From Magallana gigas (Eukaryota), in the NCBI RefSeq assembly GCF_963853765.1, contig NC_088855.1, forward strand, positions 43,028,001 through 43,092,000: a DNA stretch of 64,000 bases, in the 5' to 3' direction. Made by a program: the position numbers and the translations under genes. Below, one piece after another: positions 1 through 64,000 of this stretch. The notes beneath the pieces were generated by a model. It was given only the letters and a program-made list of their open reading frames with translations. It searched no databases and had not been told where the DNA came from. Every line of letters begins with the position of its first letter. Position 1 is the first letter of the stretch.

Positions 1-3000
1 GAGGGACGGGTCAGAATTATGACAGCCTTTCAGGACACGTAACCGTTGTCGGCAAATACACCAGAAAATGTCTCGGATTCGGTTTAGCATGCAGATCATG
101 TCGGAAGTGTACATACGCCAGATGGAATAAAACGCAAGTTAAAAATCATAACTGCAAGAGAAATTGGACAGGATCCGCGAAGGGAATGGAACCATTTTTA
201 ACGGTGAAATGTCTCAAGTCATTGAAAGAAAAAGGCTTTAATGTCAAAAAGCTAACCATGGATGATGACACAACCACATTCATCAGAGCTAAAAAAGCAA
301 TCTCCCCGGAGTTAACGAAATCTAGCGATAAAAATCATGTCGTCAAGAATCTTACTAGCAATTTATACAAACTTCGACAGGAAAACAAAAACTTGAGTGT
401 GAAGATTATTAACTATTTCAAGAAATGTTTTTCATACGCAGTTCAGCAAAATCGAGGTAGCCCAGCATCCCTGCAGAAAAATTTAGAGGCTATTGTTCCC
501 CATGCATTTGGAGAGCATGTCAAGTGTGATGTACACTGGTGTGGATTTTTGAAAGCCCCAAATTTGTACAAGCACAAGTCGCTACCGCACGGCAAAGACC
601 TACACGACGAGGGTCTGCGGAAGTCACTGTCTTGTGTATTCGCTAAATATGCCGCTAATGCCGACAAACTTGCTGATTTGGAGTCTTCAAATTCAAATGA
701 GAATCTCAACCAAATGATTGCAAAGAAGGCGCCAAAATCACAACACTATTCTGGGTCAGAGAGTTTAGCCTATCGCCTATCTGCATCTGTAGCACAGAAA
801 AATGAGGGACACAAGTATATGTTAGAGGTAAGTATCTAAATTAAAAAAAAAACACGTTTATTATTCGTAAATTAGGGGGGGGGGTGTCAGGGTGATGGGT
901 GACCGAATTACCTGTATATTTTTGTGTAAGAATGTTTTTTTATAATCTTGTTATACATAATTGTCTCTTCTAATTACGTAGGTCAACAAAACGTGCAATC
1001 TTTCACCTGGAAAACACACAGCAGAAAGGCTTCAAAAGTTGGACGTGAAGAGAAACATAAAGAGAGCCAAACAGGGCACTGTCCAGGCGAAGCGGGATAG
1101 GCTAAGGGCAAAGGAAAATCGGCATTCTGCACAAGCATTAGAGGAACTTAAGGAAGGAACAACGTACGAGTCGGGTGTTTTAATAAATAAAGAAGAGGCT
1201 CAGCTTGAAGAAGAGATACAAGAAATCCCTTTACCAGAAACCGACAAAAAACGGACTGTGGTCTCCCCTGCTCCGTCTTCTTCTAGTTCAATTATTGTTC
1301 TTGATCTAGAAACTACAGGATTTGGTAAGTGTTTACTATACATTTATATTATGAATTGATGAAAATATAGAATCTAAGTAATTATATGTTTCAAAGATGT
1401 AAGACATTTTGTGTATTTATTTTCAGCTACAGAAAGCAGTATTATACAAATTGCGGCAAGAGATTTAAAAACATCTGATCATTATGTGAGATTTATCATG
1501 CCAGAAAATGGTTTTGTCCCGTCTGCCGTATCAAAGCTGACTGGCATCGAAGTGCATGGACTGACCATGTATTATAACCTTGTTCCGGTAGAATTTACAT
1601 CATGCAAACGTGCAGTTGATGAATTCCTGGCATGGCTGAAAAAATACAAATCGCCGCTGCTTGTTGCGCACAATGCAAAGTTCGATGCGCGCATCCTAGT
1701 GTCCACCATGTGCAGACTTAAGATGGATGACCACCTTAAGGACATCGCTGGATTTAGTGATTCAATGCATCTTTTCAAAAAAGAATATCCAGGAAGAGGC
1801 TCCTACAAACTGGAAAGTCTATCAACCGACCTAATGGAGCAGCAGTTTGAAAACATGCATAATGCCGAAGTCGACGTCAACATATTGACAGCTCTATTGA
1901 AAAGAGTGTCAAACGTACATGAAAAACTGATAGACATATCATTTTCAACTGAAAGTGTTCTCGTTAACAATCAAAAACTGATCAACAAAAAAATGTATTT
2001 GTCAAGTTTCAGTGGTTTAATAAATGAACAGGTACTCTCTAAAACACAGTGCAGCAATCTAGCCGCGCAGGGAATTGGCGAATTCCACATATCTTTAGTT
2101 AGAAAACGGGCAGGAACGGAAGGGATAAAAAATATGCTGAGGGGGAAAATCACAAAACTTGACTCTGTTTGTGAAAAACTTTCCAAGTTCTACAGTTCAA
2201 ATAATGCACAATGAATCATGGTTAATGCCTGCATGTGATCTTACAAAAACAACGTGTTATACATGATTGTATAATTAGGGTCAAGTAAGCCTTCTCTTTT
2301 CTTGTCTTGTCAGACAAAATGATCTCTTTTGTGCTTTCAAATTATCCAAACACTCATTATTACCATTTTTTAAAAAATATTGTGTATTTTTAATTAGTTT
2401 AATGATTATAAGCTTTTTTATCTTTTGAAAAAAAATCACTTTTACTCAAATGTTATAAATGTATGAATGTGTACATGTACGAAATATCAGATAAAATGTG
2501 CTTATACTTCCACATTTTTTAAAATTTTTTTTTTTTGGGGTGGGGGTGGGGGGGGGGGGTGGGGGTGCTATATAGTGCTATATAATGTTAAAGAGAAATC
2601 CTAGACATTCATTCAATATAACTCTGAAAAAAAGTTGCAGTTTTAACAATTCTAAATTGATTTTCTTGTAAATCCTATAAGAAAATTTAATGAAAGAGAT
2701 TTGACGTTGTACTTACAAGCATGACGTCAAATACGGAAAAGCGACAATTTTCGGTAAATAATCGGAAATATAAAATTAAATAGCAAAAAATCTAGCGAGA
2801 ACACATATCAATTTTTTTACATAATTAATTTGTAAATCACCTTTACTTTACGTACAGAAAATGTTGTTAGATTCGTCTAAGTTGTTAAAAAGTTATTTAC
2901 AATATCTTTAAATAACTTCAATTCGAAAATGAAGAAAAAAATGCTCATTTTCCTATATATTTCATTAGAAAAGCGTCAAAACAGCACAAAAAAACAATAC

Positions 3001-3149
3001 TAAGTTTGAAGCGGCTTTGCATGAAAATAATTTAGGCAAAGTTAATAATTTTTTTATATAATAAAGTTTAAATGCTAACAAACGAATTGACAAATTTTCA
3101 GGGTATGTTTTCTCGTGAGATTTTTTAGGGGGTAAACCCGCGACCCACC
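1..3149 (+). mobile_element. Putative autonomous DNA transposon (left part outside the window); right end ...GACCCACC|TTAA
   Basis: Contains the transposase fusion ORF, followed by about 930 bp of subterminal sequence ending in CC then TTAA (3150-3153). That end fits Kolobok-type YY termini with a TTAA target. The left TIR is not visible, so the end is inferred. Confidence 0.65.
3..2214 (+). CDS. Spliced transposase-exonuclease fusion, 5'-truncated by the window edge: Mutator-like/Kolobok-type DDE transposase + DEDDh 3'-5' exonuclease + C-terminal SAM-like region (651 aa visible)
   Basis: Exons 3-827, 982-1324, 1427-2214 with GT-AG introns in matching phases (0, then 1). The frame is open from base 3 (GTGQNYDSLSGH...CRSCRKC...HNCKRNWTGSAKGME). 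Transposase motifs: TMDDD, DKNH (D/CxxH), SNSNENLN...KKAPK (catalytic E). Exonuclease motifs: VLDLETTG (ExoI, split by intron 2), AHNAKFD (ExoII), HNAEVD (ExoIII). Confidence 0.88.
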
Positions 3150-3439
3150 TTAACTGTATATTTGATTCATACATGTATTTCTACTTTTATAGTTTGGGAA
3201 TGGTTTTCTAACATTTTTATTATTCCATAAATTTTTTAAGTTATTCATTACCCATTTCATACTTTAAAGAAAATTATTTATAAGCACATGTACTTAACAT
3301 AAGTCATACATTTGATAAACCAGTACATGTTTGGATCTTTTTACCAACAATTAAGGGACAGCCAGTCTAAATTGTCCATGAATGTAAATACATGTATAAT
3401 ATGAACTATATGATTTCTGATGTATTCTGTTGTTGACAG

Positions 3440-6400
3440 AGAAGCCAGCCAGAGATCCAGTGTCAGGCAGTGGATGCTATATATAAACTGATCAGCTGTA
3501 ACAACAGGTAATTAGTCTTACCACTGGCATTCAGGCCAAGCATTCCATTTTAGGAGATACTCACAATTTTTAGCAGTTGAAAAGGCAAACCTTGATATCT
3601 TGTGGATTTCTGACAGACGAATACTACGTGTGTAGCTCAATCAGATTTTGTGATTTATTCAATCAACATACCATTTTTTAAGGCGTCGAGCTAATGCTCG
3701 AGAGCCTTCTAGCGATCGTCTGGATTGGCAATCATCCAAATTCATTGCATAAGTATAAATTTGCTTAATCAAGAATTGGCAGATGAATACAATCAGGTGT
3801 AAAAATTCACTAAATATTAAATATTATTTTAGTTTATCGCTTACATTTTAATTGGAGAGCGTGCCCGAAATTTGCGATGTAAATTTATTTGTTATCGGGC
3901 ACGGTCTCCAAAATAAATGTAAGCGATAAACGCATCTAGTGATTTTGTTGCTAAAAATAAACACGATAATGTAGTTGGTCTGGTCGAGCATTTTAGATAG
4001 CACGTGTTGTGGATTTGTTTGTAAACAACCGTACCATAGGGAATCTTGTTTCAAACGGGAATTGAAATAAATAAAAGTATGTTTTGTTATTATAATAGGA
4101 ACATACTGTTAATGTATTCAAATCATGAACTTGTGAAAATTGTTTAAAAAAAAATAATTTATTTTTGAACTTTGAAATTTCTTCGAATTTTGTAACAATA
4201 ATGAGTTATTGAATTGTAAAAGCACAAATACCTATTTTATAAGAAAATAAACTTATTTTTGTTTTTAAAGCAGCACAAAACATAATTCATATACTTCTCT
4301 ATTCTATGTCTAAAATTATTTGAAATACGAAGTCACTATTAAATTAACAGAAATTCAAGTTATTGATATCATTCTATATAAAAGAAAATGTCTGTTCGAC
4401 ACCTTTGTGGCCGTTCCGGCCTTTGATTCTAGTATATAAGTAGGGTGATTTCACCATGCATCGGACAGCTTTGGGTTTTTCCCTTTGTTCATGCATCAAA
4501 TATCGTCCAAATATAAACAAAACTTGTTTTAAAAGTTCCAGGTTTTCCCCATGCTTAATTATTGGAGAAATAATTGTGAAATTGTAAAAAATGTAGAAAA
4601 TAAAAAGCAAATTAATGAAGTGTTGAACTATTTCACCATGGATCGGACAATATTCACCAAGCATCGGACAGCTATATAGTAGAGATTTAAAATAACATTT
4701 TCTGGTTTTAATGCAAAAATACAATGGTTCGGAAAAATAAATTCATTCAATTGCTATTCAGATTTCTTTTAATGTAAATCCTCAAATCTACATATAGGAA
4801 TTTAGACTAGTGTTTCTGTTTAAAGGAATATTTATCATGAGGGGTTCTTTATCGTGCCAGCTCCTACAGGAACTTTGGACTAAAAAGGCTGTGTCCGTAG
4901 AACTCGAATTTTAAGTGGTCTGAGGAAAATGTTTGTATCAATTATTTTTTAAATATTTTTTTTACTTCACATTTAAAGTATATCACAAGGAATGGGCACA
5001 TAATCTCCTTATTATTAGAAGAAATCATGCACTGAAAGCTGTCCGATGCATGGTTAATTTGTGTCCGATCCATGGTGAAATGAACATGAAAAATGACCTT
5101 GACATTAATTGTTCAAATTTCTTGGACTTATTTTAATCAAATTTTGCTTTAAAACTTACTTCTTTCTAATTATTTTACGCAGAGAATGCATTTTCACTAA
5201 TTCACAATCAAATGCACAACATTCAAATAATGCTTTAGTGCAAAATCTTCATAACTATATTTTCAATGATGGCATATTTGACGTCATTTAACGATGCCTA
5301 TATTGCTATTTCTTTGACAAAGAGAATGTCAAATTCTTAATAATGATAAAGTTCATTAGTTCTAATTCAGGAATATACGAAACAACACATGAGCGCATGC
5401 ACGTTTTTTGTATATTTATAACCAAAGTTTTCCGATCCAAGGTATCTGTCCAATGCATGCTTAACTCTTCCTACTGTGATAAGCATGATCAATAGCAAAT
5501 ATCTCTCTGAGTAAACTGTTATAATTGTGTATCTCAATGAAGAAAGTTTAGGGTTCCTTCTGTATTTAATAATTATGATATCACACAAGTAGATGAGATA
5601 TTATTTTTAATCTAACATTTTTCAATAGAATATTAGCAATATTAATATTAAGATTTTTTTAGATATATTAAATTCCAGCTTTTACTGTATCAAGAAATTA
5701 CCCTGAAATAAGTTTATGTTCTGATTTTTACGGATCCTAAGTATGTACATGGCTGCATTTAAAAATAGAATATACAGGAAATTACAGTGTTTTGTTGTAA
5801 AAAAAAATTTTCTTAAAATAAAATTTGATTTTTAATGGTTCAATAGAAGAACAGCTGACTAACTGGATTCCTGTTTTAGGTTTGTGAAGGCGTTCAGTGA
5901 CGCCTCAGTCCTTGAAGTTCTGTGTGAGATCCTAGAGGTGGCCGACGAACGAGAGGTCTGTTGTCTTCTCTTGAATCTACAGTATAAATGTTTTCATGAA
6001 AACATTCCTTGTATAGTGTAATTGTGTACTAACTTTAAACTTGAAAGCAAGTTAGTGATAAGATGTTCAGACTGATCGTTATTCATTATTTTGAGATGGA
6101 GAGAGAGAACAACTATTTAAAAGTTGTGATGCATTAACATGTGATGGTTTTTTTCTTCTTCTTCACAGACACTGTATGGAACAGGGAGAGCACTAAATAT
6201 CATCTGTAAAAAATCCAAAAGGTATGTGATCCTGTATTGATTAAATCAGTTGGTTATAAGGGTGGTGCACTAGATAGTTAAACAAATTGCTTTACCGATT
6301 CCTCTATCTGTTTGCAATATCTTTGTACTGCTGTTTAGGTTAAGCTACTGGTACTCCAGTGAAGATGCATTGAAGCTTATATTAAACTGGAATCATAACT

Positions 6401-9400
6401 GTCGCTCATTTTCAATTTTAAACAAGATTCTCACAACATATTCTAATGCACTAAAAATGCTTTCTGTGCATGAAATGGATTTTTGTTTCAGACACATAGT
6501 TTAGATGATAATTTTTTGGACCTTATGAAGTTAGAGAGGTCTGACATTTGCCATAAAATGTACTTGTTTTAAAAGTTATCTTTACAGAAATTAAAAGTGT
6601 TGTACTTTTTCATAAAAAGAATATAATAGGTTTTTAGTATAAAATTCAGTTTTAAAAAAAATTGATACAATTGGTAGATTACATCATTATATTTAGCATT
6701 TTGACTGTAGATGCCTTTACTACTCTGACTTTTATTGTGCATGATGAATGAAGAACACTGAAGGCGCATGCATCTAAATGTCGGGTTTGGAGTCATAGTA
6801 ATTCTGTACTTAGATGAGTTTACTTTTGGTCTTGATGGTTATTGATATTTTAGCCATAATTATTCTTTTTTTTCATCACATATTTTGAGCAACATAAAGT
6901 CTTCCGTGCAAAGCTTTCCCCACTCATTGATCTGAATGTTGAAGCTGGGTATTATCTATGAAAAAGTTTCCAATTCTTTAATTTGTGAGAGTTTTTAGGT
7001 ATCCAAGTAATATAGTGGACACTGGACTCGCTTCTCATTGGGTATGGTGGTTGCCATTTTGGACCTGTGGCTTCTCTTTTGGTACTATGGCTTCCTCCCA
7101 CATCAATGACCCCTTTGCGCTAACATCCATGCCAACAAGAGATATTAATATAAGTTTTAGAAATAGTTTATCAATCATTGTAAAAATAAAATCAAGTTCA
7201 GATTTTACCATATTTATGACACAGTTCAAATCCTGGATGACTACTTGGAAATAACATACTAACCTTCTCTTGAATATAATGGCGTGTTTACCTATGATAT
7301 TGAAGATGAAGCAAGTTAAACATGAAAAAGCATGAAATAGCTTGAAATGAATTTACTTGAATGTTTTTGAGATATGGATTTTGCATGAAATATACACTTG
7401 GCTTTATATTTAAATGCCACAATAAAGATGAAAACATACTTGGGTCGAAAGATTTTGTTATTTAGGGGAGTGATGTGGCAAGAACATGTAGGTCTGCTCT
7501 TTTTGCATTTACATGAGTGGAAAATTTCCTAACAAAATTAAATTGAAAAGTTCAGAATTGCTTACCATTTTACACAAAATTATGTTTGAGTATTTCTGAA
7601 ACTTAGAGAAGTCAAAGTAGTATGTGTTGGTGGGGTGTGGACCATGTGTTTGGGAAATATATGTAAACCTATGCACCCAAAATTGGCCGGAGTACCTATG
7701 CACCTGCCTAAATTATTGCTTAAAGATATTCATCTGTGACAGCAGTGCTTTGTCATTTATTAACAATAATAATTTTAAAAATATATGCACTAAAGCTTTT
7801 CAAGCCCGACATATTTATGAGTGGTTTAGGTTATCAAAACAGATGTTTGTAAATCAAATCCATATTTAAAAAAACAAGAAAATTCCCAGTCAGTCGTAAT
7901 AAGATTAATTGATTGTCGTCAAAAGGTTTTTTTGTGTCAATTTAAATGTATGCTAAACTTCACCCTAGCTTTACCAATGATGATTCGATAGAGACATTCC
8001 AAGAACATTTTGATAACCCCTCTAATATATTGATATTCATGATTAATTTGTATTTTGATTTGTGTTGTTGTGTCTCTTTTGCATATTCATCTTTTAATTA
8101 ACCCATTTAAGGTTCTCCAATCCTCAGCCTCAAAGTATTTTTTTTCATTACAAAAATTTTATCCTTCAAACTTTATAAATGAAATAAAATAGAAAGAATT
8201 TATTTATAGTATCCATGCATTTTACGAAGTTATTGCAATTTTGGCTACAGCGGATATAATGGAATAAATATACAAGCTTTGATCAATTTTTTAAAAGAGG
8301 ATTGTACCGTTGCATCGATGGCTGAAACTCCTGTACTTTGTGTAGTTGGTCTCTGCGGAGCCACTAAGCCAAGCAGGTCGTTGAAAAGCTGATATTAACA
8401 CTACAAAACTAATTAAAATTTGTCTATATAAAAGGCAGATTTATGGTACATATGGAAATGTTCCGGATAATTTAGATTTATTGAACATAGCTGAGGATCA
8501 GTGATTGTTAAGAAACTACTGCGTAACAATAAATTTTATTCCAGTTTTGTTTGTGTAAGTAGAAATGGACCAGACTTAGAGATATGTAATTGTGTGACTA
8601 TTTGATACATATCAAAATACTATGAACTTTTAAACTTTCTGGTCAATTTTATACTTTCATTTTTTGAGTATTTTCTGAAACAAAATACGGAAATGAAGTC
8701 ATTTTTTGAAATTTTTACAATGCTAACAAATTTCAACATCGCATGCTATTAGCTGACAGGGAATAAGAGTCCAAATTCCCAAGACAGTCCTCATCTGTAC
8801 AAGATGATAATACTGTACAATTCAGGACAAGGCATTGTGAAGTTGATTGTGGTTACACAGTAAATTGATACATGCCCTACCCTCGGCCTGCTTTGGGTTG
8901 GTTACCAGGCACTGCAGTAGCTACCTGCACTCATTTCTGGCTCTAACAGATCATTGCAAATTTCCGAAACTTCATTTTCTCATCATAGCTCATCGCTTCC
9001 TCATCATAGCTCATCGCTTCCTCATCATTTCCTTCTCTCTTCTTTTGATAAAGGATTGTTTTTTTTTACAAATTTGTTTAGTATGTGCCGATACCGGAAA
9101 AACCACGTCCGTCTTCCGGGACAACAAGATTCAGTCATCAATGTTATAACACAATCACGTTCACAACTACCTGTCTCTACCAAGAAGTGGTAAGTGTGAA
9201 CGCTGACGGGGCCGGCTTCACTCTCTGTAGTCTCTCTGTCACTAATGTAGATAATAGTCAGACTCTGAACAAGCTCGGGCTTGAATGATGCTACAGCTAC
9301 CCACAGCCCCTCTTATACAGCTTTGTAAATGAAACACATATTGAAAACTTGACTGGTTAGAGTGGTCTTGCATGATGATTAGCAATGGTAGAGCCATCTA

Positions 9401-12400
9401 GCAATGGTCATTCTTGCTTGCTCCTGCATTTTCAGTAGGGTAGAACATTCCTAGAGTCCTTTTTTATTCAGAGTGTATTCTTCAATGTTTACATATTTTT
9501 GTTTTATTTATTTGTTTGCAGTGCTTCTGATATTGTGTACCACTTCAAAGTCTGTCATTTAATTGCGGCATCACTGGAACGCACCACCGACCTCGAGGCT
9601 TGCCGAGCTCTCCTGGAGTTTCTTGTGACACTAGTGGATAAAAATGGGTAGGATTGACAGGAAAATAATATTATGTACATAAAGGTCTCTTTGATTGCTG
9701 TATCTGCACCAATATGCTTAAAAGTGTCTAGCTAACAGAGGATAGAAAGAGTTTATGCTTAAAAAAGATATACCGTATTTTTCCGACGATTAGTCGGTAT
9801 TTTTTTCTTTTAAGCAGAGCACCCGACTTATCGTCTTGATCGACTTGTCTAAGGCTTGAGGTCAGAAAATTGTTAAAAATATTATTAAAAATCTTGGTTT
9901 TAATCATCTTGAGTTGGCTGTGTGCTTGAAAATTATGTTGTTGAATTCATTGTTCATCTTTAATAATTATCATTTTCACCCATCTGTTAACACTAGAATA
10001 CATAATAATAACAGTTATTAAAAAATGCTGTCAAATGCTGTTTTGCACATCACGCGATATCTGGAATTGTTTACAATGCAGGCAACTTTGTAAATGTTGC
10101 CGGTATTTGAAAATATGATGCATAAAGTACAAAGTGTAATTGTTTAATTTTTAATCATTAATAATTTTTGGTAGCAATATTGGGGACATCATGGCATCAT
10201 TCACTGATAATGTTACTGCATTTTTATACGCCATTTTGAAGTGATAAGATAGACGTATCGTCTGAATCGACGTATCGTAGGATTTTGTTAAAATTTTTGC
10301 TAAAAATGAGCAATTCGACTAGTCGTCTGCATCGACATTCGTCGGGAAAATACAGTATGTACTTTGGAGAAGAGAAACTGTAATATAATGGTACATTTAA
10401 TTAATGACTCTAATAGAAGATGTCATCTAAACTTTTATAGGTCAAATTGGCCAAACTCTTAGGACAATAAAACAGTTGCTTTAAAATTCACTTACCACTC
10501 ATTTTAACACCACAAGTCTTTAAAATCTGTGCAGTAAAGTAGTACATGTACATGTAATGGCAAATCTTGTCTGATACTGAAACATTCATATTCTACCTGT
10601 AAATGAATATAAATATATGTTTCAATTCTTAAAGCTGAACACCGCTCGTAAATAGGCACTGTCCGCCATATTTCTCTTTAATCACTGCTGTCCTTACAAC
10701 CCTTATATAAGGGACAGACCTCTAAACAGTTCAAAATACTTTGCTGTAGAAGTCTCACCTGTGTGGACGTACATTTTGTCTCGCCGTGTTACTCGGTCGC
10801 GATGAAATTATCAAATGTTACGGACCTTTTTGGAGCCAGGAGAATACTAACATCAAATAAATTGGTCAATGCATTATTTACGAACAGAAAATGAAGATAA
10901 GAAAAAAATGCATAAAATCTAAAGACCACAAAAGGAATACTACATGTCGGCCACGAGGTTCAGGTGTGCAATCGGGTGTAACGAAATCGAAGGGTTTATA
11001 TACCAGGTATCTGTGTGACGGTGCCTATTTACGAGCGGTGTTCAGCTTTAACATGTAAAATATTTTACTTCACAATTAGGATGTGATGTGATACAGAAAA
11101 TGTTTTCAATGCTTAACTGATTATGATGGAGGAACAATCTTTTTAGTGACATAGGAAATGATATCTATGAAATTGTGAACATTATTGTATTTGAAAATTA
11201 TGTTTATTAAACGGTCTTGAGTTAGATTAAATGACCCTTCAGATTGTTTATTAAAGATGCATGTATGTTAACACTTCAGTATACCCAGAACACATTTTTT
11301 TCTTCCTAAAGAAAACAAGAACCACTTCACAATGAAAAACTTGCCAAAGTTGTTGTTTCCAAGATGGATTCGTTCTTCAAAGATGATGTGGTGAGTTCAC
11401 AGTGTACTCTAATATGACCATAGTTACAAAATAACTCAAGAGAAATCTTTTTCTGGAACAAAATTTATTTGGCACGTTGTGTTGTATAAATCACAGTGTT
11501 TAAAGTTTTATATTTCTAATCACTATATTAACATGGTGGATCATTGAGTAAAGGTCTTTAGATTTTTGCTTTCATAGTAAGTTCTATGTCCCATGGATTT
11601 TTTGTTCAGAAAGTTAAGCACAATTTTACATTAGCACAGCCTTATGCATTTTCAAGCAAGTGTCAAACAACTCCATATCACAGTTAATGGCCTGTAATGC
11701 TTGGGTTCCTGCGATTATTCACTGACTTCTGTACATCTGACAGAAGTTCTCAGTCTCTGGTTGGGCCATTCTATCAATGACCAGTCTTCTGGTAGGGGAC
11801 TCTGGGAGAACGGTCACTCCCTCCCCAGGGGAAGTCTGGAGGATCAGGTTAGACAACTCCAGAACCCTGGACCAGACCTTCCTCCTGTAACACTTGACCA
11901 TGTACTGGTATCCCTCAATCACTGAGAGTCGCAGTAGGTATTGGCGCTGAAATTCATTCTGCCCAGTCACTGAGGCCTGGAACAATCTCTGGTCAAGTTC
12001 CTTTTGAATGCTTTCTGAATTAAACAGAAAAAGGTTGCCATATGAATTATATGTCCTCAACCAGAATAACCTACAGGTCACTAATAAAAGTCATGCAACC
12101 TATTTCAACTAGAAGTTATATCCACTTCATTTTACCAGCGTTTACATGCAAAATATGATAATAAAAGTTAAAAGTATTGGTTCTGATAGCTTCAGTTTTC
12201 ATACAAGGGAATTGGTTGACAATTCATCAAATAATTTTTTGGAAAAACTTATCCTTTTTGTGTAACACACATTCCAAATTTACAAGTCTTGATTTAAAAA
12301 AAAATTCATCTAATTCTTAAATATGCTTTGTCCTTGCCTTTGATTCAGGACAGTTTGCTTCAATTATAAAACTTCCTTACAAAATCTTTATACTCTCAAA

Positions 12401-13990
12401 GAGAGATATGTTGATATCGAATTATACAGACTTTTCAACAGGTTTTGCTTTATACAAATAGTTCTTTAAGAAAGCCACAAAGTTCCTTATATTATTTACA
12501 AAGATCTAATTAATTTTCCCTGACTTTTAAGCCTACCATGAAATTAAGTTCTGTATTCTTTCAAAAATACATGTATTAGACGTTTCCTACCTAAATGTTG
12601 AATTCTGCTGATTGCCTCATCATGGATACACAGCAAGGCCTTCAGTTGTTTGGCATTCTCCATTGTGTCCATGTGTGTGTGGGAGAGTTCCAGTTTGTCT
12701 GAGGGTAGGGTAGTGTGTTCACCTCAGGGTTGGGACCAAGACTGAGCCATCCTGAAGTGTGTTCCATTATAAGTAGTCCTGAACCCGGCTTCACTCACTT
12801 CCAAGCACTGCTTAAGAGTTAAAATACTGCACTGATAGAGATCTAATCCAAGGGACTTAATTTAAATTCAGGGTAAAGGGGGAGTAATAAATGGAGTTAT
12901 TTATTCCATGTGAAGGACCCATGTGAAGATATGACAAAAGAAGAAATCAGAATTGTTTTTGGGATTTGTATAAAAGCACTCAAAATAAATAGCAATTTTG
13001 ATAGGCTTTGTATAGGGGCTATTTACCTCCTGAAGTTAATTACTGCAATTATCACCACATTGAGTTTCTTAGAATAGGGGTCATTTGTGTGGGATTTACA
13101 GGTAAGATGTTTGTTCACCTGTTGAGTGCTGTAATCACACAGTCGGGGATCAACAGGTAAACAAAGGGCCAGGTTAACAGGTGAAGCAACATCCATTGTC
13201 TTGGGGGAGTGCTAGGCTTTGTTTTGAGCGTGGAGACAACTGTGTATTGTTTGTCTGCCCCATTTCCAGCTCTGTTCAATTAGGGCTGTTGCAGGTATTC
13301 AAGGGGCTCTGAAAGTGCAATAAATTAATTTTCACACTATGGTTAGAAATAAAAATTAAGAATATTCAGACCAAATGACAGTAATTGAATTTCTTGACAT
13401 CTGACTATTATTTTTAAGCTGCATGTATTTGATTTCTGAAATAATTGAATTTATTTATATTGATTTCAATTAAATATTTGATGTAATGAAAGTTCTAGTA
13501 ACCTTAAAAGTATGAAATTATACTGGCATGCAACCATGCATGTTCTAGCTGAGTACCATTTTCACCTATGCAGTTTAAAACACATAAAATTATATACAAG
13601 AAATGATGTAACAATGCACTGGCGAGAAGTAGTCGCAAACCAGTATCATAATTATATTAAAAAAAAGTTGAACTAGCTTAGGATATAGAGTTGAGGTTGA
13701 TTGGGATACTTACTGGTGAAGATCATGGAAGGTGGTTTTTCCAGGGCACTAATTTACTTACATTTAACCAGTTCTCCCTAACCTAACATATTTAGGAGTG
13801 TTAATTGAAATTTTTTTTATACCACTGCATCAAATTGTGGTGTTTTTCTTACTTAATTGGTGGACTTTTTTTTAGTGCATTGCAAGTGGAGTGCGATACT
13901 GTGAAAATTTATGCAAGGAGAACCGAAAGAAGAAGACATTCCTGCTGGAACAAGGAGTTGTGGTTATTCTGAAAAGGTAGGTTATGGTTC

Positions 13991-14021
<31 letters not shown>

Positions 14022-17000
14022 TCAACACCTCCATCCTGCAGGAAAAAAAACCAAAATAGAAAAAAAAACCAAGAAGTTTTATTTTTTTTTAAATGTATGC
14101 ATATCATTTTATTTTACTTGATGCAATAATTCAAGGTTTATTTTTAATCCTCAAAGGACATTGTATCAAACTTAAGGATTTATTGCAACGATTTTTAAAT
14201 GTCAAAAAAGTTATTTAATTAATCCAATAATTGACAAACAAGGTCATGATTTACACCAAAGTCTTGAAGCACATATACATAAAAAACTGTATTTGTATGG
14301 TTTTATTGTTGGATGATTGAAAATGAACATGACATTTTGTGTGTTAGGGCCATTAAGCAAGAGAGGTTGAGTGTGGAGACGTGCAGGAGATGTGAGTGGC
14401 TGATGAACCACCTGGTGGTGCAGGTCCCCATCTCCCGGGCCCTCAACAACCAGCCCATCCACCCACGCAGGTCAGGGGCCCCGCACCAAAGGTAGGTCAC
14501 CACCACTAGACTGGGAGGGGGATTATTGGTGAAGTCACTATCACTAGACTGGGAGGGGGTGATAGTGAAACCTGTACCTGCCTACAAAATCAAACATTGT
14601 AATATCATCGATATCAGTGCATGGTAACACATGCATACAGGAAAGGGTTTTCATTATAGAAGAAGTAGTTTTCATTATTTGTGAATTATGGTTGATGAGA
14701 AACACTGATAAAAAGAAAGGGTCTTCATTTTATAAAATGGGTTTAAAAAGGTCTTGTATTCTTTTTCTTGTTCAACTCATTTGACAAAGATAGATGTTTG
14801 TTGACCATTTCATAGGTTGGTTCCAAACATAAATTGGATCCAGAACAAACGCAATGTCATCCTGGAGATTCAAGTGCCGCGAGCAAGAGACGCTCCTGTA
14901 AAACTCACTCCTAACAGTTTCATGTTCAGGTAAGGAAGATATGAAGATGTCAATTGATTTTACAGCTATTACAAAAATATTGAATGTCTTATTTATAATG
15001 ATTTCTTACTGCATTTCTTTGAATTTTTTTGTATATGTTTTATAGAACTGTTGTGGAAGATACTTTATACGAGGCAATGTATGAACTATATAGTAAAATT
15101 GTCCCAAGTGGTTGTTATGTGTCGGTTAATCGGTCAGAGGTTCAAGTCAAGTTGAAGAAAGAGGAGCCAGGGACTTGGCCACGCCTCCTCAAAGAGAAGA
15201 CAAAGGTACGTGTACATGTACTGACATTCTGTTTATTATATGAACCAATGTATGCATTTTTGAATCAGAATGTCATTTAATTAAGAAATGAAATTTTACA
15301 TGGCCTGCATTGGTCACAAGTTTCAGTATATAGGAAATGTCAAAGCATATATATACCCCCACTCCGAAGGATACTGTTTTACCCTTGTGTGTCTGTCTGT
15401 CCTTCTGTCTGTCTGTCCGTCCGTAACAAAAATTTCTGTCATATTTTTCTCAGCAACTGTTTATTGCAGATGCTTGAAATTTTAAAACACTATTTGTTTA
15501 GGCATGCCATATTGTGGTATATATTTTTGTACCAATTGGATGTCAACTTCATATGAAATGACTACTTTATTTATTTTTAGCCTAAATTTATAAACAAATT
15601 TCCGTGGAAGATTTCTCAGCATTTTTAGCCTAAATTTTCAAACAAATTTCCATAGAAGATTTCTCAGCAACTATTTATTGCAGATGCTTGAAATTTTAAC
15701 ACACTATTTGTTAAGGCATGCCATATTGTGGGATATATTTTTGTACCAAATCGGATGCCAACTTACTGTTAAATGTCGAATTTGCTTATTTTGATATTCA
15801 CATCGGAGCAGGGGTATCACTAGTGAGCATCGGCTCACAGATATCTTGTTTTTTTTAGGCCAAATGATCTTAATGTATCAATGACATCCAAATAAGTTTT
15901 GTTTGAGAAAGAGCAGATTATCTATCACCCAATCATTTAAATTTTTATATGTATATAAATATTACTGTATTTAGGCGAGAGAAATTTAATTTTTAGTTTT
16001 ACGGATTTTGTTGTAAAATATTTGGGTCGGAGGAGGAAAAAAAAAAAAATGGGCAACCTTTTATTAATCAAAATTACATATTATTTGCTTGAACTTATAA
16101 TATTAAGTTTAATTTGTCCACTATCCACTGTGTACTTTGTGTTTGTTTCAAGATCATTGATATCAACCTTACTAAACTTGTTCAGGATAACATTTTCTTT
16201 GCTTTTCATAAAAACTTTTAAGCCAAACCATGCATGGCTGATCTCCATCTTAAATACTCAATGTTATAGAGACGCTTACACTTGATTTTAAAAGCTCCCT
16301 TTGTCAAACGTTTTGCAGATTTCAAATAAAATAAAGTAATTTTAAAACCAAGATCAGTCAAACTTGAAAATTCCGGAAACATTTCCGAAGATACGAATTT
16401 TTTTTCATTATTTTTTTTTTTTACAAAATCGAAAAAATTGGGTCGGCGGATCCGTAAAACTAAAAATTAAATTTCTCTCGCCTTAATTGTAGTTGAGTAG
16501 TACATGCATTTTACATATATACATGTAGTCAGTATATTTTCACACAATTTCAGTTTCTTATCGTTGCACTTAATTCATTTGGATGTTTTTCTGTTGTTTT
16601 AGTTTCCCAATATCAGAATAAACTATGACAAGTTTGCTGGCAGCTCATCAGAGGAAGATGTCTCAGATGAAGACAATCCATTTGTTCTAAAGAAAAGTAA
16701 GGGCAGACAGCAGTGTAACGTTAAATAAGAAGAATAAAGAAACATAATTTATTTTCACCTTGATATAACCTTTGCTTTTTTCATGACCACTTTCACATCA
16801 CAAAAATACAATATGCAAACTTTATATCTAGCATTATTTGCCAGTAGAATCTTTTTAAATAGCAAAAATGACTGACACCTATAAAGAAAGTCAGACATTT
16901 ACCCCATTTTCTCAAATTTTGTAACAATAGTTTTTGTTAATATATTAGTATTTTATAACCTTTGGAAACTTGGTTCAACTTGGTTAAATCACATTTTCAC

Positions 17001-17190
17001 ATAAACAGAAAAAATAAAGAAATTCCCTAAAGACATGAAGAAGCCTAAAGGGGCAGCTGTAGATGTTAAATACCAAGAGAGTGAAGAAGAGAGTGAAGAG
17101 GAGGAAGATAGTGAAGAGGCAGCGATGGGCTTCAGGACATCACTAGTGGATGACTATGACCCTTATGATGTGTTTGGAATGATGTCATGA
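3440..17190 (+). CDS. 3' part (391 aa) of a protein with an ARM/HEAT-like helical region, a C-terminal CS (p23/HSP20-like) domain and an acidic tail; TDRD12-like is one candidate
   Basis: Exons 3440-3507, 5880-5955, 6169-6221, 9522-9647, 11312-11390, 13876-13976, 14348-14470, 14816-14929, 15046-15205, 16603-16696, 17009-17190. All are GT-AG and phase-compatible (1176 nt, stop TGA 17188-17190). CS signature: PNINWIQNKRNVILEIQV...VQVKLKKEEPGTWPRLLKEK...NIRINYDKF. Upstream exons lie before the window. Confidence 0.85.
4373..4432 (+). mobile_element. Possible minimal (60 bp) Helitron-like element
   Basis: Starts TCTATATAAAAG, contains the hairpin GGCCG-TTC-CGGCC, then 7 nt, then CTAG followed by T. 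Confidence 0.4.
4449..5080. repeat. Element with inverted subterminal motif arrays (CACCATG(C/G)ATCGGACA)
   Basis: Three forward copies (about 4449, 4631, 4653) and two reverse-complement copies (about 5037, 5062). True termini were not identified. Confidence 0.55.
8979..9028. repeat. 21-bp tandem repeat (CTCATCATAGCTCATCGCTTC, about 2.4 copies)
   Basis: Exact tandem duplication visible in the sequence. Confidence 0.9.
9773..10355. mobile_element. TA-flanked Tc1/mariner(pogo)-type MITE
   Basis: TA|CCGTATTTTTCCGACGATTAGTCG ... CGACATTCGTCGGGAAAATACAG|TA: imperfect TIR of about 23 bp with a TA duplication. Confidence 0.8.
10633..11047. mobile_element. TTAA-flanked Kolobok-type MITE (415 bp)
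   Basis: TTAA|AGCTGAACACCGCTCGTAAATAGGCAC ... GTGCCTATTTACGAGCGGTGTTCAGCT|TTAA: perfect 27-bp TIR. A second copy lies at 44077-44501 in the opposite orientation. Confidence 0.9.
11719..12672 (-). CDS. Nested antisense two-exon orphan gene (125 aa, MDTMENAKQLKALLCIHDEA...QMYRSQ)
   Basis: Exon 1 is 12672-12591 (donor G|GTAGGA) and exon 2 is 12014-11719 (acceptor TTTAATTCAG). Phase 1 matches and gives 378 nt with no internal stop. GC content is raised relative to the flanks. AATAAA on - at 11469-11464. Confidence 0.72.
12740..12771 (-). promoter_or_regulatory. TATA-like box + initiator of the nested gene
   Basis: On -: TATAAT at 12771-12766 and TCAGTC (Inr consensus) with its A at 12743. Spacing is 28 nt, about 70 nt upstream of the ATG. 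Confidence 0.5.
15352..15850 (+). mobile_element. Helentron/Pearl(HINE)-type non-autonomous element
   Basis: 5' TATACCCC hairpin region, then a (TCTG/CCGT)n microsatellite, an internal 166-bp unit repeated with a 48-bp sub-duplication (15573 and 15621), and a 3' end ...GAGCATCGGCTCACAGATATCTTGTT. Confidence 0.75.
15974..16482. mobile_element. Kolobok-type MITE with a 33-bp perfect TIR
   Basis: GGCGAGAGAAATTTAATTTTTAGTTTTACGGAT ... ATCCGTAAAACTAAAAATTAAATTTCTCTCGCC|TTAA. The left flank is TTTA (one mismatch to TTAA). Confidence 0.85.
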
Positions 17191-17668
17191 TGTTAGCTGT
17201 GATCGACTTATCGTGCCAGTATTTTAGAGATGCAGTAAGCAAAATTAAAGGCTTCCACATGTTTATCAGTGTAAAGGGTAAAAATTTTGGCAGATTTCTT
17301 GGTCTGCTCATACTAATGTGTTCAATTTAGAAGACTAATTAGATTGTCAATTACATGCTTATTGTTGAACTTTCACAATTGTCCATTAATATATAGTTTG
17401 ATATATATTGCTTACATGCATCACATCATCAATACTTGTTAACCATTGTTATAGGACAAACAGCATACCACGAAACGCAGGGAAATTAATATCAGTAACA
17501 GCTGATAAACAAACAGAACAGAATTTATAAGCATTTATGTGGTTAAAAACTCTTATTTGTTATTTGAAATACTTTATTGTTTCAAGTTTTCTGACAATCT
17601 TTTGGCCAAGTAGCCTTGTTTTATTGAATATGTAAATCATGAAGAATGATCTGATTTTTAAAGATAGT

Positions 17669-17677
17669 TTTCGGGTT

Positions 17678-17708
<31 letters not shown>

Positions 17709-18538
17709 CCTTTTTGTCTGTCGGTTGTCGTTCATCTGTCGCAAACTTATGAGTATTTTAGGTTATTCTCATAAAATACGAGGCCAGTCTTAACCAACAA
17801 AAATTGAAAAATTAATGATTCTTAACATCATGGCCATAAATAATTGGAAGAACTGGGAAAATTGATTCAGATTTTTGAAATTCTCTTCTTTATTTCTTGG
17901 CATATAGCAGACTAAATAAGATGTTGAGTTAGTAAAAATCTGTACAAATCATGGCCCAAGGGGCAGGGGTTTGGTGGGGCCACAATGCGGGGTCAAATTT
18001 TTGCCTAGGAATATATTGAGAAAATCTTTAAAAATCTTCTCAAAAACCATTTGCCCAAAAAGCTTAAACTTGGTTGTAAGCATTATCAGGTAGTGTAGAT
18101 TCAAGTTTGTTCAAATCATGATGGGGCCACATATGGGGGGGGGGGGGTGTTAAATTTTTGACATAGAGAAAAATCTTCTGGAAAAGCATTCAGTCCATAA
18201 AGCAGAAACATGTGTGAAAGCACAGGTTTTGCAGATTAAAGTTTTATAAAATCATGATTCCCTAGAGAAAAGTGGGGCCACAAAGTGGGGGGGGGGGGTG
18301 ATTTTTATATAGGAATAGAGAAAAACTTTCTTACAAATGCTAAAACAACAAAAGGGGCTGGGTATTTACCATAAAAGTATGTAGATAAAAATCGGCAGAA
18401 TTTTTTTGAAACTTTTTGAGCCAGATCTACTGTACTTAGTTGTCAAGATATTTTGATTTTGATACTGTTATGTTGATTTAATCAGAGTTATGGCTATTGT
18501 TGCTCAGGTGAGTGATGTGTCTCCCGGGCCTCTTGTTT
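17669..18538 (+). mobile_element. Helentron/Pearl-type element with degenerate internal tandem repeats
   Basis: 5' ACCTGAGTCACTCAGGTGAC hairpin plus a short microsatellite, repeated 'aaatcatg...ggggccac...ggggg' units, and a 3' end GCTCAGGTGAGTGATGTGTCTCCCGGGCCTCTTGTTT. A second 3'-end fragment lies at about 18870-18908. Confidence 0.8.
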
Positions 18539-19352
18539 AAGGTTAGAAGACACATTCCTCAATTTCAGATAACTTTTTCCAGGAATTTGTTAATGGTTTA
18601 CTACTACTTTGACAAGCTTTCTTGCCAAAAATTAGGGTACCTTACCAGGCATTTCTGCAAAATACTAGAGTATGCAATATCCTATACAATCTTCTTGAAA
18701 ATACACTTGAATTGCTGATATACATGTAAAAATAAATACATCTACAGCACAGCGAAATTTACTATATTAGAACAATATCTCCGCCGGGGCGGGGCTTTGA
18801 ACTCACGTTCTCTAGAACCTATACGCTTTTGGCAGGAACGTGTCGTCTGACCTAAAAATGGCTTTATTATACTCAGGTGACCGTTAAAGCCCACGCGCCT
18901 CTTGTTTTAATGGCAAATGATATATATTTTTTTACTTTTGAACTGTTTATACTTTTGTAGTTACAACTGTTTATTATACGATATACAGAATGTATATTAA
19001 ATTTTAACATCAACATTTGATTTTGTTATTTTTTGAATACCCTAAGCATCATTGTCCCACACTACGGTTAAAATGTACAGTAGACCATCATCTCGATTCC
19101 TGTCGTAGTTGTTTGAGAAAACTAGTGCGATGTAAGCTTTGTTGAAGGTTGAGGTTGATAATTCGATCGCAGTTGAGTTCATTTTTAATGCACATTATTC
19201 AAAATGGGTTCTTGATGTGATCAATTAGCTAAGGATAGGAGAGAGTAATGCGGACTCCGGGCCGTATCATTGGACGACGAGCATGCACAAAGCCAGGTCC
19301 AAAGTGTTGGAACTTCAAATATCCGAGGTAGCATAACATACCCTTGTCTTAC

Positions 19353-19690
19353 GGTGGCTCGCTACACCTTGAAATATTTTCTCAAATCAGCAGAGTATTA
19401 CTTGATTATGATAGATATCATAATGGATAAGAAGTATTTAAGTCAAATAGGTAAAAAATGTGCACCTTTCGATGAAAAATTACATTTTCGAAAATTTAAT
19501 TCAGTAAACATTAACAAAAGCTCCAGGCCAATTCGAACTCATGATCTGCGGTTCAGAAGCCCAATACTTTAACCACTGAGCTACGACGAATCACGATATA
19601 CAACCCAATCGAACGATATAAACAGTTTAACAAAACATTTAAATTGCAATCTTGTGTCTTAAAAAGTATGTCTTGGTGTAGTGAAGTACC
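19353..19690. mobile_element. TTAA-type MITE carrying an internal tRNA-like cassette (- strand, about 19519-19585)
   Basis: Imperfect TIR GGTGGCTCGCTACACC / GGTGTAGTGAAGTACC|TTAA. The internal minus-strand sequence reads GTAGCTCAGTGGTTAAAG (A box) ... GAGTTCGAATTGGCC (B box). Confidence 0.65.
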
Positions 19691-21154
19691 TTAAAAAGGC
19701 ATGGTTATAATGGCTGAACAGTTTGGTGATAATAAACCTTCAAACGTTAAAGCTGACGTAAATTAATAAAATTATTTGGTTGCCATATTAGTTTCGATAG
19801 CTCCTCAACTATCACTGGAGTATTTATACGGGTCGAGAAAGTTACTTACTGTTGGTTGCTTTCCAGTCGAGGCATTCAGGTTGCATGTACTTTTTCATGC
19901 ATGGACTACACTGTATAAATATTTTTTGAATAAAAAAGGAAATAATAGAAGCAACAATCAATAAAATTCAACTGTATTTTTTGGAAGAATATCCAAGGAA
20001 TCCGCATTATTTTGCACTGCTTGTGCTACCTTATTTCACGTGCACATCGAACACGTCCCGTTCATGCAGGATGCTTATCGTCTGCATCATACAGGGTGTC
20101 CCAGAATATCTGATACCATTTAAAATTCATATAAATTTTGTAATGTTTGACTAAAACATATAAATTGTGACTCCAAAAAAGTAAAATTGTTTAATATTTT
20201 CCCACAAAAACGTCTGGGAGAAAAACGTGCTTTTTATAGAATTACGATGTCACAGAATTGCATCATATTTCTTTGGTTGCATTGAATTTATTTCAAGATG
20301 AATCTGACAAGAGAACAGGCATCTTCTGTTTTAAAGGTGTATTTTCAAACACAGACTCCATATATGGTTGTACAAATTATAAAATAAGAATACCCTGGAG
20401 AAAAAACAACTCAACAGACAAAATTTTCTCTATATAGTGAGACGATTTTTGAAAACCGGATCCGTACAGTGGTCGTTGCGAGGAATTTTACTCATCCTAT
20501 TGACGTTGTCATTGATGGAGGGACGTCATTTTGACGCGCTCTCTTTTTTGTTGTGTTTTTAAAATCAATGCCCAATTTGTGAAAAACTTAAGAATGTTCG
20601 TGAAATTTGTTGACTGAAAATTTACATCATATACAGTTATGGAAATGTCTTTCATTTTCTGTAAAATTAATTTCATCAGAAGTTATTTAAAGATTAAATG
20701 GTATCAGATATTATTGGATACTCTGTACTCTAAACCTCGCCCTTACTACATGTTGGATAGGAAGTCCAAGAAAGTAACAAGTGTTGTTTATAGACGCCAC
20801 GTTTATGGAGTCTTCGCTGTCACTGCACAATCGACCACAGTGAGTAATTTGTGATGATAAAAGTGAGTATTAAACAAAATTAAACATATCATACGAAAAA
20901 AATGCATTTCAAACAATAAAAGTTATCATGCGTACAGATATATTTTTGTCTTTTGAATAAAGACAACGAAGTGATTATTTTGGCTTGAATTGCAGACGAT
21001 GGTGAATGTGTTATGACATTAACGGTATTTATCTACCATGGGAAAAATTACTGTTCGGTCAGCTCCCTTTTTTTAAAATACCACTGTACATAATTTACAG
21101 CAAAGCCTAAATCTCCCTTTTCGTTCTTTTACGTTTACTTCAGTTTGCTGAATA

Positions 21155-21335
21155 CTGTATACTGGTTCATTTTCGCCATTATACACTTGCAAATGGCTTC
21201 GCCCAAATACAGTTGGGCTAAAAGAGCTTTAATTAAATTGAGACATTGGAGTTCGCCCAGTCTTAAATTCGTCCACTGTCAACGAGGGCGAAAGGGATGA
21301 AAAGAAAACGCGGCGACATTCTTCCTGTTTTACAC
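21155..21335. mobile_element. TA-flanked MITE, same family as 61752-62362
   Basis: TA|CTGTATACTGG...CCTGTTTTACACA|TA. The internal GTTCGCCCAGTCTTAAATT...CAACGAGGGC matches the reverse complement of the sequence at about 61780-61820. Confidence 0.6.
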
Positions 21336-22136
21336 ATATCATTTTTTTGTAAAATGTGTAGAGTGTCGATAATAAATAATATTGATGTACCTTCTTAACG
21401 AACTTTGAAAAAAATATTTACACAAAGTGCGTAACTTTTACAAAGTATGTTGCCACCTAACTGTTATAAACAGTTCTACATTATATTCAGTTCATTCAGG
21501 AGGCAAAACAAACAAAATGTGTATCAAAACAAATCTAAGTAAAATAAACATAAAACAAAAATATAATTGAATTTACATATTATATTTGAAGAAATCATTT
21601 TGACAGTTTTTTCACAGTTTGTGAAGGCAGCCGACAGCTTTAATTTCCTTTTTTGCTCAACTGAGAAACAATAACCAAAAAATCTAATCAAATCAGCTTT
21701 ATTAGACAAACAATAATAACGTGGACTTTATAGAAATGTAGAATATTTAAGTACTTCAAAAGTTTTTTGATATATTCGGTTAAAATTGACAAAGATTAAT
21801 AGATAATCTTCGGTAAAATCACAAATGTCTTAATTATGTGAAATGGCTCTTACATCCAAGTAACATCGCGATCGCTATTTTATGCAAAGTAACTTCCAAA
21901 ATCCTTTATGAATTCAAAGAAAGACATGAGATATGAAAATATAGGCAATCTCAATAACTTTTGACAAAGAAATGTATCGGAAATATTGTCATTGCACCGA
22001 CGAGAAACAAAGTCAGACAGGCGAGGTTCATTTCGCATCCAGATCCATCCGCATCCCCTAAGATACAATCACTGCTTTATTGATAACCCCAAAGAATACT
22101 AGTAATAATCAAAACATATAGTCAATGCACAAATCT

Positions 22137-25100
22137 TCAAGATTTGTATGGTGAAAAGCGTTTGTTTGAATTGAGTTCCTGACGCCTTGGTAGCTGGGAA
22201 ATAATGCACGGTTCCAGAGGGGGTAACAGAGGGGGGATTCTGTGTGGCCTCGTGTTGTGCTGTAAATGACTGGTCGGGGGGCTCTGTGGATACACATCAC
22301 TGGACAGGAAACTGATCGACGGCTTCCGCCTCCGGTCCTGACCCATATTATGCTGCATAGGTGGGTGACTTGAGATAATGGAGTCGTCCATTTCTGGCAT
22401 CTTATTCTTTTTCGTTTTACTGTGGGGTATGATGGAATGTTGTCGCGGAGGAGGGCTTGTTATCATCGATTTTTTGACAAAACACGGGAGACTGTCAGGA
22501 AAAGATTTATTCCAAAAGTCATCCCACAAAATAAATACAACCAATTTCCTATTAAATTCAGCGCGATTATACTATACCTTTTGTATTTTTTCAAAATTAG
22601 GAAGGCTGTTATTGCAGAGAGAACAGACATAACCGTTACCAATATTGCTATCAAAACTAGATTATCTGAAAAGGGAAAGAACAAAGCGCTATATACAGAT
22701 ATTTATTTCTTCTTTATCGCCATCATTCTGCACTTCGTCTAACCATCCTGAGTTTATTTTAGTAAAAAAGAATAACATGTATTGATGGGACAAAATTACA
22801 GAATTTGAAGTTTGTAAAATAATTTATTGTAAGCGTTACAGATTGCATATGCTATATATAATGAATAAGTAAAATATTTTGTGAATACTAGCAAAGCTAT
22901 CTCGATTATCTATATACATGTAATTATTTAATATCAGTAAAATGAATTTTATTTGCAAATTACCAGAGTCACTCGGCTCTTTTTCTTCTTGCTACAACAA
23001 CAAGTATGGATTTTAGACTCTTCAAAATGGCTTATATTTGTATTTTAAGCTGTCTATACATTTATTCTAATTTCGTATTCAATACTTTAAGTTGAAATTT
23101 TCAGAACTTTACAATAACTTAAATATTGTAACATTTCGTTTCACCCCCTAAGGGAGAAGGTATCTTCTTAAATCGAACTAAACTATAATCAACATACCGC
23201 TTTTGAAGTACATTCAAGAGTTTCTCTGTTGCAATCATACATGTTTTTGTCATATATCAACAAAATTTGGGGATCTCCATAGGTCGATCCGTCATAACTC
23301 AGAGTGACGTAACAGCCAATCGCAGCCCCGGTATTATTCCCCAGACTGTCCAAAGAAATGTCCAGGGCTATCAGATTGTAGTGATGATATGTAGCATGGG
23401 TGAAAGACTCTAAGGTGTTGATGACCGAGTTGTTGGTAAAAATCTAGAGTAAAAATTTTATTTTTAATAAATTTACAGAGGTGTGCTTGGTTAACTTAGA
23501 TGTAGGCTTATTAAAAGGGACTTAGACGTGATTTGACACCAACATTTTATATTTTATTACCATTATTAAATAGTTTACTTGTGCATTTTAAATAATTGAA
23601 AAATAATTGAATGTTATAAGTCAAGTTACATGCAAAATACAGAGGAAATATATCATTGTTATGTAAACAAAGCTTGAGTCTTATACTTGTTTACAAATAT
23701 AATGTAAAGTAAGGGAATTCCTATTTCTTTGACAAAATGACCCCTGACAAAAAAGAAACTGATTCAAAGTGTTCATAAATAACACCATGAACAAAAGAAA
23801 GCACCATTTAACTGAAACTTATACCAATACAGCACATATGTAAACAATAACAGGATTTAGCTTTGTTTACAAAAAAAATAATTTCATACTCTGTAACTTG
23901 CTTGTATCTTGATTTTTACTTTTAAATTCCGACAAAGCATTAAAACTACCCATATTAAACATATTACACATCAAAACTGGAAAAATTAAATTTGACAATT
24001 TTGAGCGCAAATCGTATCAAGTCCCTTGAAAGGGCATTGTCACGATTTTGGTCAAATTTTAAATTTTTTCTATTTTGACTGTTTACAATGCTTGAATAAT
24101 GCATTTCTATAAAAAAAATTCTTTTTCAAGCTAAATTTTTTATTTGCTAATTCGTTTTGAACACCAATAAACAGTTCCTTATGTTTGAGACCTTCATTTT
24201 AGTTCTAAATCTGAAAATTTCTTTTCAACATTCAAAATGTAAACAAAAACATGATCAGAGCTTTGTTTATATAACAAAGGATTGTGAGCTCTGTATCTGG
24301 CTCATTACTCCGTGGCTGAAACTCAAATTTTGAACAAATTTGTAGATAGAAAAATCAGTTTGAAAAAGAATTTTCACGGTATATTGAACCAATGTAAACA
24401 AAAACATCGCATTAGCTTTATTTACATAACAAATTATTGCGAGTTCTGTTCCTCGCTTATAACTTAACGATTTCGGTTAACTATTATAAATGCCTTACTG
24501 GAGCACTGTAAACATTAAATACGGGGAAAATGTTGACCAAAACCGTGACCATGACCCTTTAACTTTTTTTTTAAACATCTGTTGACATTTTGCAATGTAA
24601 TAAATAAACTTACGACAAAAATGGATAACTTCACAAAAATGACATCTGAATGGAAAAAGCCAATGACAAAAAATGTCTGACAAGATCCTGGTGCAGAGGA
24701 GTCGCATAAACCGTCGAATGGCAGACGGAACCCCTCGAGGGGAGAGGACAGTTGGATGGAACAATCACTGCCGATGAATCCCGAAAAACAATCGCAATTA
24801 CCTGTAAAATATGTATATATTTTCTGTTTTATTTCACTGTACTCTTCTAAATTTTGAACAGAGTAGTACCTTGACAAGTTTTACGAAATTTTTGTCAATA
24901 TATGCCATTATGCATACTTTATTCATTATGGTTACATTTACATAAAATATTCACCTTGAGAGACAAACACATACAAGAAATAAGCTAAACTGCTATTTCA
25001 AATGAGCCAAATCAATGGAGCTTGCGTCTAGTAATAGAGCTTATGATAAATAATTATTTATTACAGTTGTCGCTCTCTTCATAAACAGCCTCGGCTACTC

Positions 25101-28100
25101 TTGCAATTACCCTCTCTCCTTTCTTTCCATAAAGTTACCGTTTGTACAATTTCCATTTCCTGAACAATCTCGAGGACAGAGAACAGAGAAAATAATGTCA
25201 GCGAGAAACCGACCATCCGTTGTCCTATTGACGTAATACACTTCATCATGCGTCACTTCCTGGTAACAAGCACCTTTGAAGGTATTCATAGTGTCCTGAA
25301 GGTATGTAGTGTTTCCTGACAGCTGAAGTGTAATAAAGAGAAAAAGAAATCCTTATACACGTGCAGGAATTATGTCATAGATTTTTCGGCAAAATTTTCA
25401 AATGAATACATGTTCAATATTCGAAGGAAGTATTGCAAGTTAAGGAAATCAAAAATGAATTTTTGGAAAACTTCTATAACCAAAATTGACGTACTTTAAT
25501 ATCTGCAATGCAACTTTCGATGTAGGAACTTGAGTCGATTTTTGTCAACGTCTGACACTCGTTGACTGCGAGGTCAGTGTTAAAGGAGTTCTGACAGAAC
25601 GTCCGTGCAGTACTCTCAGTCCAGCCATTCCGCCAGACAGACACCTAGTGAATGCAGTCAATCTCATGTAGCACCCTCCTTAACATGTTAAGATTACAGC
25701 TTTACGATTACATTTGTAGTTCTAAAGGTTCACGATTACATCTTATAGTACATATAGCATGCACGTAGCATCTGGGGGGCCTGCCCCCCCCCCCCTCACT
25801 TTTTTGCGCAGCAACTAATTTTTTTTTAACGAGGCTGGGTCTAATTTGCTCTGCCCTAGATTTTTGAATGCAATTTTTTACATGAATTTCTACTGATATA
25901 ATTATTATTTTAAGATTAAAAAATAAGACATTTACCACACCGTTTGTTTAAGGGGTCATCTAAAAGTTTGTTAATTTTTAACATAGGACCCTATGGGATT
26001 TTGCTTGAAATGTATCAATTTTGCACATTTTTTACATTTTTTTTAAAACTTCTGCCCTAGGGATTTCTTTTTCTGTTCTACATATTAAACTTATTGCTAA
26101 AAGGCATCAAATGGTCAAATAAAAAACCCCTTTTACCTCCTGGTTTGTTCCAAGTGTCTTATCAAAGTTGTTTTTTGTATGCCCAATTTCCCAGATTTGT
26201 CGGATTATGGCTATTTTTTATTTGACAAAGGCGGAAATGGTGATCTTTATAGTATTATAAAACATTCAGACATATTTAAGTAATAAATAAATAAATAACA
26301 TCACATATTAAGGGTCATTAATATAAAATATATGGTTACTGTCTTGAAATATATGAATTAATCTATATGTTTAGGCGGGTTAAGTAAACGTGACAGAGGG
26401 CTAGGCTTGCTGAACCTTCTTCACGTTTTCGACCCGAGCCCATATAAAGCTTATACTTCGAGACATTTATGTTTATTCCACAAAATAATTTCAATTTTAT
26501 GCATCAAACGAGCTATTTTCAACAAATTTCGCTGAATATCTGCAGTTGAAACTATCACGCCATGGCGTCAACAAAGCAAAAAGATGACGTCACAATACAA
26601 ATGAAACGCTGCGCGAAAGCGTGCGTACTCGTTCTGTACTCGGCCTCGTTAATTTACTTATGAAAAATTGAATTATCATGGAGTCGGCCCCCCCACTTTT
26701 TGGGGAGTATGTAAAAAATTGATATGAAAATAAGGAAATTAGGAGTGAAATTAAAGTTAAATTGAAGTTATAGATATACTACGCCCCCCCCCCCCCCCCC
26801 CCACTTTTCTACGTGCCTGTATAGTTCATAAAAGCTTTTCGATTTAATCTTACTGTGGATATACATCGTAGTTCTAAAGGTTTGCCATTACATTTTACTA
26901 AACATATAGTTGAACTTCTTAAGGTTTACCATCATACATATATCACTATACATATAGTTCTAAAGGTTTGTGATTAGATCTAATATTCTATATATTAACG
27001 ATTATATCTTATAGGTGTTCGATTACATCGAACATGTAGTTCCAAATGATGAAGGTTTTACCTGGGGTGTGTCCGTCTCGCTATAGTTTGGATCGTATGA
27101 TAGATCCTCCGTAAACCCCGCCTCTGTTGTCTTGTCCGACAGCAAGGACAGATTAGTTGTTATGGAGTTGTCCTCAGTACAAAGCATGCTGGGTACGGAA
27201 GTGTTAAGGACGACTTCAGAGCTTGTGTCGTTTGGTATACTTGTACATAGACTGTACATTTCATACTCCCTCCTATTTAAACTTTTAGAGAAATATGAGG
27301 TTAAAAAAAGGCTACTAAGGGAGTTCTAAAACATATATACATTTCAGATTATCTATATTAATCTGTATACGTACTTCGGCGATAGTTTCGGTTGTTTAGA
27401 AAATAAGCTCTCGTTGGATTTCAAGGGCACCCTGTAAATAGTGAAATTAAAAATACAACATCAAAATGGTAAATGCATATGAATTGTCGCTTATAAATTA
27501 TCTAAAATTTCTTTTATTCACCTCCAAGACAAAAGAAATGTCTGTTCGTCTGTAGAGTTGTTTTCTTGTTTAGGAATGAAATCATCGCTTTGGTCTCCAT
27601 TAATCAGCCCACACAAGCCCTCAGTAGCATCAATGTCAGAAACTGAGGCGCGGACCCGGACACTACTTATCCACGTATCATCATACGACAAATCAAACGA
27701 AACCTTGGTTCCGGTCGGAAATGTGGCCTGAAATTTAACGGTTTTTATTTTTTTTTTTATCTTTCAGGTTTTTTAAAAAGTTGATATAACTTCTGGGTTA
27801 ATATTTTATTACCTCATATAGACGCCCTAACTTGGACACATGCAAATCGGTTGTTCTGTTGAGAGTTAGGTTTTCATATGGAAAGGTAAGGAGTTCTGTT
27901 TGTGTAGAGGAAACCTGTGCGCATGTCCTGACCACATAGAGACTGAGGTTGCTTCTGACAGCAACCCCGCAATTACATGTTGCGTATCCAGCAACACACG
28001 AAGAAAACAAGACATTGACCTGAAAAAAAACCCAGAGCGAAAATGTTTACATAATATCTTCACTAAAATTTTAGATATTCATATGTAAAATAAAAATATT

Positions 28101-30224
28101 TAGATCATTTCTTTTTATTCTAAATTGTATTTTAAAAAAGATTGCATAATGCTATTCAACAAATCGTCCTTGTTTAACTACCCATCTATTTATAACGGAT
28201 CCTTGTTCATCAGATACATGTGCACTTTTGTTCCAAATAAATAAGAAACATCTTGATGAAAATAATGAAGAATGTTTTACTACAAATGTACATTTCAAAA
28301 CTGGCTCATGAATGATGAATTTAGTCCAGAAGGTGATATGTCCGAAATATTTGTGTCCGAATTAATGAGGATGCACTGTACGTATGTTTCAATATTATAA
28401 CTGGACATTTACAGAATAAGGTAGGTGTTGGTGTCTGTACATGACGAACTCGCCCGGTCTGTGATTCTCCCAGGTCTTGCCATCAAACGTTGTCATGTGG
28501 GGGTCGTTGTATGACGTACACAGCTTCCAGTCCACCAGATAATCCCTGTCCACTACTGTCGCCTTCAATTTACAGGATTTTTTGGACATTATTTCGTACG
28601 AAAAAAAATGTAGGAAAAATATATCTTTTATTATCAAAATAGAGTTGGAATCGACATACCTTTATTTCAGGGATGCTGATATTCCTCCAGATTCCGTGTC
28701 TGTCATAGTGATAATTAGACACGTTAAAATGGATACGACTTGTTCTGTTTTGATAATTGATCATCCCATCAGTATAACCAGTAACATTGAAAACAATGCT
28801 GGAATTCCCAGATTCATTGAATTCAAACGTCACTGCACATTGCAGGCTGTCTATGAGAAGATCTTCCATTAACAGTCCGTTTCTGCACCTCTCCCGATAC
28901 TTCTCCGCTGTTGTCCATATATTCACTGGCAACTTGCAGCTCCCTTGTTTCATGGAATCGTTCAGTGACGTAGGACAACTCAGAGGTACAGAATTTGTCA
29001 AACGAATTTCTACCTGCTCACTTTCTTTGACCACTATCTCCGAAGATTCTGACTTCACCAAACAAACACAGCAATGTTAATGCAAAGACAATAAAAATAA
29101 AGATGAAGTGTTTAATTTGATGTCCTGCGTGATTGAACTTACTGTTATGCCTGCAAAATATGGCGAACTTGTGTTGTTGTAAACAGTGTTTCCAGATGTT
29201 GCATTTTTAATAGTGACAGAACAAGACACCTGCAAGAATTTTGTAGTATTGGTAAATTGTACATGCAATAAGAAACAAGTGAAAAGCTGTCAATGTAACA
29301 GCAAACCGGGGACCTCGGAACCCCCCTCCCCCGGGCAAGCAAAATTATCTTTCAGACCCCCCCTCCCCCGGGAAAATAATCCATGTCAACCCTTAATTGA
29401 AAAACACTACCTACCCTATACAGTGAAATGGAGTACCCTATATGCAATATTTTGCCTAAAATTGACTAAGTTCAAAAGCTGGTATTTTTTCATAAATTGT
29501 CAGAAATCAAAATCCTAGCAATATGCACACCTCTGATATATGTGCAATTGATCTGCAAAAGAACAACTTTCTATCTTGAAAACTGTAGGAGGAGTTATCC
29601 GTACAATAAGGGTACCCTATATGCAATATTTTGCCAAAAAATGACTAAGTTCAAAAGCTGGTATTTTTTTCATAAATTATCAGAAATCAAAATCCTAGTA
29701 ATATGTACACCTCTGATATATATACAATCGATCTTCAAAAGAACAACTTCATATCTTGAAAACTGTAGGAGGAGTTATCTGTACAATGAGGGTACCCTTT
29801 GGCAGCCGCCCGCCCACCCGCCTGCCCTCCATTTTCACCAATTTAATAACCGGATTTATCCGTTGGAAAAGCCGGTTAAAAAGTACAAGTTATCATAAAA
29901 GATGCATGCTACATTGTATTTAGTTTTCTTCCATTGAAAACCTAAGTTAAAATGAACTAATCCTCTGACTCCCTATACTTACGTTAAAGTTCAAGCTGTA
30001 GTTATCGGCCCAGTGGTCTGTCTTCAAAGAAGAGGTGTTCATAGTTTGATTTGTTACATTATATGACCCAGCTTTAGGTATCAAGTCATTACCAATGAAC
30101 CACTGAACGTCATACATAACCCCATTTTGCGGATGGTCAACAACACATTTGAAAACTGGTTCCAACATGGTACCGTCGGAAGATTGTTCCAGAGAGGTTT
30201 CAACATGGACACTGTATGAGTTGA
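22137..30224 (-). CDS. VWD- and EGF-domain (VWDE-like) type I membrane protein, about 930 aa visible; first exon(s) unresolved
   Basis: Exons (-): 30224-29983, 29229-29143, 29052-28660, 28562-28413, 28019-27813, 27727-27522, 27431-27375, 27272-27062, 25644-25495, 25322-25139, 24801-24614, 23443-23198, 22991-22964, 22665-22578, 22491-22137. All are phase-compatible. VWD: CTSYNDPHMTTFDG...CNCGVAV...GLCG. [59 protein letters not shown]. Pro/Ser-rich tail; AATAAA on - at 22081-22076. Confidence 0.88.
25760..26820. mobile_element. G/C-tract MITE (CACGTAG...CTACGTGCCTG ends) with nested repeat fragments, interrupting a degenerate TAGTTCTAAAGGTT minisatellite
   Basis: The ends resemble the TIR of the element at 61887-62227. 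The internal TTAAGGGG (about 25948) and ...CTCGTTAA (about 26652) segments look like other insertions. The minisatellite motif resumes after 26820. Confidence 0.55.
29433..29880 (-). mobile_element. Helentron-type element with two 179-180 bp tandem units
   Basis: GTACCC unit starts at 29433, 29612 and 29792, followed by a (GCCC)n microsatellite and a TAACCGG...CCGGTTA terminal hairpin. Confidence 0.75.
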
Positions 30225-32490
30225 CTATGAATTAAGTAAAGCAAACAAAAAAGATGAGTACCGTTATCAATTTTTGAATGCTATTGTTCTAATAGTAGTA
30301 CATGTACAATATACAAAAACGTAAGGTCGACTGACAAGAAATAGGCAAAAATTTCTTGGAAACTTTTCTTAAATACTTAAGTTAAATTAATTATATCTCA
30401 ATCTAGAGGACAAATTAAAGGAACATTCATGAATAAACTATCAAATAAATAGTGACCAATACTCACCAAAAACAACATGAATTAACACAATATAAATCCA
30501 GTGGACAGTCATAGTTTAACATCTATTCAGGAAGTACGAAGATATATTTCGTAACATATATATCGAAGTGTTATTGTTATTTGAAGTATACGTTTGCTAC
30601 TGATACATTTAAATTGATAGAATAACGATTACTATCAAGAAACTTAGATCATTGTTTGGAATTGTTAAAACGCCGCCCATTGATATGCTTCAATGTTAAT
30701 TTTTTAAGACGAGACAACGAGTTTGAATGAATTATTTATCTAGATCTTAGAGGGTTAAATGTCTTGCTGATAAACCCTAAACCAATAATGCTAGTACACA
30801 TAGGCATACAATGGACCATTTTTTTTTCTCTTTAGAGCATGTTTAAAATTATTGCTGATGTTTATAATGCAGATATTTTATTAAACCTTCCTCCTGGGTC
30901 GTATCAGGGAAATGATGATGATGATGACGATGATGAATTTTTGGATGCCAACTAATTGTCTGTTTCACGTGTTATTATAAATATAGAGGATAATTTTGAT
31001 ACATGTACATGCATATATATACATGTATCCTACACTTTCTTCGCATTAAATGTCAATCTGATAAACATGATTCTTTAAGTACTTTTCAAGCAATTTGCAA
31101 GTCGTTTTCAAGCATTTCTAGGAGTTGATTTTAATCAACTCTCCTATGCAGTTACTCTGACAAACCGAAAGTGAAACAGTGTTTGAACCAAAGCACAAAT
31201 CATCGCCGCTGACAAGAACTAGTTCTTGAGAATAATTAATAAATTCGAAATAATTTTTTTTTCAAGAAAACATATTTATAAATACCTTGAAAATAGTCAG
31301 ATTTTAAATGGTACGAACAATTTAGATATTTTTTGTAGTTGTATGTATTCTTACGCCAGAGTTCAATATAGTCTCGTTCAACTCGACGCTCGGCTGTCTC
31401 CGTAAATCTCCGACAAGCAGAGAGTCTCTCTTGCTTGTTGGGGATTAACGGCGATAGCCGAGCGTTTGGTTGGACGAGACGAGAGTTCAAAATTGTTTGG
31501 ATCCATAAATTTTCCAGAAATTTTTCTATCACTTATACATAGTTTGATTGAATTTATTCTATTTTTAAATATTACTTAACATGATTCATATGGGGTTTTA
31601 TGAATTCATATCATAAAAATGTGCGTAATTTAAATACAGATTAGAAACTACCGGTACTTGTCATGCAAAATAACATATAATTGATTTTAAAACAAATAAC
31701 CATCGATAAAATCAACTCCCGTCAGTTCTTCGGTACTTTGATTTAAAATATGTTTTATAATACAATAAATAACACAATATAGTTCTTTAAACATCTGTAT
31801 GACATTTCATTGAATCTTATGTTGGCACTTCCAGAAATGCATGAACTGGCACTCAAAGTCAAATAACTTTTTTACAAAATGAAATTATGGTTATCTGTGA
31901 ATTGCACTTTATCCAGTATTTATTGTCAAAAAAGAAGGAAAAGACAAAATATATTTTAAAAATAAATATCATTTGAAAATAATTAAAATAAAAAACATTC
32001 CTATATTGCACCATTAAAAATAACACAACATGTTTTGAAGACCTATTTCAAATACGAGTTTAAAAATCATGACTATAAAATGTACAACATGTATAAATAA
32101 AATGCAACTCCGAATATAAAGCATACTAGCTGCTATCAACATTTCTACAACCTTTTTAGATTATTGAGAAGGCAAAACAAACAATATATATGACTACACC
32201 AATATAAATAAATAAGCAGCAATATTATTAAATTGTGCAAATATTTGTTTTCTCTATAAAAGTCCTTAACAGCACTACTTAAAATATACATCTAACATGA
32301 AAAATTAATTTTGACAGCTGTTTTCACATTTTGCGTAGGGAGCCTACATCATTAATTTACTATCTTTTATTTCTCATTTTATTCTTTGGTTTTTGATTTT
32401 TTAAGTACACTGACCAATAAATAAGAAGGCAGTGTTTTTTTTGGTTGGGGGAGGAGGGGGAGGGGGGGCTATCTAAAATCAGATTCTCTC

Positions 32491-33687
32491 TCAATCCCCC
32501 TCCTCTACCCCCACAACCCATGGCTCTGCCTGAGCCTGCCACTTCAAAATGTAAGTCTTATCTTCCTTCATTTTGGGCCTCAGAGCCAGAATTTCATCCA
32601 CAACATCCTTCTTCAACACACAGTATACACAGAGTGTATGGAGCTGGGCGCAGCGCCTGGCCAGATTGACCAGCGCTCTCTCCAGCTCCGGAGAATTCCT
32701 CGTCTGTAAGACAACCACCTCCAGTGTGTTCTTATAAAATGACGTGGCTTGTGTGACCTCCTCATAAATCATGGTGAAGGTCTGTAGGTTCAGGACATGG
32801 ACCGGGATTTCTGGCTTCATTATTTGGGAGACTCTGTGAAGGGGACAGGTATGATCAAAAGACAGCATCACTTTTAGATCTGGCAACTTGGTTACCAGCT
32901 GCTGCCAAGCTTCTGATGACAAATCAGTGCCATACTTCTCTTCTCTCCTACAAGATATGCCAAGTTCCTCCAAAGGGGCTCTATCATCTTCGGCGAGAGC
33001 CACTAATGTGTTGTCAGACATGCTACTGTGAAACACAAAGAGCTTTTTCAATTTTCTGCATTTCTTCACCAGTTGGAAAATGCAGTTAGCTGACACTTTG
33101 CACACCAATACTTTATTAAGAAGATTTAAACTCTCCAACAATGGATGGTTCTGTGATAAAAGGTTTAACATCTCATCATCAAAGGCAACTGGCATTCCAC
33201 TCAAATCTACATTTACTAGAGAATGCATAGGTGTTTCAAGTGCTTCAGGGTTGCGTCCAAATAACAGCTTCAATGATTGCACAAACTCAGCACCAGCATA
33301 AAAGAGAGGATTTTCACCAGTAAAGTCAATTTTAATGGAAGACAGTTTCCTGTTGGTAAGATTGGCAATTCCATTTAAAATATCACGAGCTATGGTTCTG
33401 CAAATTTGTTCGCTCTGATTTACTTTCATTAAAACATGTTTCAAATGGGCACCATGCATCTCCAAGCACTTCTGATGACGAATGGCTTCTTTCTCATCAT
33501 TGCTTTGAACAATAAAGACAAAATCCCTCCAGAGAACTGGAAAGTGGAAGCAATCATTCCAAGTTTTGCACACAAATGAAGCACGGAACTTGTCTTGGAG
33601 ACTCAGATAGGAGAAGATCTGCACTACGATGTGGTCAGGCAGAGAGTTCCATGATAGGTCGTCTCCTTCTGGCTCGGGATCCGCCAT
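32491..33687 (-). CDS. FBXL8: F-box/LRR-repeat protein, FBXL8-like (intronless CDS, 398 aa)
   Basis: N-terminal F-box WNSLPDHIVVQIFSYLSLQDKFRASFVCKTWNDCFHFPVLWR followed by LRRs. The ATG is at 33687, just downstream of a splice acceptor. Subfamily assignment is from memory of the family (FBXL3/8/21 group). Confidence 0.8.
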   Translation of the reverse strand: MADPEPEGDDLSWNSLPDHIVVQIFSYLSLQDKFRASFVCKTWNDCFHFPVLWRDFVFIVQSNDEKEAIRHQKCLEMHGAHLKHVLMKVNQSEQICRTIARDILNGIANLTNRKLSSIKIDFTGENPLFYAGAEFVQSLKLLFGRNPEALETPMHSLVNVDLSGMPVAFDDEMLNLLSQNHPLLESLNLLNKVLVCKVSANCIFQLVKKCRKLKKLFVFHSSMSDNTLVALAEDDRAPLEELGISCRREEKYGTDLSSEAWQQLVTKLPDLKVMLSFDHTCPLHRVSQIMKPEIPVHVLNLQTFTMIYEEVTQATSFYKNTLEVVVLQTRNSPELERALVNLARRCAQLHTLCVYCVLKKDVVDEILALRPKMKEDKTYILKWQAQAEPWVVGVEEGD

Positions 33688-34645
33688 CACTATCTATACT
33701 TTTGGTAGGACACTGAAACATAATAAATACCGGTATATTGCTTTTATTTATTTTTGAAAAATATTACAAATTATATTAATTCAACTCATATCAAATATAC
33801 ATAGCAAGTTTATATCCTCTATATATATTCAACATAGGGTACAACTTATTTTAACACAGGATATAATTCTACAATCTTATTCCTTTTAATATCGATAAAA
33901 ATAAAAAAGTTAACCTTAAATTAAGCAAATTCCTTAGGTTTCAATAACAAATTATCTTAGTCAATTCTTTAATGTTTTCAGAATACTTGCAATTACAAAT
34001 TATGTCAAAGCACACAAAATTTCTGTGCTAGCGCCTAAAATATAATATCTATTAGGCTTTCTAATTTAAGTAAGTCACAAACAAATTCTTCAACGCTGAA
34101 ATGTTTAATCAAATAGCACTAGTGAATCAGCTGATCAGCGCAATGTATGACTAATACGGAACACATGAGTCACTAAATGGGTAAAAACGGGTTTGAGTTA
34201 AAATTTATTTAATGGATTTGTATACAACATCCGTATAGAAAAAAATGCTTCAGAGTTTTGATGGTATTCTTCTTAATTTTTTTGTAAGATTAGTTGGAAT
34301 CATGAACCCAGAACCAAACCAATGTACATACATTTACCTACAACAGTGTACAAAACTAAATAATAATGAGTAAATTGGTAATTACCGTTATTACGGATAA
34401 ATTCTCTTATTCTGCATACATTCATGACAGATAAGCGTTGCACCTTAAAGTTTCACATTATAATTTACAGAATCTAAAATCTTAGCACCAATCTGAAAAT
34501 ATAAGTTTAAGTATATATATGGTTTGGACAAATGTCACTGTCAGCCAGGTTGTATACAAGCACTCTCTACTATTAGAAGATAGAAAAACGGCGTCGTACT
34601 TTCATTTTCACTTTGACGTTCAGATTAATCCCGAAGTTTGTGGCA

Positions 34646-37244
34646 ATGAACTGTCTAGTGCAGTACTCAGACAGCGAAGATGAATTATCCGATAAGGAAG
34701 ATCCAGATTATATAGGAATGAAGCGAAAAAACCCAACGAACTTCAAAGTTTGCACAGAAAATAATAAGAAGTTGAGGTAGGTGGCACGTAATATGGCTTG
34801 TCTCATAATTGTAAGTAGGATAATCACGACAGAATGATGTGTATAATTGTTTTAGTCTGTTACTAAAAGTCCATGCGCTTGTGGTGTTATGTTTTTCTTA
34901 ATTTACAGGTCAGGTGAAATTCTACCCCTCCCAGATTCAATAAAAACTTTATTTTCCTCTGGAAAAAAACGTGAAGACAATCCCGAGGTTCATGAGGGAA
35001 GAATTCGATCTTTTGAACATTTGGAAGGAAACTGGGCTACACACATTGGCGTTTCATGTAAGGGACATTCATGATGATATAGATCTAAAGTTAAATTGTA
35101 TCCGCATGTATGCATTGATTTTCGTTGGAAACTTCAGTTCAATGTATCATGTTCTTAATTAATAAAAGAAATAAGTAGAATATAAATAAAGACATGCTCA
35201 CATAGATATTGTTTTTAAGCCAAAAGTATGTTTTTTTTAGAAGCTTTTAATGTTTAGTGTAGAAATTGCATGAAGATCCTCAATGCATGAATATGGATTA
35301 ATTCAAAAATGTAATTAATATGACAGTCTTGCATCTAACTTCATTAAAATTATTTGATAGAAAGAAATCAATATCATTTTCTTTTTCATTATAGATGATC
35401 CCGATGAAAGAATGATTGAGTTGATTGATGAACTATTGAAATGCCTGAGGCCACTTGAATTTAAACCAATGAAAGATCTTCATTTGAGTTTGTCAAGAAC
35501 CGTTGCCATTCGTCATCACTGGATTCAGCCACTGACAGATAGACTGCAAAGAAGATTTAAAATGCTACCAAAGTAGGTTTAAAATGTTGGTATTTATAAA
35601 ATTTTGATCTGTTGTAAGCAATGCAGAGTTGACATTTTATATCTGTGTAAAGAGTGAAGTTACTTGACTCAACAAGCAATGTAATATTTAACATTACAGA
35701 ACATGCTGTGAAATTTCTTCTGTGAAGCTGTATACAAATGATGAAAAAACAAGGTTGGTAAATTAGCATGTGTATTAGCTGCATATTGCATGCAATAGTT
35801 TACTTAGATCCTTCTCTGAGGCATGAAGGTGCATAGGGCCGATGCTCGTTTCTGGTTTTTGTGATGCTAAGAGGTTGAGAGTACCATAATTTACTTCCCC
35901 TAGTTGGGCACCAGTCCATCACAGGTTAACCCCAGCATAAGCTGGTACTCAACTGCAGCTGGGTCGAATGAGACAATGTAGGTAAAGTGCCTTCTCTAAA
36001 GACCCAACACACAACATCAAGTGACCACAGTGGGGATAAAACCCGCACTTTTGGGTTAGTGGCCTTTCACCTGTGACCTCTGAACCATGTGCTCCACATA
36101 TTGCATGCAATCAGTAATGTATTGCTGACAATGAAAAAAGCTGGAGGGATTAAATAAAGCCCATAAATAAACGCATATAAATTTATTAACTGCATACATG
36201 TACATTCCATATTGCATGCAGGTCATCTACAAACCATGTTACTAATAATGAATGCCAGTTCCAGTCAAAGCACCATATATAAGGGTGTGGGAGAGAAATT
36301 GATAGATTAGACCTTGATTTGAACCACAGATCTCTGGTACTCTAGCCAAGAGCTCCTGCCACTGAGATATCTGGCTTTGATGATATTTTTTCCTTTATTT
36401 TCAATTATTTTGCAGACATTGAATTAATAATGTTTTTTATTATAGGACCTTTCTGTCACTGACTGTCTCTGCACCTAGAGATATTCTACAGCAATACACA
36501 AAAGCTGTTGATGAGTGCTTTGAGGAATACAAATTACCAAAGTACTATGAGGTATTTATTAAAGTCAAAACAATTTTGGAATTTTATTTCATAAGCAGAC
36601 ATAAATGCTTAGTACACATAGATTGATTAAAAAGTGATAAAAATATTTTTATTTGTGCAATAATTCCATTACAGCAGATACCTTTTTTTGTCATTATTAA
36701 AGAGATCATAACAGCTGTTTTTTAAAACAAAATTTTACAGACATAATACTTTTAACATATATATATTTTAAAAAGAATGTTGCAAACATTCATGTAGTAG
36801 TACATCTTAAACATTACTATGTATCTTTTCGTGTTAGAATCCCTCCTTCCACATTAGCATAGGCTGGTGTCTCAAAGATGTCATCCCTCAGATTAGTGAA
36901 GAAACACTGAACAAATTGCAGGTACGCCATACATTAAGATGTACCTCATAATAATTTCACTTTATAAAAATAATTGGCATAATGAAACTACCATTTATTG
37001 ATCAAAGAAGGTTGATTATTAAAGGTCAAATTCTCAAAAATGATTCTGATAATCTTCAATCCAAACAAAAATTATAAAGTTTAGAATTCTCATTGCCTAG
37101 TTGATTGTGTTATTTCAGGATTTAGTTGATAATGCAATGGAAGAATATCCAGAATTACGGCTATTCGCCATAGAGGAGGCCATTTGTAAATCAGGAAACA
37201 AACAATTCCCTCTGCCACTGTCCGATTTCACAGGAGACGGATGA
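34646..37244 (+). CDS. USB1: U6 snRNA phosphodiesterase USB1 (275 aa)
   Basis: Exons 34646-34776, 34909-35057, 35395-35572, 35700-35753, 36446-36551, 36838-36921, 37119-37244 (828 nt, in phase). Motifs: LVxYSDSE, HEGRIRSFEHLEGNWATH, HLSLSRT and FHISIGW (two 2H motifs), YTNDEKTRTF, CKSGNK. Confidence 0.95.
35820..36097 (-). mobile_element. tRNA-derived CORE-type SINE in USB1 intron 4
   Basis: The minus strand has degenerate A/B boxes at its 5' end. The + strand reads GGTAAAGTGCCTTCTCTAAAGACCCAACAC and GCTGGTACTCAACTGCAGCTGGGT, which resemble the CORE domain. Confidence 0.6.
36309..36375 (-). mobile_element. tRNA-like SINE head fragment
   Basis: Minus strand GATATCTCAGTGGCAG (A box-like) ... 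GGTTCAAATC (B box). No full cloverleaf. Confidence 0.45.
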
Positions 37245-39274
37245 TGAATCAAATTAAAAGAGATTGTTAAGTTATCCCATAGCATTCCTTAGATGTCAGG
37301 AGAGAGCTGAAAAAACCCACTGAAGGACAAAAACAGTTGGACAAGAAAGATTAGTGCGGTGCAGAGGCCTCCTCCCAAAACACCGTGATACATCTTGATT
37401 CTTGATGAGGTTTTTAGGATTGTTGATGCATCAACTAAATAAATAAAGATATAAACCTGTTGTCATCTTGTTATTAAAAACAGAACATTTGCTGTATTTT
37501 TAAAATTTTATAGTCAGAAAAGTGTACAGTCAAGAGCCCTGTACAGAACGTTGGACCAAAAGATTCACACAAGCAATTGTGCTAATGAATGTTAGAAATA
37601 AAGTGTAATGTTTTGCATTCAAGTAAATACAGTATCAAACAGTACACAGCTCACAAGATAACCTTTAGAGTAACCGCAATTCTATTTCTAAAACACAATA
37701 TGTTGCCAGACTAAAACTGTACCATACTGAATCCCACATGGTGCCATGGTCGACCAAATTAGAGCTTTAAAATTATATTATCTCAGAGACTGATACTGAT
37801 GGTCCAATATACATCGTTCTATAAATTTGATTTAATGGTTCGAAAAATGATAATTCAAATGTTTTACATTGACAGAGTAATTGTTTTAGAAAGTGTATTC
37901 TCATTTTTACAAACGACGAAAACCAAATATACCAGTGGAAAGAAACTGAGAAATGGAAGAGTAGCATAGCAAATGTATCTTATTTATAAAAAGAGAACTT
38001 AAGAATTCACCATAATTATAGTTATCGATTAAAAAAACCTACATAATACAAACAATAGTTAAGGAATAAAGAATCAATAATTGACTTATGGTGTGATCAT
38101 TTTAGTCGGCTATGCACGTGATCAAATTTTTAGGTCTGACGGCGCGCTGACTGTAATGACCACTTTATGAAATTTAAAGAATGATTCCTTTCTACTTTTT
38201 AAAAACTATTTTAAAGATTTATTCGTAAAATTGATTAATTGATATTTTTACCTGTTTTTATCATGCAAATTCCGCTTGTGCTCCAACAGTGTATGTCATT
38301 TAACACATTTCGATTTGTAAGAAATTCAGACGCGCGGTGCAAAGCAAATTTCTACGTGATGCTACTAAACACGCTGATTTTAGGCAGTGTACCAATGATG
38401 AAATTATTAAAATAACCATAACGGTGTTGGGAAATGTGAAATAGTGGGGCTGGAAAACGGTTGTACTAAGAGAAAGCCCTCGAATATAGCATAAGTTTTG
38501 GCACAACAAAACAACAAATACTGTAGGTATTCGAAAAATACAATTATAAAACAGTTGCACGACAAACGCCGGTTTAACACGTGTTCGACTGAGAGAGTTT
38601 AGAGACATGCAGATCTGTCCTAATACACCAATCGTCATTTTTGGGTAATCGAAATTTCAATTTATATACATATATTCAAATAGTTTATGCATTAAAATAA
38701 ATTATTTTACGTTTGAGGTTGGATTTGGATATATGGGTATATTGTATATAAGACCATTGCATTTTCCAAACAAAGAAAAGTGTTTTTGTACAAAACCCAT
38801 TTTTTTTGTTCAAATCGAACACTATGTTGCAAACAAATATTCTTGATGTTGACGATCTGTTTTGTACACTGGATACCTTGGTCGGTGTACTGTAGTTGCG
38901 GTGATGCTACAAACAAAAGAACCGGTTCTTGGCACCGGAAAGACAGATCACTCCAAAAATAGTAACAGTTCGACTCAACACTCCAGCACGGGGAAAACTC
39001 GCACACTTGCTGACACCGAGCAATTGGACCATCGTGTATTTAGACTGACTCCGACTGTGTCGATAATACTAAGACCAACTCCAAGTCGAAAACAGGTGAG
39101 GGTATATCGGTAATGCATATTTACTATAAATACCCTTTTTCCTTGTTAGTTTGAATGATTTCAAACGAACAGAAGGGATATGATCAGCATTATAAAAGGT
39201 GATATATATATACTATATCAGTTTGAGGGAAAACTCCGTAGTAATACTTAAACAATTTCCTTTACATGTCTAGT

Positions 39275-42200
39275 ATGAAGCTGGAACTGTGTTGGTTGGT
39301 GGTTGCCCTTGTGTGCGGTCTGATACGCTCCGTGGAAGGGGTGGTCAAGTTGATGTCCTTCAACACGGGACTGACGTCACGCATCCCGTACCGCCAAGAA
39401 CGGTCCCAGTACATCGAGGGGCACCTAGCACAGAGTCAGCCAGATTATATATGTCTACAAGAGGTAACTGTGATCCTCTAAAGTAGTCTAATAGAATTCA
39501 GTTGAATCAGAAATACATGTAGTTGTATCGAATAAAGTATATTACTATGAACCGTAACCCAGATAAATAATGTACAGATACTAAAATGTCCAGTTTTTCA
39601 TTTTCGTGAAATGTAATATGCAGGTACTGGGTAATCATTTTTATTGGTGGGGGTCAACGTTTGTGGGTAGTCAAATTTTTTTTCCTGGTTCGTGGGGGAG
39701 TAATTTCGTCGGTAGAAAATTCGGGATAATTTTATTAAAAATTAAATAAATGCTTGTATATACGTTCGTTGGGATGTAAATTCGTGGGCAAGGATTACCC
39801 AGGATAGCCACGAACATTGACCCCCCCCCCCCCCGAATAATGACTTTTACACAGTATATTACAAACGATGAATAGTCTAGGCATGACACGTGACCGACCT
39901 CATTGAATATCAGATCATTATTCATTTTCATAACAATATTGTTAAAAAAATTCTCAATGTCAGATATTGTTCGATCAACATTTTGAGATTTACTAGTATC
40001 CCGCGAATTCAAAACATTAAAGTCCACAAGATTCATTGCAAATCTTGTTAAAATATTGTCCAACCATTGAATTTATATTTATTTTTCTTCTATAAAATAG
40101 TCAATGTCAAAGCTTATCAGAGCCACTGATTGATCGTTTCCTTGTAACGGTGATGACCTAATAGGTTAAGGTCAAAAATATATATGTTAATATTTTTTGA
40201 ACGAATTTTCATTTTTTTTAAGGTATGGCACTATCGCGAGCTGTACAATATTGTGAAGCAGAACATCGCCACCTATCCTCACTCGTTTAGCGCCATACAC
40301 AGCAGTACCCCTAGCCTTCTCAGTAACAAGGGTTTTCACTGGCCGCCATGTGCGAGATTTCAAGTCGTCAAAATGTTTTTCAAAATGTGGTGGTATGGTA
40401 AGCATATACTTTTTCACCAAAGAACAAGGTGAAAAAAAATAATTCATATCATATAAAAGATTGTTTGCGCTCTATACATTAATCAATTTGTTCGTTCAGT
40501 TTTAATGAGAAAACCGGACATTACTTGATTACTGTTTCAAAAAAAATTCAACAGTGATTCAGAAAATTTAGTCCACTTCGCAAATACATGTATATAGAAA
40601 TTAAAACAAAATAATTTTTTTTCGAGCTTATTTAAAAATAAATATACATCAGGCGCTTGTACATGTAAAGTCTTTTAAATAGGTTGTACGTCCAAAAAGA
40701 ATGACGTCGACCGTTTGGTCTGTGTGACTGAGAAAGCCGGCTTCATGGATCTTCCACAAGACTGTATCACGTGTCTAACCATGACCAAGCTTACCGCCAG
40801 TGCTGCCTTCAGCAACTGCCTGGGATCTATTAGGAACCAAATGAATGTCCCCGGGTTGTTGGTTCTGAGCAAACGGAATTTACATAATACAAAAATGGTT
40901 TACTTCCGGCCTAATGTAAAACAGCTTCTTCCACGAGGATACCTAATGGCTGAGGTAAAAGTGTGAGCTTTAACATTATTGTTTGTCGTTGTAATTTTGT
41001 TTTTAAGAAGCAATATTTCAACAATAGAGACAAGTGGATGATATTTTACTGTTTCTTTACCTGCTCTTTGTCCTGAGGATCAATTCTGGTTTCACGCATT
41101 ATTTTTACGTGATCATAAGAACCTAGTCCATCCCATGCAAGTTTGAAGTAAAAGTGGTACGATGGTACGGCAATTGGTCGTAATTCAACTTTTTGTACAC
41201 AACTCCAGCGTGAATCTAGAGAGGGTCGGGAGTCCAGACCCTCATGAAAAATTCAAATTTATTAAATATGCCTCCCCCCAAGCTAAAATATCCCTCGGAT
41301 TCCACTTTTCTCCCTGAAAAAAATACTTTGGCTTTAATGGTACAGGACTTTCTAATTGGAGCAATTTATATATAGACCATATATACGTTCTAAGTCAAAT
41401 TTTGTTTATTGCTACTCTGTGAATTTTTGCTGTAAATAAATCTATTCTATTTATGTAGGTTCCTAAACTTGGCGCCGTTGCTTGTACACATACAGCCGCA
41501 AATTTAGGCAAAATATATTACGAGCGTAAGTTTCCGCTTTTTTTTTTCAAAATAAAAATAGCTTTTCATATGAATTTATGATACAAATTGAATGCATGAA
41601 ATACTTTTCTTTTTTCAGCAAATTTAAAATCCCAAATTAGCAGTTGGGAAGAGGAAAATATGCAGGACGCCGGCATTTTGATACGAGATTTATCTTCCTT
41701 TCCCAAAACCATAATAATGGGGGATCTCAACAGCAGTCCCTCTATTCCGGATAAACAAATACAGGGAGACTTTGAAAGTAAAGTGACCACAAGCTTTCTA
41801 TTTAAATATGTTTTTCCTGAAATATTCTTTAAAATTTGCATGTCAAGGAAATAAGCTGGGGATATCAAAGAGGTCATTTGTTTTCGTAATAAATCAACAG
41901 CTTTGAACATGATATTGATATTTTATATGTATATGATTATTATTTAATTTTTCTCTTCCAAAAAAAAAGCTGAGTTTTATGTTGATATGTACATTTTATA
42001 TGACCAGGGACCCTAGCACTCTTTACGAAGAAAAACTACACCACCCCTTACACGGACCTGTGTGGGTTGTGTACCTTTTGTGCTGAGAACAACTTGGTGC
42101 CATATAAAACAAGCTGGATTTTGGACCATGTATTGATCCGAGGCATGAAAGCTCAACAAGCTAAGGTATAACACATGTAACTGGAGGAGGGTTTGGGAAG

Positions 42201-42795
42201 GGCTGGGATTGAGATAGTTTTATTAAGTGTTTAGTTTCTAAGGGTTTCTAGTACTAAATAATTAAAAGATTCATTCCTTAAGGAGGCTGAGTGGCCAACG
42301 TATTAGCAGTCAAATCTATGACCGCGTTGGTTTATACGGTACTAGAGCATTCGTCTGGAACTGCATCCGTCGTGCTTCCCCGGAGTGAACGGGGTGAGGA
42401 AATGTTGGCGTAAAGAGCAAGAGTTATAAGGTTGAGGCGCACTGTGGGTCGTAAGGTAAAAGGTAAAAACAAGGTTAGGTATGCCGTATTCCCAGAGGTC
42501 CACCAAAAAATACAACTCCAGAGAAATAAACTAAGTGTGAAGGAGTAGGTATTTATTATTGAATTTCAAAGGACAATAATAAACAAAAAAGGGACACCGA
42601 TGGAGGTGGCCGGTCATGCGTCTGGCTGATATATTCAGTCTAAAGACCACGCCCTCTGAATTGAACTTGAATGATTAATTATTATAAGATAAATTATTGT
42701 TTTTACAGAGAGTGATGGACGTGAAGATACCTGGGCACAATGTCCACCCCTCGGACCATTACGGGATACAAGTGGAGGTGAATAGCGCCACCTAG
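39275..42795 (+). CDS. Secreted endonuclease/exonuclease/phosphatase (EEP) superfamily protein (368 aa)
   Basis: Exons 39275-39463, 40223-40397, 40683-40954, 41459-41525, 41619-41777, 42008-42165, 42709-42795 (1107 nt, in phase). Signal peptide MKLELCWLVVALVCGLIRSVEG. Motifs SFN, CLQE, CTH, MGDLN, LDHV, SDHY. A likely 5' UTR exon ends at 39095. Confidence 0.92.
39627..39854. mobile_element. TA-flanked mariner-type MITE
   Basis: TA|CTGGGTAATCATT ... AATGACTTTTACACAG|TA: degenerate TIR. Confidence 0.55.
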
Positions 42796-43498
42796 TAGGT
42801 TACTCTTCCGAAGGCAACTGTGACGTTATGGACCAACTAAATAAAAACAATTATAAAATTTGTTTAAAAAAATCAATAAAACATTTTTTTTTTGCATCAT
42901 GGTATTCACCATAAAAGTACTGCAACTTTCTATTAGGAAAAGATTGGTTTCCATTATACATTGTTGATGTCGGGTGATGAGTTAGTTTGAAACCGTTTTA
43001 CTAAATCGATAAATACGTTCGTTATGTATTTCAGATAATTTTATGAAAACACAACAACGCTTTTCTATACTAAATATGATTGCTGTGATCATTGCACAAA
43101 AAATCGAAAACCTTCTGGTTTCCAGTATACCCCAAATCAGTTTGTTTCATTAATGAAAATTCAGTATAGTGTATGCACCCCTGTGAATGTGTTCGGTTTG
43201 TTTTCTTTATCGTTGCTAAGTATGTTATAAATCCAAAGGTACTCAAATGAAAGTTCAGGAGACTTCCACGAGATTTGTTCAGTTCCTGTAAAATTACGAG
43301 CGGAAGTATTAGTGTTTGGATAATATTCTCAAAATACGTAAGTACTTGTAGTTTTTCATATCATATCCTACTTTGATTTATATTAAAAAACGAAAATATA
43401 TCAAGATAAAGGTCTTATTTGATCATCTAGCGGTTATTTAAACTAAACGATGATATTCAGAACAGGGTTATCGTTCGTGTTCAACCATTCTACACGTG

Positions 43499-43975
43499 CA
43501 CCCCTGCGAATGTTATTTAAATTTTAGAACACGTGGTTTTATTTGGCCCTTTCAGTTTCGCAGTAAAAATCATGCCTCGCGTTTATAGTCTATTTCATAG
43601 AACATAAGTACTTGTAATCAAATATAAAATCTAGACGTGTATTGATTATAAACTTTATCTTCATTAATTGGTGGATAAAATGAATTCTAGAAATAAATGT
43701 GACAATAGAAATAGGTTTTTTTCTACTGTTTCAACAATTAACATGTTTAGTAGCGACCCCCCCCCCCCCTAAGAATTAATTTTCGATCCGCGCCTGGCGT
43801 AGTAATAGCCCAATAGTGAAACAGACTATACTATTTTATGCAGAATATATTTGTCTACAGAACCTAGATTCTAGGAAATACACTATAACCACGTGGCACA
43901 ATTTTTACCGAAACTGGAAGGGTCAAATAAAACCACGTGGTCTAAATTTATATGAAAATAACATTCGGAGGGGTG
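43499..43975. mobile_element. MITE with an imperfect terminal inverted repeat of about 60 bp
   Basis: CACCCCTGCGAATGTTATTT-AAATTTTAGAACACGTGGTTTTATTTGGCCCTTTCAGTTTCG, mirrored by CGAAACTGGAAGGGTCAAATAAAACCACGTGGTCTAAATTT...AAATAACATTCGGAGGGGTG. Confidence 0.7.
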
Positions 43976-44076
43976 GTATAAATGGCAATATATTGAGATT
44001 GTATCCTTAAAACAGCCATTGCATTCAACACCTCACCATGTTTAGGCTACCATGTTCAGGCATATCATGCTGTTAA

Positions 44077-44501
44077 AGCTGAACACCGCTGGTAAATAGG
44101 CACCGTCAACTCACACAGGAACCTAGTATATAAACCCCTCGATTTCGTTACACCCGATTGCACACCTGAAACTCAAGGCCGACGTTTAGTATTCCTTTCG
44201 TGGTCTTTAGATTTTGTGCATTTATTTTCTTATTTTATGTGCATATTCTGTTGTAAATAATGCATTGACCAATTGATTTGATGTTAGTATTCTCCTGGCT
44301 TGAAAAAAGTGCGTAAAATTTGATAATTTCATCGCGACCGAGTAACACGGAGAGGCAAAATGTACGTCCACGCAGGTGAGACCTCTACACCAAAGTACTC
44401 TGAACTGTTTAGAGGTCTTAGCCTTATATAGGGGTTGTAGGGACAACAGTAATGAAAGAGAATTATAGCGGACAGTGCCTATTTATGAGCGTTGATCAGC
44501 T
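44077..44501. mobile_element. Second copy of the AGCTGAACACC Kolobok-type MITE, inverted relative to 10633-11047
   Basis: TTAA|AGCTGAACACCGCTGGTAAATAGGCAC ... GTGCCTATTTATGAGCGTTGATCAGCT|TTCA. The interior is the reverse complement of the 10633 copy. Confidence 0.88.
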
Positions 44502-45229
44502 TTCACTAATTGAGTTCATGATGTCTGATCTGGATCTTTCCAGTAACACGCTTTACTTTTGATGCAGATTCGTGGGTTATCTATTTGTCATATTAGGTGC
44601 ATGGCGTGAATTTTTTAAAAACATTATACATGTATTTACATCCAGCAAGTATCATTTCCTCTATTTCTTACGGAAATTGATTGTAAATGTAATTCATAGC
44701 TGTGTAAAAATTGACAGGACTGAAATTTACAGGCCCCGTTTATCGATTGGTCGAAACCTACAGCATCACGGACTGCACGAAATAATCATGATGATTTTAA
44801 CCTCAAATTCCCAAAGGAAACGATTTGGCTGTTTCTTGTATTAACGGTAATATAGTTATTTTTTTTTACGTTTTCCAACCAATTGATTGATTTGTTAATG
44901 AAAAGTGTAAATATGAATAATATGATTCATGCGGGTATGAAGGTAGCAATCATTGCATAAAAAACTCGGGTTATGCATTTTTCTGAAATGTCGCCACATA
45001 CAAATCCCGCATGAATAACCAAAGAAAGCATTTTACTGTTTAAGTAATTGCAAAGTAAAAAAAAACCCATTATAGTCCATATCGAAGCGTACATGCCTTA
45101 TGCCTTATTGCTTCAATGCTTTTTATAGATTAGTCCGTTTCTCACCTTGAGAGTTCCATAAATAATCTAAGTTTGCATTCATTTGAGATTTAAACTATTT
45201 TTCTTCATATAATTACATTTTTTAAAGTT

Positions 45230-45374
45230 CAGGCCCCGCCGTCACCAACGTTCCTCAAGTCAATACTCAGCCTCAAATCTGAGGTTTTACCTCAAATTTA
45301 TGCACATTTCTTTAAAGGATTTGATTTGAGGAATGTGTTGAGGGATTTGAAAATGTTGGTGACGGTGGAGCCTG
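45230..45374. mobile_element. Short (145 bp) MITE with a 20-bp TIR
   Basis: CAGGCCCCGCCGTCACCAAC ... GTTGGTGACGGTGGAGCCTG. Internal CCTCAAAT/TTTGAGG motifs are inverted. The TSD is unclear. Confidence 0.65.
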
Positions 45375-47999
45375 ATTACATTTGAGAATTGTGTTTATCT
45401 GCACTGTAAACTAAGTGACACACTTGTCTGTCAACTTTAACATAGTTTATCAATAGCCTTACATTTACTCTCGCAGAACATAAGACGACTTACGTTTTCA
45501 GTTGAAATTTTATAAACACAAACATCAGCAATATGTAGTAATTGTTCAGTGCACATATGCATCATTCCGAAACTGATATTTTGCGGCGATTTTGAGCAGG
45601 ACAAGCCTCACGCGAATACAGGTATATGTGATCCGAATAATTATAAATTTCTAAAACATAATTTGAAAATTTCTTTGCAACAAAAGATATAAAATACTCG
45701 TTTTAACTGATTCACCTGGGAATATCATCAAGGAAAGCCAAAGAATTAAAAAATTGATGTGATTCCAACGTAAAGGACAAGAACGTAGAAGGCCTGACAA
45801 ATCCCCCCATACCCAGGATTTTTAAATGACTTATGAACATTAAAAAAAATCTGTACATACGAAAGTGTGTATCTGTACATGTACATGTGATTATTTAACT
45901 GCATTTTCTGCTAAATAAGAAATATACATTAATACATGCACTTGGTACTTATCTTTGTTTTATTTGTTTTATTTACTTCCAAAACACTACAGCATGATCT
46001 CTTATTTGTGCTAGCGCTATTTTTATTCGACATTGTTTGTACAGAAAATGAACATTACATAATTGTTGTCATTAAACAAATGCTATTAAATATTTTTTCA
46101 TAATGATTCAATAAAAAAGCAAATATAATTTATTTAAGAGCAAATGAGTTCAAAAATAAAACGCCGTCTACACCATTCGAACACCCTCTCAATCGAGAAG
46201 TATGGACTACGAGCGCCCGCATAACACAGTGAGCTACGTTGACACATTAGGTTAAAAGTGAATAAATTAAACTGTTTGACAATAATTAATAAAGTAAAAT
46301 GTTTTTAGTGAAAACCACGAATTTGACCCATTATGGATCTAGCTCCATTTTAATAAATCAATAATAAAAATAAATAAAAAAATATTCTTAAAATAAAAGT
46401 ACTTTTAGAATGAAGTCCATTCATACCTAAATTTTGCAATTAAGAACAGTGAATGATCCAAGATTTTGGCATTTTTGCAAGCTTAATTTGGAAACCTATA
46501 CCTGTTGTGTTTATAGAATTACGGCACATTATTGACTCCCATAGTGAAATTTATGCTAAAAACAATTCATACAAACCGAAAATTAATATTCTAACTTTAA
46601 TTGAAATTCTTATAGGGACAGTAAGACGAAAAATAAGTTAGCTATGCAGTCAGTCGATGCGGAGTCTCCGTAAGCGGAGATCACATGGAGGTCACACTAA
46701 TATAATGTATTTATCGTCTCTACATTGACTGAATTTGACAATGGAGACGCTTGTACGTGCACGGTCTCTTGACATAGTGTGGATGACCCGTGACTTAAAG
46801 TGAAATCATAACCCCAAGGTGTACACACTTCTCTGTAACCTCTCCCTTTGTTTCCTTGGAGGCGAGATGCTTATTGCTGGTTTCGTTTTAGATGGAAATA
46901 TTCCATTAGCAGTACCACTGTGTACCACAATCTTCATTGACCTGAGAGAAATATTTGAAAAATACTTTGTTTATATATTAAGACATTGAATGTATAGTTC
47001 AATGCCGCTTATGAGTTGTCGGTGGCGGGATAAATAAGTCTTATGGCGGAGAGTGGAAACAAAAAATTATACATTATCTTATTTAGGTATAGTTGGGAAC
47101 ATTATACATGTACACGTACATGTATTTTCTTTCGTTTTAATTGATATAAGTCATAATTGTCTAGTGAATGTTTTAAAGAAAGAAATGTTTGGGTTTTTTA
47201 AACAGCAAAATAAGTAAAAAAAAATTATTTACTTCTATAAAAATTTTCAATTTGATCTCACAAGCATTTTGTCAAAATCGATAATATCTAATATTTTCCG
47301 CAATATGGATATTAGCGGGAAAAAATTATCTTGTTGATTCGAGTGAATAATTATATCCAATGAAATTCATAGTCACGAGTCACGTGGTGACGAATGTATG
47401 ATTGGTGTTCGATTAGCACGAGAAATCACTTCTAGCCCATCTTCTGAAAAAAGACGCATCAAATTTTCAACAATAAAATTTTTATTTTTTTTAATTTTAT
47501 TTATCATACCATGATTTAAATGTTTAGAATTTTTATATTTTTGTTGCAAAGCCATTGCACTACCCTGGAGACGGCGCATTTTGCGACTTTGACATGGTAT
47601 GGGACAGGTTTCAAGAGATTTTTCTGTTTAAGAATTTTTTTTGGGGGGGTGGGGGGGGGTGGGAGGGGGGTGGGAGGGGGTTGTTGGTCACGTCGTCAAT
47701 GAAAGGATCAAAAAGTTTATTTAAAAAAGGATGAGGCAGTGATTCTTAAAATTTAGTGTACACGATACATTTTTGTTTTGTTCACAATTTTAAATAAACT
47801 TCCGGTTCCACTGTATGCCTTCTGGGCTAGTCGGCAAATATACATTTGCTTGTCATTTTTGTGAGAATAGATAAGAAGTGGTGTAAAATTCAGTGAATTA
47901 AAAACAAGGTTTTCTGTCAAAACTTTCAATATTTCTGCCAACAGTAGGGCCTCCATATATAGATTTTGACTTCCCGCAGTTGAAGGTTTGTGAAGAAGG

Positions 48000-50900
48000 A
48001 TGGCAGTCAATGTTCCTGGACTCGTGGCCGTTATTGTTTTCTATGTGTTAATTCTTGCTCTTGGACTATGGGCAGCAAGAAAAAACAAAGGAGAAACAAA
48101 GAGCGAAAATATAATGTTGGCTGGCCGAAACATCAACCTTTTTGTGGGGATGTTCACCATGACAGGTAAAGAAAAAGAAAAATTTGTTAGTAAGACGTTA
48201 AAATTAAATGACGGTCGAATTTTCATATTATTGACGTCGCACAAAATGAATTATATTGAAAATTGGTAAATGAAAAAAAAAATGTTTTCTCGAATATGAA
48301 TATGAAATATTCAGACATGGTTTCAGGCTATTCACTATTTACAGAGTAATGGAGAGGGCAATACAATCATGACATTTTTATATACCGGTTTCTGACTCTA
48401 AATATCGCAGTGGTTGATATATCATTTATCATCACAGGTAAAATACTTCATCAAATAATTCATACGGTTCACTAAAACCACGCTATGGAACACTTTATTT
48501 TAGTTTCTAAAGATGCAAGTGCACTGTGCAATTTTTACAAAGCGGTGATACTTCTTGTACTTAGCAAGTTCAACGTTTAAGATTATTGATTGTTTGGACC
48601 CCCAAAATGATTTTTGAAACTTTTGCCCTGTATTTTGCTATTTTGCACGCATTTTAAGTATATAATCCACATTTGTATTTAAAAAAACAACAACATCATC
48701 ACTGAAGTTAAGAAGATGGGTGGATAAGGCGTATAAAATGCCCATACACGGTCGGACAAGCTACTGAAAAATTAAAATATCAATGAATCTGATATTTAAA
48801 AAAAAAATCATTTAAAACAATATATATTTAACATATCAGTGATTTTAAACCTATAAATATGTTCAATACTTGGAATATGTTGACTTAAACAGGCGTGTGC
48901 GTATCAAAACCTGCAAATACTGTCATTTTTTAGAACTTCAAGGCATTGTCTTTTATAGAGTGGGTCTGTGCTCCATATTTTTCTCATAGTCTAAATAAGG
49001 TCTAATGGAAAACAAACTGATTTCAATCAACAAAAACGTGGAGAGATGACCCACTATACATTAAAGATATTATTTTGTATCCCAACAATTGAACGTTTTG
49101 AAAAAAAAATAAGTCCGTAAATTCGTGGCCAAAGTCACACATAATATTTAAACATCCGTCTTTGTTGTGTCTGAAATGGCTCAATGGTTAGAGTACCTGG
49201 CAAATAAAAGATAAAAAAAAAAAAGAGTACCTGGCGTAAACTAACCTTATATATCTAGGGTTTTTATTATATGGGTTCGATACCACCAAAATTTCCAGCA
49301 ATATTGTTTTTCCTTATCTTTTGTTAAATATATTAAAAACTGAATATAGTTAGAAATTGTGCTTTTGCAAACTTGTATCATAATATATTTGAATAGATTT
49401 AATCGGGAAAAATAAATTCAAAATTGTATTTCACGACTAAACCGAATGGGCATTTGCGCCATCTGATTCCCCCATCTTCAAATTTCATAAGAATATAAGG
49501 AGAGCTTATCAGATGACTTAAGAGTTGAAAGGTGATACAAATCAACGTGTTTTTCTTGATATTTTTTGGAAATATAGGAGTTTATGATAACTATTAATAT
49601 TATTTAAATTTTACATTTAATTCTTAATAAAAGATTTATATAAAAATAAATGATGAAACCGACATTTATGCATGAAATACCGACTGGGCAATTTTAATTT
49701 TTTTAAAATAATTGTGTTAATTTACCAGAGAATCTATTTCTAACTGTGTTTGGGGAATTTCAGGACGGGGAGAAACCGTTTGCAACTGTAGAAGGGCGAA
49801 AAACTCATGTAGCGAAAATAACTATAATGTACAGTGTATTCAGTATTTCTATTTCAAAATTTTTGATTTCAATTATTCATGATGGCATAACAAATGAAAA
49901 AAATATGTTAAAACAATTATATACTTCAAATTTCTTACAAAAACTCTTTGATAGCGGTACATTTTGAATATTTTCAGTTTTATTGATGGTCAAATGGAAC
50001 TCAAAAGTAGAGGAATTTTCTTTCTTTTGTAGCTACCTGGGTGGGTGGAGGCTTTATAAATGGCACAGCGGAGTATGTCTACACCCTAGGGCTGGTCTGG
50101 TGCCAAGCTCCTCTTGGGTATGCCGTCAGCCTCGTACTCGGTAAGTTGTAAACTCAAGAAACTTGATTTTAAGTCGTCGAAATATATGGATCTAGGAATT
50201 GATAAAAAAGTAAACGTTTTTACGACCACTCCTCTTCATTGGTAGGAGGTGTATTCTTCGCCCAAAGAATGAGGTCCCAGGGTCACGTGACGATGTTAGA
50301 TCCATACAGCAGGAAATTCGGCAACAAGATGGGAGGGATTCTGTACATCCCTTCACTTCTAGGGGAGGTCTTCTGGAGCGGAGCCATTCTCTCGGCGTTA
50401 GGTAAGTAGATAAACACGTGAAGTGGTATGCTCTCTGCACCATTGTTGCCTTTACAGGTATGATCATAATTGTAATGCATGTACTAGCCACTGATGTCTC
50501 CTGTACAGGTATATTCAATTATTCATCATTGATACTTGTAATAATGGAGTTCACTTTTTACAGTTAATGGAGCTTGATGGTCAACAAATTAATGAAAGAA
50601 AAAGTCCAGATATTTTAGGAGTTAAAATTTGAACATTTTTCTATATCTTTATATATAGCTTTTCATTTAAAGAAAGTAAATATAGTCAAAAACAGTCGCG
50701 ACCTTCAATCCCTCTTAACGGGTGAATTTATCAATGTACATGTCATACATGCACAGAACTGGGGTACTCTAATGACTGTGTGGTAACATTTCCAGGGTCC
50801 ACACTGGCCGTCATCCTGGACATTGACCAGACCCTGTCCATCATCATCTCGGCCTGTATCGCCGTCCTCTACACACTGTTCGGGGGACTGTACTCAGTCG

Positions 50901-53900
50901 CCTACACGGACGTACTCCAGCTTACCTGTATGTTTGTCGGTCTGGTGAGTGTGTTTTTGTGTGGGCGTTAGCCATCCTTTGATATATACATTGGATCAGT
51001 GTATATATCAATCATTTAAAATTCTAATTAAAACCACATCACTCTCCCTGTTCAGTAAACGAAATATTTAAACAAAGAGTCTTTCTTTTAATGATTCATG
51101 TGGGTATGAAGGCAGCGAGCATTGTAGAAAAAACATAACCCGCAGTAGAGGGTTATGTAATCTTCAAAGTTCGCACGAATTATAAAAGAAAGTTAAATGG
51201 ATTATTGAGTTAATAAAAAAGAGAAATTAAAAGCAACTAAATTATTACGCCAGATAGAAGAAATGGCCAATGCTTCAGTCTGACGTCAATTCGTGCAGTG
51301 CACGATTGTGTTAGGTAACTGAGGGTTTCAAATCAATTGATGGATAGAACTTCTGGTTTCAGCCCAGTTAGTTTCTATGAATATCAATTGCTATGGTATT
51401 TTTTTTTTACGAAAAGTATACCTCTACGGGGTAGAGTTACCTCGCTTGGGTCACACTATGTTCTTCCTGAAAACTCGTCTTGGTTTTCCCTCAGTGGTTG
51501 AGTATTCCATTCGCCATGACAAACGAGCATGTGACCAGCATCACAACCAATTCCTCCACGGTCTGGATCAAGGAACTGGAGCCCAAGTACGTGGGTTACT
51601 ACATGGACTCGTTCATGCTGCTGATACTGGGCGGGATTCCGTGGCAGGCCTACTTCCAGAGAGTCCTGTCCGCTAACTCCGCCTTCAACGCCAAGATGCT
51701 GTCCATCACCGCCGGGCTAGGGTGTGTCATTATGTCCGTACCGTCGGTCTTGATCGGGGCCGTCGCTGCTAACACAGGTGGGTGGGGTTACGGTGGTATT
51801 TTTTATACATGAGGACTGCATCATTCTCTTATGAATGAAGTATCTGTCAAAATAAAGTTCAGCGCAACGCATTTTGTAAGGGGTTTAATTTCTTTTTTCA
51901 ACCATTTTCTCTAAAGTAAGGGGAAATAATACTTTTTTGTTGAAAAATTGATATTACTGCTTCAAATAGACATAATTTGCTATAAACTTTACAAAAGGGT
52001 TGGAACATTATCCAAGCCACCCCTCTTTTAAATTAAAACATTTCCCTAGCTTGTGTGTACACGTTTGTATGTAAATTTAAGAAAAGTGAACAATGACAAT
52101 TAAAACGAACGTACTGTCAGCTAAAACCTGCATAGTATCATTGTGCTCGTTAGTCAGTTTGTGATTGATGGTTGTAAATGGGTATTACATTCCAGTCATA
52201 TAATATTTAATCAAACCCCCGTAGGATGATTTATGAATGACAAGCCTCGGGTATTTTCTGAGAATCTAGTTATAAAATGTCACATTATACATTTTGCGAC
52301 GTGCTTCTCGTATCAATCTTATCAATACAGTATAATGATCTTATTTGATGTCACGGCATAATAAACTTCTAGCATTTAACATATAGCAAGTTCTTGTTAT
52401 AAGTTGTGAACATAGGCGTTGGAACCACCGGGGGGGGGGGGGGGGGCTAAGCCCCCCTTCCACTTTTTTTGCAAAGTTGTACATAACTATAAACAAAAAC
52501 CTTTATTTTTTTGCCTGTCAAGATTTTTGACAAGTTTCCCACCCCCCAACTTTCAATTTGCTTCCGACTTCACTGTTGAAAATTTCTTTGTCTGTGATAT
52601 ATGCTATATTACAACCAATATTCATATCCTTGTATCTATATGTAGTTTTTAACACTAATTCAGATTGGAACGCAACAACGTATGCAACAGTGGACAAGAA
52701 GCCCGTCCCCATTCCTAGCGACCAGGCGTCCAACATCCTCCCCCTGGTCATGCAGTACCTGACACCCACCTGGGTCTCCTTCATCGGCCTGGGGGCCGTG
52801 GCTGCGGCCGTAATGTCGTCCACGGATTCCTCCATTCTCTCAGCGAGCTCCATGTTTGCCAGAAATATCTACAAGATGATATTCCGTCCCAAAGTAGGTT
52901 TTGAATACATGCGCGGATCAAGAATTATTTTTTTTTGGAGGGGGGGGGGGGGGCTGTTTCCAAGAGATAATTGTGTTTTCTGGGAAGGGGGATGGGTCCA
53001 AAGACTATTTTCATTAAATTTACTATGTGAATTTGATAAGTTTGAATTTTCCGGGGGGGGGGGGGGGCGGAACCTCCAATTAATCTTTTAATCCGCGTGG
53101 GGCATGAAAATGTTATCCTTACGTAAGTTGGTAAAACAGTATGTTAGCAAGCAGGCGATGAGTCGGTGTAAAGGCGAAAAGTCATCCCCTGTTGCAATTT
53201 TAATTGACTTATGAAATTGACATATAAAGTTAAAGAACGTTTATTAATGATGATCATGCTTGATTCATTCGTAAAGTAGGAAGAATTTCTCTCCCTCGAC
53301 AGAAATAATTGACATAATCAAACGTTTCAATGACATCCATCCTGGAAGTTAAATAGTTTTCTTAATCAAGTTAAATGGCACGTTTTTGCATCAAAAAAGG
53401 ATCATCTTAATCAAATATTCTCTTATCATTCATCATAATGTATTATCAAATGTATTATCAAGTTGGAAGATAAAGATCTCACAAGAAAAAAAATGATCGC
53501 ATGTTTTTTTTTAAAGGGGTTTTAACATTATTTATAATTTCTTTCTCCTGTAAATTTTCTTGTAGGCCTCTGAGAGGGAAATAATGTGGGCGATGAGAAT
53601 CTCCATCTTCTTTATCGGCGCCCTGGCAACTTTCATTGCGATTGTTGTTGAATCAGTCTACGTGCTGTGGTTCCTATGCTCAGATTTGTTGTACGTCATC
53701 AGCTTTCCACAACTTTTATGTGTTGTCTACCTTAGGGACACCAACACTTACGGATCGGTTGTCGGTTTTGTTGTCGGTGTAGTTCTCCGATTAACCGGTG
53801 GTGAATATACTCTGCATATCACGCCCGTTATCAAATATCCATGGTACTCCGAGTCAGAGGGATTACAATTATTTCCGTATAAAACCTTCGCTATGTTGGT

Positions 53901-54132
53901 TACTTTCACTTCCATCGTTGCTGTTTCCAGCTTAACAGCGTACGTATTTGGACGAGGATTGCTTTCTTCGAAATTCGATATTTTTAAATGTTTTGAGGGA
54001 AAATCAGAATGTTCAGTAGAATTGCATGTATCGTCATCATCAACAAAATACAACGACAACCCTGCGTATGCGCACTCTCAAAACCAACTTCATGGAAGAT
54101 ACCAATCAAAGAGAGAAATCCCAGAGAAATGA
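48000..54132 (+). CDS. SLC5A7: High-affinity choline transporter 1 (552 aa)
   Basis: Exons 48000-48165, 50033-50140, 50246-50401, 50796-50944, 51495-51777, 52664-52893, 53566-54132 (1659 nt, in phase). Motifs [76 protein letters not shown]. Confidence 0.95.
49190..49235 (+). mobile_element. 22-nt poly(A) retro-insertion flanked by a 12-bp TSD, inside a degenerate tRNA-like head
   Basis: AGAGTACCTGGC (49190-49201) + AAATAAAAGATAAAAAAAAAAA + AGAGTACCTGGC (49224-49235). Confidence 0.7.
52411..52575. mobile_element. G/C-tract MITE
   Basis: CATAGGCGTTGGAA + poly-G ... TTCCGACTTCACTG: degenerate TIR. Confidence 0.55.
52908..53106. mobile_element. G-tract MITE (GCGCGGATC...ATCCGCG)
   Basis: CATGCGCGGATC ... 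ATCCGCGTGGGGCATG ends with internal poly-G runs. Confidence 0.5.
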
Positions 54133-56027
54133 ATCTTGATTCATACCAAATCTTATTTTAAATTTTTAAAAAATACTTTTATTAAGTAAAATATAGAACT
54201 GTCTCTGATTATTTTTATATTCTGTCCAAGCAATTTTCAGCATCATTGTTTGCCAAACATTTCGATTTTCATGCTTATATTTCTATGCTCAAACTAACAA
54301 ACTATTTTTTTTATAACGCGCATTCTTTTCCTTCTGGTTGAAGTGCATGGCGAAAATGAAAATAAATAAAAAAATCCACTGGGATTTTGCATTGAAAAAA
54401 AGTTGATAATGCCGAAAAATTAAGCGAGATGTTAACAAATTAAAATGAATTTAATATTTAGCGATTTATCATTTTGTCAATGCATTTGTACGTATGGAAC
54501 GAAATTTTATTGAGTAAAACTTAGGACAGCGGAAAAAGAAAGCGCGTTATAAAAAATTTAGTTTTAGCAAATGCTACTCAGAGCAGTTACCACAGGCTAG
54601 CCCGAGGAAATGCCGTTCTGCCCATCTGAGTAGCATTGATTCGCATGCCCGATCTTACCATGTGGGAGAGTTTTGGGAACGGAAGCCTCGAGGACCGATC
54701 TTTAGACTTTCTGTTAAAGATTTTCTCTCATAAAGATTAAAAGGTTTAAACCATATGTATGCGTATTTGAGATGTAATGCAGAAAATCATCAAAATACAA
54801 AATGGCTTTATTCCCAAGTCAAATTCTTATGGAATATATTATAAATAGATTTAAGATGAACTTAAGTGTTTAGGAGCAACCCCCTCCCCCTTTTTCAACC
54901 TCCACATCAATAACATATATCATAATGACGTTTTGCATTGTATTCGAATGGCTAAGTCACGTGACTAGGTATTTAAAAATGAAACATGTTGCCATCAAAA
55001 TGAATTTTTATTAATATTCCTAATAAATTGAGATGAAAAATATGTTAAGTACACAATCAGACTTAATGTTTTTGTATTTTCTGTTTTCCAAACGATTTAA
55101 CTTGTTGAGATTTTCAGTGCAATGGCATCAGCAACTGGACTGCTGAGAGATTTGTCCGCATTTTACTCCCTTTGTTTTTTAGTCAAGGTCTGTGTTTACG
55201 AGAAGGGACTCGTGAATCAGTCTGCTCGTGTCTTTTGTTTCAATTAGTGTGATACTTAAACGCTTTTACTAGAAAAAAGAGCCGAGAAAAGAATGGCTTA
55301 ATCCAATGAAAACGGTCCACGGAGAAAAAGAACTTTCGCGAAGTAACTCGGTTAACTCCACAAAATGTTAACCTATGTGAATCGTAAAACCACGTACAAT
55401 GGCATGCATTAATAGTGCCGTGGATGTTGTAATTAAATCTCTAATGGAAGTTCCAACTTTCACCAATACATTTAATAACAAACAGGGTGGTGATGGCCGG
55501 AGTCTTAAATGGAAAATACTAGCATACGACAACTTGTTTGTAAAATTGCATATAATTGCCAGAATTTATATCTCCTCTGCATTACTAGTAAAGTTTAATA
55601 GGGAAAAAGGATTTTTTGTGTGGAAAATTCATGTCTAGGCTATCATAAATTTAATTTTATCAATTGACATTTTGATGTTAGTAAATAATTCAATTAGTTT
55701 CAACGTGGCAGGACACTGTAATATTATGATCCTTTTTGTAGAATAGGAAAATTAAATTGATTTGCAGAACCAACATTTCATTTTTGTCATTTCATCAATA
55801 GTTATCCAATACTTTTATAGTTTGTATATAAAACATTCAACGATTTCTATTTTATATTGATACAAAACATATACATTGATTTTTAACTATTTACCCTTAT
55901 AGATCAAAGTTTTGTGAACGTGCTGATCAAGTTAAGAAAAATAAACACCATTGCATTTAATAAAAAGAAGAAAAAAGAAATAAATGCTTGTATTGAAAGT
56001 GCATTTTACATGTGCGTAATGTGCAAG

Positions 56028-56032
<5 letters not shown>

Positions 56033-56082
<50 letters not shown>
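56033..56082. repeat. (GA)n/(GACA)n microsatellite
   Basis: Directly visible. Confidence 0.95.
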
Positions 56083-56083
<1 letters not shown>

Positions 56084-59000
56084 CTTTTTATGTTTGCGTT
56101 CTTCAATTATTATTGATTATAGAACAAAAAATATCCCTACATTGTATATACAATTTTCTACCTGTATTGAATCGTTTCGTTATAGAAAACGATCCCACAT
56201 AAACAAATATATCACTTGATTAAGCAATTCTGTAGGAAAACCAATTCCCTAGCAAATTTTTTTAAAAATTATTCTATAAAACTCTTTAACTCTTTATTCA
56301 AAATCTGGGAATAAACCATACAGTTGGCAAATACATGTAAAAATTGGTAAAAAAAGTGGAGATAAAAAATACATGTACATGTACATATGTGCAAACTGTC
56401 CCATACTTTAGAGATATACGATATGTCCTTTAAGAATCATTTCACTGAGTTGTTCAAGAACTTGTATATCTTCATTAGTCATAAACCAAATTTTTAATCT
56501 AAAATAACTTTTATATACCAGTTTGACAATTTAAAATTGTCAATAAATTTATGAAGTTTATAGCTTTCAAATACTAATTAATTTGGTTGATATAGGACTT
56601 GGGATTTTTTTCTTCTTAGAATGACGTGTTTACATATCGATATTCTTTCTAAATGCAAGGGCGTATTCCCTCCTATTCAATTTATCAGATAAGAAAAAAT
56701 CTCAGAAAAATTTAACAAATAAACAACGACAGCCGTTCACCTTTTGATTAATCCCAGGGAAATGTGTTTTACGGCGAAAGTTGCAGATCCTGTAGCTTGA
56801 AAAGGCAGAATTCTCATAAATTTCAGAGGGAGTTGATTTGATACGTTCCACGGGCATCATACTCTGGTAACAAATCACTTTTCTATGTTCCTTGATGCTT
56901 TGCCTGTGGAAGGAAGGTGAGCAGTTACGTCTTGGGTTTTCGAATTTAAGATGCATGTTTTTTAGAGAAAGAAAAAAATCCTTGATTTTCTGCAGGAATA
57001 AAAGACTGCGTCAAGTGTTTACTCATTGCAAAAGTTATTTCAAATATGCATGCCCTTTTCTAGCAAAAGTAAGGCTATTTGATTTATTTGAAATTAATTA
57101 AATCGAAAGAGTCATATTTAAGCTTATCATTTTAAGCCATCAAAACATATACAATTTAAAGATTTTAGGTATTCGAGTGATAGCTTAACAAGTTTTATCA
57201 TATTCAGACAAAGAATATCGTACCATACAAATAAGCTTCTTTTCCTTTATGAGTAAATATTTTATGTAACAATTCTGTGACCCACCTGTCTATAGCAAGA
57301 AGCCGACAAGCCCTAGTTAAACATGAAGTTTCTAAAACGTGTCCACCGCTCAAAGTGGTCTCCATTATAGATTCTCATTTTACAGCGTTCTCTGTCAAAC
57401 TGTTTCTTTCTTTCTTTTCTCTTCGAACGCGTTATTCCACGGTCAACGGACCAAATTAACACGTTTTCGCGTAGACATCTTGTGAACGTTCTAAAATTAG
57501 CTTGCCACGTCACATGCTGATGAAATTTCAATACTGAGCTTTTACTGACGGATCCGGTCAGTAAATAAACTGATTAGAATTTATGTCTGATACTCTCAAA
57601 TGCGTTTGATTTAAACTGTATGATTTAATGGATAGCTTTTTTGGCTTAATGGAAAAACTCAAATATATCTTTCTTTAAAATTTTCATTTCAAACGCCATA
57701 TTTATATACCTTAAACTCATCGGATAACACAGCGGACGGATTTAATAGTTAAAAAATTATTTTACAAAAATAAAGACCTTAATTGTCTGTATCGTGTATT
57801 ACGTATTTTCATTAACAAAGAATAGAAAACCCTTACTTTGGAAAAAAGGAATTTCAAAAATAAAAATATGACTTGACATTAAAATAAAAGAAAGGTAATT
57901 TATGACGTAATAAAACTGGATGGGAAGCTTTTTCTTTGATGCAACCTTTGCATGCTACACGATACTGGTTTCGATTCTTGCTAACACAGCTTATTAAAAG
58001 AGATTTATTAGCTCCCTTGAGAACCAATTAATTAGACATTTGTATAATTTTCGTTTCGTAAACGAGCATAATTCACCATACCGATGTTTTGATGTCTCCT
58101 CTAATCAATGCTACCATTTGTACCGCCAGTAGATTTGTTCATTTCTAAAGATACAGTAGTCTCTGCTTCTTTCATTTTCTTTTCGCTTCATCATCCTACT
58201 CGAACACGTTATACATGTAAAGATTTTTATTTTCACATACAGATATAGTTCTATTTAGGTCAGCAATGACGCCATGTTATTTTCAACCAGTAACCTCTTG
58301 AATGTAAATCAATGTCTGTTTAAAAAAATCCTTCTTTAAAAGAAATTTTAAATGAAATATTTCTGAAAACATAAGGTGCATGTAATTAGGATTGCCCTCT
58401 ATGGTAAAGATACAACAATCAACTTTACGGCATCCATATGCATGGTTGGGTGAAAAGGTAATAAATTAACTGCAATGTTAGTTTAAACATTATTTTGTTT
58501 AAAAGAATAGGATCTGACATCAGGCATGGTCTATTATTGATCTCTCTTTAGAGAACCTTTGATTTCCTGCAATACAATGTTCATTGTAATCTTGTCAATG
58601 TTTCCTGGGAATGATTGAAATTTATCCACTCTTCCACAAATCCACCCCCTTAAAAAACAATTCCGTTTGTCACCGATGTAAAATAATAAATATTTCATTT
58701 TACTAAACATTTTGTACCTGATTAATATCATTTTCCAAAATGCTAATTTGTGTTGTTCCTTTATACATCAACTGTCTAAATGCATACATTTTGTTTATTT
58801 AATCGAATCTAATATGATGGGCCAGCAACATCAACATTAGTAGATCCCATTTACATGGGGTTCTTCTATACTAGTATTTTTCATCTGTCACCGAGATTGT
58901 GTTTACAAATTGTATATTTGTTTAGAAGGTGGATGTTTATTTGTTAGAACATCATCCTTTTCCTACAAGATTTTTTTCTTTTCATAATGGCAAACATTCG

Positions 59001-61851
59001 TTTTTCACAATTTTTTTTCAAAAGTTCAAAAAATGCGGATTGCACAACACTTAACATTTAAAGTACTGATCATATATGTACAAAATATCTTTCAAAATGA
59101 AAAAAAAAATCAAGGTAAAAATATGCACGACAATTTGAGTTCTTGTGCAGATATTGCAGGAAATCAATAAGTGACTTTAATATCTGGTAATTTGTACAAA
59201 ATAACTGATAGGCCGTGACATATTGGATCAGATTCACATCGGCGCTTGATTAATCCACACCTGAAAAATCTGAAGTTCACCGGAAGTGAAGATCGATGTA
59301 ATTCCACATGTTTACAAACTTGATTGTTGTTGAATCGGAATGAATATGTCTTTTTTGACTTCCTGTTGTCTTCAATTTGTATACTTGCATTCAATACTGA
59401 TTCTAAAGCTGTCATTTGTGTTTTGAAACACACCTTTTTATTAACACAATTCCGCCCCTTCCTAGCACTCAACTCAGAGATCTAGAACCAAAGTAAATAA
59501 AAAACTACTAAAATAAGACTACATCCTTTCTTCAGCTGTTCAACATTTCATAACTCAAGAAGAATTATATCATAATCTTTTACATTTGGGACACCCGCTA
59601 TATAAAAAACTTTTTTTTTAAAAAAAAAGATAAAAAAAATAAAAGGAAAATATCTTTATTGTTTAACTTTTGACCAATTCCGGTAGTGCCCAGTTGGTTG
59701 TTAATTTAGACTTGCTGTTAAGAATAAATCTAAATTTAAGGTCTTCGTATATAAGCACATAGTCATTCTAAAAATTAGCCCCATGTTACTAATGTAATCC
59801 ATGGATTACTCCCTGTGAAAACTTATTTATATGTTTATATTTGATGCTTTTCCAATCACGCAAACATTTATATGCAGTGGAACAAATAATCTTGCCATTC
59901 TCTAGAGCTGTACTCGCAAGAAACACTTAAAGATTTTAGGAACATGCTTGGATGATGAGAGTGTTTATTTCGATATTTCCTGTTTACCTTGCCAAGATTC
60001 ACTACCGTCGTCTATCATTTGTAGTAGGTTGACGAGTTGGAACTTAGAAATGTCACGTGTTTCTTCAGATAACATATTAAATCACAAAATCTATAGATAA
60101 TTTAGGAGATTTACTACATGCTTTTTGGTATTAAGAAAATGTTTAGCGTTAAGTGGCACTGAAGTTAATGGCTAGAAATACGATATTTTAATATTGTAGC
60201 TTTCAATCACAAAATGATACGGAGAGAGCAATCAAGAAAACAGATACATTGATCAATAAAAATTAAGATCGATTATACCAGGACCCATCGATACATCTGC
60301 ATAGAAATTTCTTTTTGTGAATATTTACGATTTCCATTCAGAAAACAGATTCATCCGTAACTCGCGTGATTGCAAAGGACACCATAAGGCCACACGGAAG
60401 TTTAAGAGTGTATGATTTAATCAGGTCATGGTTTTACCTCACAACCCATTCAACACAGAAATACAAGGTATGTGTATAGTCTGATCGCAGGCTAATTATC
60501 GCTTCTAATTATCGGTATACCCGGTAAGTTCTTTTGTTAAATGAATCCAACATGCGGGTTGACAATGGAGTAGGTTGTATATTTCCCTTGAGCTCTATAG
60601 GAAGATGTACACCCACATCTTCACAGAACATCCACGTTCAGATTTTGTCCTATAGATCAATTTTTCCGTCAATTTACCAAAGCCAGTAGGCAATTGATTT
60701 TCCTTTCAAAGGATCTGTTTTATTGAATTTCTAATTGATAAAAGGCCCTGTGTTGGATAATTAATAACATAAATCTGTAGATAAACACTGTTTTACGGAC
60801 ATTTTTGTCTCCGATTTAGGGCAGCATGCTCTGCATTTATCTAATCAAGGGATCTATTTGAATTGTGCCTGAGAAAGGAATTTCTCCTCATGTAATAGGG
60901 GAAATTGTTTGCTTACAGTTTGCGTATAGGATTAAGTTTTCCTTGGTAGTGCTCAAACAAATAAAGCAATTTGCCATGCAAGGTGAGCACGATCGAAATC
61001 CACTACTTAAGGGGATTTTCTTGCCTTATTAAGATTCTTTATAGTCTAGTTGTTTCTCTTTAACTTTTGATTTTGTTACTTAGTTTTTCTATGGGGTTGA
61101 TTAGCCTGCGATTCACTGACTTTATTGCTATTTATTTATTTATGAGTAGTCTTTGTTCCAAGACTCCCACTGGTATTTTCTTGATTAACTTATTCTGTTT
61201 TATGTACAGGGTTACATAATATGTACTCTAAATAAATATAAATCATACATCTTACGATAGAAATTATGTTGTAGTTCAAATTCGAAAAGCTATTGAAATT
61301 GCGATAAAGTCTATTACTCTATGGTATATTTTGCAATTATATGTATCATGTGATTTCGGTTTCTGGTCAATTTTGAAAACGAATCGTTAAAAAATTGCTG
61401 CTTATATAAGCAAGCATAATAATAATCTGTAAGATACTTGTATGATAATACCTTGTAGTTCGGGGTAGTATCGAGTAACATGATTATTAACCTATGGGGA
61501 ATAGTTGCATGGATGCCCGCGATGAAGCCATGTTCTTATCACCATTGACCGATATTCTATCAAACAGGATAAGACTTTTTGCTGTCTAATTATTTAGTAA
61601 GATCTTGTTCAATTTTCAAGTAAATGATTATGCAATAGCTGGTAAAATCTGAAACCAAGAATGTACTCTCATAAAAAAGAAAAGTAACGAGACGTAGAAG
61701 ATCCTTAATATTGGAAAAAGGTAATTTCAAATATAATAATAATACGCGATACTGTATGCAGGCAAATATTCGCCCCACTTGCCCTCGTTGTCAGTGGGCA
61801 AATTTAAGACTGGGCGAATTGTAATGTTTTAAACTATCTCTGTGTCTGGGC

Positions 61852-62289
61852 ACAGGGGCATCGTATCCGCTCTACACTCTATGACACAGGCACGTAGCAT
61901 CGTTTTTGAAAGGGGGGGGGGCAGACCACATCCAAAAAATCTTGACAAGCAAAAAAAAGGGAGATTTATAGTTTCCATAAATCTTCAAAATCCTAAACCG
62001 TGGGTGGGGGGGGGGGGGAATTATATACACTTTGACAACTCATTTCCTTATTTTCATATCAATTTTTTACTAACTTCCAAAAAAGTGGGGGGGGGGAACT
62101 CCGTTATAATTCATTTTTTTATATGTAAATTTTAAAAAATTTGTTGATGCGAGAAAAAGTGGGGGGGGGGGGGGGCAGGCCCCCCCCCCCTGCCCCCCCC
62201 CCCCCCCCCCCCGATGCTACGTGCCTGTGACATATATATAATTATTATATATATGTCATAGAGTGTAGAGCGGATACGATGCCCCTGTG
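61852..62289. mobile_element. hAT-like palindromic MITE (8-bp TSD) containing a nested MITE
   Basis: TSD GTCTGGGC at 61844-61851 and 62290-62297; TIR ACAGGGGCATCGTATCCGCTCTACACTCTATGACA. Inner element 61887-62227 has TIR CAGGCACGTAGCATCG and is flanked by TGACA on both sides. Confidence 0.85.
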
Positions 62290-63109
62290 GTCTGGGCGAA
62301 TACAAAACGGGGCGAAACTGTTTGCAAGTGTAAATGGCCGAAAATTACACCGGGCGAAAATAATTAAAATGAAAAAGGGGGTAAGTTATGACGAATTAGA
62401 ATTAGATGCAAAGCTTCTTCTTTGGTAATCCTTTGAATGTTTCAGTATTTGTTCCGATTCTCGCTAACACGGCATATTAAAAATTCATCTGAAACTATTT
62501 ATGACTTGATCAATTTCAATCTCCTCGATCAGTTGACTTTCCTGGTGTTTCAATTGCTATTATTTTTTGTTTTGAAAAAAAAAAAATTAAACTGAAAATT
62601 TTAATGATTGTGTTTTTTAATCAGAAAAGAAACCATACATCTCAACAACGCATGGGAAATAACATTTTATTTTAATTTGTAAACAACCAAAAAAAAAAAC
62701 CAACCAAAAAACAAAACAAAAAACAAAAAAAACAAAACACTGACGCACCTAATGTGTTTTGTAATAGCTTGAATGCGTAATTAATTTTTTCACCAAAAAC
62801 AAAATATACTCATTAAATGCGTAATCACCTCGAGTGTTTTGTGATCTGGCCTTTTGTTGGGTCTGGGAATTGCTGCATATGTTTACCGTGTCATCTGAAG
62901 CGATGTCGTCACTTACCGCGGAAACCCAACACCAGTGAGAGTGTTTACTATCGAATCAGTTTGTTTAATGCCATTTTTGTATCGATTCATTGTGATCCAA
63001 TTTTATACAGGTGTACATACTAATGAATGAAACATTAGAAATAAGCACATAACCCTGTATCGATTCCTTTCCACTTTACCTACCTCAGAAGTTCAAGGAA
63101 GGCGAGTAG

Positions 63110-63159
63110 CCAATCAGAAAAGCCATCGCATAGCTCCACGTGCTTGCAAGCAATATAAG
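63110..63159 (+). promoter_or_regulatory. Candidate core promoter of the RGK-like gene
   Basis: CCAAT 63110-63114, CACGTG 63137-63142 and TATAAG 63154-63159, about 280 bp upstream of the ATG. Confidence 0.4.
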
Positions 63160-63437
63160 CAGAGCTGTCATGATAACCTTGCTATTTTACGGATATTTTA
63201 ATGACAGAGTGTGTTTTATGTGTGCCGTTTTTAGTATTTACGTTGATCTATAAATTTAAATTTTTTTTCCGCAAATTGTTAATGCAACTTTAAAATTGTA
63301 AAACAAACAAGCTTTGTAGACATGCAGATGCACATTTGGGATTAACATTGCTAAGAATCGAGTAAGTGCTCTTTACAACGGGATGCTAAATGCAAATTGG
63401 TACTGAAGAGCAGTAATACATCCGAAAATCGATTCTA

Positions 63438-63981
63438 ATGAACGGATTAAGTTTTTCCGACATTGACAGACACAAGAAAGTCCCCAGCCCCGCCATGGCG
63501 GAGATTGCAATGAGGACCCTGCACGTGTCACCACGACCGCGCGTGCGATCTACCTCCATGAAAAAGCCCAAAATTAGGCTGTCAGAGGACTTTGACCTGG
63601 GAGACATTCGCCCACGAACAAGCAGTTTGCCAACTAGAAACTCTGTCAGGAAGCCTAATCTTCTGGAAATTAGATCGGCTGGAATTTTGTATGAGGACAG
63701 CGAGCATGACTTATACAGAGTGAGGACTTTTGAAAAAACAGCCAAAGGTTTGGTAAACCGAGGGGACTCTTTCATCTCGAGGAGCACAAACAGTGTTGTA
63801 TCCTCCGGAAGTGAATTTGGTGCTTTATCGAGAACATCGAGCTCAACATCCCAGGCCAGTTTCACGGAACATACCAAATCCTATCGCATACTTATGATGG
63901 GAGCGCAAGGGGTCGGGAAAACTGCCTTAACGCAACAGTTCATGACTTCGGAATATCTTGGGGGTTTCGATACAAGCGTTG
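63438..63981 (+). CDS. First coding exon of an RGK-like (Rem/Rad/Gem/Kir) Ras-family small GTPase; continues beyond the window
   Basis: Long Ser/Arg-rich N-terminal extension with YRVRTF..T.KGLVNRGDSF, then YRILMMGAQGVGKTALTQQFMTSEY (G1 P-loop). Donor G|GTAAGT at 63981/63982. Confidence 0.85.
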
Positions 63982-64000
63982 GTAAGTCTCTTATTTAATT

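What the first reader, a model, noticed from the sequence alone, without database searches (positions are those of the whole stretch)
3..2214. Intact spliced transposase fused to a DEDDh exonuclease and an Exuperantia/PML-like SAM-like tail
Seen: three exons splice into one 651-codon open frame with no stop or frameshift. It joins DDE transposase motifs (MDDD, DKNH, NSNEN) to a complete DEDDh nuclease (DLE, AHNxxFD, HNAxxD) and a C-terminal 'LSKTQCSNLAAQGI...GIKNML' helical region. Established: an EXO+SAM-like pairing occurs in Drosophila Exuperantia and in the PML C-terminal/TREX1-like exonucleases, and TREX1-type enzymes degrade cytosolic DNA. Inference: this element carries its own, probably active, 3'-5' exonuclease, which could trim transposition intermediates or hide excised DNA from cGAS-like sensing. 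Such elements could be the reservoir from which host PML/Exu-like exonuclease domains were domesticated.
Basis: partly seen in the sequence, partly recalled or inferred. Interest (0 to 1): 0.82.

Follow-up and report, generated by a model that had tools for sequence, protein, structure and literature searches.

The report
KolobokD transposon with PML-type exonuclease
This is the right-hand half of a cut-and-paste "KolobokD" DNA transposon of an oyster. Its single spliced gene fuses the transposase to an apparently active 3'-5' exonuclease of the same family as the fish PML/Plex9 enzymes; the element type was described in 2022, but its close kinship to PML has not been discussed in print.

Summary
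Exons 3-827, 982-1324 and 1427-2214 (+) have GT..AG borders and join into 651 codons plus a stop. Three independent cDNA-like public contigs, 90-99% identical, lack both introns at exactly these junctions.

The domains are a DDE transposase core (Pfam PF20700, E 9e-45), a DEDDh exonuclease with all five catalytic residues, and a PML_C (SAM-like) tail.

The transposase is Kolobok, not Mutator proper:
- It is collinear with published Crassostrea gigas Kolobok transposases, including both lineage-specific zinc fingers.
- The element ends at 3149 in ...GTAAACCCGCGACCCACC followed by TTAA.
- A Saccostrea relative has the same terminus on both ends, with TTAA duplications.

It is therefore a member of KolobokD, the Kolobok lineage with a DEDDh exonuclease (Kojima and Bao 2022). 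The family is multicopy, transcribed and under purifying selection (Ka/Ks about 0.15-0.2).

The exonuclease groups with fish Plex9/PML-type enzymes (profile E 1e-48 to 2e-57), far above Exuperantia (2e-17) and TREX1/2 (about 1e-10). By fold, PML and Exuperantia are the best Swiss-Prot matches. Whether PML's domain came from such transposons stays unresolved, because the careful tree is a polytomy.

First-stage notes report similar fusions on three other pieces of this genome.

The parts
1..3149 (+). Right-hand (3') part of a KolobokD DNA transposon. The left part lies upstream of the window.
   Evidence: Gene content. The 3' terminus is defined by alignment with a Saccostrea element. A full-length relative is 6,067 bp.
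3..827 (+). Exon encoding the Kolobok DDE transposase core from just after the first catalytic D. It holds the CCHC zinc finger (about aa 33-51, nt 99-155), the second D in MDDD (nt 258-269), the D-x-x-H signature DKNH (nt 327-338), a second zinc finger HAFGEHVKCDVHWC (nt 501-542) and the catalytic E in NSNEN (nt 690-704).
   Evidence: PF20700 at E 8.9e-45. The motifs are collinear with Kolobok-9/7/1_CGi in the published Kolobok alignment.
828..981 (+). Intron 1 (GT..AG)
   Evidence: Absent from cDNA-like contigs L002, L003 and L004. The junction is conserved in the contiguous ORF P0227.
982..1324 (+). Exon 2: a basic, hydrophilic linker of about 100 aa, then the start of the exonuclease with the Exo I motif D383-L-E385 (nt 1303-1311).
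   Evidence: Translation; no Pfam domain in the linker; D and E are conserved wherever the family alignment covers them.
1325..1426 (+). Intron 2 (GT..AG)
   Evidence: Absent from L002, L003 and L004 and from protein P0163.
1427..2214 (+). Exon 3: the rest of the DEDDh exonuclease (Exo II D476 at nt 1684-1686; Exo III H534 at nt 1858-1860 and D539 at nt 1873-1875), the PML_C / SAM-like helical domain (about nt 1999-2163) and the stop codon at 2212-2214.
   Evidence: PF00929 and PF25244. D476 and D539 are invariant and H534 is present in 36 of the 37 aligned relatives. The model has pLDDT 91, with a beta/alpha exonuclease core followed by a long helix and a helical bundle.
2215..3131 (+). 3' UTR and subterminal non-coding region. 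Three blocks (2794-2818, 2949-2978, 3088-3112) are conserved with a Saccostrea element. A T12 run followed by a G-rich tract sits at about 2526-2567.
   Evidence: Collinear 87-96% matches to L006 although the proteins are only 39-56% identical. Transcript contigs reach 2347-2488. Sequence read.
3132..3149 (+). Right terminal inverted repeat GTAAACCCGCGACCCACC, ending in CC (the 5'-RR...YY-3' rule of Kolobok).
   Evidence: 16 of 18 bases match the right end of the Saccostrea element. That element's left end is the inverted copy, GGTAGATCGCGGGTTTGC. Similarity stops right after it.
3150..3153 (.). TTAA target site (one copy of the target-site duplication).
   Evidence: TTAA directly follows the terminus here. 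It flanks both ends of the relatives in Saccostrea (L006) and Mizuhopecten (L005).

Best explanation
The window starts inside a KolobokD element: a TTAA-specific cut-and-paste DNA transposon of the Kolobok superfamily, probably in Crassostrea (Magallana) gigas. Its one multi-exon gene encodes a single polypeptide, about 870-900 aa when complete. The parts are an N-terminal zinc-ribbon region (outside the window), a Kolobok DDE core with two zinc fingers, a basic linker of about 100 aa, and a DEDDh 3'-5' exonuclease followed by a SAM-like (PML_C) helical bundle. Shown here: the splicing, the domain identities, the intact catalytic residues, the transposon terminus and TTAA, multiple transcribed copies, and purifying selection on all three modules. 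Inferred: the exonuclease is catalytically active, as in fish Plex9 and gar PML and unlike human PML and fly Exuperantia. Also inferred: being tethered to the transposase, it acts in cis on 3' ends of DNA made during excision and integration, trimming ends or removing abortive or unintegrated intermediates, with the SAM-like domain helping to hold single-stranded nucleic acid. My estimates: identity as KolobokD about 0.9; active nuclease about 0.75; DNA-end processing as the selected role about 0.4.
For: ORF and splice sites. cDNA-like contigs lacking both introns; P0163 and P0227 are contiguous across the junctions. Domains. The same three-domain architecture occurs in 9 of 10 long homologues, including scallop and newt, krill, Saccostrea and an 867-aa Mytilus protein, and in Atlas clusters of Mollusca and Cnidaria. 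Kolobok signature: the published alignment of Kolobok-9/7/1_CGi is collinear with the window, and the lineage description of KolobokD with both zinc fingers is in PMC9587614. Termini: the Saccostrea element L006 5845-11911 has a 16-18 bp TIR and TTAA on both sides. The Mizuhopecten element is TTAA|GGCAATACGCGGGTGA...TCACCCGCGTATTGCC|TTAA. The window's 3' end aligns to the Saccostrea terminus and then diverges. Multicopy: the 90% cluster of the exon-3 ORF has 14 variants, some of them truncated ORFs, and frameshifts are seen in contigs L002, L003 and L004. The exon-1 cluster has 82 members. Selection: Ka/Ks is 0.15-0.20 for transposase, linker and exonuclease against the more diverged copies L001 and L002. 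Catalytic residues D383, E385, D476, H534 and D539 are present; D476 and D539 are invariant and H534 is in 36 of 37 relatives. Fold: Plex9.1 TM 0.87, Exuperantia EXO+SAM, TREX1 about 0.75; PML and Exuperantia are the top Swiss-Prot models over both subdomains. Profile against PDB: Plex9/PML-type 2e-57 to 1e-48, Exuperantia 2e-17, TREX1/2 about 1e-10.
Against: The 5' half of this copy (N-terminus, first D, left TIR) is outside the window, so the autonomy of this particular copy is unknown. No biochemical or genetic data exist for any KolobokD exonuclease. A 3'-5' exonuclease could in principle destroy the 3'-OH ends a DDE transposase needs, so a DNA-end role is not self-evident. The closest structural relatives with a SAM-like domain (PML PXL, Exuperantia) bind RNA (PMC13659232), which leaves an RNA-directed role open. 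PML_C in this copy is only just above the Pfam cut-off (27.7 against 27.1 bits), although relatives reach 65-81 bits.
Confidence: 0.85

Rival explanations
1. The tethered EXO-SAM module is mainly RNA-directed. It could be a counter-silencing device that trims or binds small RNAs or their precursors (ERI-1-like), or a module that handles the element's own transcript, rather than a DNA-end processor.
For: The only solved EXO+SAM proteins, PML PXL and Exuperantia, bind UG-rich RNA through the SAM-like and EXO surfaces (PMC13659232). PML and Exuperantia are the best whole-module structural matches. Kojima and Bao also noted similarity to the ERI1 exoribonuclease.
Against: PXL and Exuperantia are pseudo-nucleases, whereas this protein keeps all DEDDh residues. 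Its nearest sequence relatives are the Plex9/PML-type fish enzymes. One of these, Plex9.1, is solved bound to ssDNA (9mrd), and the family is described as DNA exonucleases (PMC10123124).
Confidence: 0.2
2. The exonuclease serves 'stealth' or self-limitation. It degrades excised, unintegrated or cytosolic transposon DNA so that innate DNA sensors are not triggered.
For: TREX1 and Plex9 reduce cytosolic DNA and restrict L1 (PMC10123124). The module shares their fold and active site.
Against: There is no direct evidence. The benefit would go to the host cell as much as to the element. Fusion to the transposase argues for action at the transpososome rather than on free DNA in the cytosol.
Confidence: 0.15
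3. The locus is a domesticated host gene derived from a Kolobok transposase-exonuclease, no longer mobile.
For: The reading frame in the window is uninterrupted, transcripts exist, and Ka/Ks is low.
Against: A canonical Kolobok terminus and TTAA lie 935 bp past the stop. Many 90-99% variants exist, some frameshifted or truncated, in several sequencing runs. First-stage notes report similar elements on three other pieces of the genome (not checked by me).
Confidence: 0.05
4. The fusion is an artefact: a transposase gene and a separate neighbouring exonuclease gene were joined by the reader's choice of splice sites.
For: NCBI's annotation of the Saccostrea relative splits it into two gene models, a 451-aa 'Mutator' protein and a 295-aa 'PolC-type-like' protein.
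Against: Three cDNA-like contigs join the exons exactly as predicted. A 446-aa contiguous ORF (P0227, cluster of 56) spans the end of the transposase, the linker, the exonuclease and PML_C. Both Saccostrea gene models lie inside one TIR-bounded element. The architecture recurs across phyla.
Confidence: 0.02

Closest known systems
KolobokD lineage of Kolobok DNA transposons (Kojima and Bao, Mob DNA 2022, PMC9587614)
   Same: Kolobok DDE core with the C/DxxH signature, a zinc finger before the catalytic E and a CCHC finger after the first D. TTAA target and RR...YY termini. Encodes a DEDDh (DnaQ) exonuclease similar to Exuperantia, TREX and ERI1. Found in molluscs.
   Different: Nothing contradicts membership. 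The paper gives the lineage one paragraph and mentions neither the SAM-like/PML_C tail, nor the kinship to PML/Plex9, nor the splicing and in-frame fusion, nor vertebrate or hemichordate members. I could not check whether this exact family is already in Repbase.
Fish Plex9 and PML C-terminal DEDDh exonuclease (PMC10123124; PDB 9mrc, 9mrd, 9l85, 9l8b)
   Same: Nearest solved relatives by sequence (profile E 1e-48 to 2e-57) and by fold (TM 0.87). Complete DEDDh site. Gar 'PML protein' is 37-45% identical to transposase-fused exonucleases.
   Different: Those are host genes, either standalone or fused to a TRIM/RBCC module. This one is fused to a transposase inside a mobile element.
Human/mouse PML-1 PXL domain and Drosophila Exuperantia (EXO-like + SAM-like)
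   Same: Same two-subdomain arrangement. PML and Exuperantia are the top Swiss-Prot structural matches over residues 2-308 of the model. Pfam PML_C matches the tail.
   Different: PXL and Exuperantia have lost the catalytic residues and act as RNA or ssDNA binders. This protein keeps D, E, D, H, D. Sequence similarity to Exuperantia is much weaker (2e-17).
TREX1 / TREX2
   Same: DEDDh fold, TM about 0.70-0.76; 3'-5' DNA exonuclease chemistry is expected.
   Different: Only distant sequence kinship (about 1e-10, like bacterial DnaQ/PolC). TREX1 has no SAM-like domain. Mathavarajah et al. also place Plex9 apart from TREX1.
Other transposons with accessory nucleases: KolobokE (PD-(D/E)xK), KolobokP (His-Me), ISL2EU (YqaJ exonuclease)
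   Same: A cut-and-paste DDE element that carries a second nuclease.
   Different: The nuclease belongs to a different superfamily and has a different polarity. Here it is a DnaQ-type 3'-5' enzyme fused in frame.

Membership tests
Kolobok superfamily / KolobokD lineage | [quoted passage not shown] | tested here: met
   MDDD, then DKNH, then NSNEN in that order. They are collinear with Kolobok-9/7/1_CGi in the published alignment. The first D (CDGAWQKRG) is seen in the 99%-identical P0166, just upstream of the window.
Kolobok superfamily / KolobokD lineage | Zinc finger between C/DxxH and the catalytic E (absent in MuDR, P and hAT) | tested here: met
   HAFGEHVKCDVHWC at aa 167-180 aligns with H..H..C..W.C of the C. 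gigas Kolobok families. The rule is stated in PMC9587614.
Kolobok superfamily / KolobokD lineage | Second CCHC zinc finger downstream of the first D (KolobokP/E/D/5 only) | tested here: met
   C33-x2-C36 ... H49-x-C51 aligns with C..C...H.C of Kolobok-9_CGi.
Kolobok superfamily / KolobokD lineage | TTAA target-site duplication and 5'-RR...YY-3' termini with short TIRs | tested here: met
   The right end is ...CCACC|TTAA at 3149/3150. The left end is outside the window. Both ends with TTAA are seen in the Saccostrea and Mizuhopecten relatives, and the window's end aligns to the Saccostrea terminus.
Kolobok superfamily / KolobokD lineage | Encodes a DEDDh (DnaQ) exonuclease | tested here: met
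   PF00929; all five residues are present.
MuDR / Mutator superfamily (the name of the Pfam hit) | [quoted passage not shown] | tested here: not met
   TIRs are 16-18 bp, the target is TTAA and the zinc finger is present. PF20700 evidently also captures Kolobok transposases.
EXO + SAM-like (PML_C) module of PML, Plex9 and Exuperantia | DEDDh-fold domain followed by a long helix running into a helical bundle, plus a Pfam PML_C match | tested here: met
   PML_C scores 27.7 bits against a cut-off of 27.1 in this copy and 36-81 bits in relatives that pass the cut-off. Model helices 223-308 follow the exonuclease core. PML 562-854 and Exuperantia are the top AFDB Swiss-Prot hits.
Catalytically active DEDDh exonucleases | Exo I D-x-E, Exo II D, Exo III H-x4-D all present | tested here: met
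   D383, E385, D476, H534 and D539. Activity itself cannot be tested with these tools.
TREX1/TREX2 | Specific sequence kinship to TREX proteins beyond the general DEDDh fold | tested here: not met
   The family profile gives 1e-10 to 5e-11 for TREX1/2, similar to PolC/DnaQ, against 1e-48 or better for Plex9-type chains.

The most novel reading that the evidence does not exclude
The EXO+SAM module encoded by exon 9 of vertebrate PML, and the fish Plex9 genes, descend from the exonuclease of a KolobokD-type transposon captured early in jawed vertebrates. This would make PML-1's C-terminus, and perhaps arthropod Exuperantia, a domesticated transposon part. The facts in its favour: transposase-fused copies occur from cnidarians to a newt. 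Gar PML is 37-45% identical to them, best to the newt one. At least some 'standalone' mollusc exonuclease gene models are really pieces of such elements.
Probability: 0.3. Interest if true: 0.75.

Novelty: new member of a known kind. Interest (0 to 1): 0.45.

Why it matters
As a transposon annotation this is routine: one more KolobokD copy in an oyster. Two things give it wider value.

First, no KolobokD exonuclease has been studied. This family offers transcribed, spliced, selectively constrained copies with complete active sites. That makes it a good starting point for asking why a cut-and-paste element needs a tethered 3'-5' exonuclease.

Second, the module is a close relative of the fish PML/Plex9 exonucleases and carries the PML_C tail. 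The PML papers I read do not mention transposons, and the KolobokD paper does not mention PML. Joining the two makes the origin of PML's C-terminal domain directly testable.

Tried and rejected
- **Rest of the window:** I looked for a second copy or the left end there and found none.
- **Exact-protein look-ups to extend the locus upstream:** the window's 217-aa ORF, the C. gigas model P0224 and the newt protein P0115 are not on record. The closest ENA contig has no DNA held.
- **Word-indexed search with P0163 alone:** it returned only 5 proteins. The alignment query did better, but vertebrate sampling stayed thin: gar PML, one gar-like contig and one newt protein.
- **Phylogeny:** the quick tree put gar PML next to the newt transposase-fused exonuclease (SH-aLRT 84). 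The constrained tree with PML outside all the others had a higher likelihood (AU p 0.91), and a careful 78-row tree collapsed the backbone. I therefore do not claim nesting.
- **Mutator proper:** rejected in favour of Kolobok (see the membership test).
- **Mizuhopecten TIR:** it is not conserved in the window. The Saccostrea TIR is.
- **Origin of PDB 9l8b/9l85:** no paper found. They are Plex9/PML-type by sequence.
- **Name KolobokD in the paper's supplements:** it does not occur there, so I could not tell which listed families the authors assign to it.
Full report
**1. Observation**

- Segments 3-827, 982-1324 and 1427-2214 are bounded by GT..AG and join into 1956 nt, which is 651 codons plus TGA.
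- Pfam assigns exon 1 to PF20700 'Mutator-like transposase' (E 8.9e-45, profile positions 163-357 of 357). Only the C-terminal 55% of the transposase domain is therefore in the window.
- Pfam assigns exon 3 to PF00929 RNase_T (1.7e-7) and PF25244 PML_C (27.7 bits, cut-off 27.1).
- Exon 2 is a basic linker that ends in the Exo I motif.

**2. The splice junctions are used**

Public short-read assemblies hold close copies of this gene.
- L001 is genomic and keeps intron 2.
- L002 (SRR22371045), L003 (SRR18829211) and L004 (SRR5830809) are 90-99% identical to the window. They align in three blocks ending and starting at 829/980 and 1327/1426, so both introns are precisely missing. These are most simply spliced transcripts.
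- Protein P0163 reads across junction 2.
- The 446-aa ORF P0227, from a related family with 56 cluster members, runs without interruption from the end of the transposase through the linker, exonuclease and PML_C. Both junction sequences are conserved in it.
- Some of these contigs (L002, L003, L004) carry frameshifts. The 90% cluster of the exon-3 ORF has 14 variants, and the exon-1 cluster has 82 members. The family is therefore multicopy and transcribed.
- Ka/Ks against the more diverged copies is 0.15-0.20 in the transposase, the linker and the exonuclease alike. The exonuclease has been under selection together with the transposase.

**3. What kind of transposon**

A literature search led to Kojima and Bao 2022 (PMC9587614). 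They define KolobokD as a Kolobok lineage from molluscs, arthropods and cnidarians that encodes a DEDDh (DnaQ) exonuclease resembling Exuperantia, TREX and ERI1. They also list the sequence hallmarks:
- the C/DxxH signature;
- a zinc finger between that signature and the catalytic E, which is absent in MuDR, P and hAT;
- in a few lineages including KolobokD, a CCHC finger after the first D.

Their published alignment contains three C. gigas families (Kolobok-9, -7 and -1_CGi). The motif chain in those families is DGxWQxRG, C..C...H.C, SxKxME, MxxD, DxNH, H..H..C..W.C, NExxN. The window protein is collinear with it: (CDGAWQKRG, from P0166), CRKC...HNC, SAKGME, MDDD, DKNH, HAFGEHVKCDVHWC, NSNEN.

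The ends agree.
- A scallop relative with the same three Pfam domains (P0028) lies between perfect 16-bp inverted repeats, GGCAATACGCGGGTGA / TCACCCGCGTATTGCC, each flanked by TTAA.
- A closer relative in Saccostrea cucullata (L006) spans 5845-11911 (6,067 bp). Its ends are GGTAGATCGCGGGTTTGC... and ...GTAAACCCGCGATCTACC, with TTAA on both sides.
- The window's 3' non-coding region shares three collinear conserved blocks with that element. It then shares the terminus itself...GTAAACCCGCGACCCACC (3132-3149), followed by TTAA (3150-3153). After that the two sequences are unrelated.

The window thus holds the right 3.15 kb of an element of roughly 6 kb or more. The Pfam name 'Mutator-like' is only a label: this is Kolobok, lineage D.

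P0224, a C. gigas gene model, is 100% identical to 50 residues of the window and supplies an N-terminal PF20700 part. This suggests the genome is Crassostrea (Magallana) gigas or a very close relative.

**4. The exonuclease module**

All DEDDh residues are present: D383 and E385 (Exo I), D476 (Exo II), and H534 and D539 (Exo III). D476 and D539 are invariant, and H534 is present in 36 of 37 aligned relatives.

I modelled P0163, a 92-97% identical natural copy that includes Exo I, with a 37-sequence alignment. The model has pLDDT 91 and pTM 0.84. It shows a beta/alpha core followed by a long helix and a helical bundle.

| Comparison | Result |
|---|---|
| Foldseek vs PDB | Plex9.1 (9mrc, TM by target 0.87), then Exuperantia EXO+SAM (5l80), then TREX1 (about 0.70-0.76) |
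| Foldseek vs AlphaFold Swiss-Prot | Mouse and human PML (residues 562-866), then four Exuperantia proteins, each aligned over both subdomains |
| Family profile vs PDB sequences | 9l8b 2e-57, 9l85 8e-50, Plex9.1 1e-48; then a gap to Exuperantia 2e-17, PolC 3e-17, TREX2 5e-11, TREX1 1e-10 |

9l85 and 9l8b are Plex9/PML-type, judged by their match to gar PML. The same profile finds 'PML protein, partial' of alligator gar at 4e-49. That protein is 37-45% identical to transposase-fused exonucleases, best to a newt protein that carries PF20700, RNase_T and PML_C.

**5. Distribution of the fusion**

- Nine of ten long homologues have all three domains.
- Named sources are Mizuhopecten, Saccostrea echinata, Mytilus coruscus (867 aa), the krill Meganyctiphanes and the newt Lissotriton.
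- ESM Atlas clusters with this architecture are mostly Mollusca (868 aa and 701 aa) and Cnidaria (659 aa).
- The transposase part also has relatives in Ptychodera and Paramuricea.
- The vertebrate record and the hemichordate transposase relative would extend the range given in the 2022 paper. I did not verify transposon ends there.

**6. Does PML come from such elements?**

A quick tree of 111 rows rooted on bacterial DnaQ placed the gar PML pair next to the newt fused exonuclease (SH-aLRT 84), inside a clade where fused copies are scattered. Two checks undercut this:
- The constrained alternative, with PML outside all other eukaryotic rows, had a better likelihood and is not rejected (AU p 0.91).
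- A careful tree of 78 rows leaves the backbone unresolved.

What is solid is the 100/100 clade that joins PML-type, standalone and transposase-fused modules against bacterial DnaQ, and the well-supported position of the window's module among mollusc sequences, three of them transposase-fused. The direction of transfer is open.

Neither PML paper I read mentions transposons. No paper in the library links Kolobok with PML in any substantive way, and KolobokD appears in a single paper.

**7. Mechanism**

- **Shown:** one mRNA and one reading frame, an intact active site, co-selection of the modules, and mobile-element ends.
- **Inferred:** the nuclease is active and works where the transposase works. 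I favour processing of 3' DNA ends or removal of failed intermediates at the transpososome, as Kojima and Bao suggested. The nearest relatives are DNA exonucleases, and the in-frame fusion implies action in cis.
- **Alternatives:** an RNA-directed or anti-silencing role, prompted by the RNA-binding SAM-like domains of PXL and Exuperantia, and a DNA-sensor-evasion role. These are listed as rivals. None can be settled by sequence.

**8. Verdict**

The element belongs to an already named but barely studied lineage, so the novelty is modest. The kinship to PML/Plex9 is the part worth following up. First-stage notes report similar fusions on three other pieces of this genome; I did not check them.

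Noticed in passing
window 2526-2567: Inside the element's 3' non-coding region there is a T12 run followed by a G-rich tract (G4 T G5 T G12 T G5). Short similar T/G-rich tracts occur at about 13994-14025, 47635-47669 and 52923-52953. PML's PXL domain is reported to prefer G-rich ssDNA and UG RNA (PMC13659232), so a link to the element's own EXO-SAM module is conceivable but untested.
   Followed up: no
window 2794-2818, 2949-2978, 3088-3112: Three short non-coding blocks, 87-96% identical and collinear with the 3' subterminal region of a Saccostrea element whose proteins are only 39-56% identical. They are candidate cis-acting (transposase-binding) sites.
   Followed up: partly
window 3832-3931: An imperfect 100-bp palindrome (75% self-complementary) about 0.7 kb outside the transposon end. 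It may be a hairpin or a small MITE-like element.
   Followed up: no
window 32491-33690 (-): A 399-aa ORF with an N-terminal F-box (PF12937, E 2.5e-13), apparently a single-exon host gene.
   Followed up: no
window 52558-53091 (+) and 63438-63998 (+): ORF fragments matching the sodium:solute symporter family (PF00474, E 1.4e-8) and, weakly and below Pfam's cut-off, the start of a Ras/Roc GTPase domain. These are probably host exons.
   Followed up: no
L006 1394-11008 (Saccostrea cucullata, GCA_032062105.1): NCBI annotates the transposase part and the exonuclease part of one TIR-bounded KolobokD element as two separate genes, the second named 'DNA polymerase III PolC-type-like'. Some 'standalone' mollusc exonuclease gene models are therefore transposon fragments.
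   Followed up: partly
P0043 (Mytilus coruscus, 1229 aa): It has an EXO+PML_C module at the C-terminus, but the 930 N-terminal residues have no Pfam match at all. This is either another partner domain or a chimeric gene model.
   Followed up: partly
P0248 (333 aa): A protein labelled as coming from a gammaproteobacterial metagenome bin matches the eukaryotic EXO profile at 7.6e-45, far better than true bacterial DnaQ (about 1e-9). It is probably contamination of the bin by animal DNA.
   Followed up: no

What the first reader, a model, noticed from the sequence alone, without database searches (positions are those of the whole stretch)
11464..12771. Complete nested antisense orphan gene with its own TATA, Inr, intron and poly(A) signal
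Seen: inside the intron between host exons 11390 and 13876 is a compact unit on -: TATAAT (12771), TCAGTC Inr (A at 12743), ATG (12672), one phase-1 GT-AG intron, a 125-aa ORF and AATAAA (11469). The ORF track shows only exon 2. The protein looks like a helical coiled-coil (LKALLCIHDEAISRIQHLESIQKELDQRLFQAS...YLLRLSVIEGYQYM). I recognise no named domain. Inference: a lineage-specific small gene, possibly of mobile or viral (Polinton-like) origin, that is independently transcribed.
Basis: partly seen in the sequence, partly recalled or inferred. Interest (0 to 1): 0.7.

Follow-up and report, generated by a model that had tools for sequence, protein, structure and literature searches.

The report
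Annotated oyster gene nested in intron
This is a real, spliced, selectively constrained small protein gene lying backwards inside an intron of a Pacific oyster piRNA-pathway helicase gene; it is already annotated, belongs to an old mollusc-wide family of unknown function, and shows no sign of viral or mobile origin.

Summary
The window is Magallana (Crassostrea) gigas DNA. Spliced cDNA contigs from a congener show the 12591|12014 junction. The same intron position and phase occur in C. virginica, Saccostrea, Pinctada and the limpet Lottia. The poly(A) block around AATAAA is invariant across three oyster genera. dN/dS is about 0.05.

The gene is not an oyster orphan. A profile search finds about 130-aa relatives in oysters, pearl oysters, mussels, scallops, Dreissena and patellogastropods, and oysters carry a second paralogue lineage.

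The host is a TDRD12-like Tudor-helicase gene, and the nesting in the same intron is shared by Crassostrea and Saccostrea.

Nothing supports a Polinton, viral or mobile origin: no fold or family hits, no terminal repeats, no element genes nearby, and an ancient intron.

The cDNA contigs start about 330 nt further upstream, inside the best-conserved non-coding block of the locus.

The predicted fold is a long helical hairpin plus a conserved C-terminal helix. Molecular function is unknown. This is an ordinary nested gene, of low to moderate interest.

The parts
12965..13268 (-). Strongly conserved non-coding block upstream of the coding region. It is probably the true core promoter plus the start of the 5' UTR.
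   Evidence: It is the best-scoring conserved block of the whole locus against C. virginica (78.5% over 312 nt) and Saccostrea (77.5% over 267 nt), scoring above the host exons. Indels of 1-2 nt argue against coding. The cDNA contigs L001 and L002 begin inside it. It is unique to this locus among all loci held.
12673..13081 (-). 5' untranslated region as documented by the congener cDNA contigs (409 nt, colinear with the genome, five upstream ATGs).
   Evidence: L001 1-487 aligns to 13081-12591 and L002 1-476 aligns to 13070-12591. It is 94.8% identical to the congener, as high as the CDS at 94.2%. The upstream ATGs sit at matching positions in both species.
12740..12771 (-). They are a possible proximal alternative promoter, or simply part of the 5' UTR.
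   Evidence: Both motifs are present. They lie in a partly conserved stretch, where the TATA-like hexamer and the Inr-like hexamer each differ in the other genera. No ATG lies between 12743 and the start codon. However, both lie inside the transcribed region of the cDNA contigs.
12591..12672 (-). Coding exon 1 (82 nt, 27 codons plus 1 nt).
   Evidence: The exon boundary falls at the homologous residue in five other loci.
12015..12590 (-). Phase-1 GT-AG intron (576 nt).
   Evidence: It is removed in the cDNA contigs L001 and L002. Position and phase are conserved as far as Lottia.
11719..12014 (-). Coding exon 2 including the TGA stop (11721-11719).
   Evidence: It is conserved with C. virginica and Saccostrea at the DNA level.
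11453..11718 (-). 3' UTR with the poly(A) signal AATAAA at 11469-11464. Its end lies about 60 nt from the host exon's donor site.
   Evidence: The GTGCCAAATAAA block is invariant in 5 sequences from 3 genera, while the rest of the UTR diverges. cDNA contig L002 ends at 11453.
11391..13875 (+). Host intron (2485 nt) of the TDRD12-like gene that contains the whole unit. The flanking host exons are 11312-11390 and 13876-13976.
   Evidence: Splice sites were read directly. The host product is 2082 aa with the domain order TUDOR-DEAD-Helicase_C-TUDOR-CS. The same two flanking exons bracket the orthologue in C. virginica and Saccostrea.

Best explanation
The unit is a genuine, independently transcribed protein-coding gene of the Pacific oyster (RefSeq LOC105336032, 125 aa). 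It has two coding exons and lies antisense within one intron of a TDRD12-like Tudor/DEAD-box helicase gene. It is the oyster representative of an old, mollusc-restricted family of about 130-aa intracellular proteins. The gene structure, a single phase-1 intron after about residue 27, predates the bivalve-gastropod split. The nesting in this particular intron arose no later than the common ancestor of Crassostrea and Saccostrea. These points are shown: splicing, polyadenylation signal, purifying selection, family distribution and conserved synteny. These points are inferred: the protein is a soluble three-helix module, made of two helices of about 40 residues forming an antiparallel hairpin, a variable disordered linker, and a short conserved C-terminal helix carrying the [FY]-[CS]-x3-R motif. 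It most likely acts as a small protein-protein interaction or scaffold subunit, with the C-terminal helix docking on the hairpin or on a partner. It is not a viral or transposon-derived gene.
For: The joined protein is identical to RefSeq P0001, with a CDS span of 954 nt. The spliced cDNA contigs L001 and L002 show the 12591|12014 junction. dN/dS is 0.05 against the congener (18 synonymous vs 4 non-synonymous changes, p=2e-9). Uncorrected pN/pS is 0.25-0.41 against other genera, where synonymous sites are saturated, and the C-terminal 18 residues are the most constrained. The intron position and phase are the same in C. virginica, Saccostrea (orthologue and paralogue), Pinctada and Lottia. The poly(A) block is invariant in three genera. 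An HMM search of 1.8 billion representatives gave 20 hits at E<=0.001; the named ones are all molluscs apart from one false positive, and the rest are unnamed assembly contigs. The host domain order is TUDOR-DEAD-Helicase_C-TUDOR-CS, and the same flanking exons occur in C. virginica and Saccostrea. AlphaFold2 with 25 sequences gave mean pLDDT 86 and pTM 0.68, with helices at 3-44, 47-88 and 111-124. An in-frame one-codon insertion variant in the linker (P0005, 50 member sequences) is consistent with coding constraint.
Against: No transcript from C. gigas itself was available here; the cDNA contigs come from a congener 90-94% identical at DNA level. Logan contigs are unstranded assemblies, so their outer ends (13081 and 11361) could include host pre-mRNA reads. 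The function is inferred from a predicted fold only. All fold matches are generic helical hairpins with E>=0.13, and no family or structure match exists.
Confidence: 0.9

Rival explanations
1. The gene was brought in by a mobile or virus-like element, or is a recent retrocopy, and persists as a passenger in the intron.
For: Family members sit antisense in introns of three unrelated large genes: TDRD12-like, NVL-like and a Sec7 GEF in Mytilus. The Mytilus copy is intronless, so at least one copy probably moved by retroposition. A Mutator-like transposase ORF lies about 10 kb away in the window.
Against: No inverted or direct repeats bracket the unit. No polymerase B, integrase, capsid, protease or packaging ATPase ORF is in the 64-kb window. 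No viral fold hit has E below 0.1, and there are no Pfam hits. The phase-1 intron is shared with a gastropod. The position in the same host intron is stable across oyster genera, and purifying selection is strong.
Confidence: 0.03
2. The transcript acts mainly as an antisense regulatory RNA of the host TDRD12-like gene, by transcriptional interference or pairing with the neighbouring host exon, and the ORF is secondary.
For: The arrangement has been kept across Ostreidae. The poly(A) site is only about 60 nt from the host exon, and one cDNA contig (L001) runs on to 11361, 30 nt into the host exon in antisense. The leader is long, rich in upstream ATGs and as conserved as the CDS.
Against: dN/dS of 0.05 and conservation of the protein across molluscs outside this host gene show that the protein itself is the selected product. 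Relatives in Lottia and Pinctada are not in this host. The read-through end of L001 may be an assembly join in an unstranded contig.
Confidence: 0.05
3. One reading: TATA at 12771, start at 12743, 71-nt leader. The longer cDNA contigs are a minor isoform or contain host intron reads.
For: The TATA-to-Inr spacing of 28 nt is canonical. The stretch around both motifs is partly conserved without indels. All five upstream ATGs lie upstream of 12743, so this start would give a clean leader.
Against: Two independent cDNA contigs are colinear from 13081 and 13070. Both motifs differ in the other genera. Such motif pairs occur 4 times in the window. The far better conserved block lies at 12965-13268.
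Confidence: 0.3

Closest known systems
RefSeq LOC105336032 (XP_011438505.1, 'uncharacterized protein', Magallana/Crassostrea gigas), with its orthologues LOC128188221 (C. angulata), LOC111136316 (C. virginica) and LOC133172286 (Saccostrea echinata)
   Same: It is the same gene. The protein is 100% identical (P0001) with the same CDS span. The orthologues are 98%, 66% and 55% identical and sit in the same host intron.
   Different: Nothing differs in the coding model. The database entries carry no function, family or name, and no paper in the searched library mentions them.
Classical antisense nested intronic genes, from my own knowledge and not tested here: OMG/EVI2A/EVI2B in a human NF1 intron, F8A in F8 intron 22, and the pupal cuticle protein gene in the Drosophila Gart intron
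   Same: A small complete gene with its own transcription signals lies on the opposite strand inside an intron of a larger, unrelated gene, and the arrangement is kept among related species.
   Different: The organism and proteins differ. Here the nested gene has an intron of its own, and its 3' end abuts a host exon (about 60 nt).
Antiparallel helical-hairpin modules (ESCRT-III/CdvB/PspA alpha1-alpha2 hairpin, prefoldin beta, LSD1 tower, Rad50 coiled coil)
   Same: Two helices of about 40 residues form an antiparallel hairpin. TM-scores normalised to the query reach 0.5-0.67.
   Different: No match is significant (best E is 0.2). Sequence identity is 7-20%. There are no Snf7, PspA or prefoldin Pfam hits. 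The protein is much shorter than ESCRT-III and has a family-specific C-terminal motif. This is shape resemblance only.

Membership tests
Polinton/Maverick-like or other virus-like element gene | Neighbouring element genes (protein-primed polymerase B, retroviral-type integrase, double and single jelly-roll capsid proteins, maturation protease, packaging ATPase) | tested here: not met
   The ORFs of at least 130 aa in the 64-kb window include a Mutator-like transposase, an RNase_T/PML_C ORF, an F-box protein and an SSF symporter exon, plus ORFs without Pfam hits. None is an element gene. The gene calls around the locus are VWD, TDRD12-like and Mutator/RNase_T.
Polinton/Maverick-like or other virus-like element gene | Terminal inverted repeats or target-site duplications bracketing the unit | tested here: not met
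   The only strong inverted repeat in 10300-14200 is a separate MITE-like element at 10617-11063. Nothing brackets 11450-13270.
Polinton/Maverick-like or other virus-like element gene | Sequence or fold similarity of the protein to viral proteins | tested here: not met
   The best BFVD Foldseek E-value is 0.13 and all matches are generic helices. Pfam gave no hit above chance.
Processed retrogene | Intronless copy of a spliced parent gene | tested here: not met
   The window gene keeps the ancestral phase-1 intron. The Mytilus galloprovincialis member P0010 is intronless and may be a retrocopy.
Nested antisense intronic protein-coding gene | Whole transcription unit inside one intron of a host gene, on the opposite strand | tested here: met
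   The host intron is 11391-13875. The unit runs from 13081 (13268 with the conserved block) to about 11453. The host is on the + strand.
Nested antisense intronic protein-coding gene | Own splicing and 3'-end formation, with a product under selection | tested here: met
   Spliced cDNA, invariant poly(A) block and dN/dS of 0.05.
Orphan / species- or genus-restricted gene | No detectable homologue outside a narrow lineage | tested here: not met
   Homologues occur in Saccostrea, Ostrea, Pinctada, Mytilus, Pecten, Dreissena, Lottia and Patella. No credible hit lies outside Mollusca: the single fly hit is a GYR/YLP repeat protein.
ESCRT-III / PspA / Vipp1 superfamily | Snf7/PspA profile match and a five-helix core beyond the alpha1-alpha2 hairpin | tested here: not met
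   There is no Pfam match. Foldseek E is at least 0.2 and covers the hairpin only. The protein has 125 aa and three predicted helices.
Host gene as TDRD12-like | Domain order Tudor - DEAD-box helicase - Tudor - CS | tested here: met
   Precomputed Pfam hits on the 2082-aa product are TUDOR, DEAD, Helicase_C, TUDOR and CS (weak). The C. virginica and Saccostrea hosts give the same order without CS. Orthology to vertebrate TDRD12 was not tested by phylogeny.

The most novel reading that the evidence does not exclude
This is an undescribed, ancient mollusc-specific family of three-helix proteins. Both of its paralogue lineages in oysters have been locked antisense inside introns of large genes since before the oyster genera diverged: a TDRD12-like piRNA-pathway helicase gene and an NVL-like AAA ATPase gene. 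This would point to a functional coupling between nested gene and host, such as shared germline or proliferative expression, or transcriptional interference through the very conserved upstream block and the 3' end that abuts a host exon, and not to mere passive residence in long introns.
Probability: 0.12. Interest if true: 0.5.

Novelty: already known. Interest (0 to 1): 0.25.

Why it matters
The direct value is as a check. A reader working from raw sequence alone recovered an exact two-exon gene model, and that model is confirmed. The viral/orphan reading and the promoter assignment that made the finding look exciting do not hold up. A secondary value is that the gene turns out to belong to a phylum-restricted protein family with no Pfam entry and no literature. 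It has a confident predicted fold, a sharply conserved C-terminal motif, and unusually stable nested positions in two host genes. That gives mollusc biologists a defined family to name and an easily testable question about co-expression with a piRNA-pathway gene. It opens no long-standing question.

Tried and rejected
- **Pfam.** I scanned the two exon products and 16 family members. Only scattered chance hits came back (DUF3404, Mod_r, Terminase_2 and others, one or two members each).
- **PDB sequence search.** Profiles A2 and A3 matched only a de novo designed helix protein (E 0.22) and the XRCC4 coiled coil (E 1).
- **Rfam.** On 11000-14200 there was only a sub-threshold plant MIR319 match at 13358-13438 (23 bits against a gathering score of 54), which I rejected.
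- **RNA structure in the upstream block.** A hairpin at 13110-13165 has z of -3 to -4 in Crassostrea but is not kept in Saccostrea. There is one compensatory pair in 55 and a positive covariation term. I rejected it as evidence for a structured RNA; conserved DNA motifs are more likely.
- **Coding potential of the upstream block.** Rejected because of 1-2-nt indels between species.
- **Is the upstream block a dispersed repeat?** nhmmer against all held loci and the window found only the orthologous sites.
- **Fly protein P0012 (1154 aa, 8 matched stretches).** It is a GYR/YLP repeat protein and a false positive.
- **Host exons near distant family members.** tblastn found none in the Pinctada, Lottia or Mytilus loci or the Saccostrea paralogue locus.
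- **Literature.** Searches by gene identifiers and by the run accessions of the cDNA contigs gave no papers. A search for TDRD12, oyster and piRNA gave nothing relevant.
- **Not possible here.** I could not look up the RefSeq mRNA ends or C. gigas's own RNA-seq. A second iteration of the exhaustive profile search was blocked by the cap. The species behind SRR25455072 and SRR25455092 could not be identified.
- **Exon joining.** Inside scripts I joined the two predicted exons only to test the splice model.
Full report
**Origin of the window and check of the observation**

The exon-2 translation (window 11722-12012, minus strand) finds a 125-aa protein that is 100% identical: "uncharacterized protein LOC105336032" of Magallana (Crassostrea) gigas. 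That protein's gene lies on chromosome record OY970747.1. A 20,954-nt stretch of that record around it is identical to window 1719-22672.

- TATAAT at 12771-12766, and TCAGTC with its A at 12743.
- ATG at 12672, and 82 coding nt up to 12591, followed by GT.
- A pyrimidine-rich stretch and AG before 12014.
- An open frame to the TGA at 11721-11719, and AATAAA at 11469-11464.

The host exon ends at 11390 (followed by GTGAGT), and the next host exon starts at 13876 (preceded by AG). Joining the two predicted exons gives exactly the RefSeq protein. The annotated CDS span of 954 nt equals 12672-11719. The coding model is therefore right, and it is already in the public annotation.

**Is it expressed and spliced?**

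Two assembled contigs from public sequencing runs carry the uninterrupted 125-aa ORF: L001 (1141 nt, SRR25455072) and L002 (1041 nt, SRR25455092). Against the window each contig splits into two blocks that meet at 12591|12014.

The contigs are 90-94% identical to the window, with dS of 0.27, so they come from a congener and not from C. gigas itself. L002 ends at 11453, eleven bases past the AATAAA. L001 runs on to 11361.

Aligning the 3' regions of C. gigas, C. virginica, Saccostrea echinata and the two cDNAs shows an invariant GTGCCAAATAAA block in an otherwise diverged UTR. The poly(A) signal is therefore functional and conserved.

**Selection**

- Against the congener, the CDS has 18 synonymous and 4 non-synonymous differences. 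dN/dS is 0.05, with p=2e-9 against neutrality.
- Against C. virginica and Saccostrea, synonymous sites are saturated (pS about 0.7). Even so, uncorrected pN/pS is only 0.25 and 0.41.
- The last 18 residues are the most constrained part.
- A variant with a one-codon insertion in the linker (P0005) keeps the frame.

The protein, not merely the transcript, is under purifying selection.

**Not an orphan**

A profile of the oyster orthologues was searched against 1.8 billion representative proteins. It gave 20 hits at E<=0.001. By their source names these include:
- Saccostrea, Pinctada (two genes), Mytilus, Pecten (two genes) and Dreissena;
- the patellogastropods Lottia and Patella.

The one non-mollusc hit, from a fly, is a GYR/YLP repeat protein and a false positive.

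Oysters have a second paralogue lineage, about 30% identical to the window protein. It is present in Saccostrea, Ostrea edulis and C. angulata.

The single phase-1 intron sits at the homologous residue in five other loci: C. virginica, Saccostrea (orthologue and paralogue), Pinctada and Lottia. It therefore predates the bivalve-gastropod split. The Mytilus galloprovincialis member P0010 is intronless and is probably a retrocopy.

**Context**

The host gene on the plus strand encodes a 2082-aa protein with the domain order Tudor, DEAD, Helicase_C, Tudor, CS. From established knowledge, this is the architecture of the piRNA-pathway factor TDRD12. Orthology was not tested by phylogeny.

The orthologues in C. 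virginica and Saccostrea lie antisense in the same kind of host. They sit between the same two host exons. No such exons flank the family members of Pinctada, Lottia or Mytilus within 10 kb. The nesting is therefore at least as old as the Crassostrea-Saccostrea ancestor, but it is not a property of the family as a whole.

The second paralogue lineage is also nested. Two tandem copies lie antisense in an NVL-like AAA ATPase gene in Saccostrea, C. angulata and Ostrea. In genomes with long introns this need not mean anything, but I record it.

**Viral or mobile origin**

Nothing supports it:
- No inverted or direct repeats bracket the unit. The only strong inverted repeat nearby is a separate MITE-like element at 10617-11063, in the preceding host intron.
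- The larger ORFs of the window are a Mutator-like transposase and exonuclease gene near 186-2214, an F-box protein, a symporter exon and unassigned ORFs. None is a polymerase B, integrase or capsid gene.
- Foldseek against predicted viral structures gives no match below E 0.1.
- The ancient intron and the stable synteny argue directly against a recent acquisition.

**Promoter**

This is the weak part of the finding.
- Both cDNA contigs are colinear with the genome from 13081 and 13070. That is about 330 nt upstream of the proposed initiator.
- They begin inside window 12965-13268, which is the best-conserved block of the entire locus between genera. It reaches 78.5% over 312 nt against C. virginica and scores above every host exon.
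- The block has small indels that are not multiples of three, so it is non-coding. It is unique to this locus among everything held.
- It has no Rfam match. It contains three ACAGGT[AG] motifs and a hairpin that is strong in Crassostrea but not kept in Saccostrea, with no covariation support.

I read this block as the core promoter plus the start of the leader.

They lie in a moderately conserved stretch, though both hexamers differ in the other genera. All five upstream ATGs of the long leader lie 5' of 12743, so a proximal start would give a clean 71-nt leader.

Against them, motif pairs of this kind occur four times in the window. I give the distal start about 0.7 and a proximal start used as well or instead about 0.3. 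Only 5'-end mapping can settle this.

One caveat applies. These contigs are unstranded assemblies, so their outer ends could in principle include host pre-mRNA reads.

**The protein**

There is no signal peptide or hydrophobic segment in the sequence. AlphaFold2 gave these results:
- With 5 sequences: a two-helix hairpin (3-44 and 47-86, pLDDT about 88) and a low-confidence tail.
- With 25 family members: mean pLDDT 86 and pTM 0.68. A third helix at 111-124 reaches a pLDDT of about 80, after a low-confidence linker.

That third helix carries the family's most conserved motif: an acidic residue, then [FY]-[CS]-x3-R two residues from the C-terminus. D108 and R123 are invariant in 25 sequences. 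A Dreissena member keeps both ends but has a linker of about 300 residues.

Structure searches return only generic antiparallel hairpins: archaeal and eukaryotic ESCRT-III, PspA, prefoldin beta, the LSD1 tower and Rad50. None is significant. There is no Pfam or PDB sequence match.

My best guess is a small soluble interaction module whose C-terminal helix docks on the hairpin or on a partner. This is inference from a predicted fold, with low confidence.

**Verdict**

"Independent gene" holds. "Orphan" and "viral/mobile" do not.
- The gene is already annotated, and it is an ordinary example of a nested antisense gene.
- What is not in the literature I could search is the family itself and its two conserved nesting sites. 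That is a modest lead and not a surprise.

Noticed in passing
window 10617-11063 (second copy at 44071-44513): A MITE-like element of about 450 nt with 47-nt terminal inverted repeats lies in the preceding host intron. A copy 87.6% identical lies 33 kb away. Another C. gigas-like contig (L005, 98.5% identical) lacks window 10633-11047, so the insertion appears polymorphic.
   Followed up: partly
window 12965-13268, minus strand: This non-coding block is conserved more strongly than any host exon between Crassostrea and Saccostrea. It has three ACAGGT[AG] (E-box-like) motifs and a 16-21-bp hairpin at 13110-13165 in Crassostrea only. It could equally be an intronic regulatory element of the host gene.
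   Followed up: partly
window 186-839 and 1411-2214, plus strand: Two ORFs lie here, one with the C-terminal part of a Mutator-like transposase domain and one with RNase_T exonuclease plus a PML C-terminal domain. They are annotated as one 859-aa gene lying at or within the 5' part of the TDRD12-like host, on the same strand. It is possibly a domesticated transposase-exonuclease fusion.
   Followed up: no
L010 3953-4555 and 10001-10604; L011 3439-4102 and 10001-10381; L012 10001-10746 and 15017-15585: The second paralogue lineage of the family occurs as two tandem copies antisense inside an NVL-like (Nucleolin_bd plus 2x AAA) gene in Saccostrea echinata, Crassostrea angulata and Ostrea edulis. 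This is a second conserved nesting site for the same family.
   Followed up: partly
L006 10001-10399: The Mytilus galloprovincialis family member is intronless and lies antisense inside a Sec7-domain GEF gene. It is probably a retrocopy, and M. trossulus has a separate 127-aa member.
   Followed up: no
window 12673-13081, minus strand: Five upstream ATGs lie in the long leader, at positions that match in the congener cDNA. The last one (12750, in AAGATGGCT) has a start codon and context kept in all three genera but opens only 2-8 codons. It is possibly a conserved upstream ORF.
   Followed up: partly
window about 17936-18331: Tandem repeats of about 150-165 nt lie just downstream of the host gene's last exon. 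They are also present in several copies inside the Saccostrea locus (L008 13849-14442).
   Followed up: no
window 32491-33690 (minus strand) and 52558-53091 (plus strand): A single-exon 399-aa ORF carries an N-terminal F-box, and there is an exon of a sodium:solute symporter family gene. Both are ordinary neighbours.
   Followed up: no
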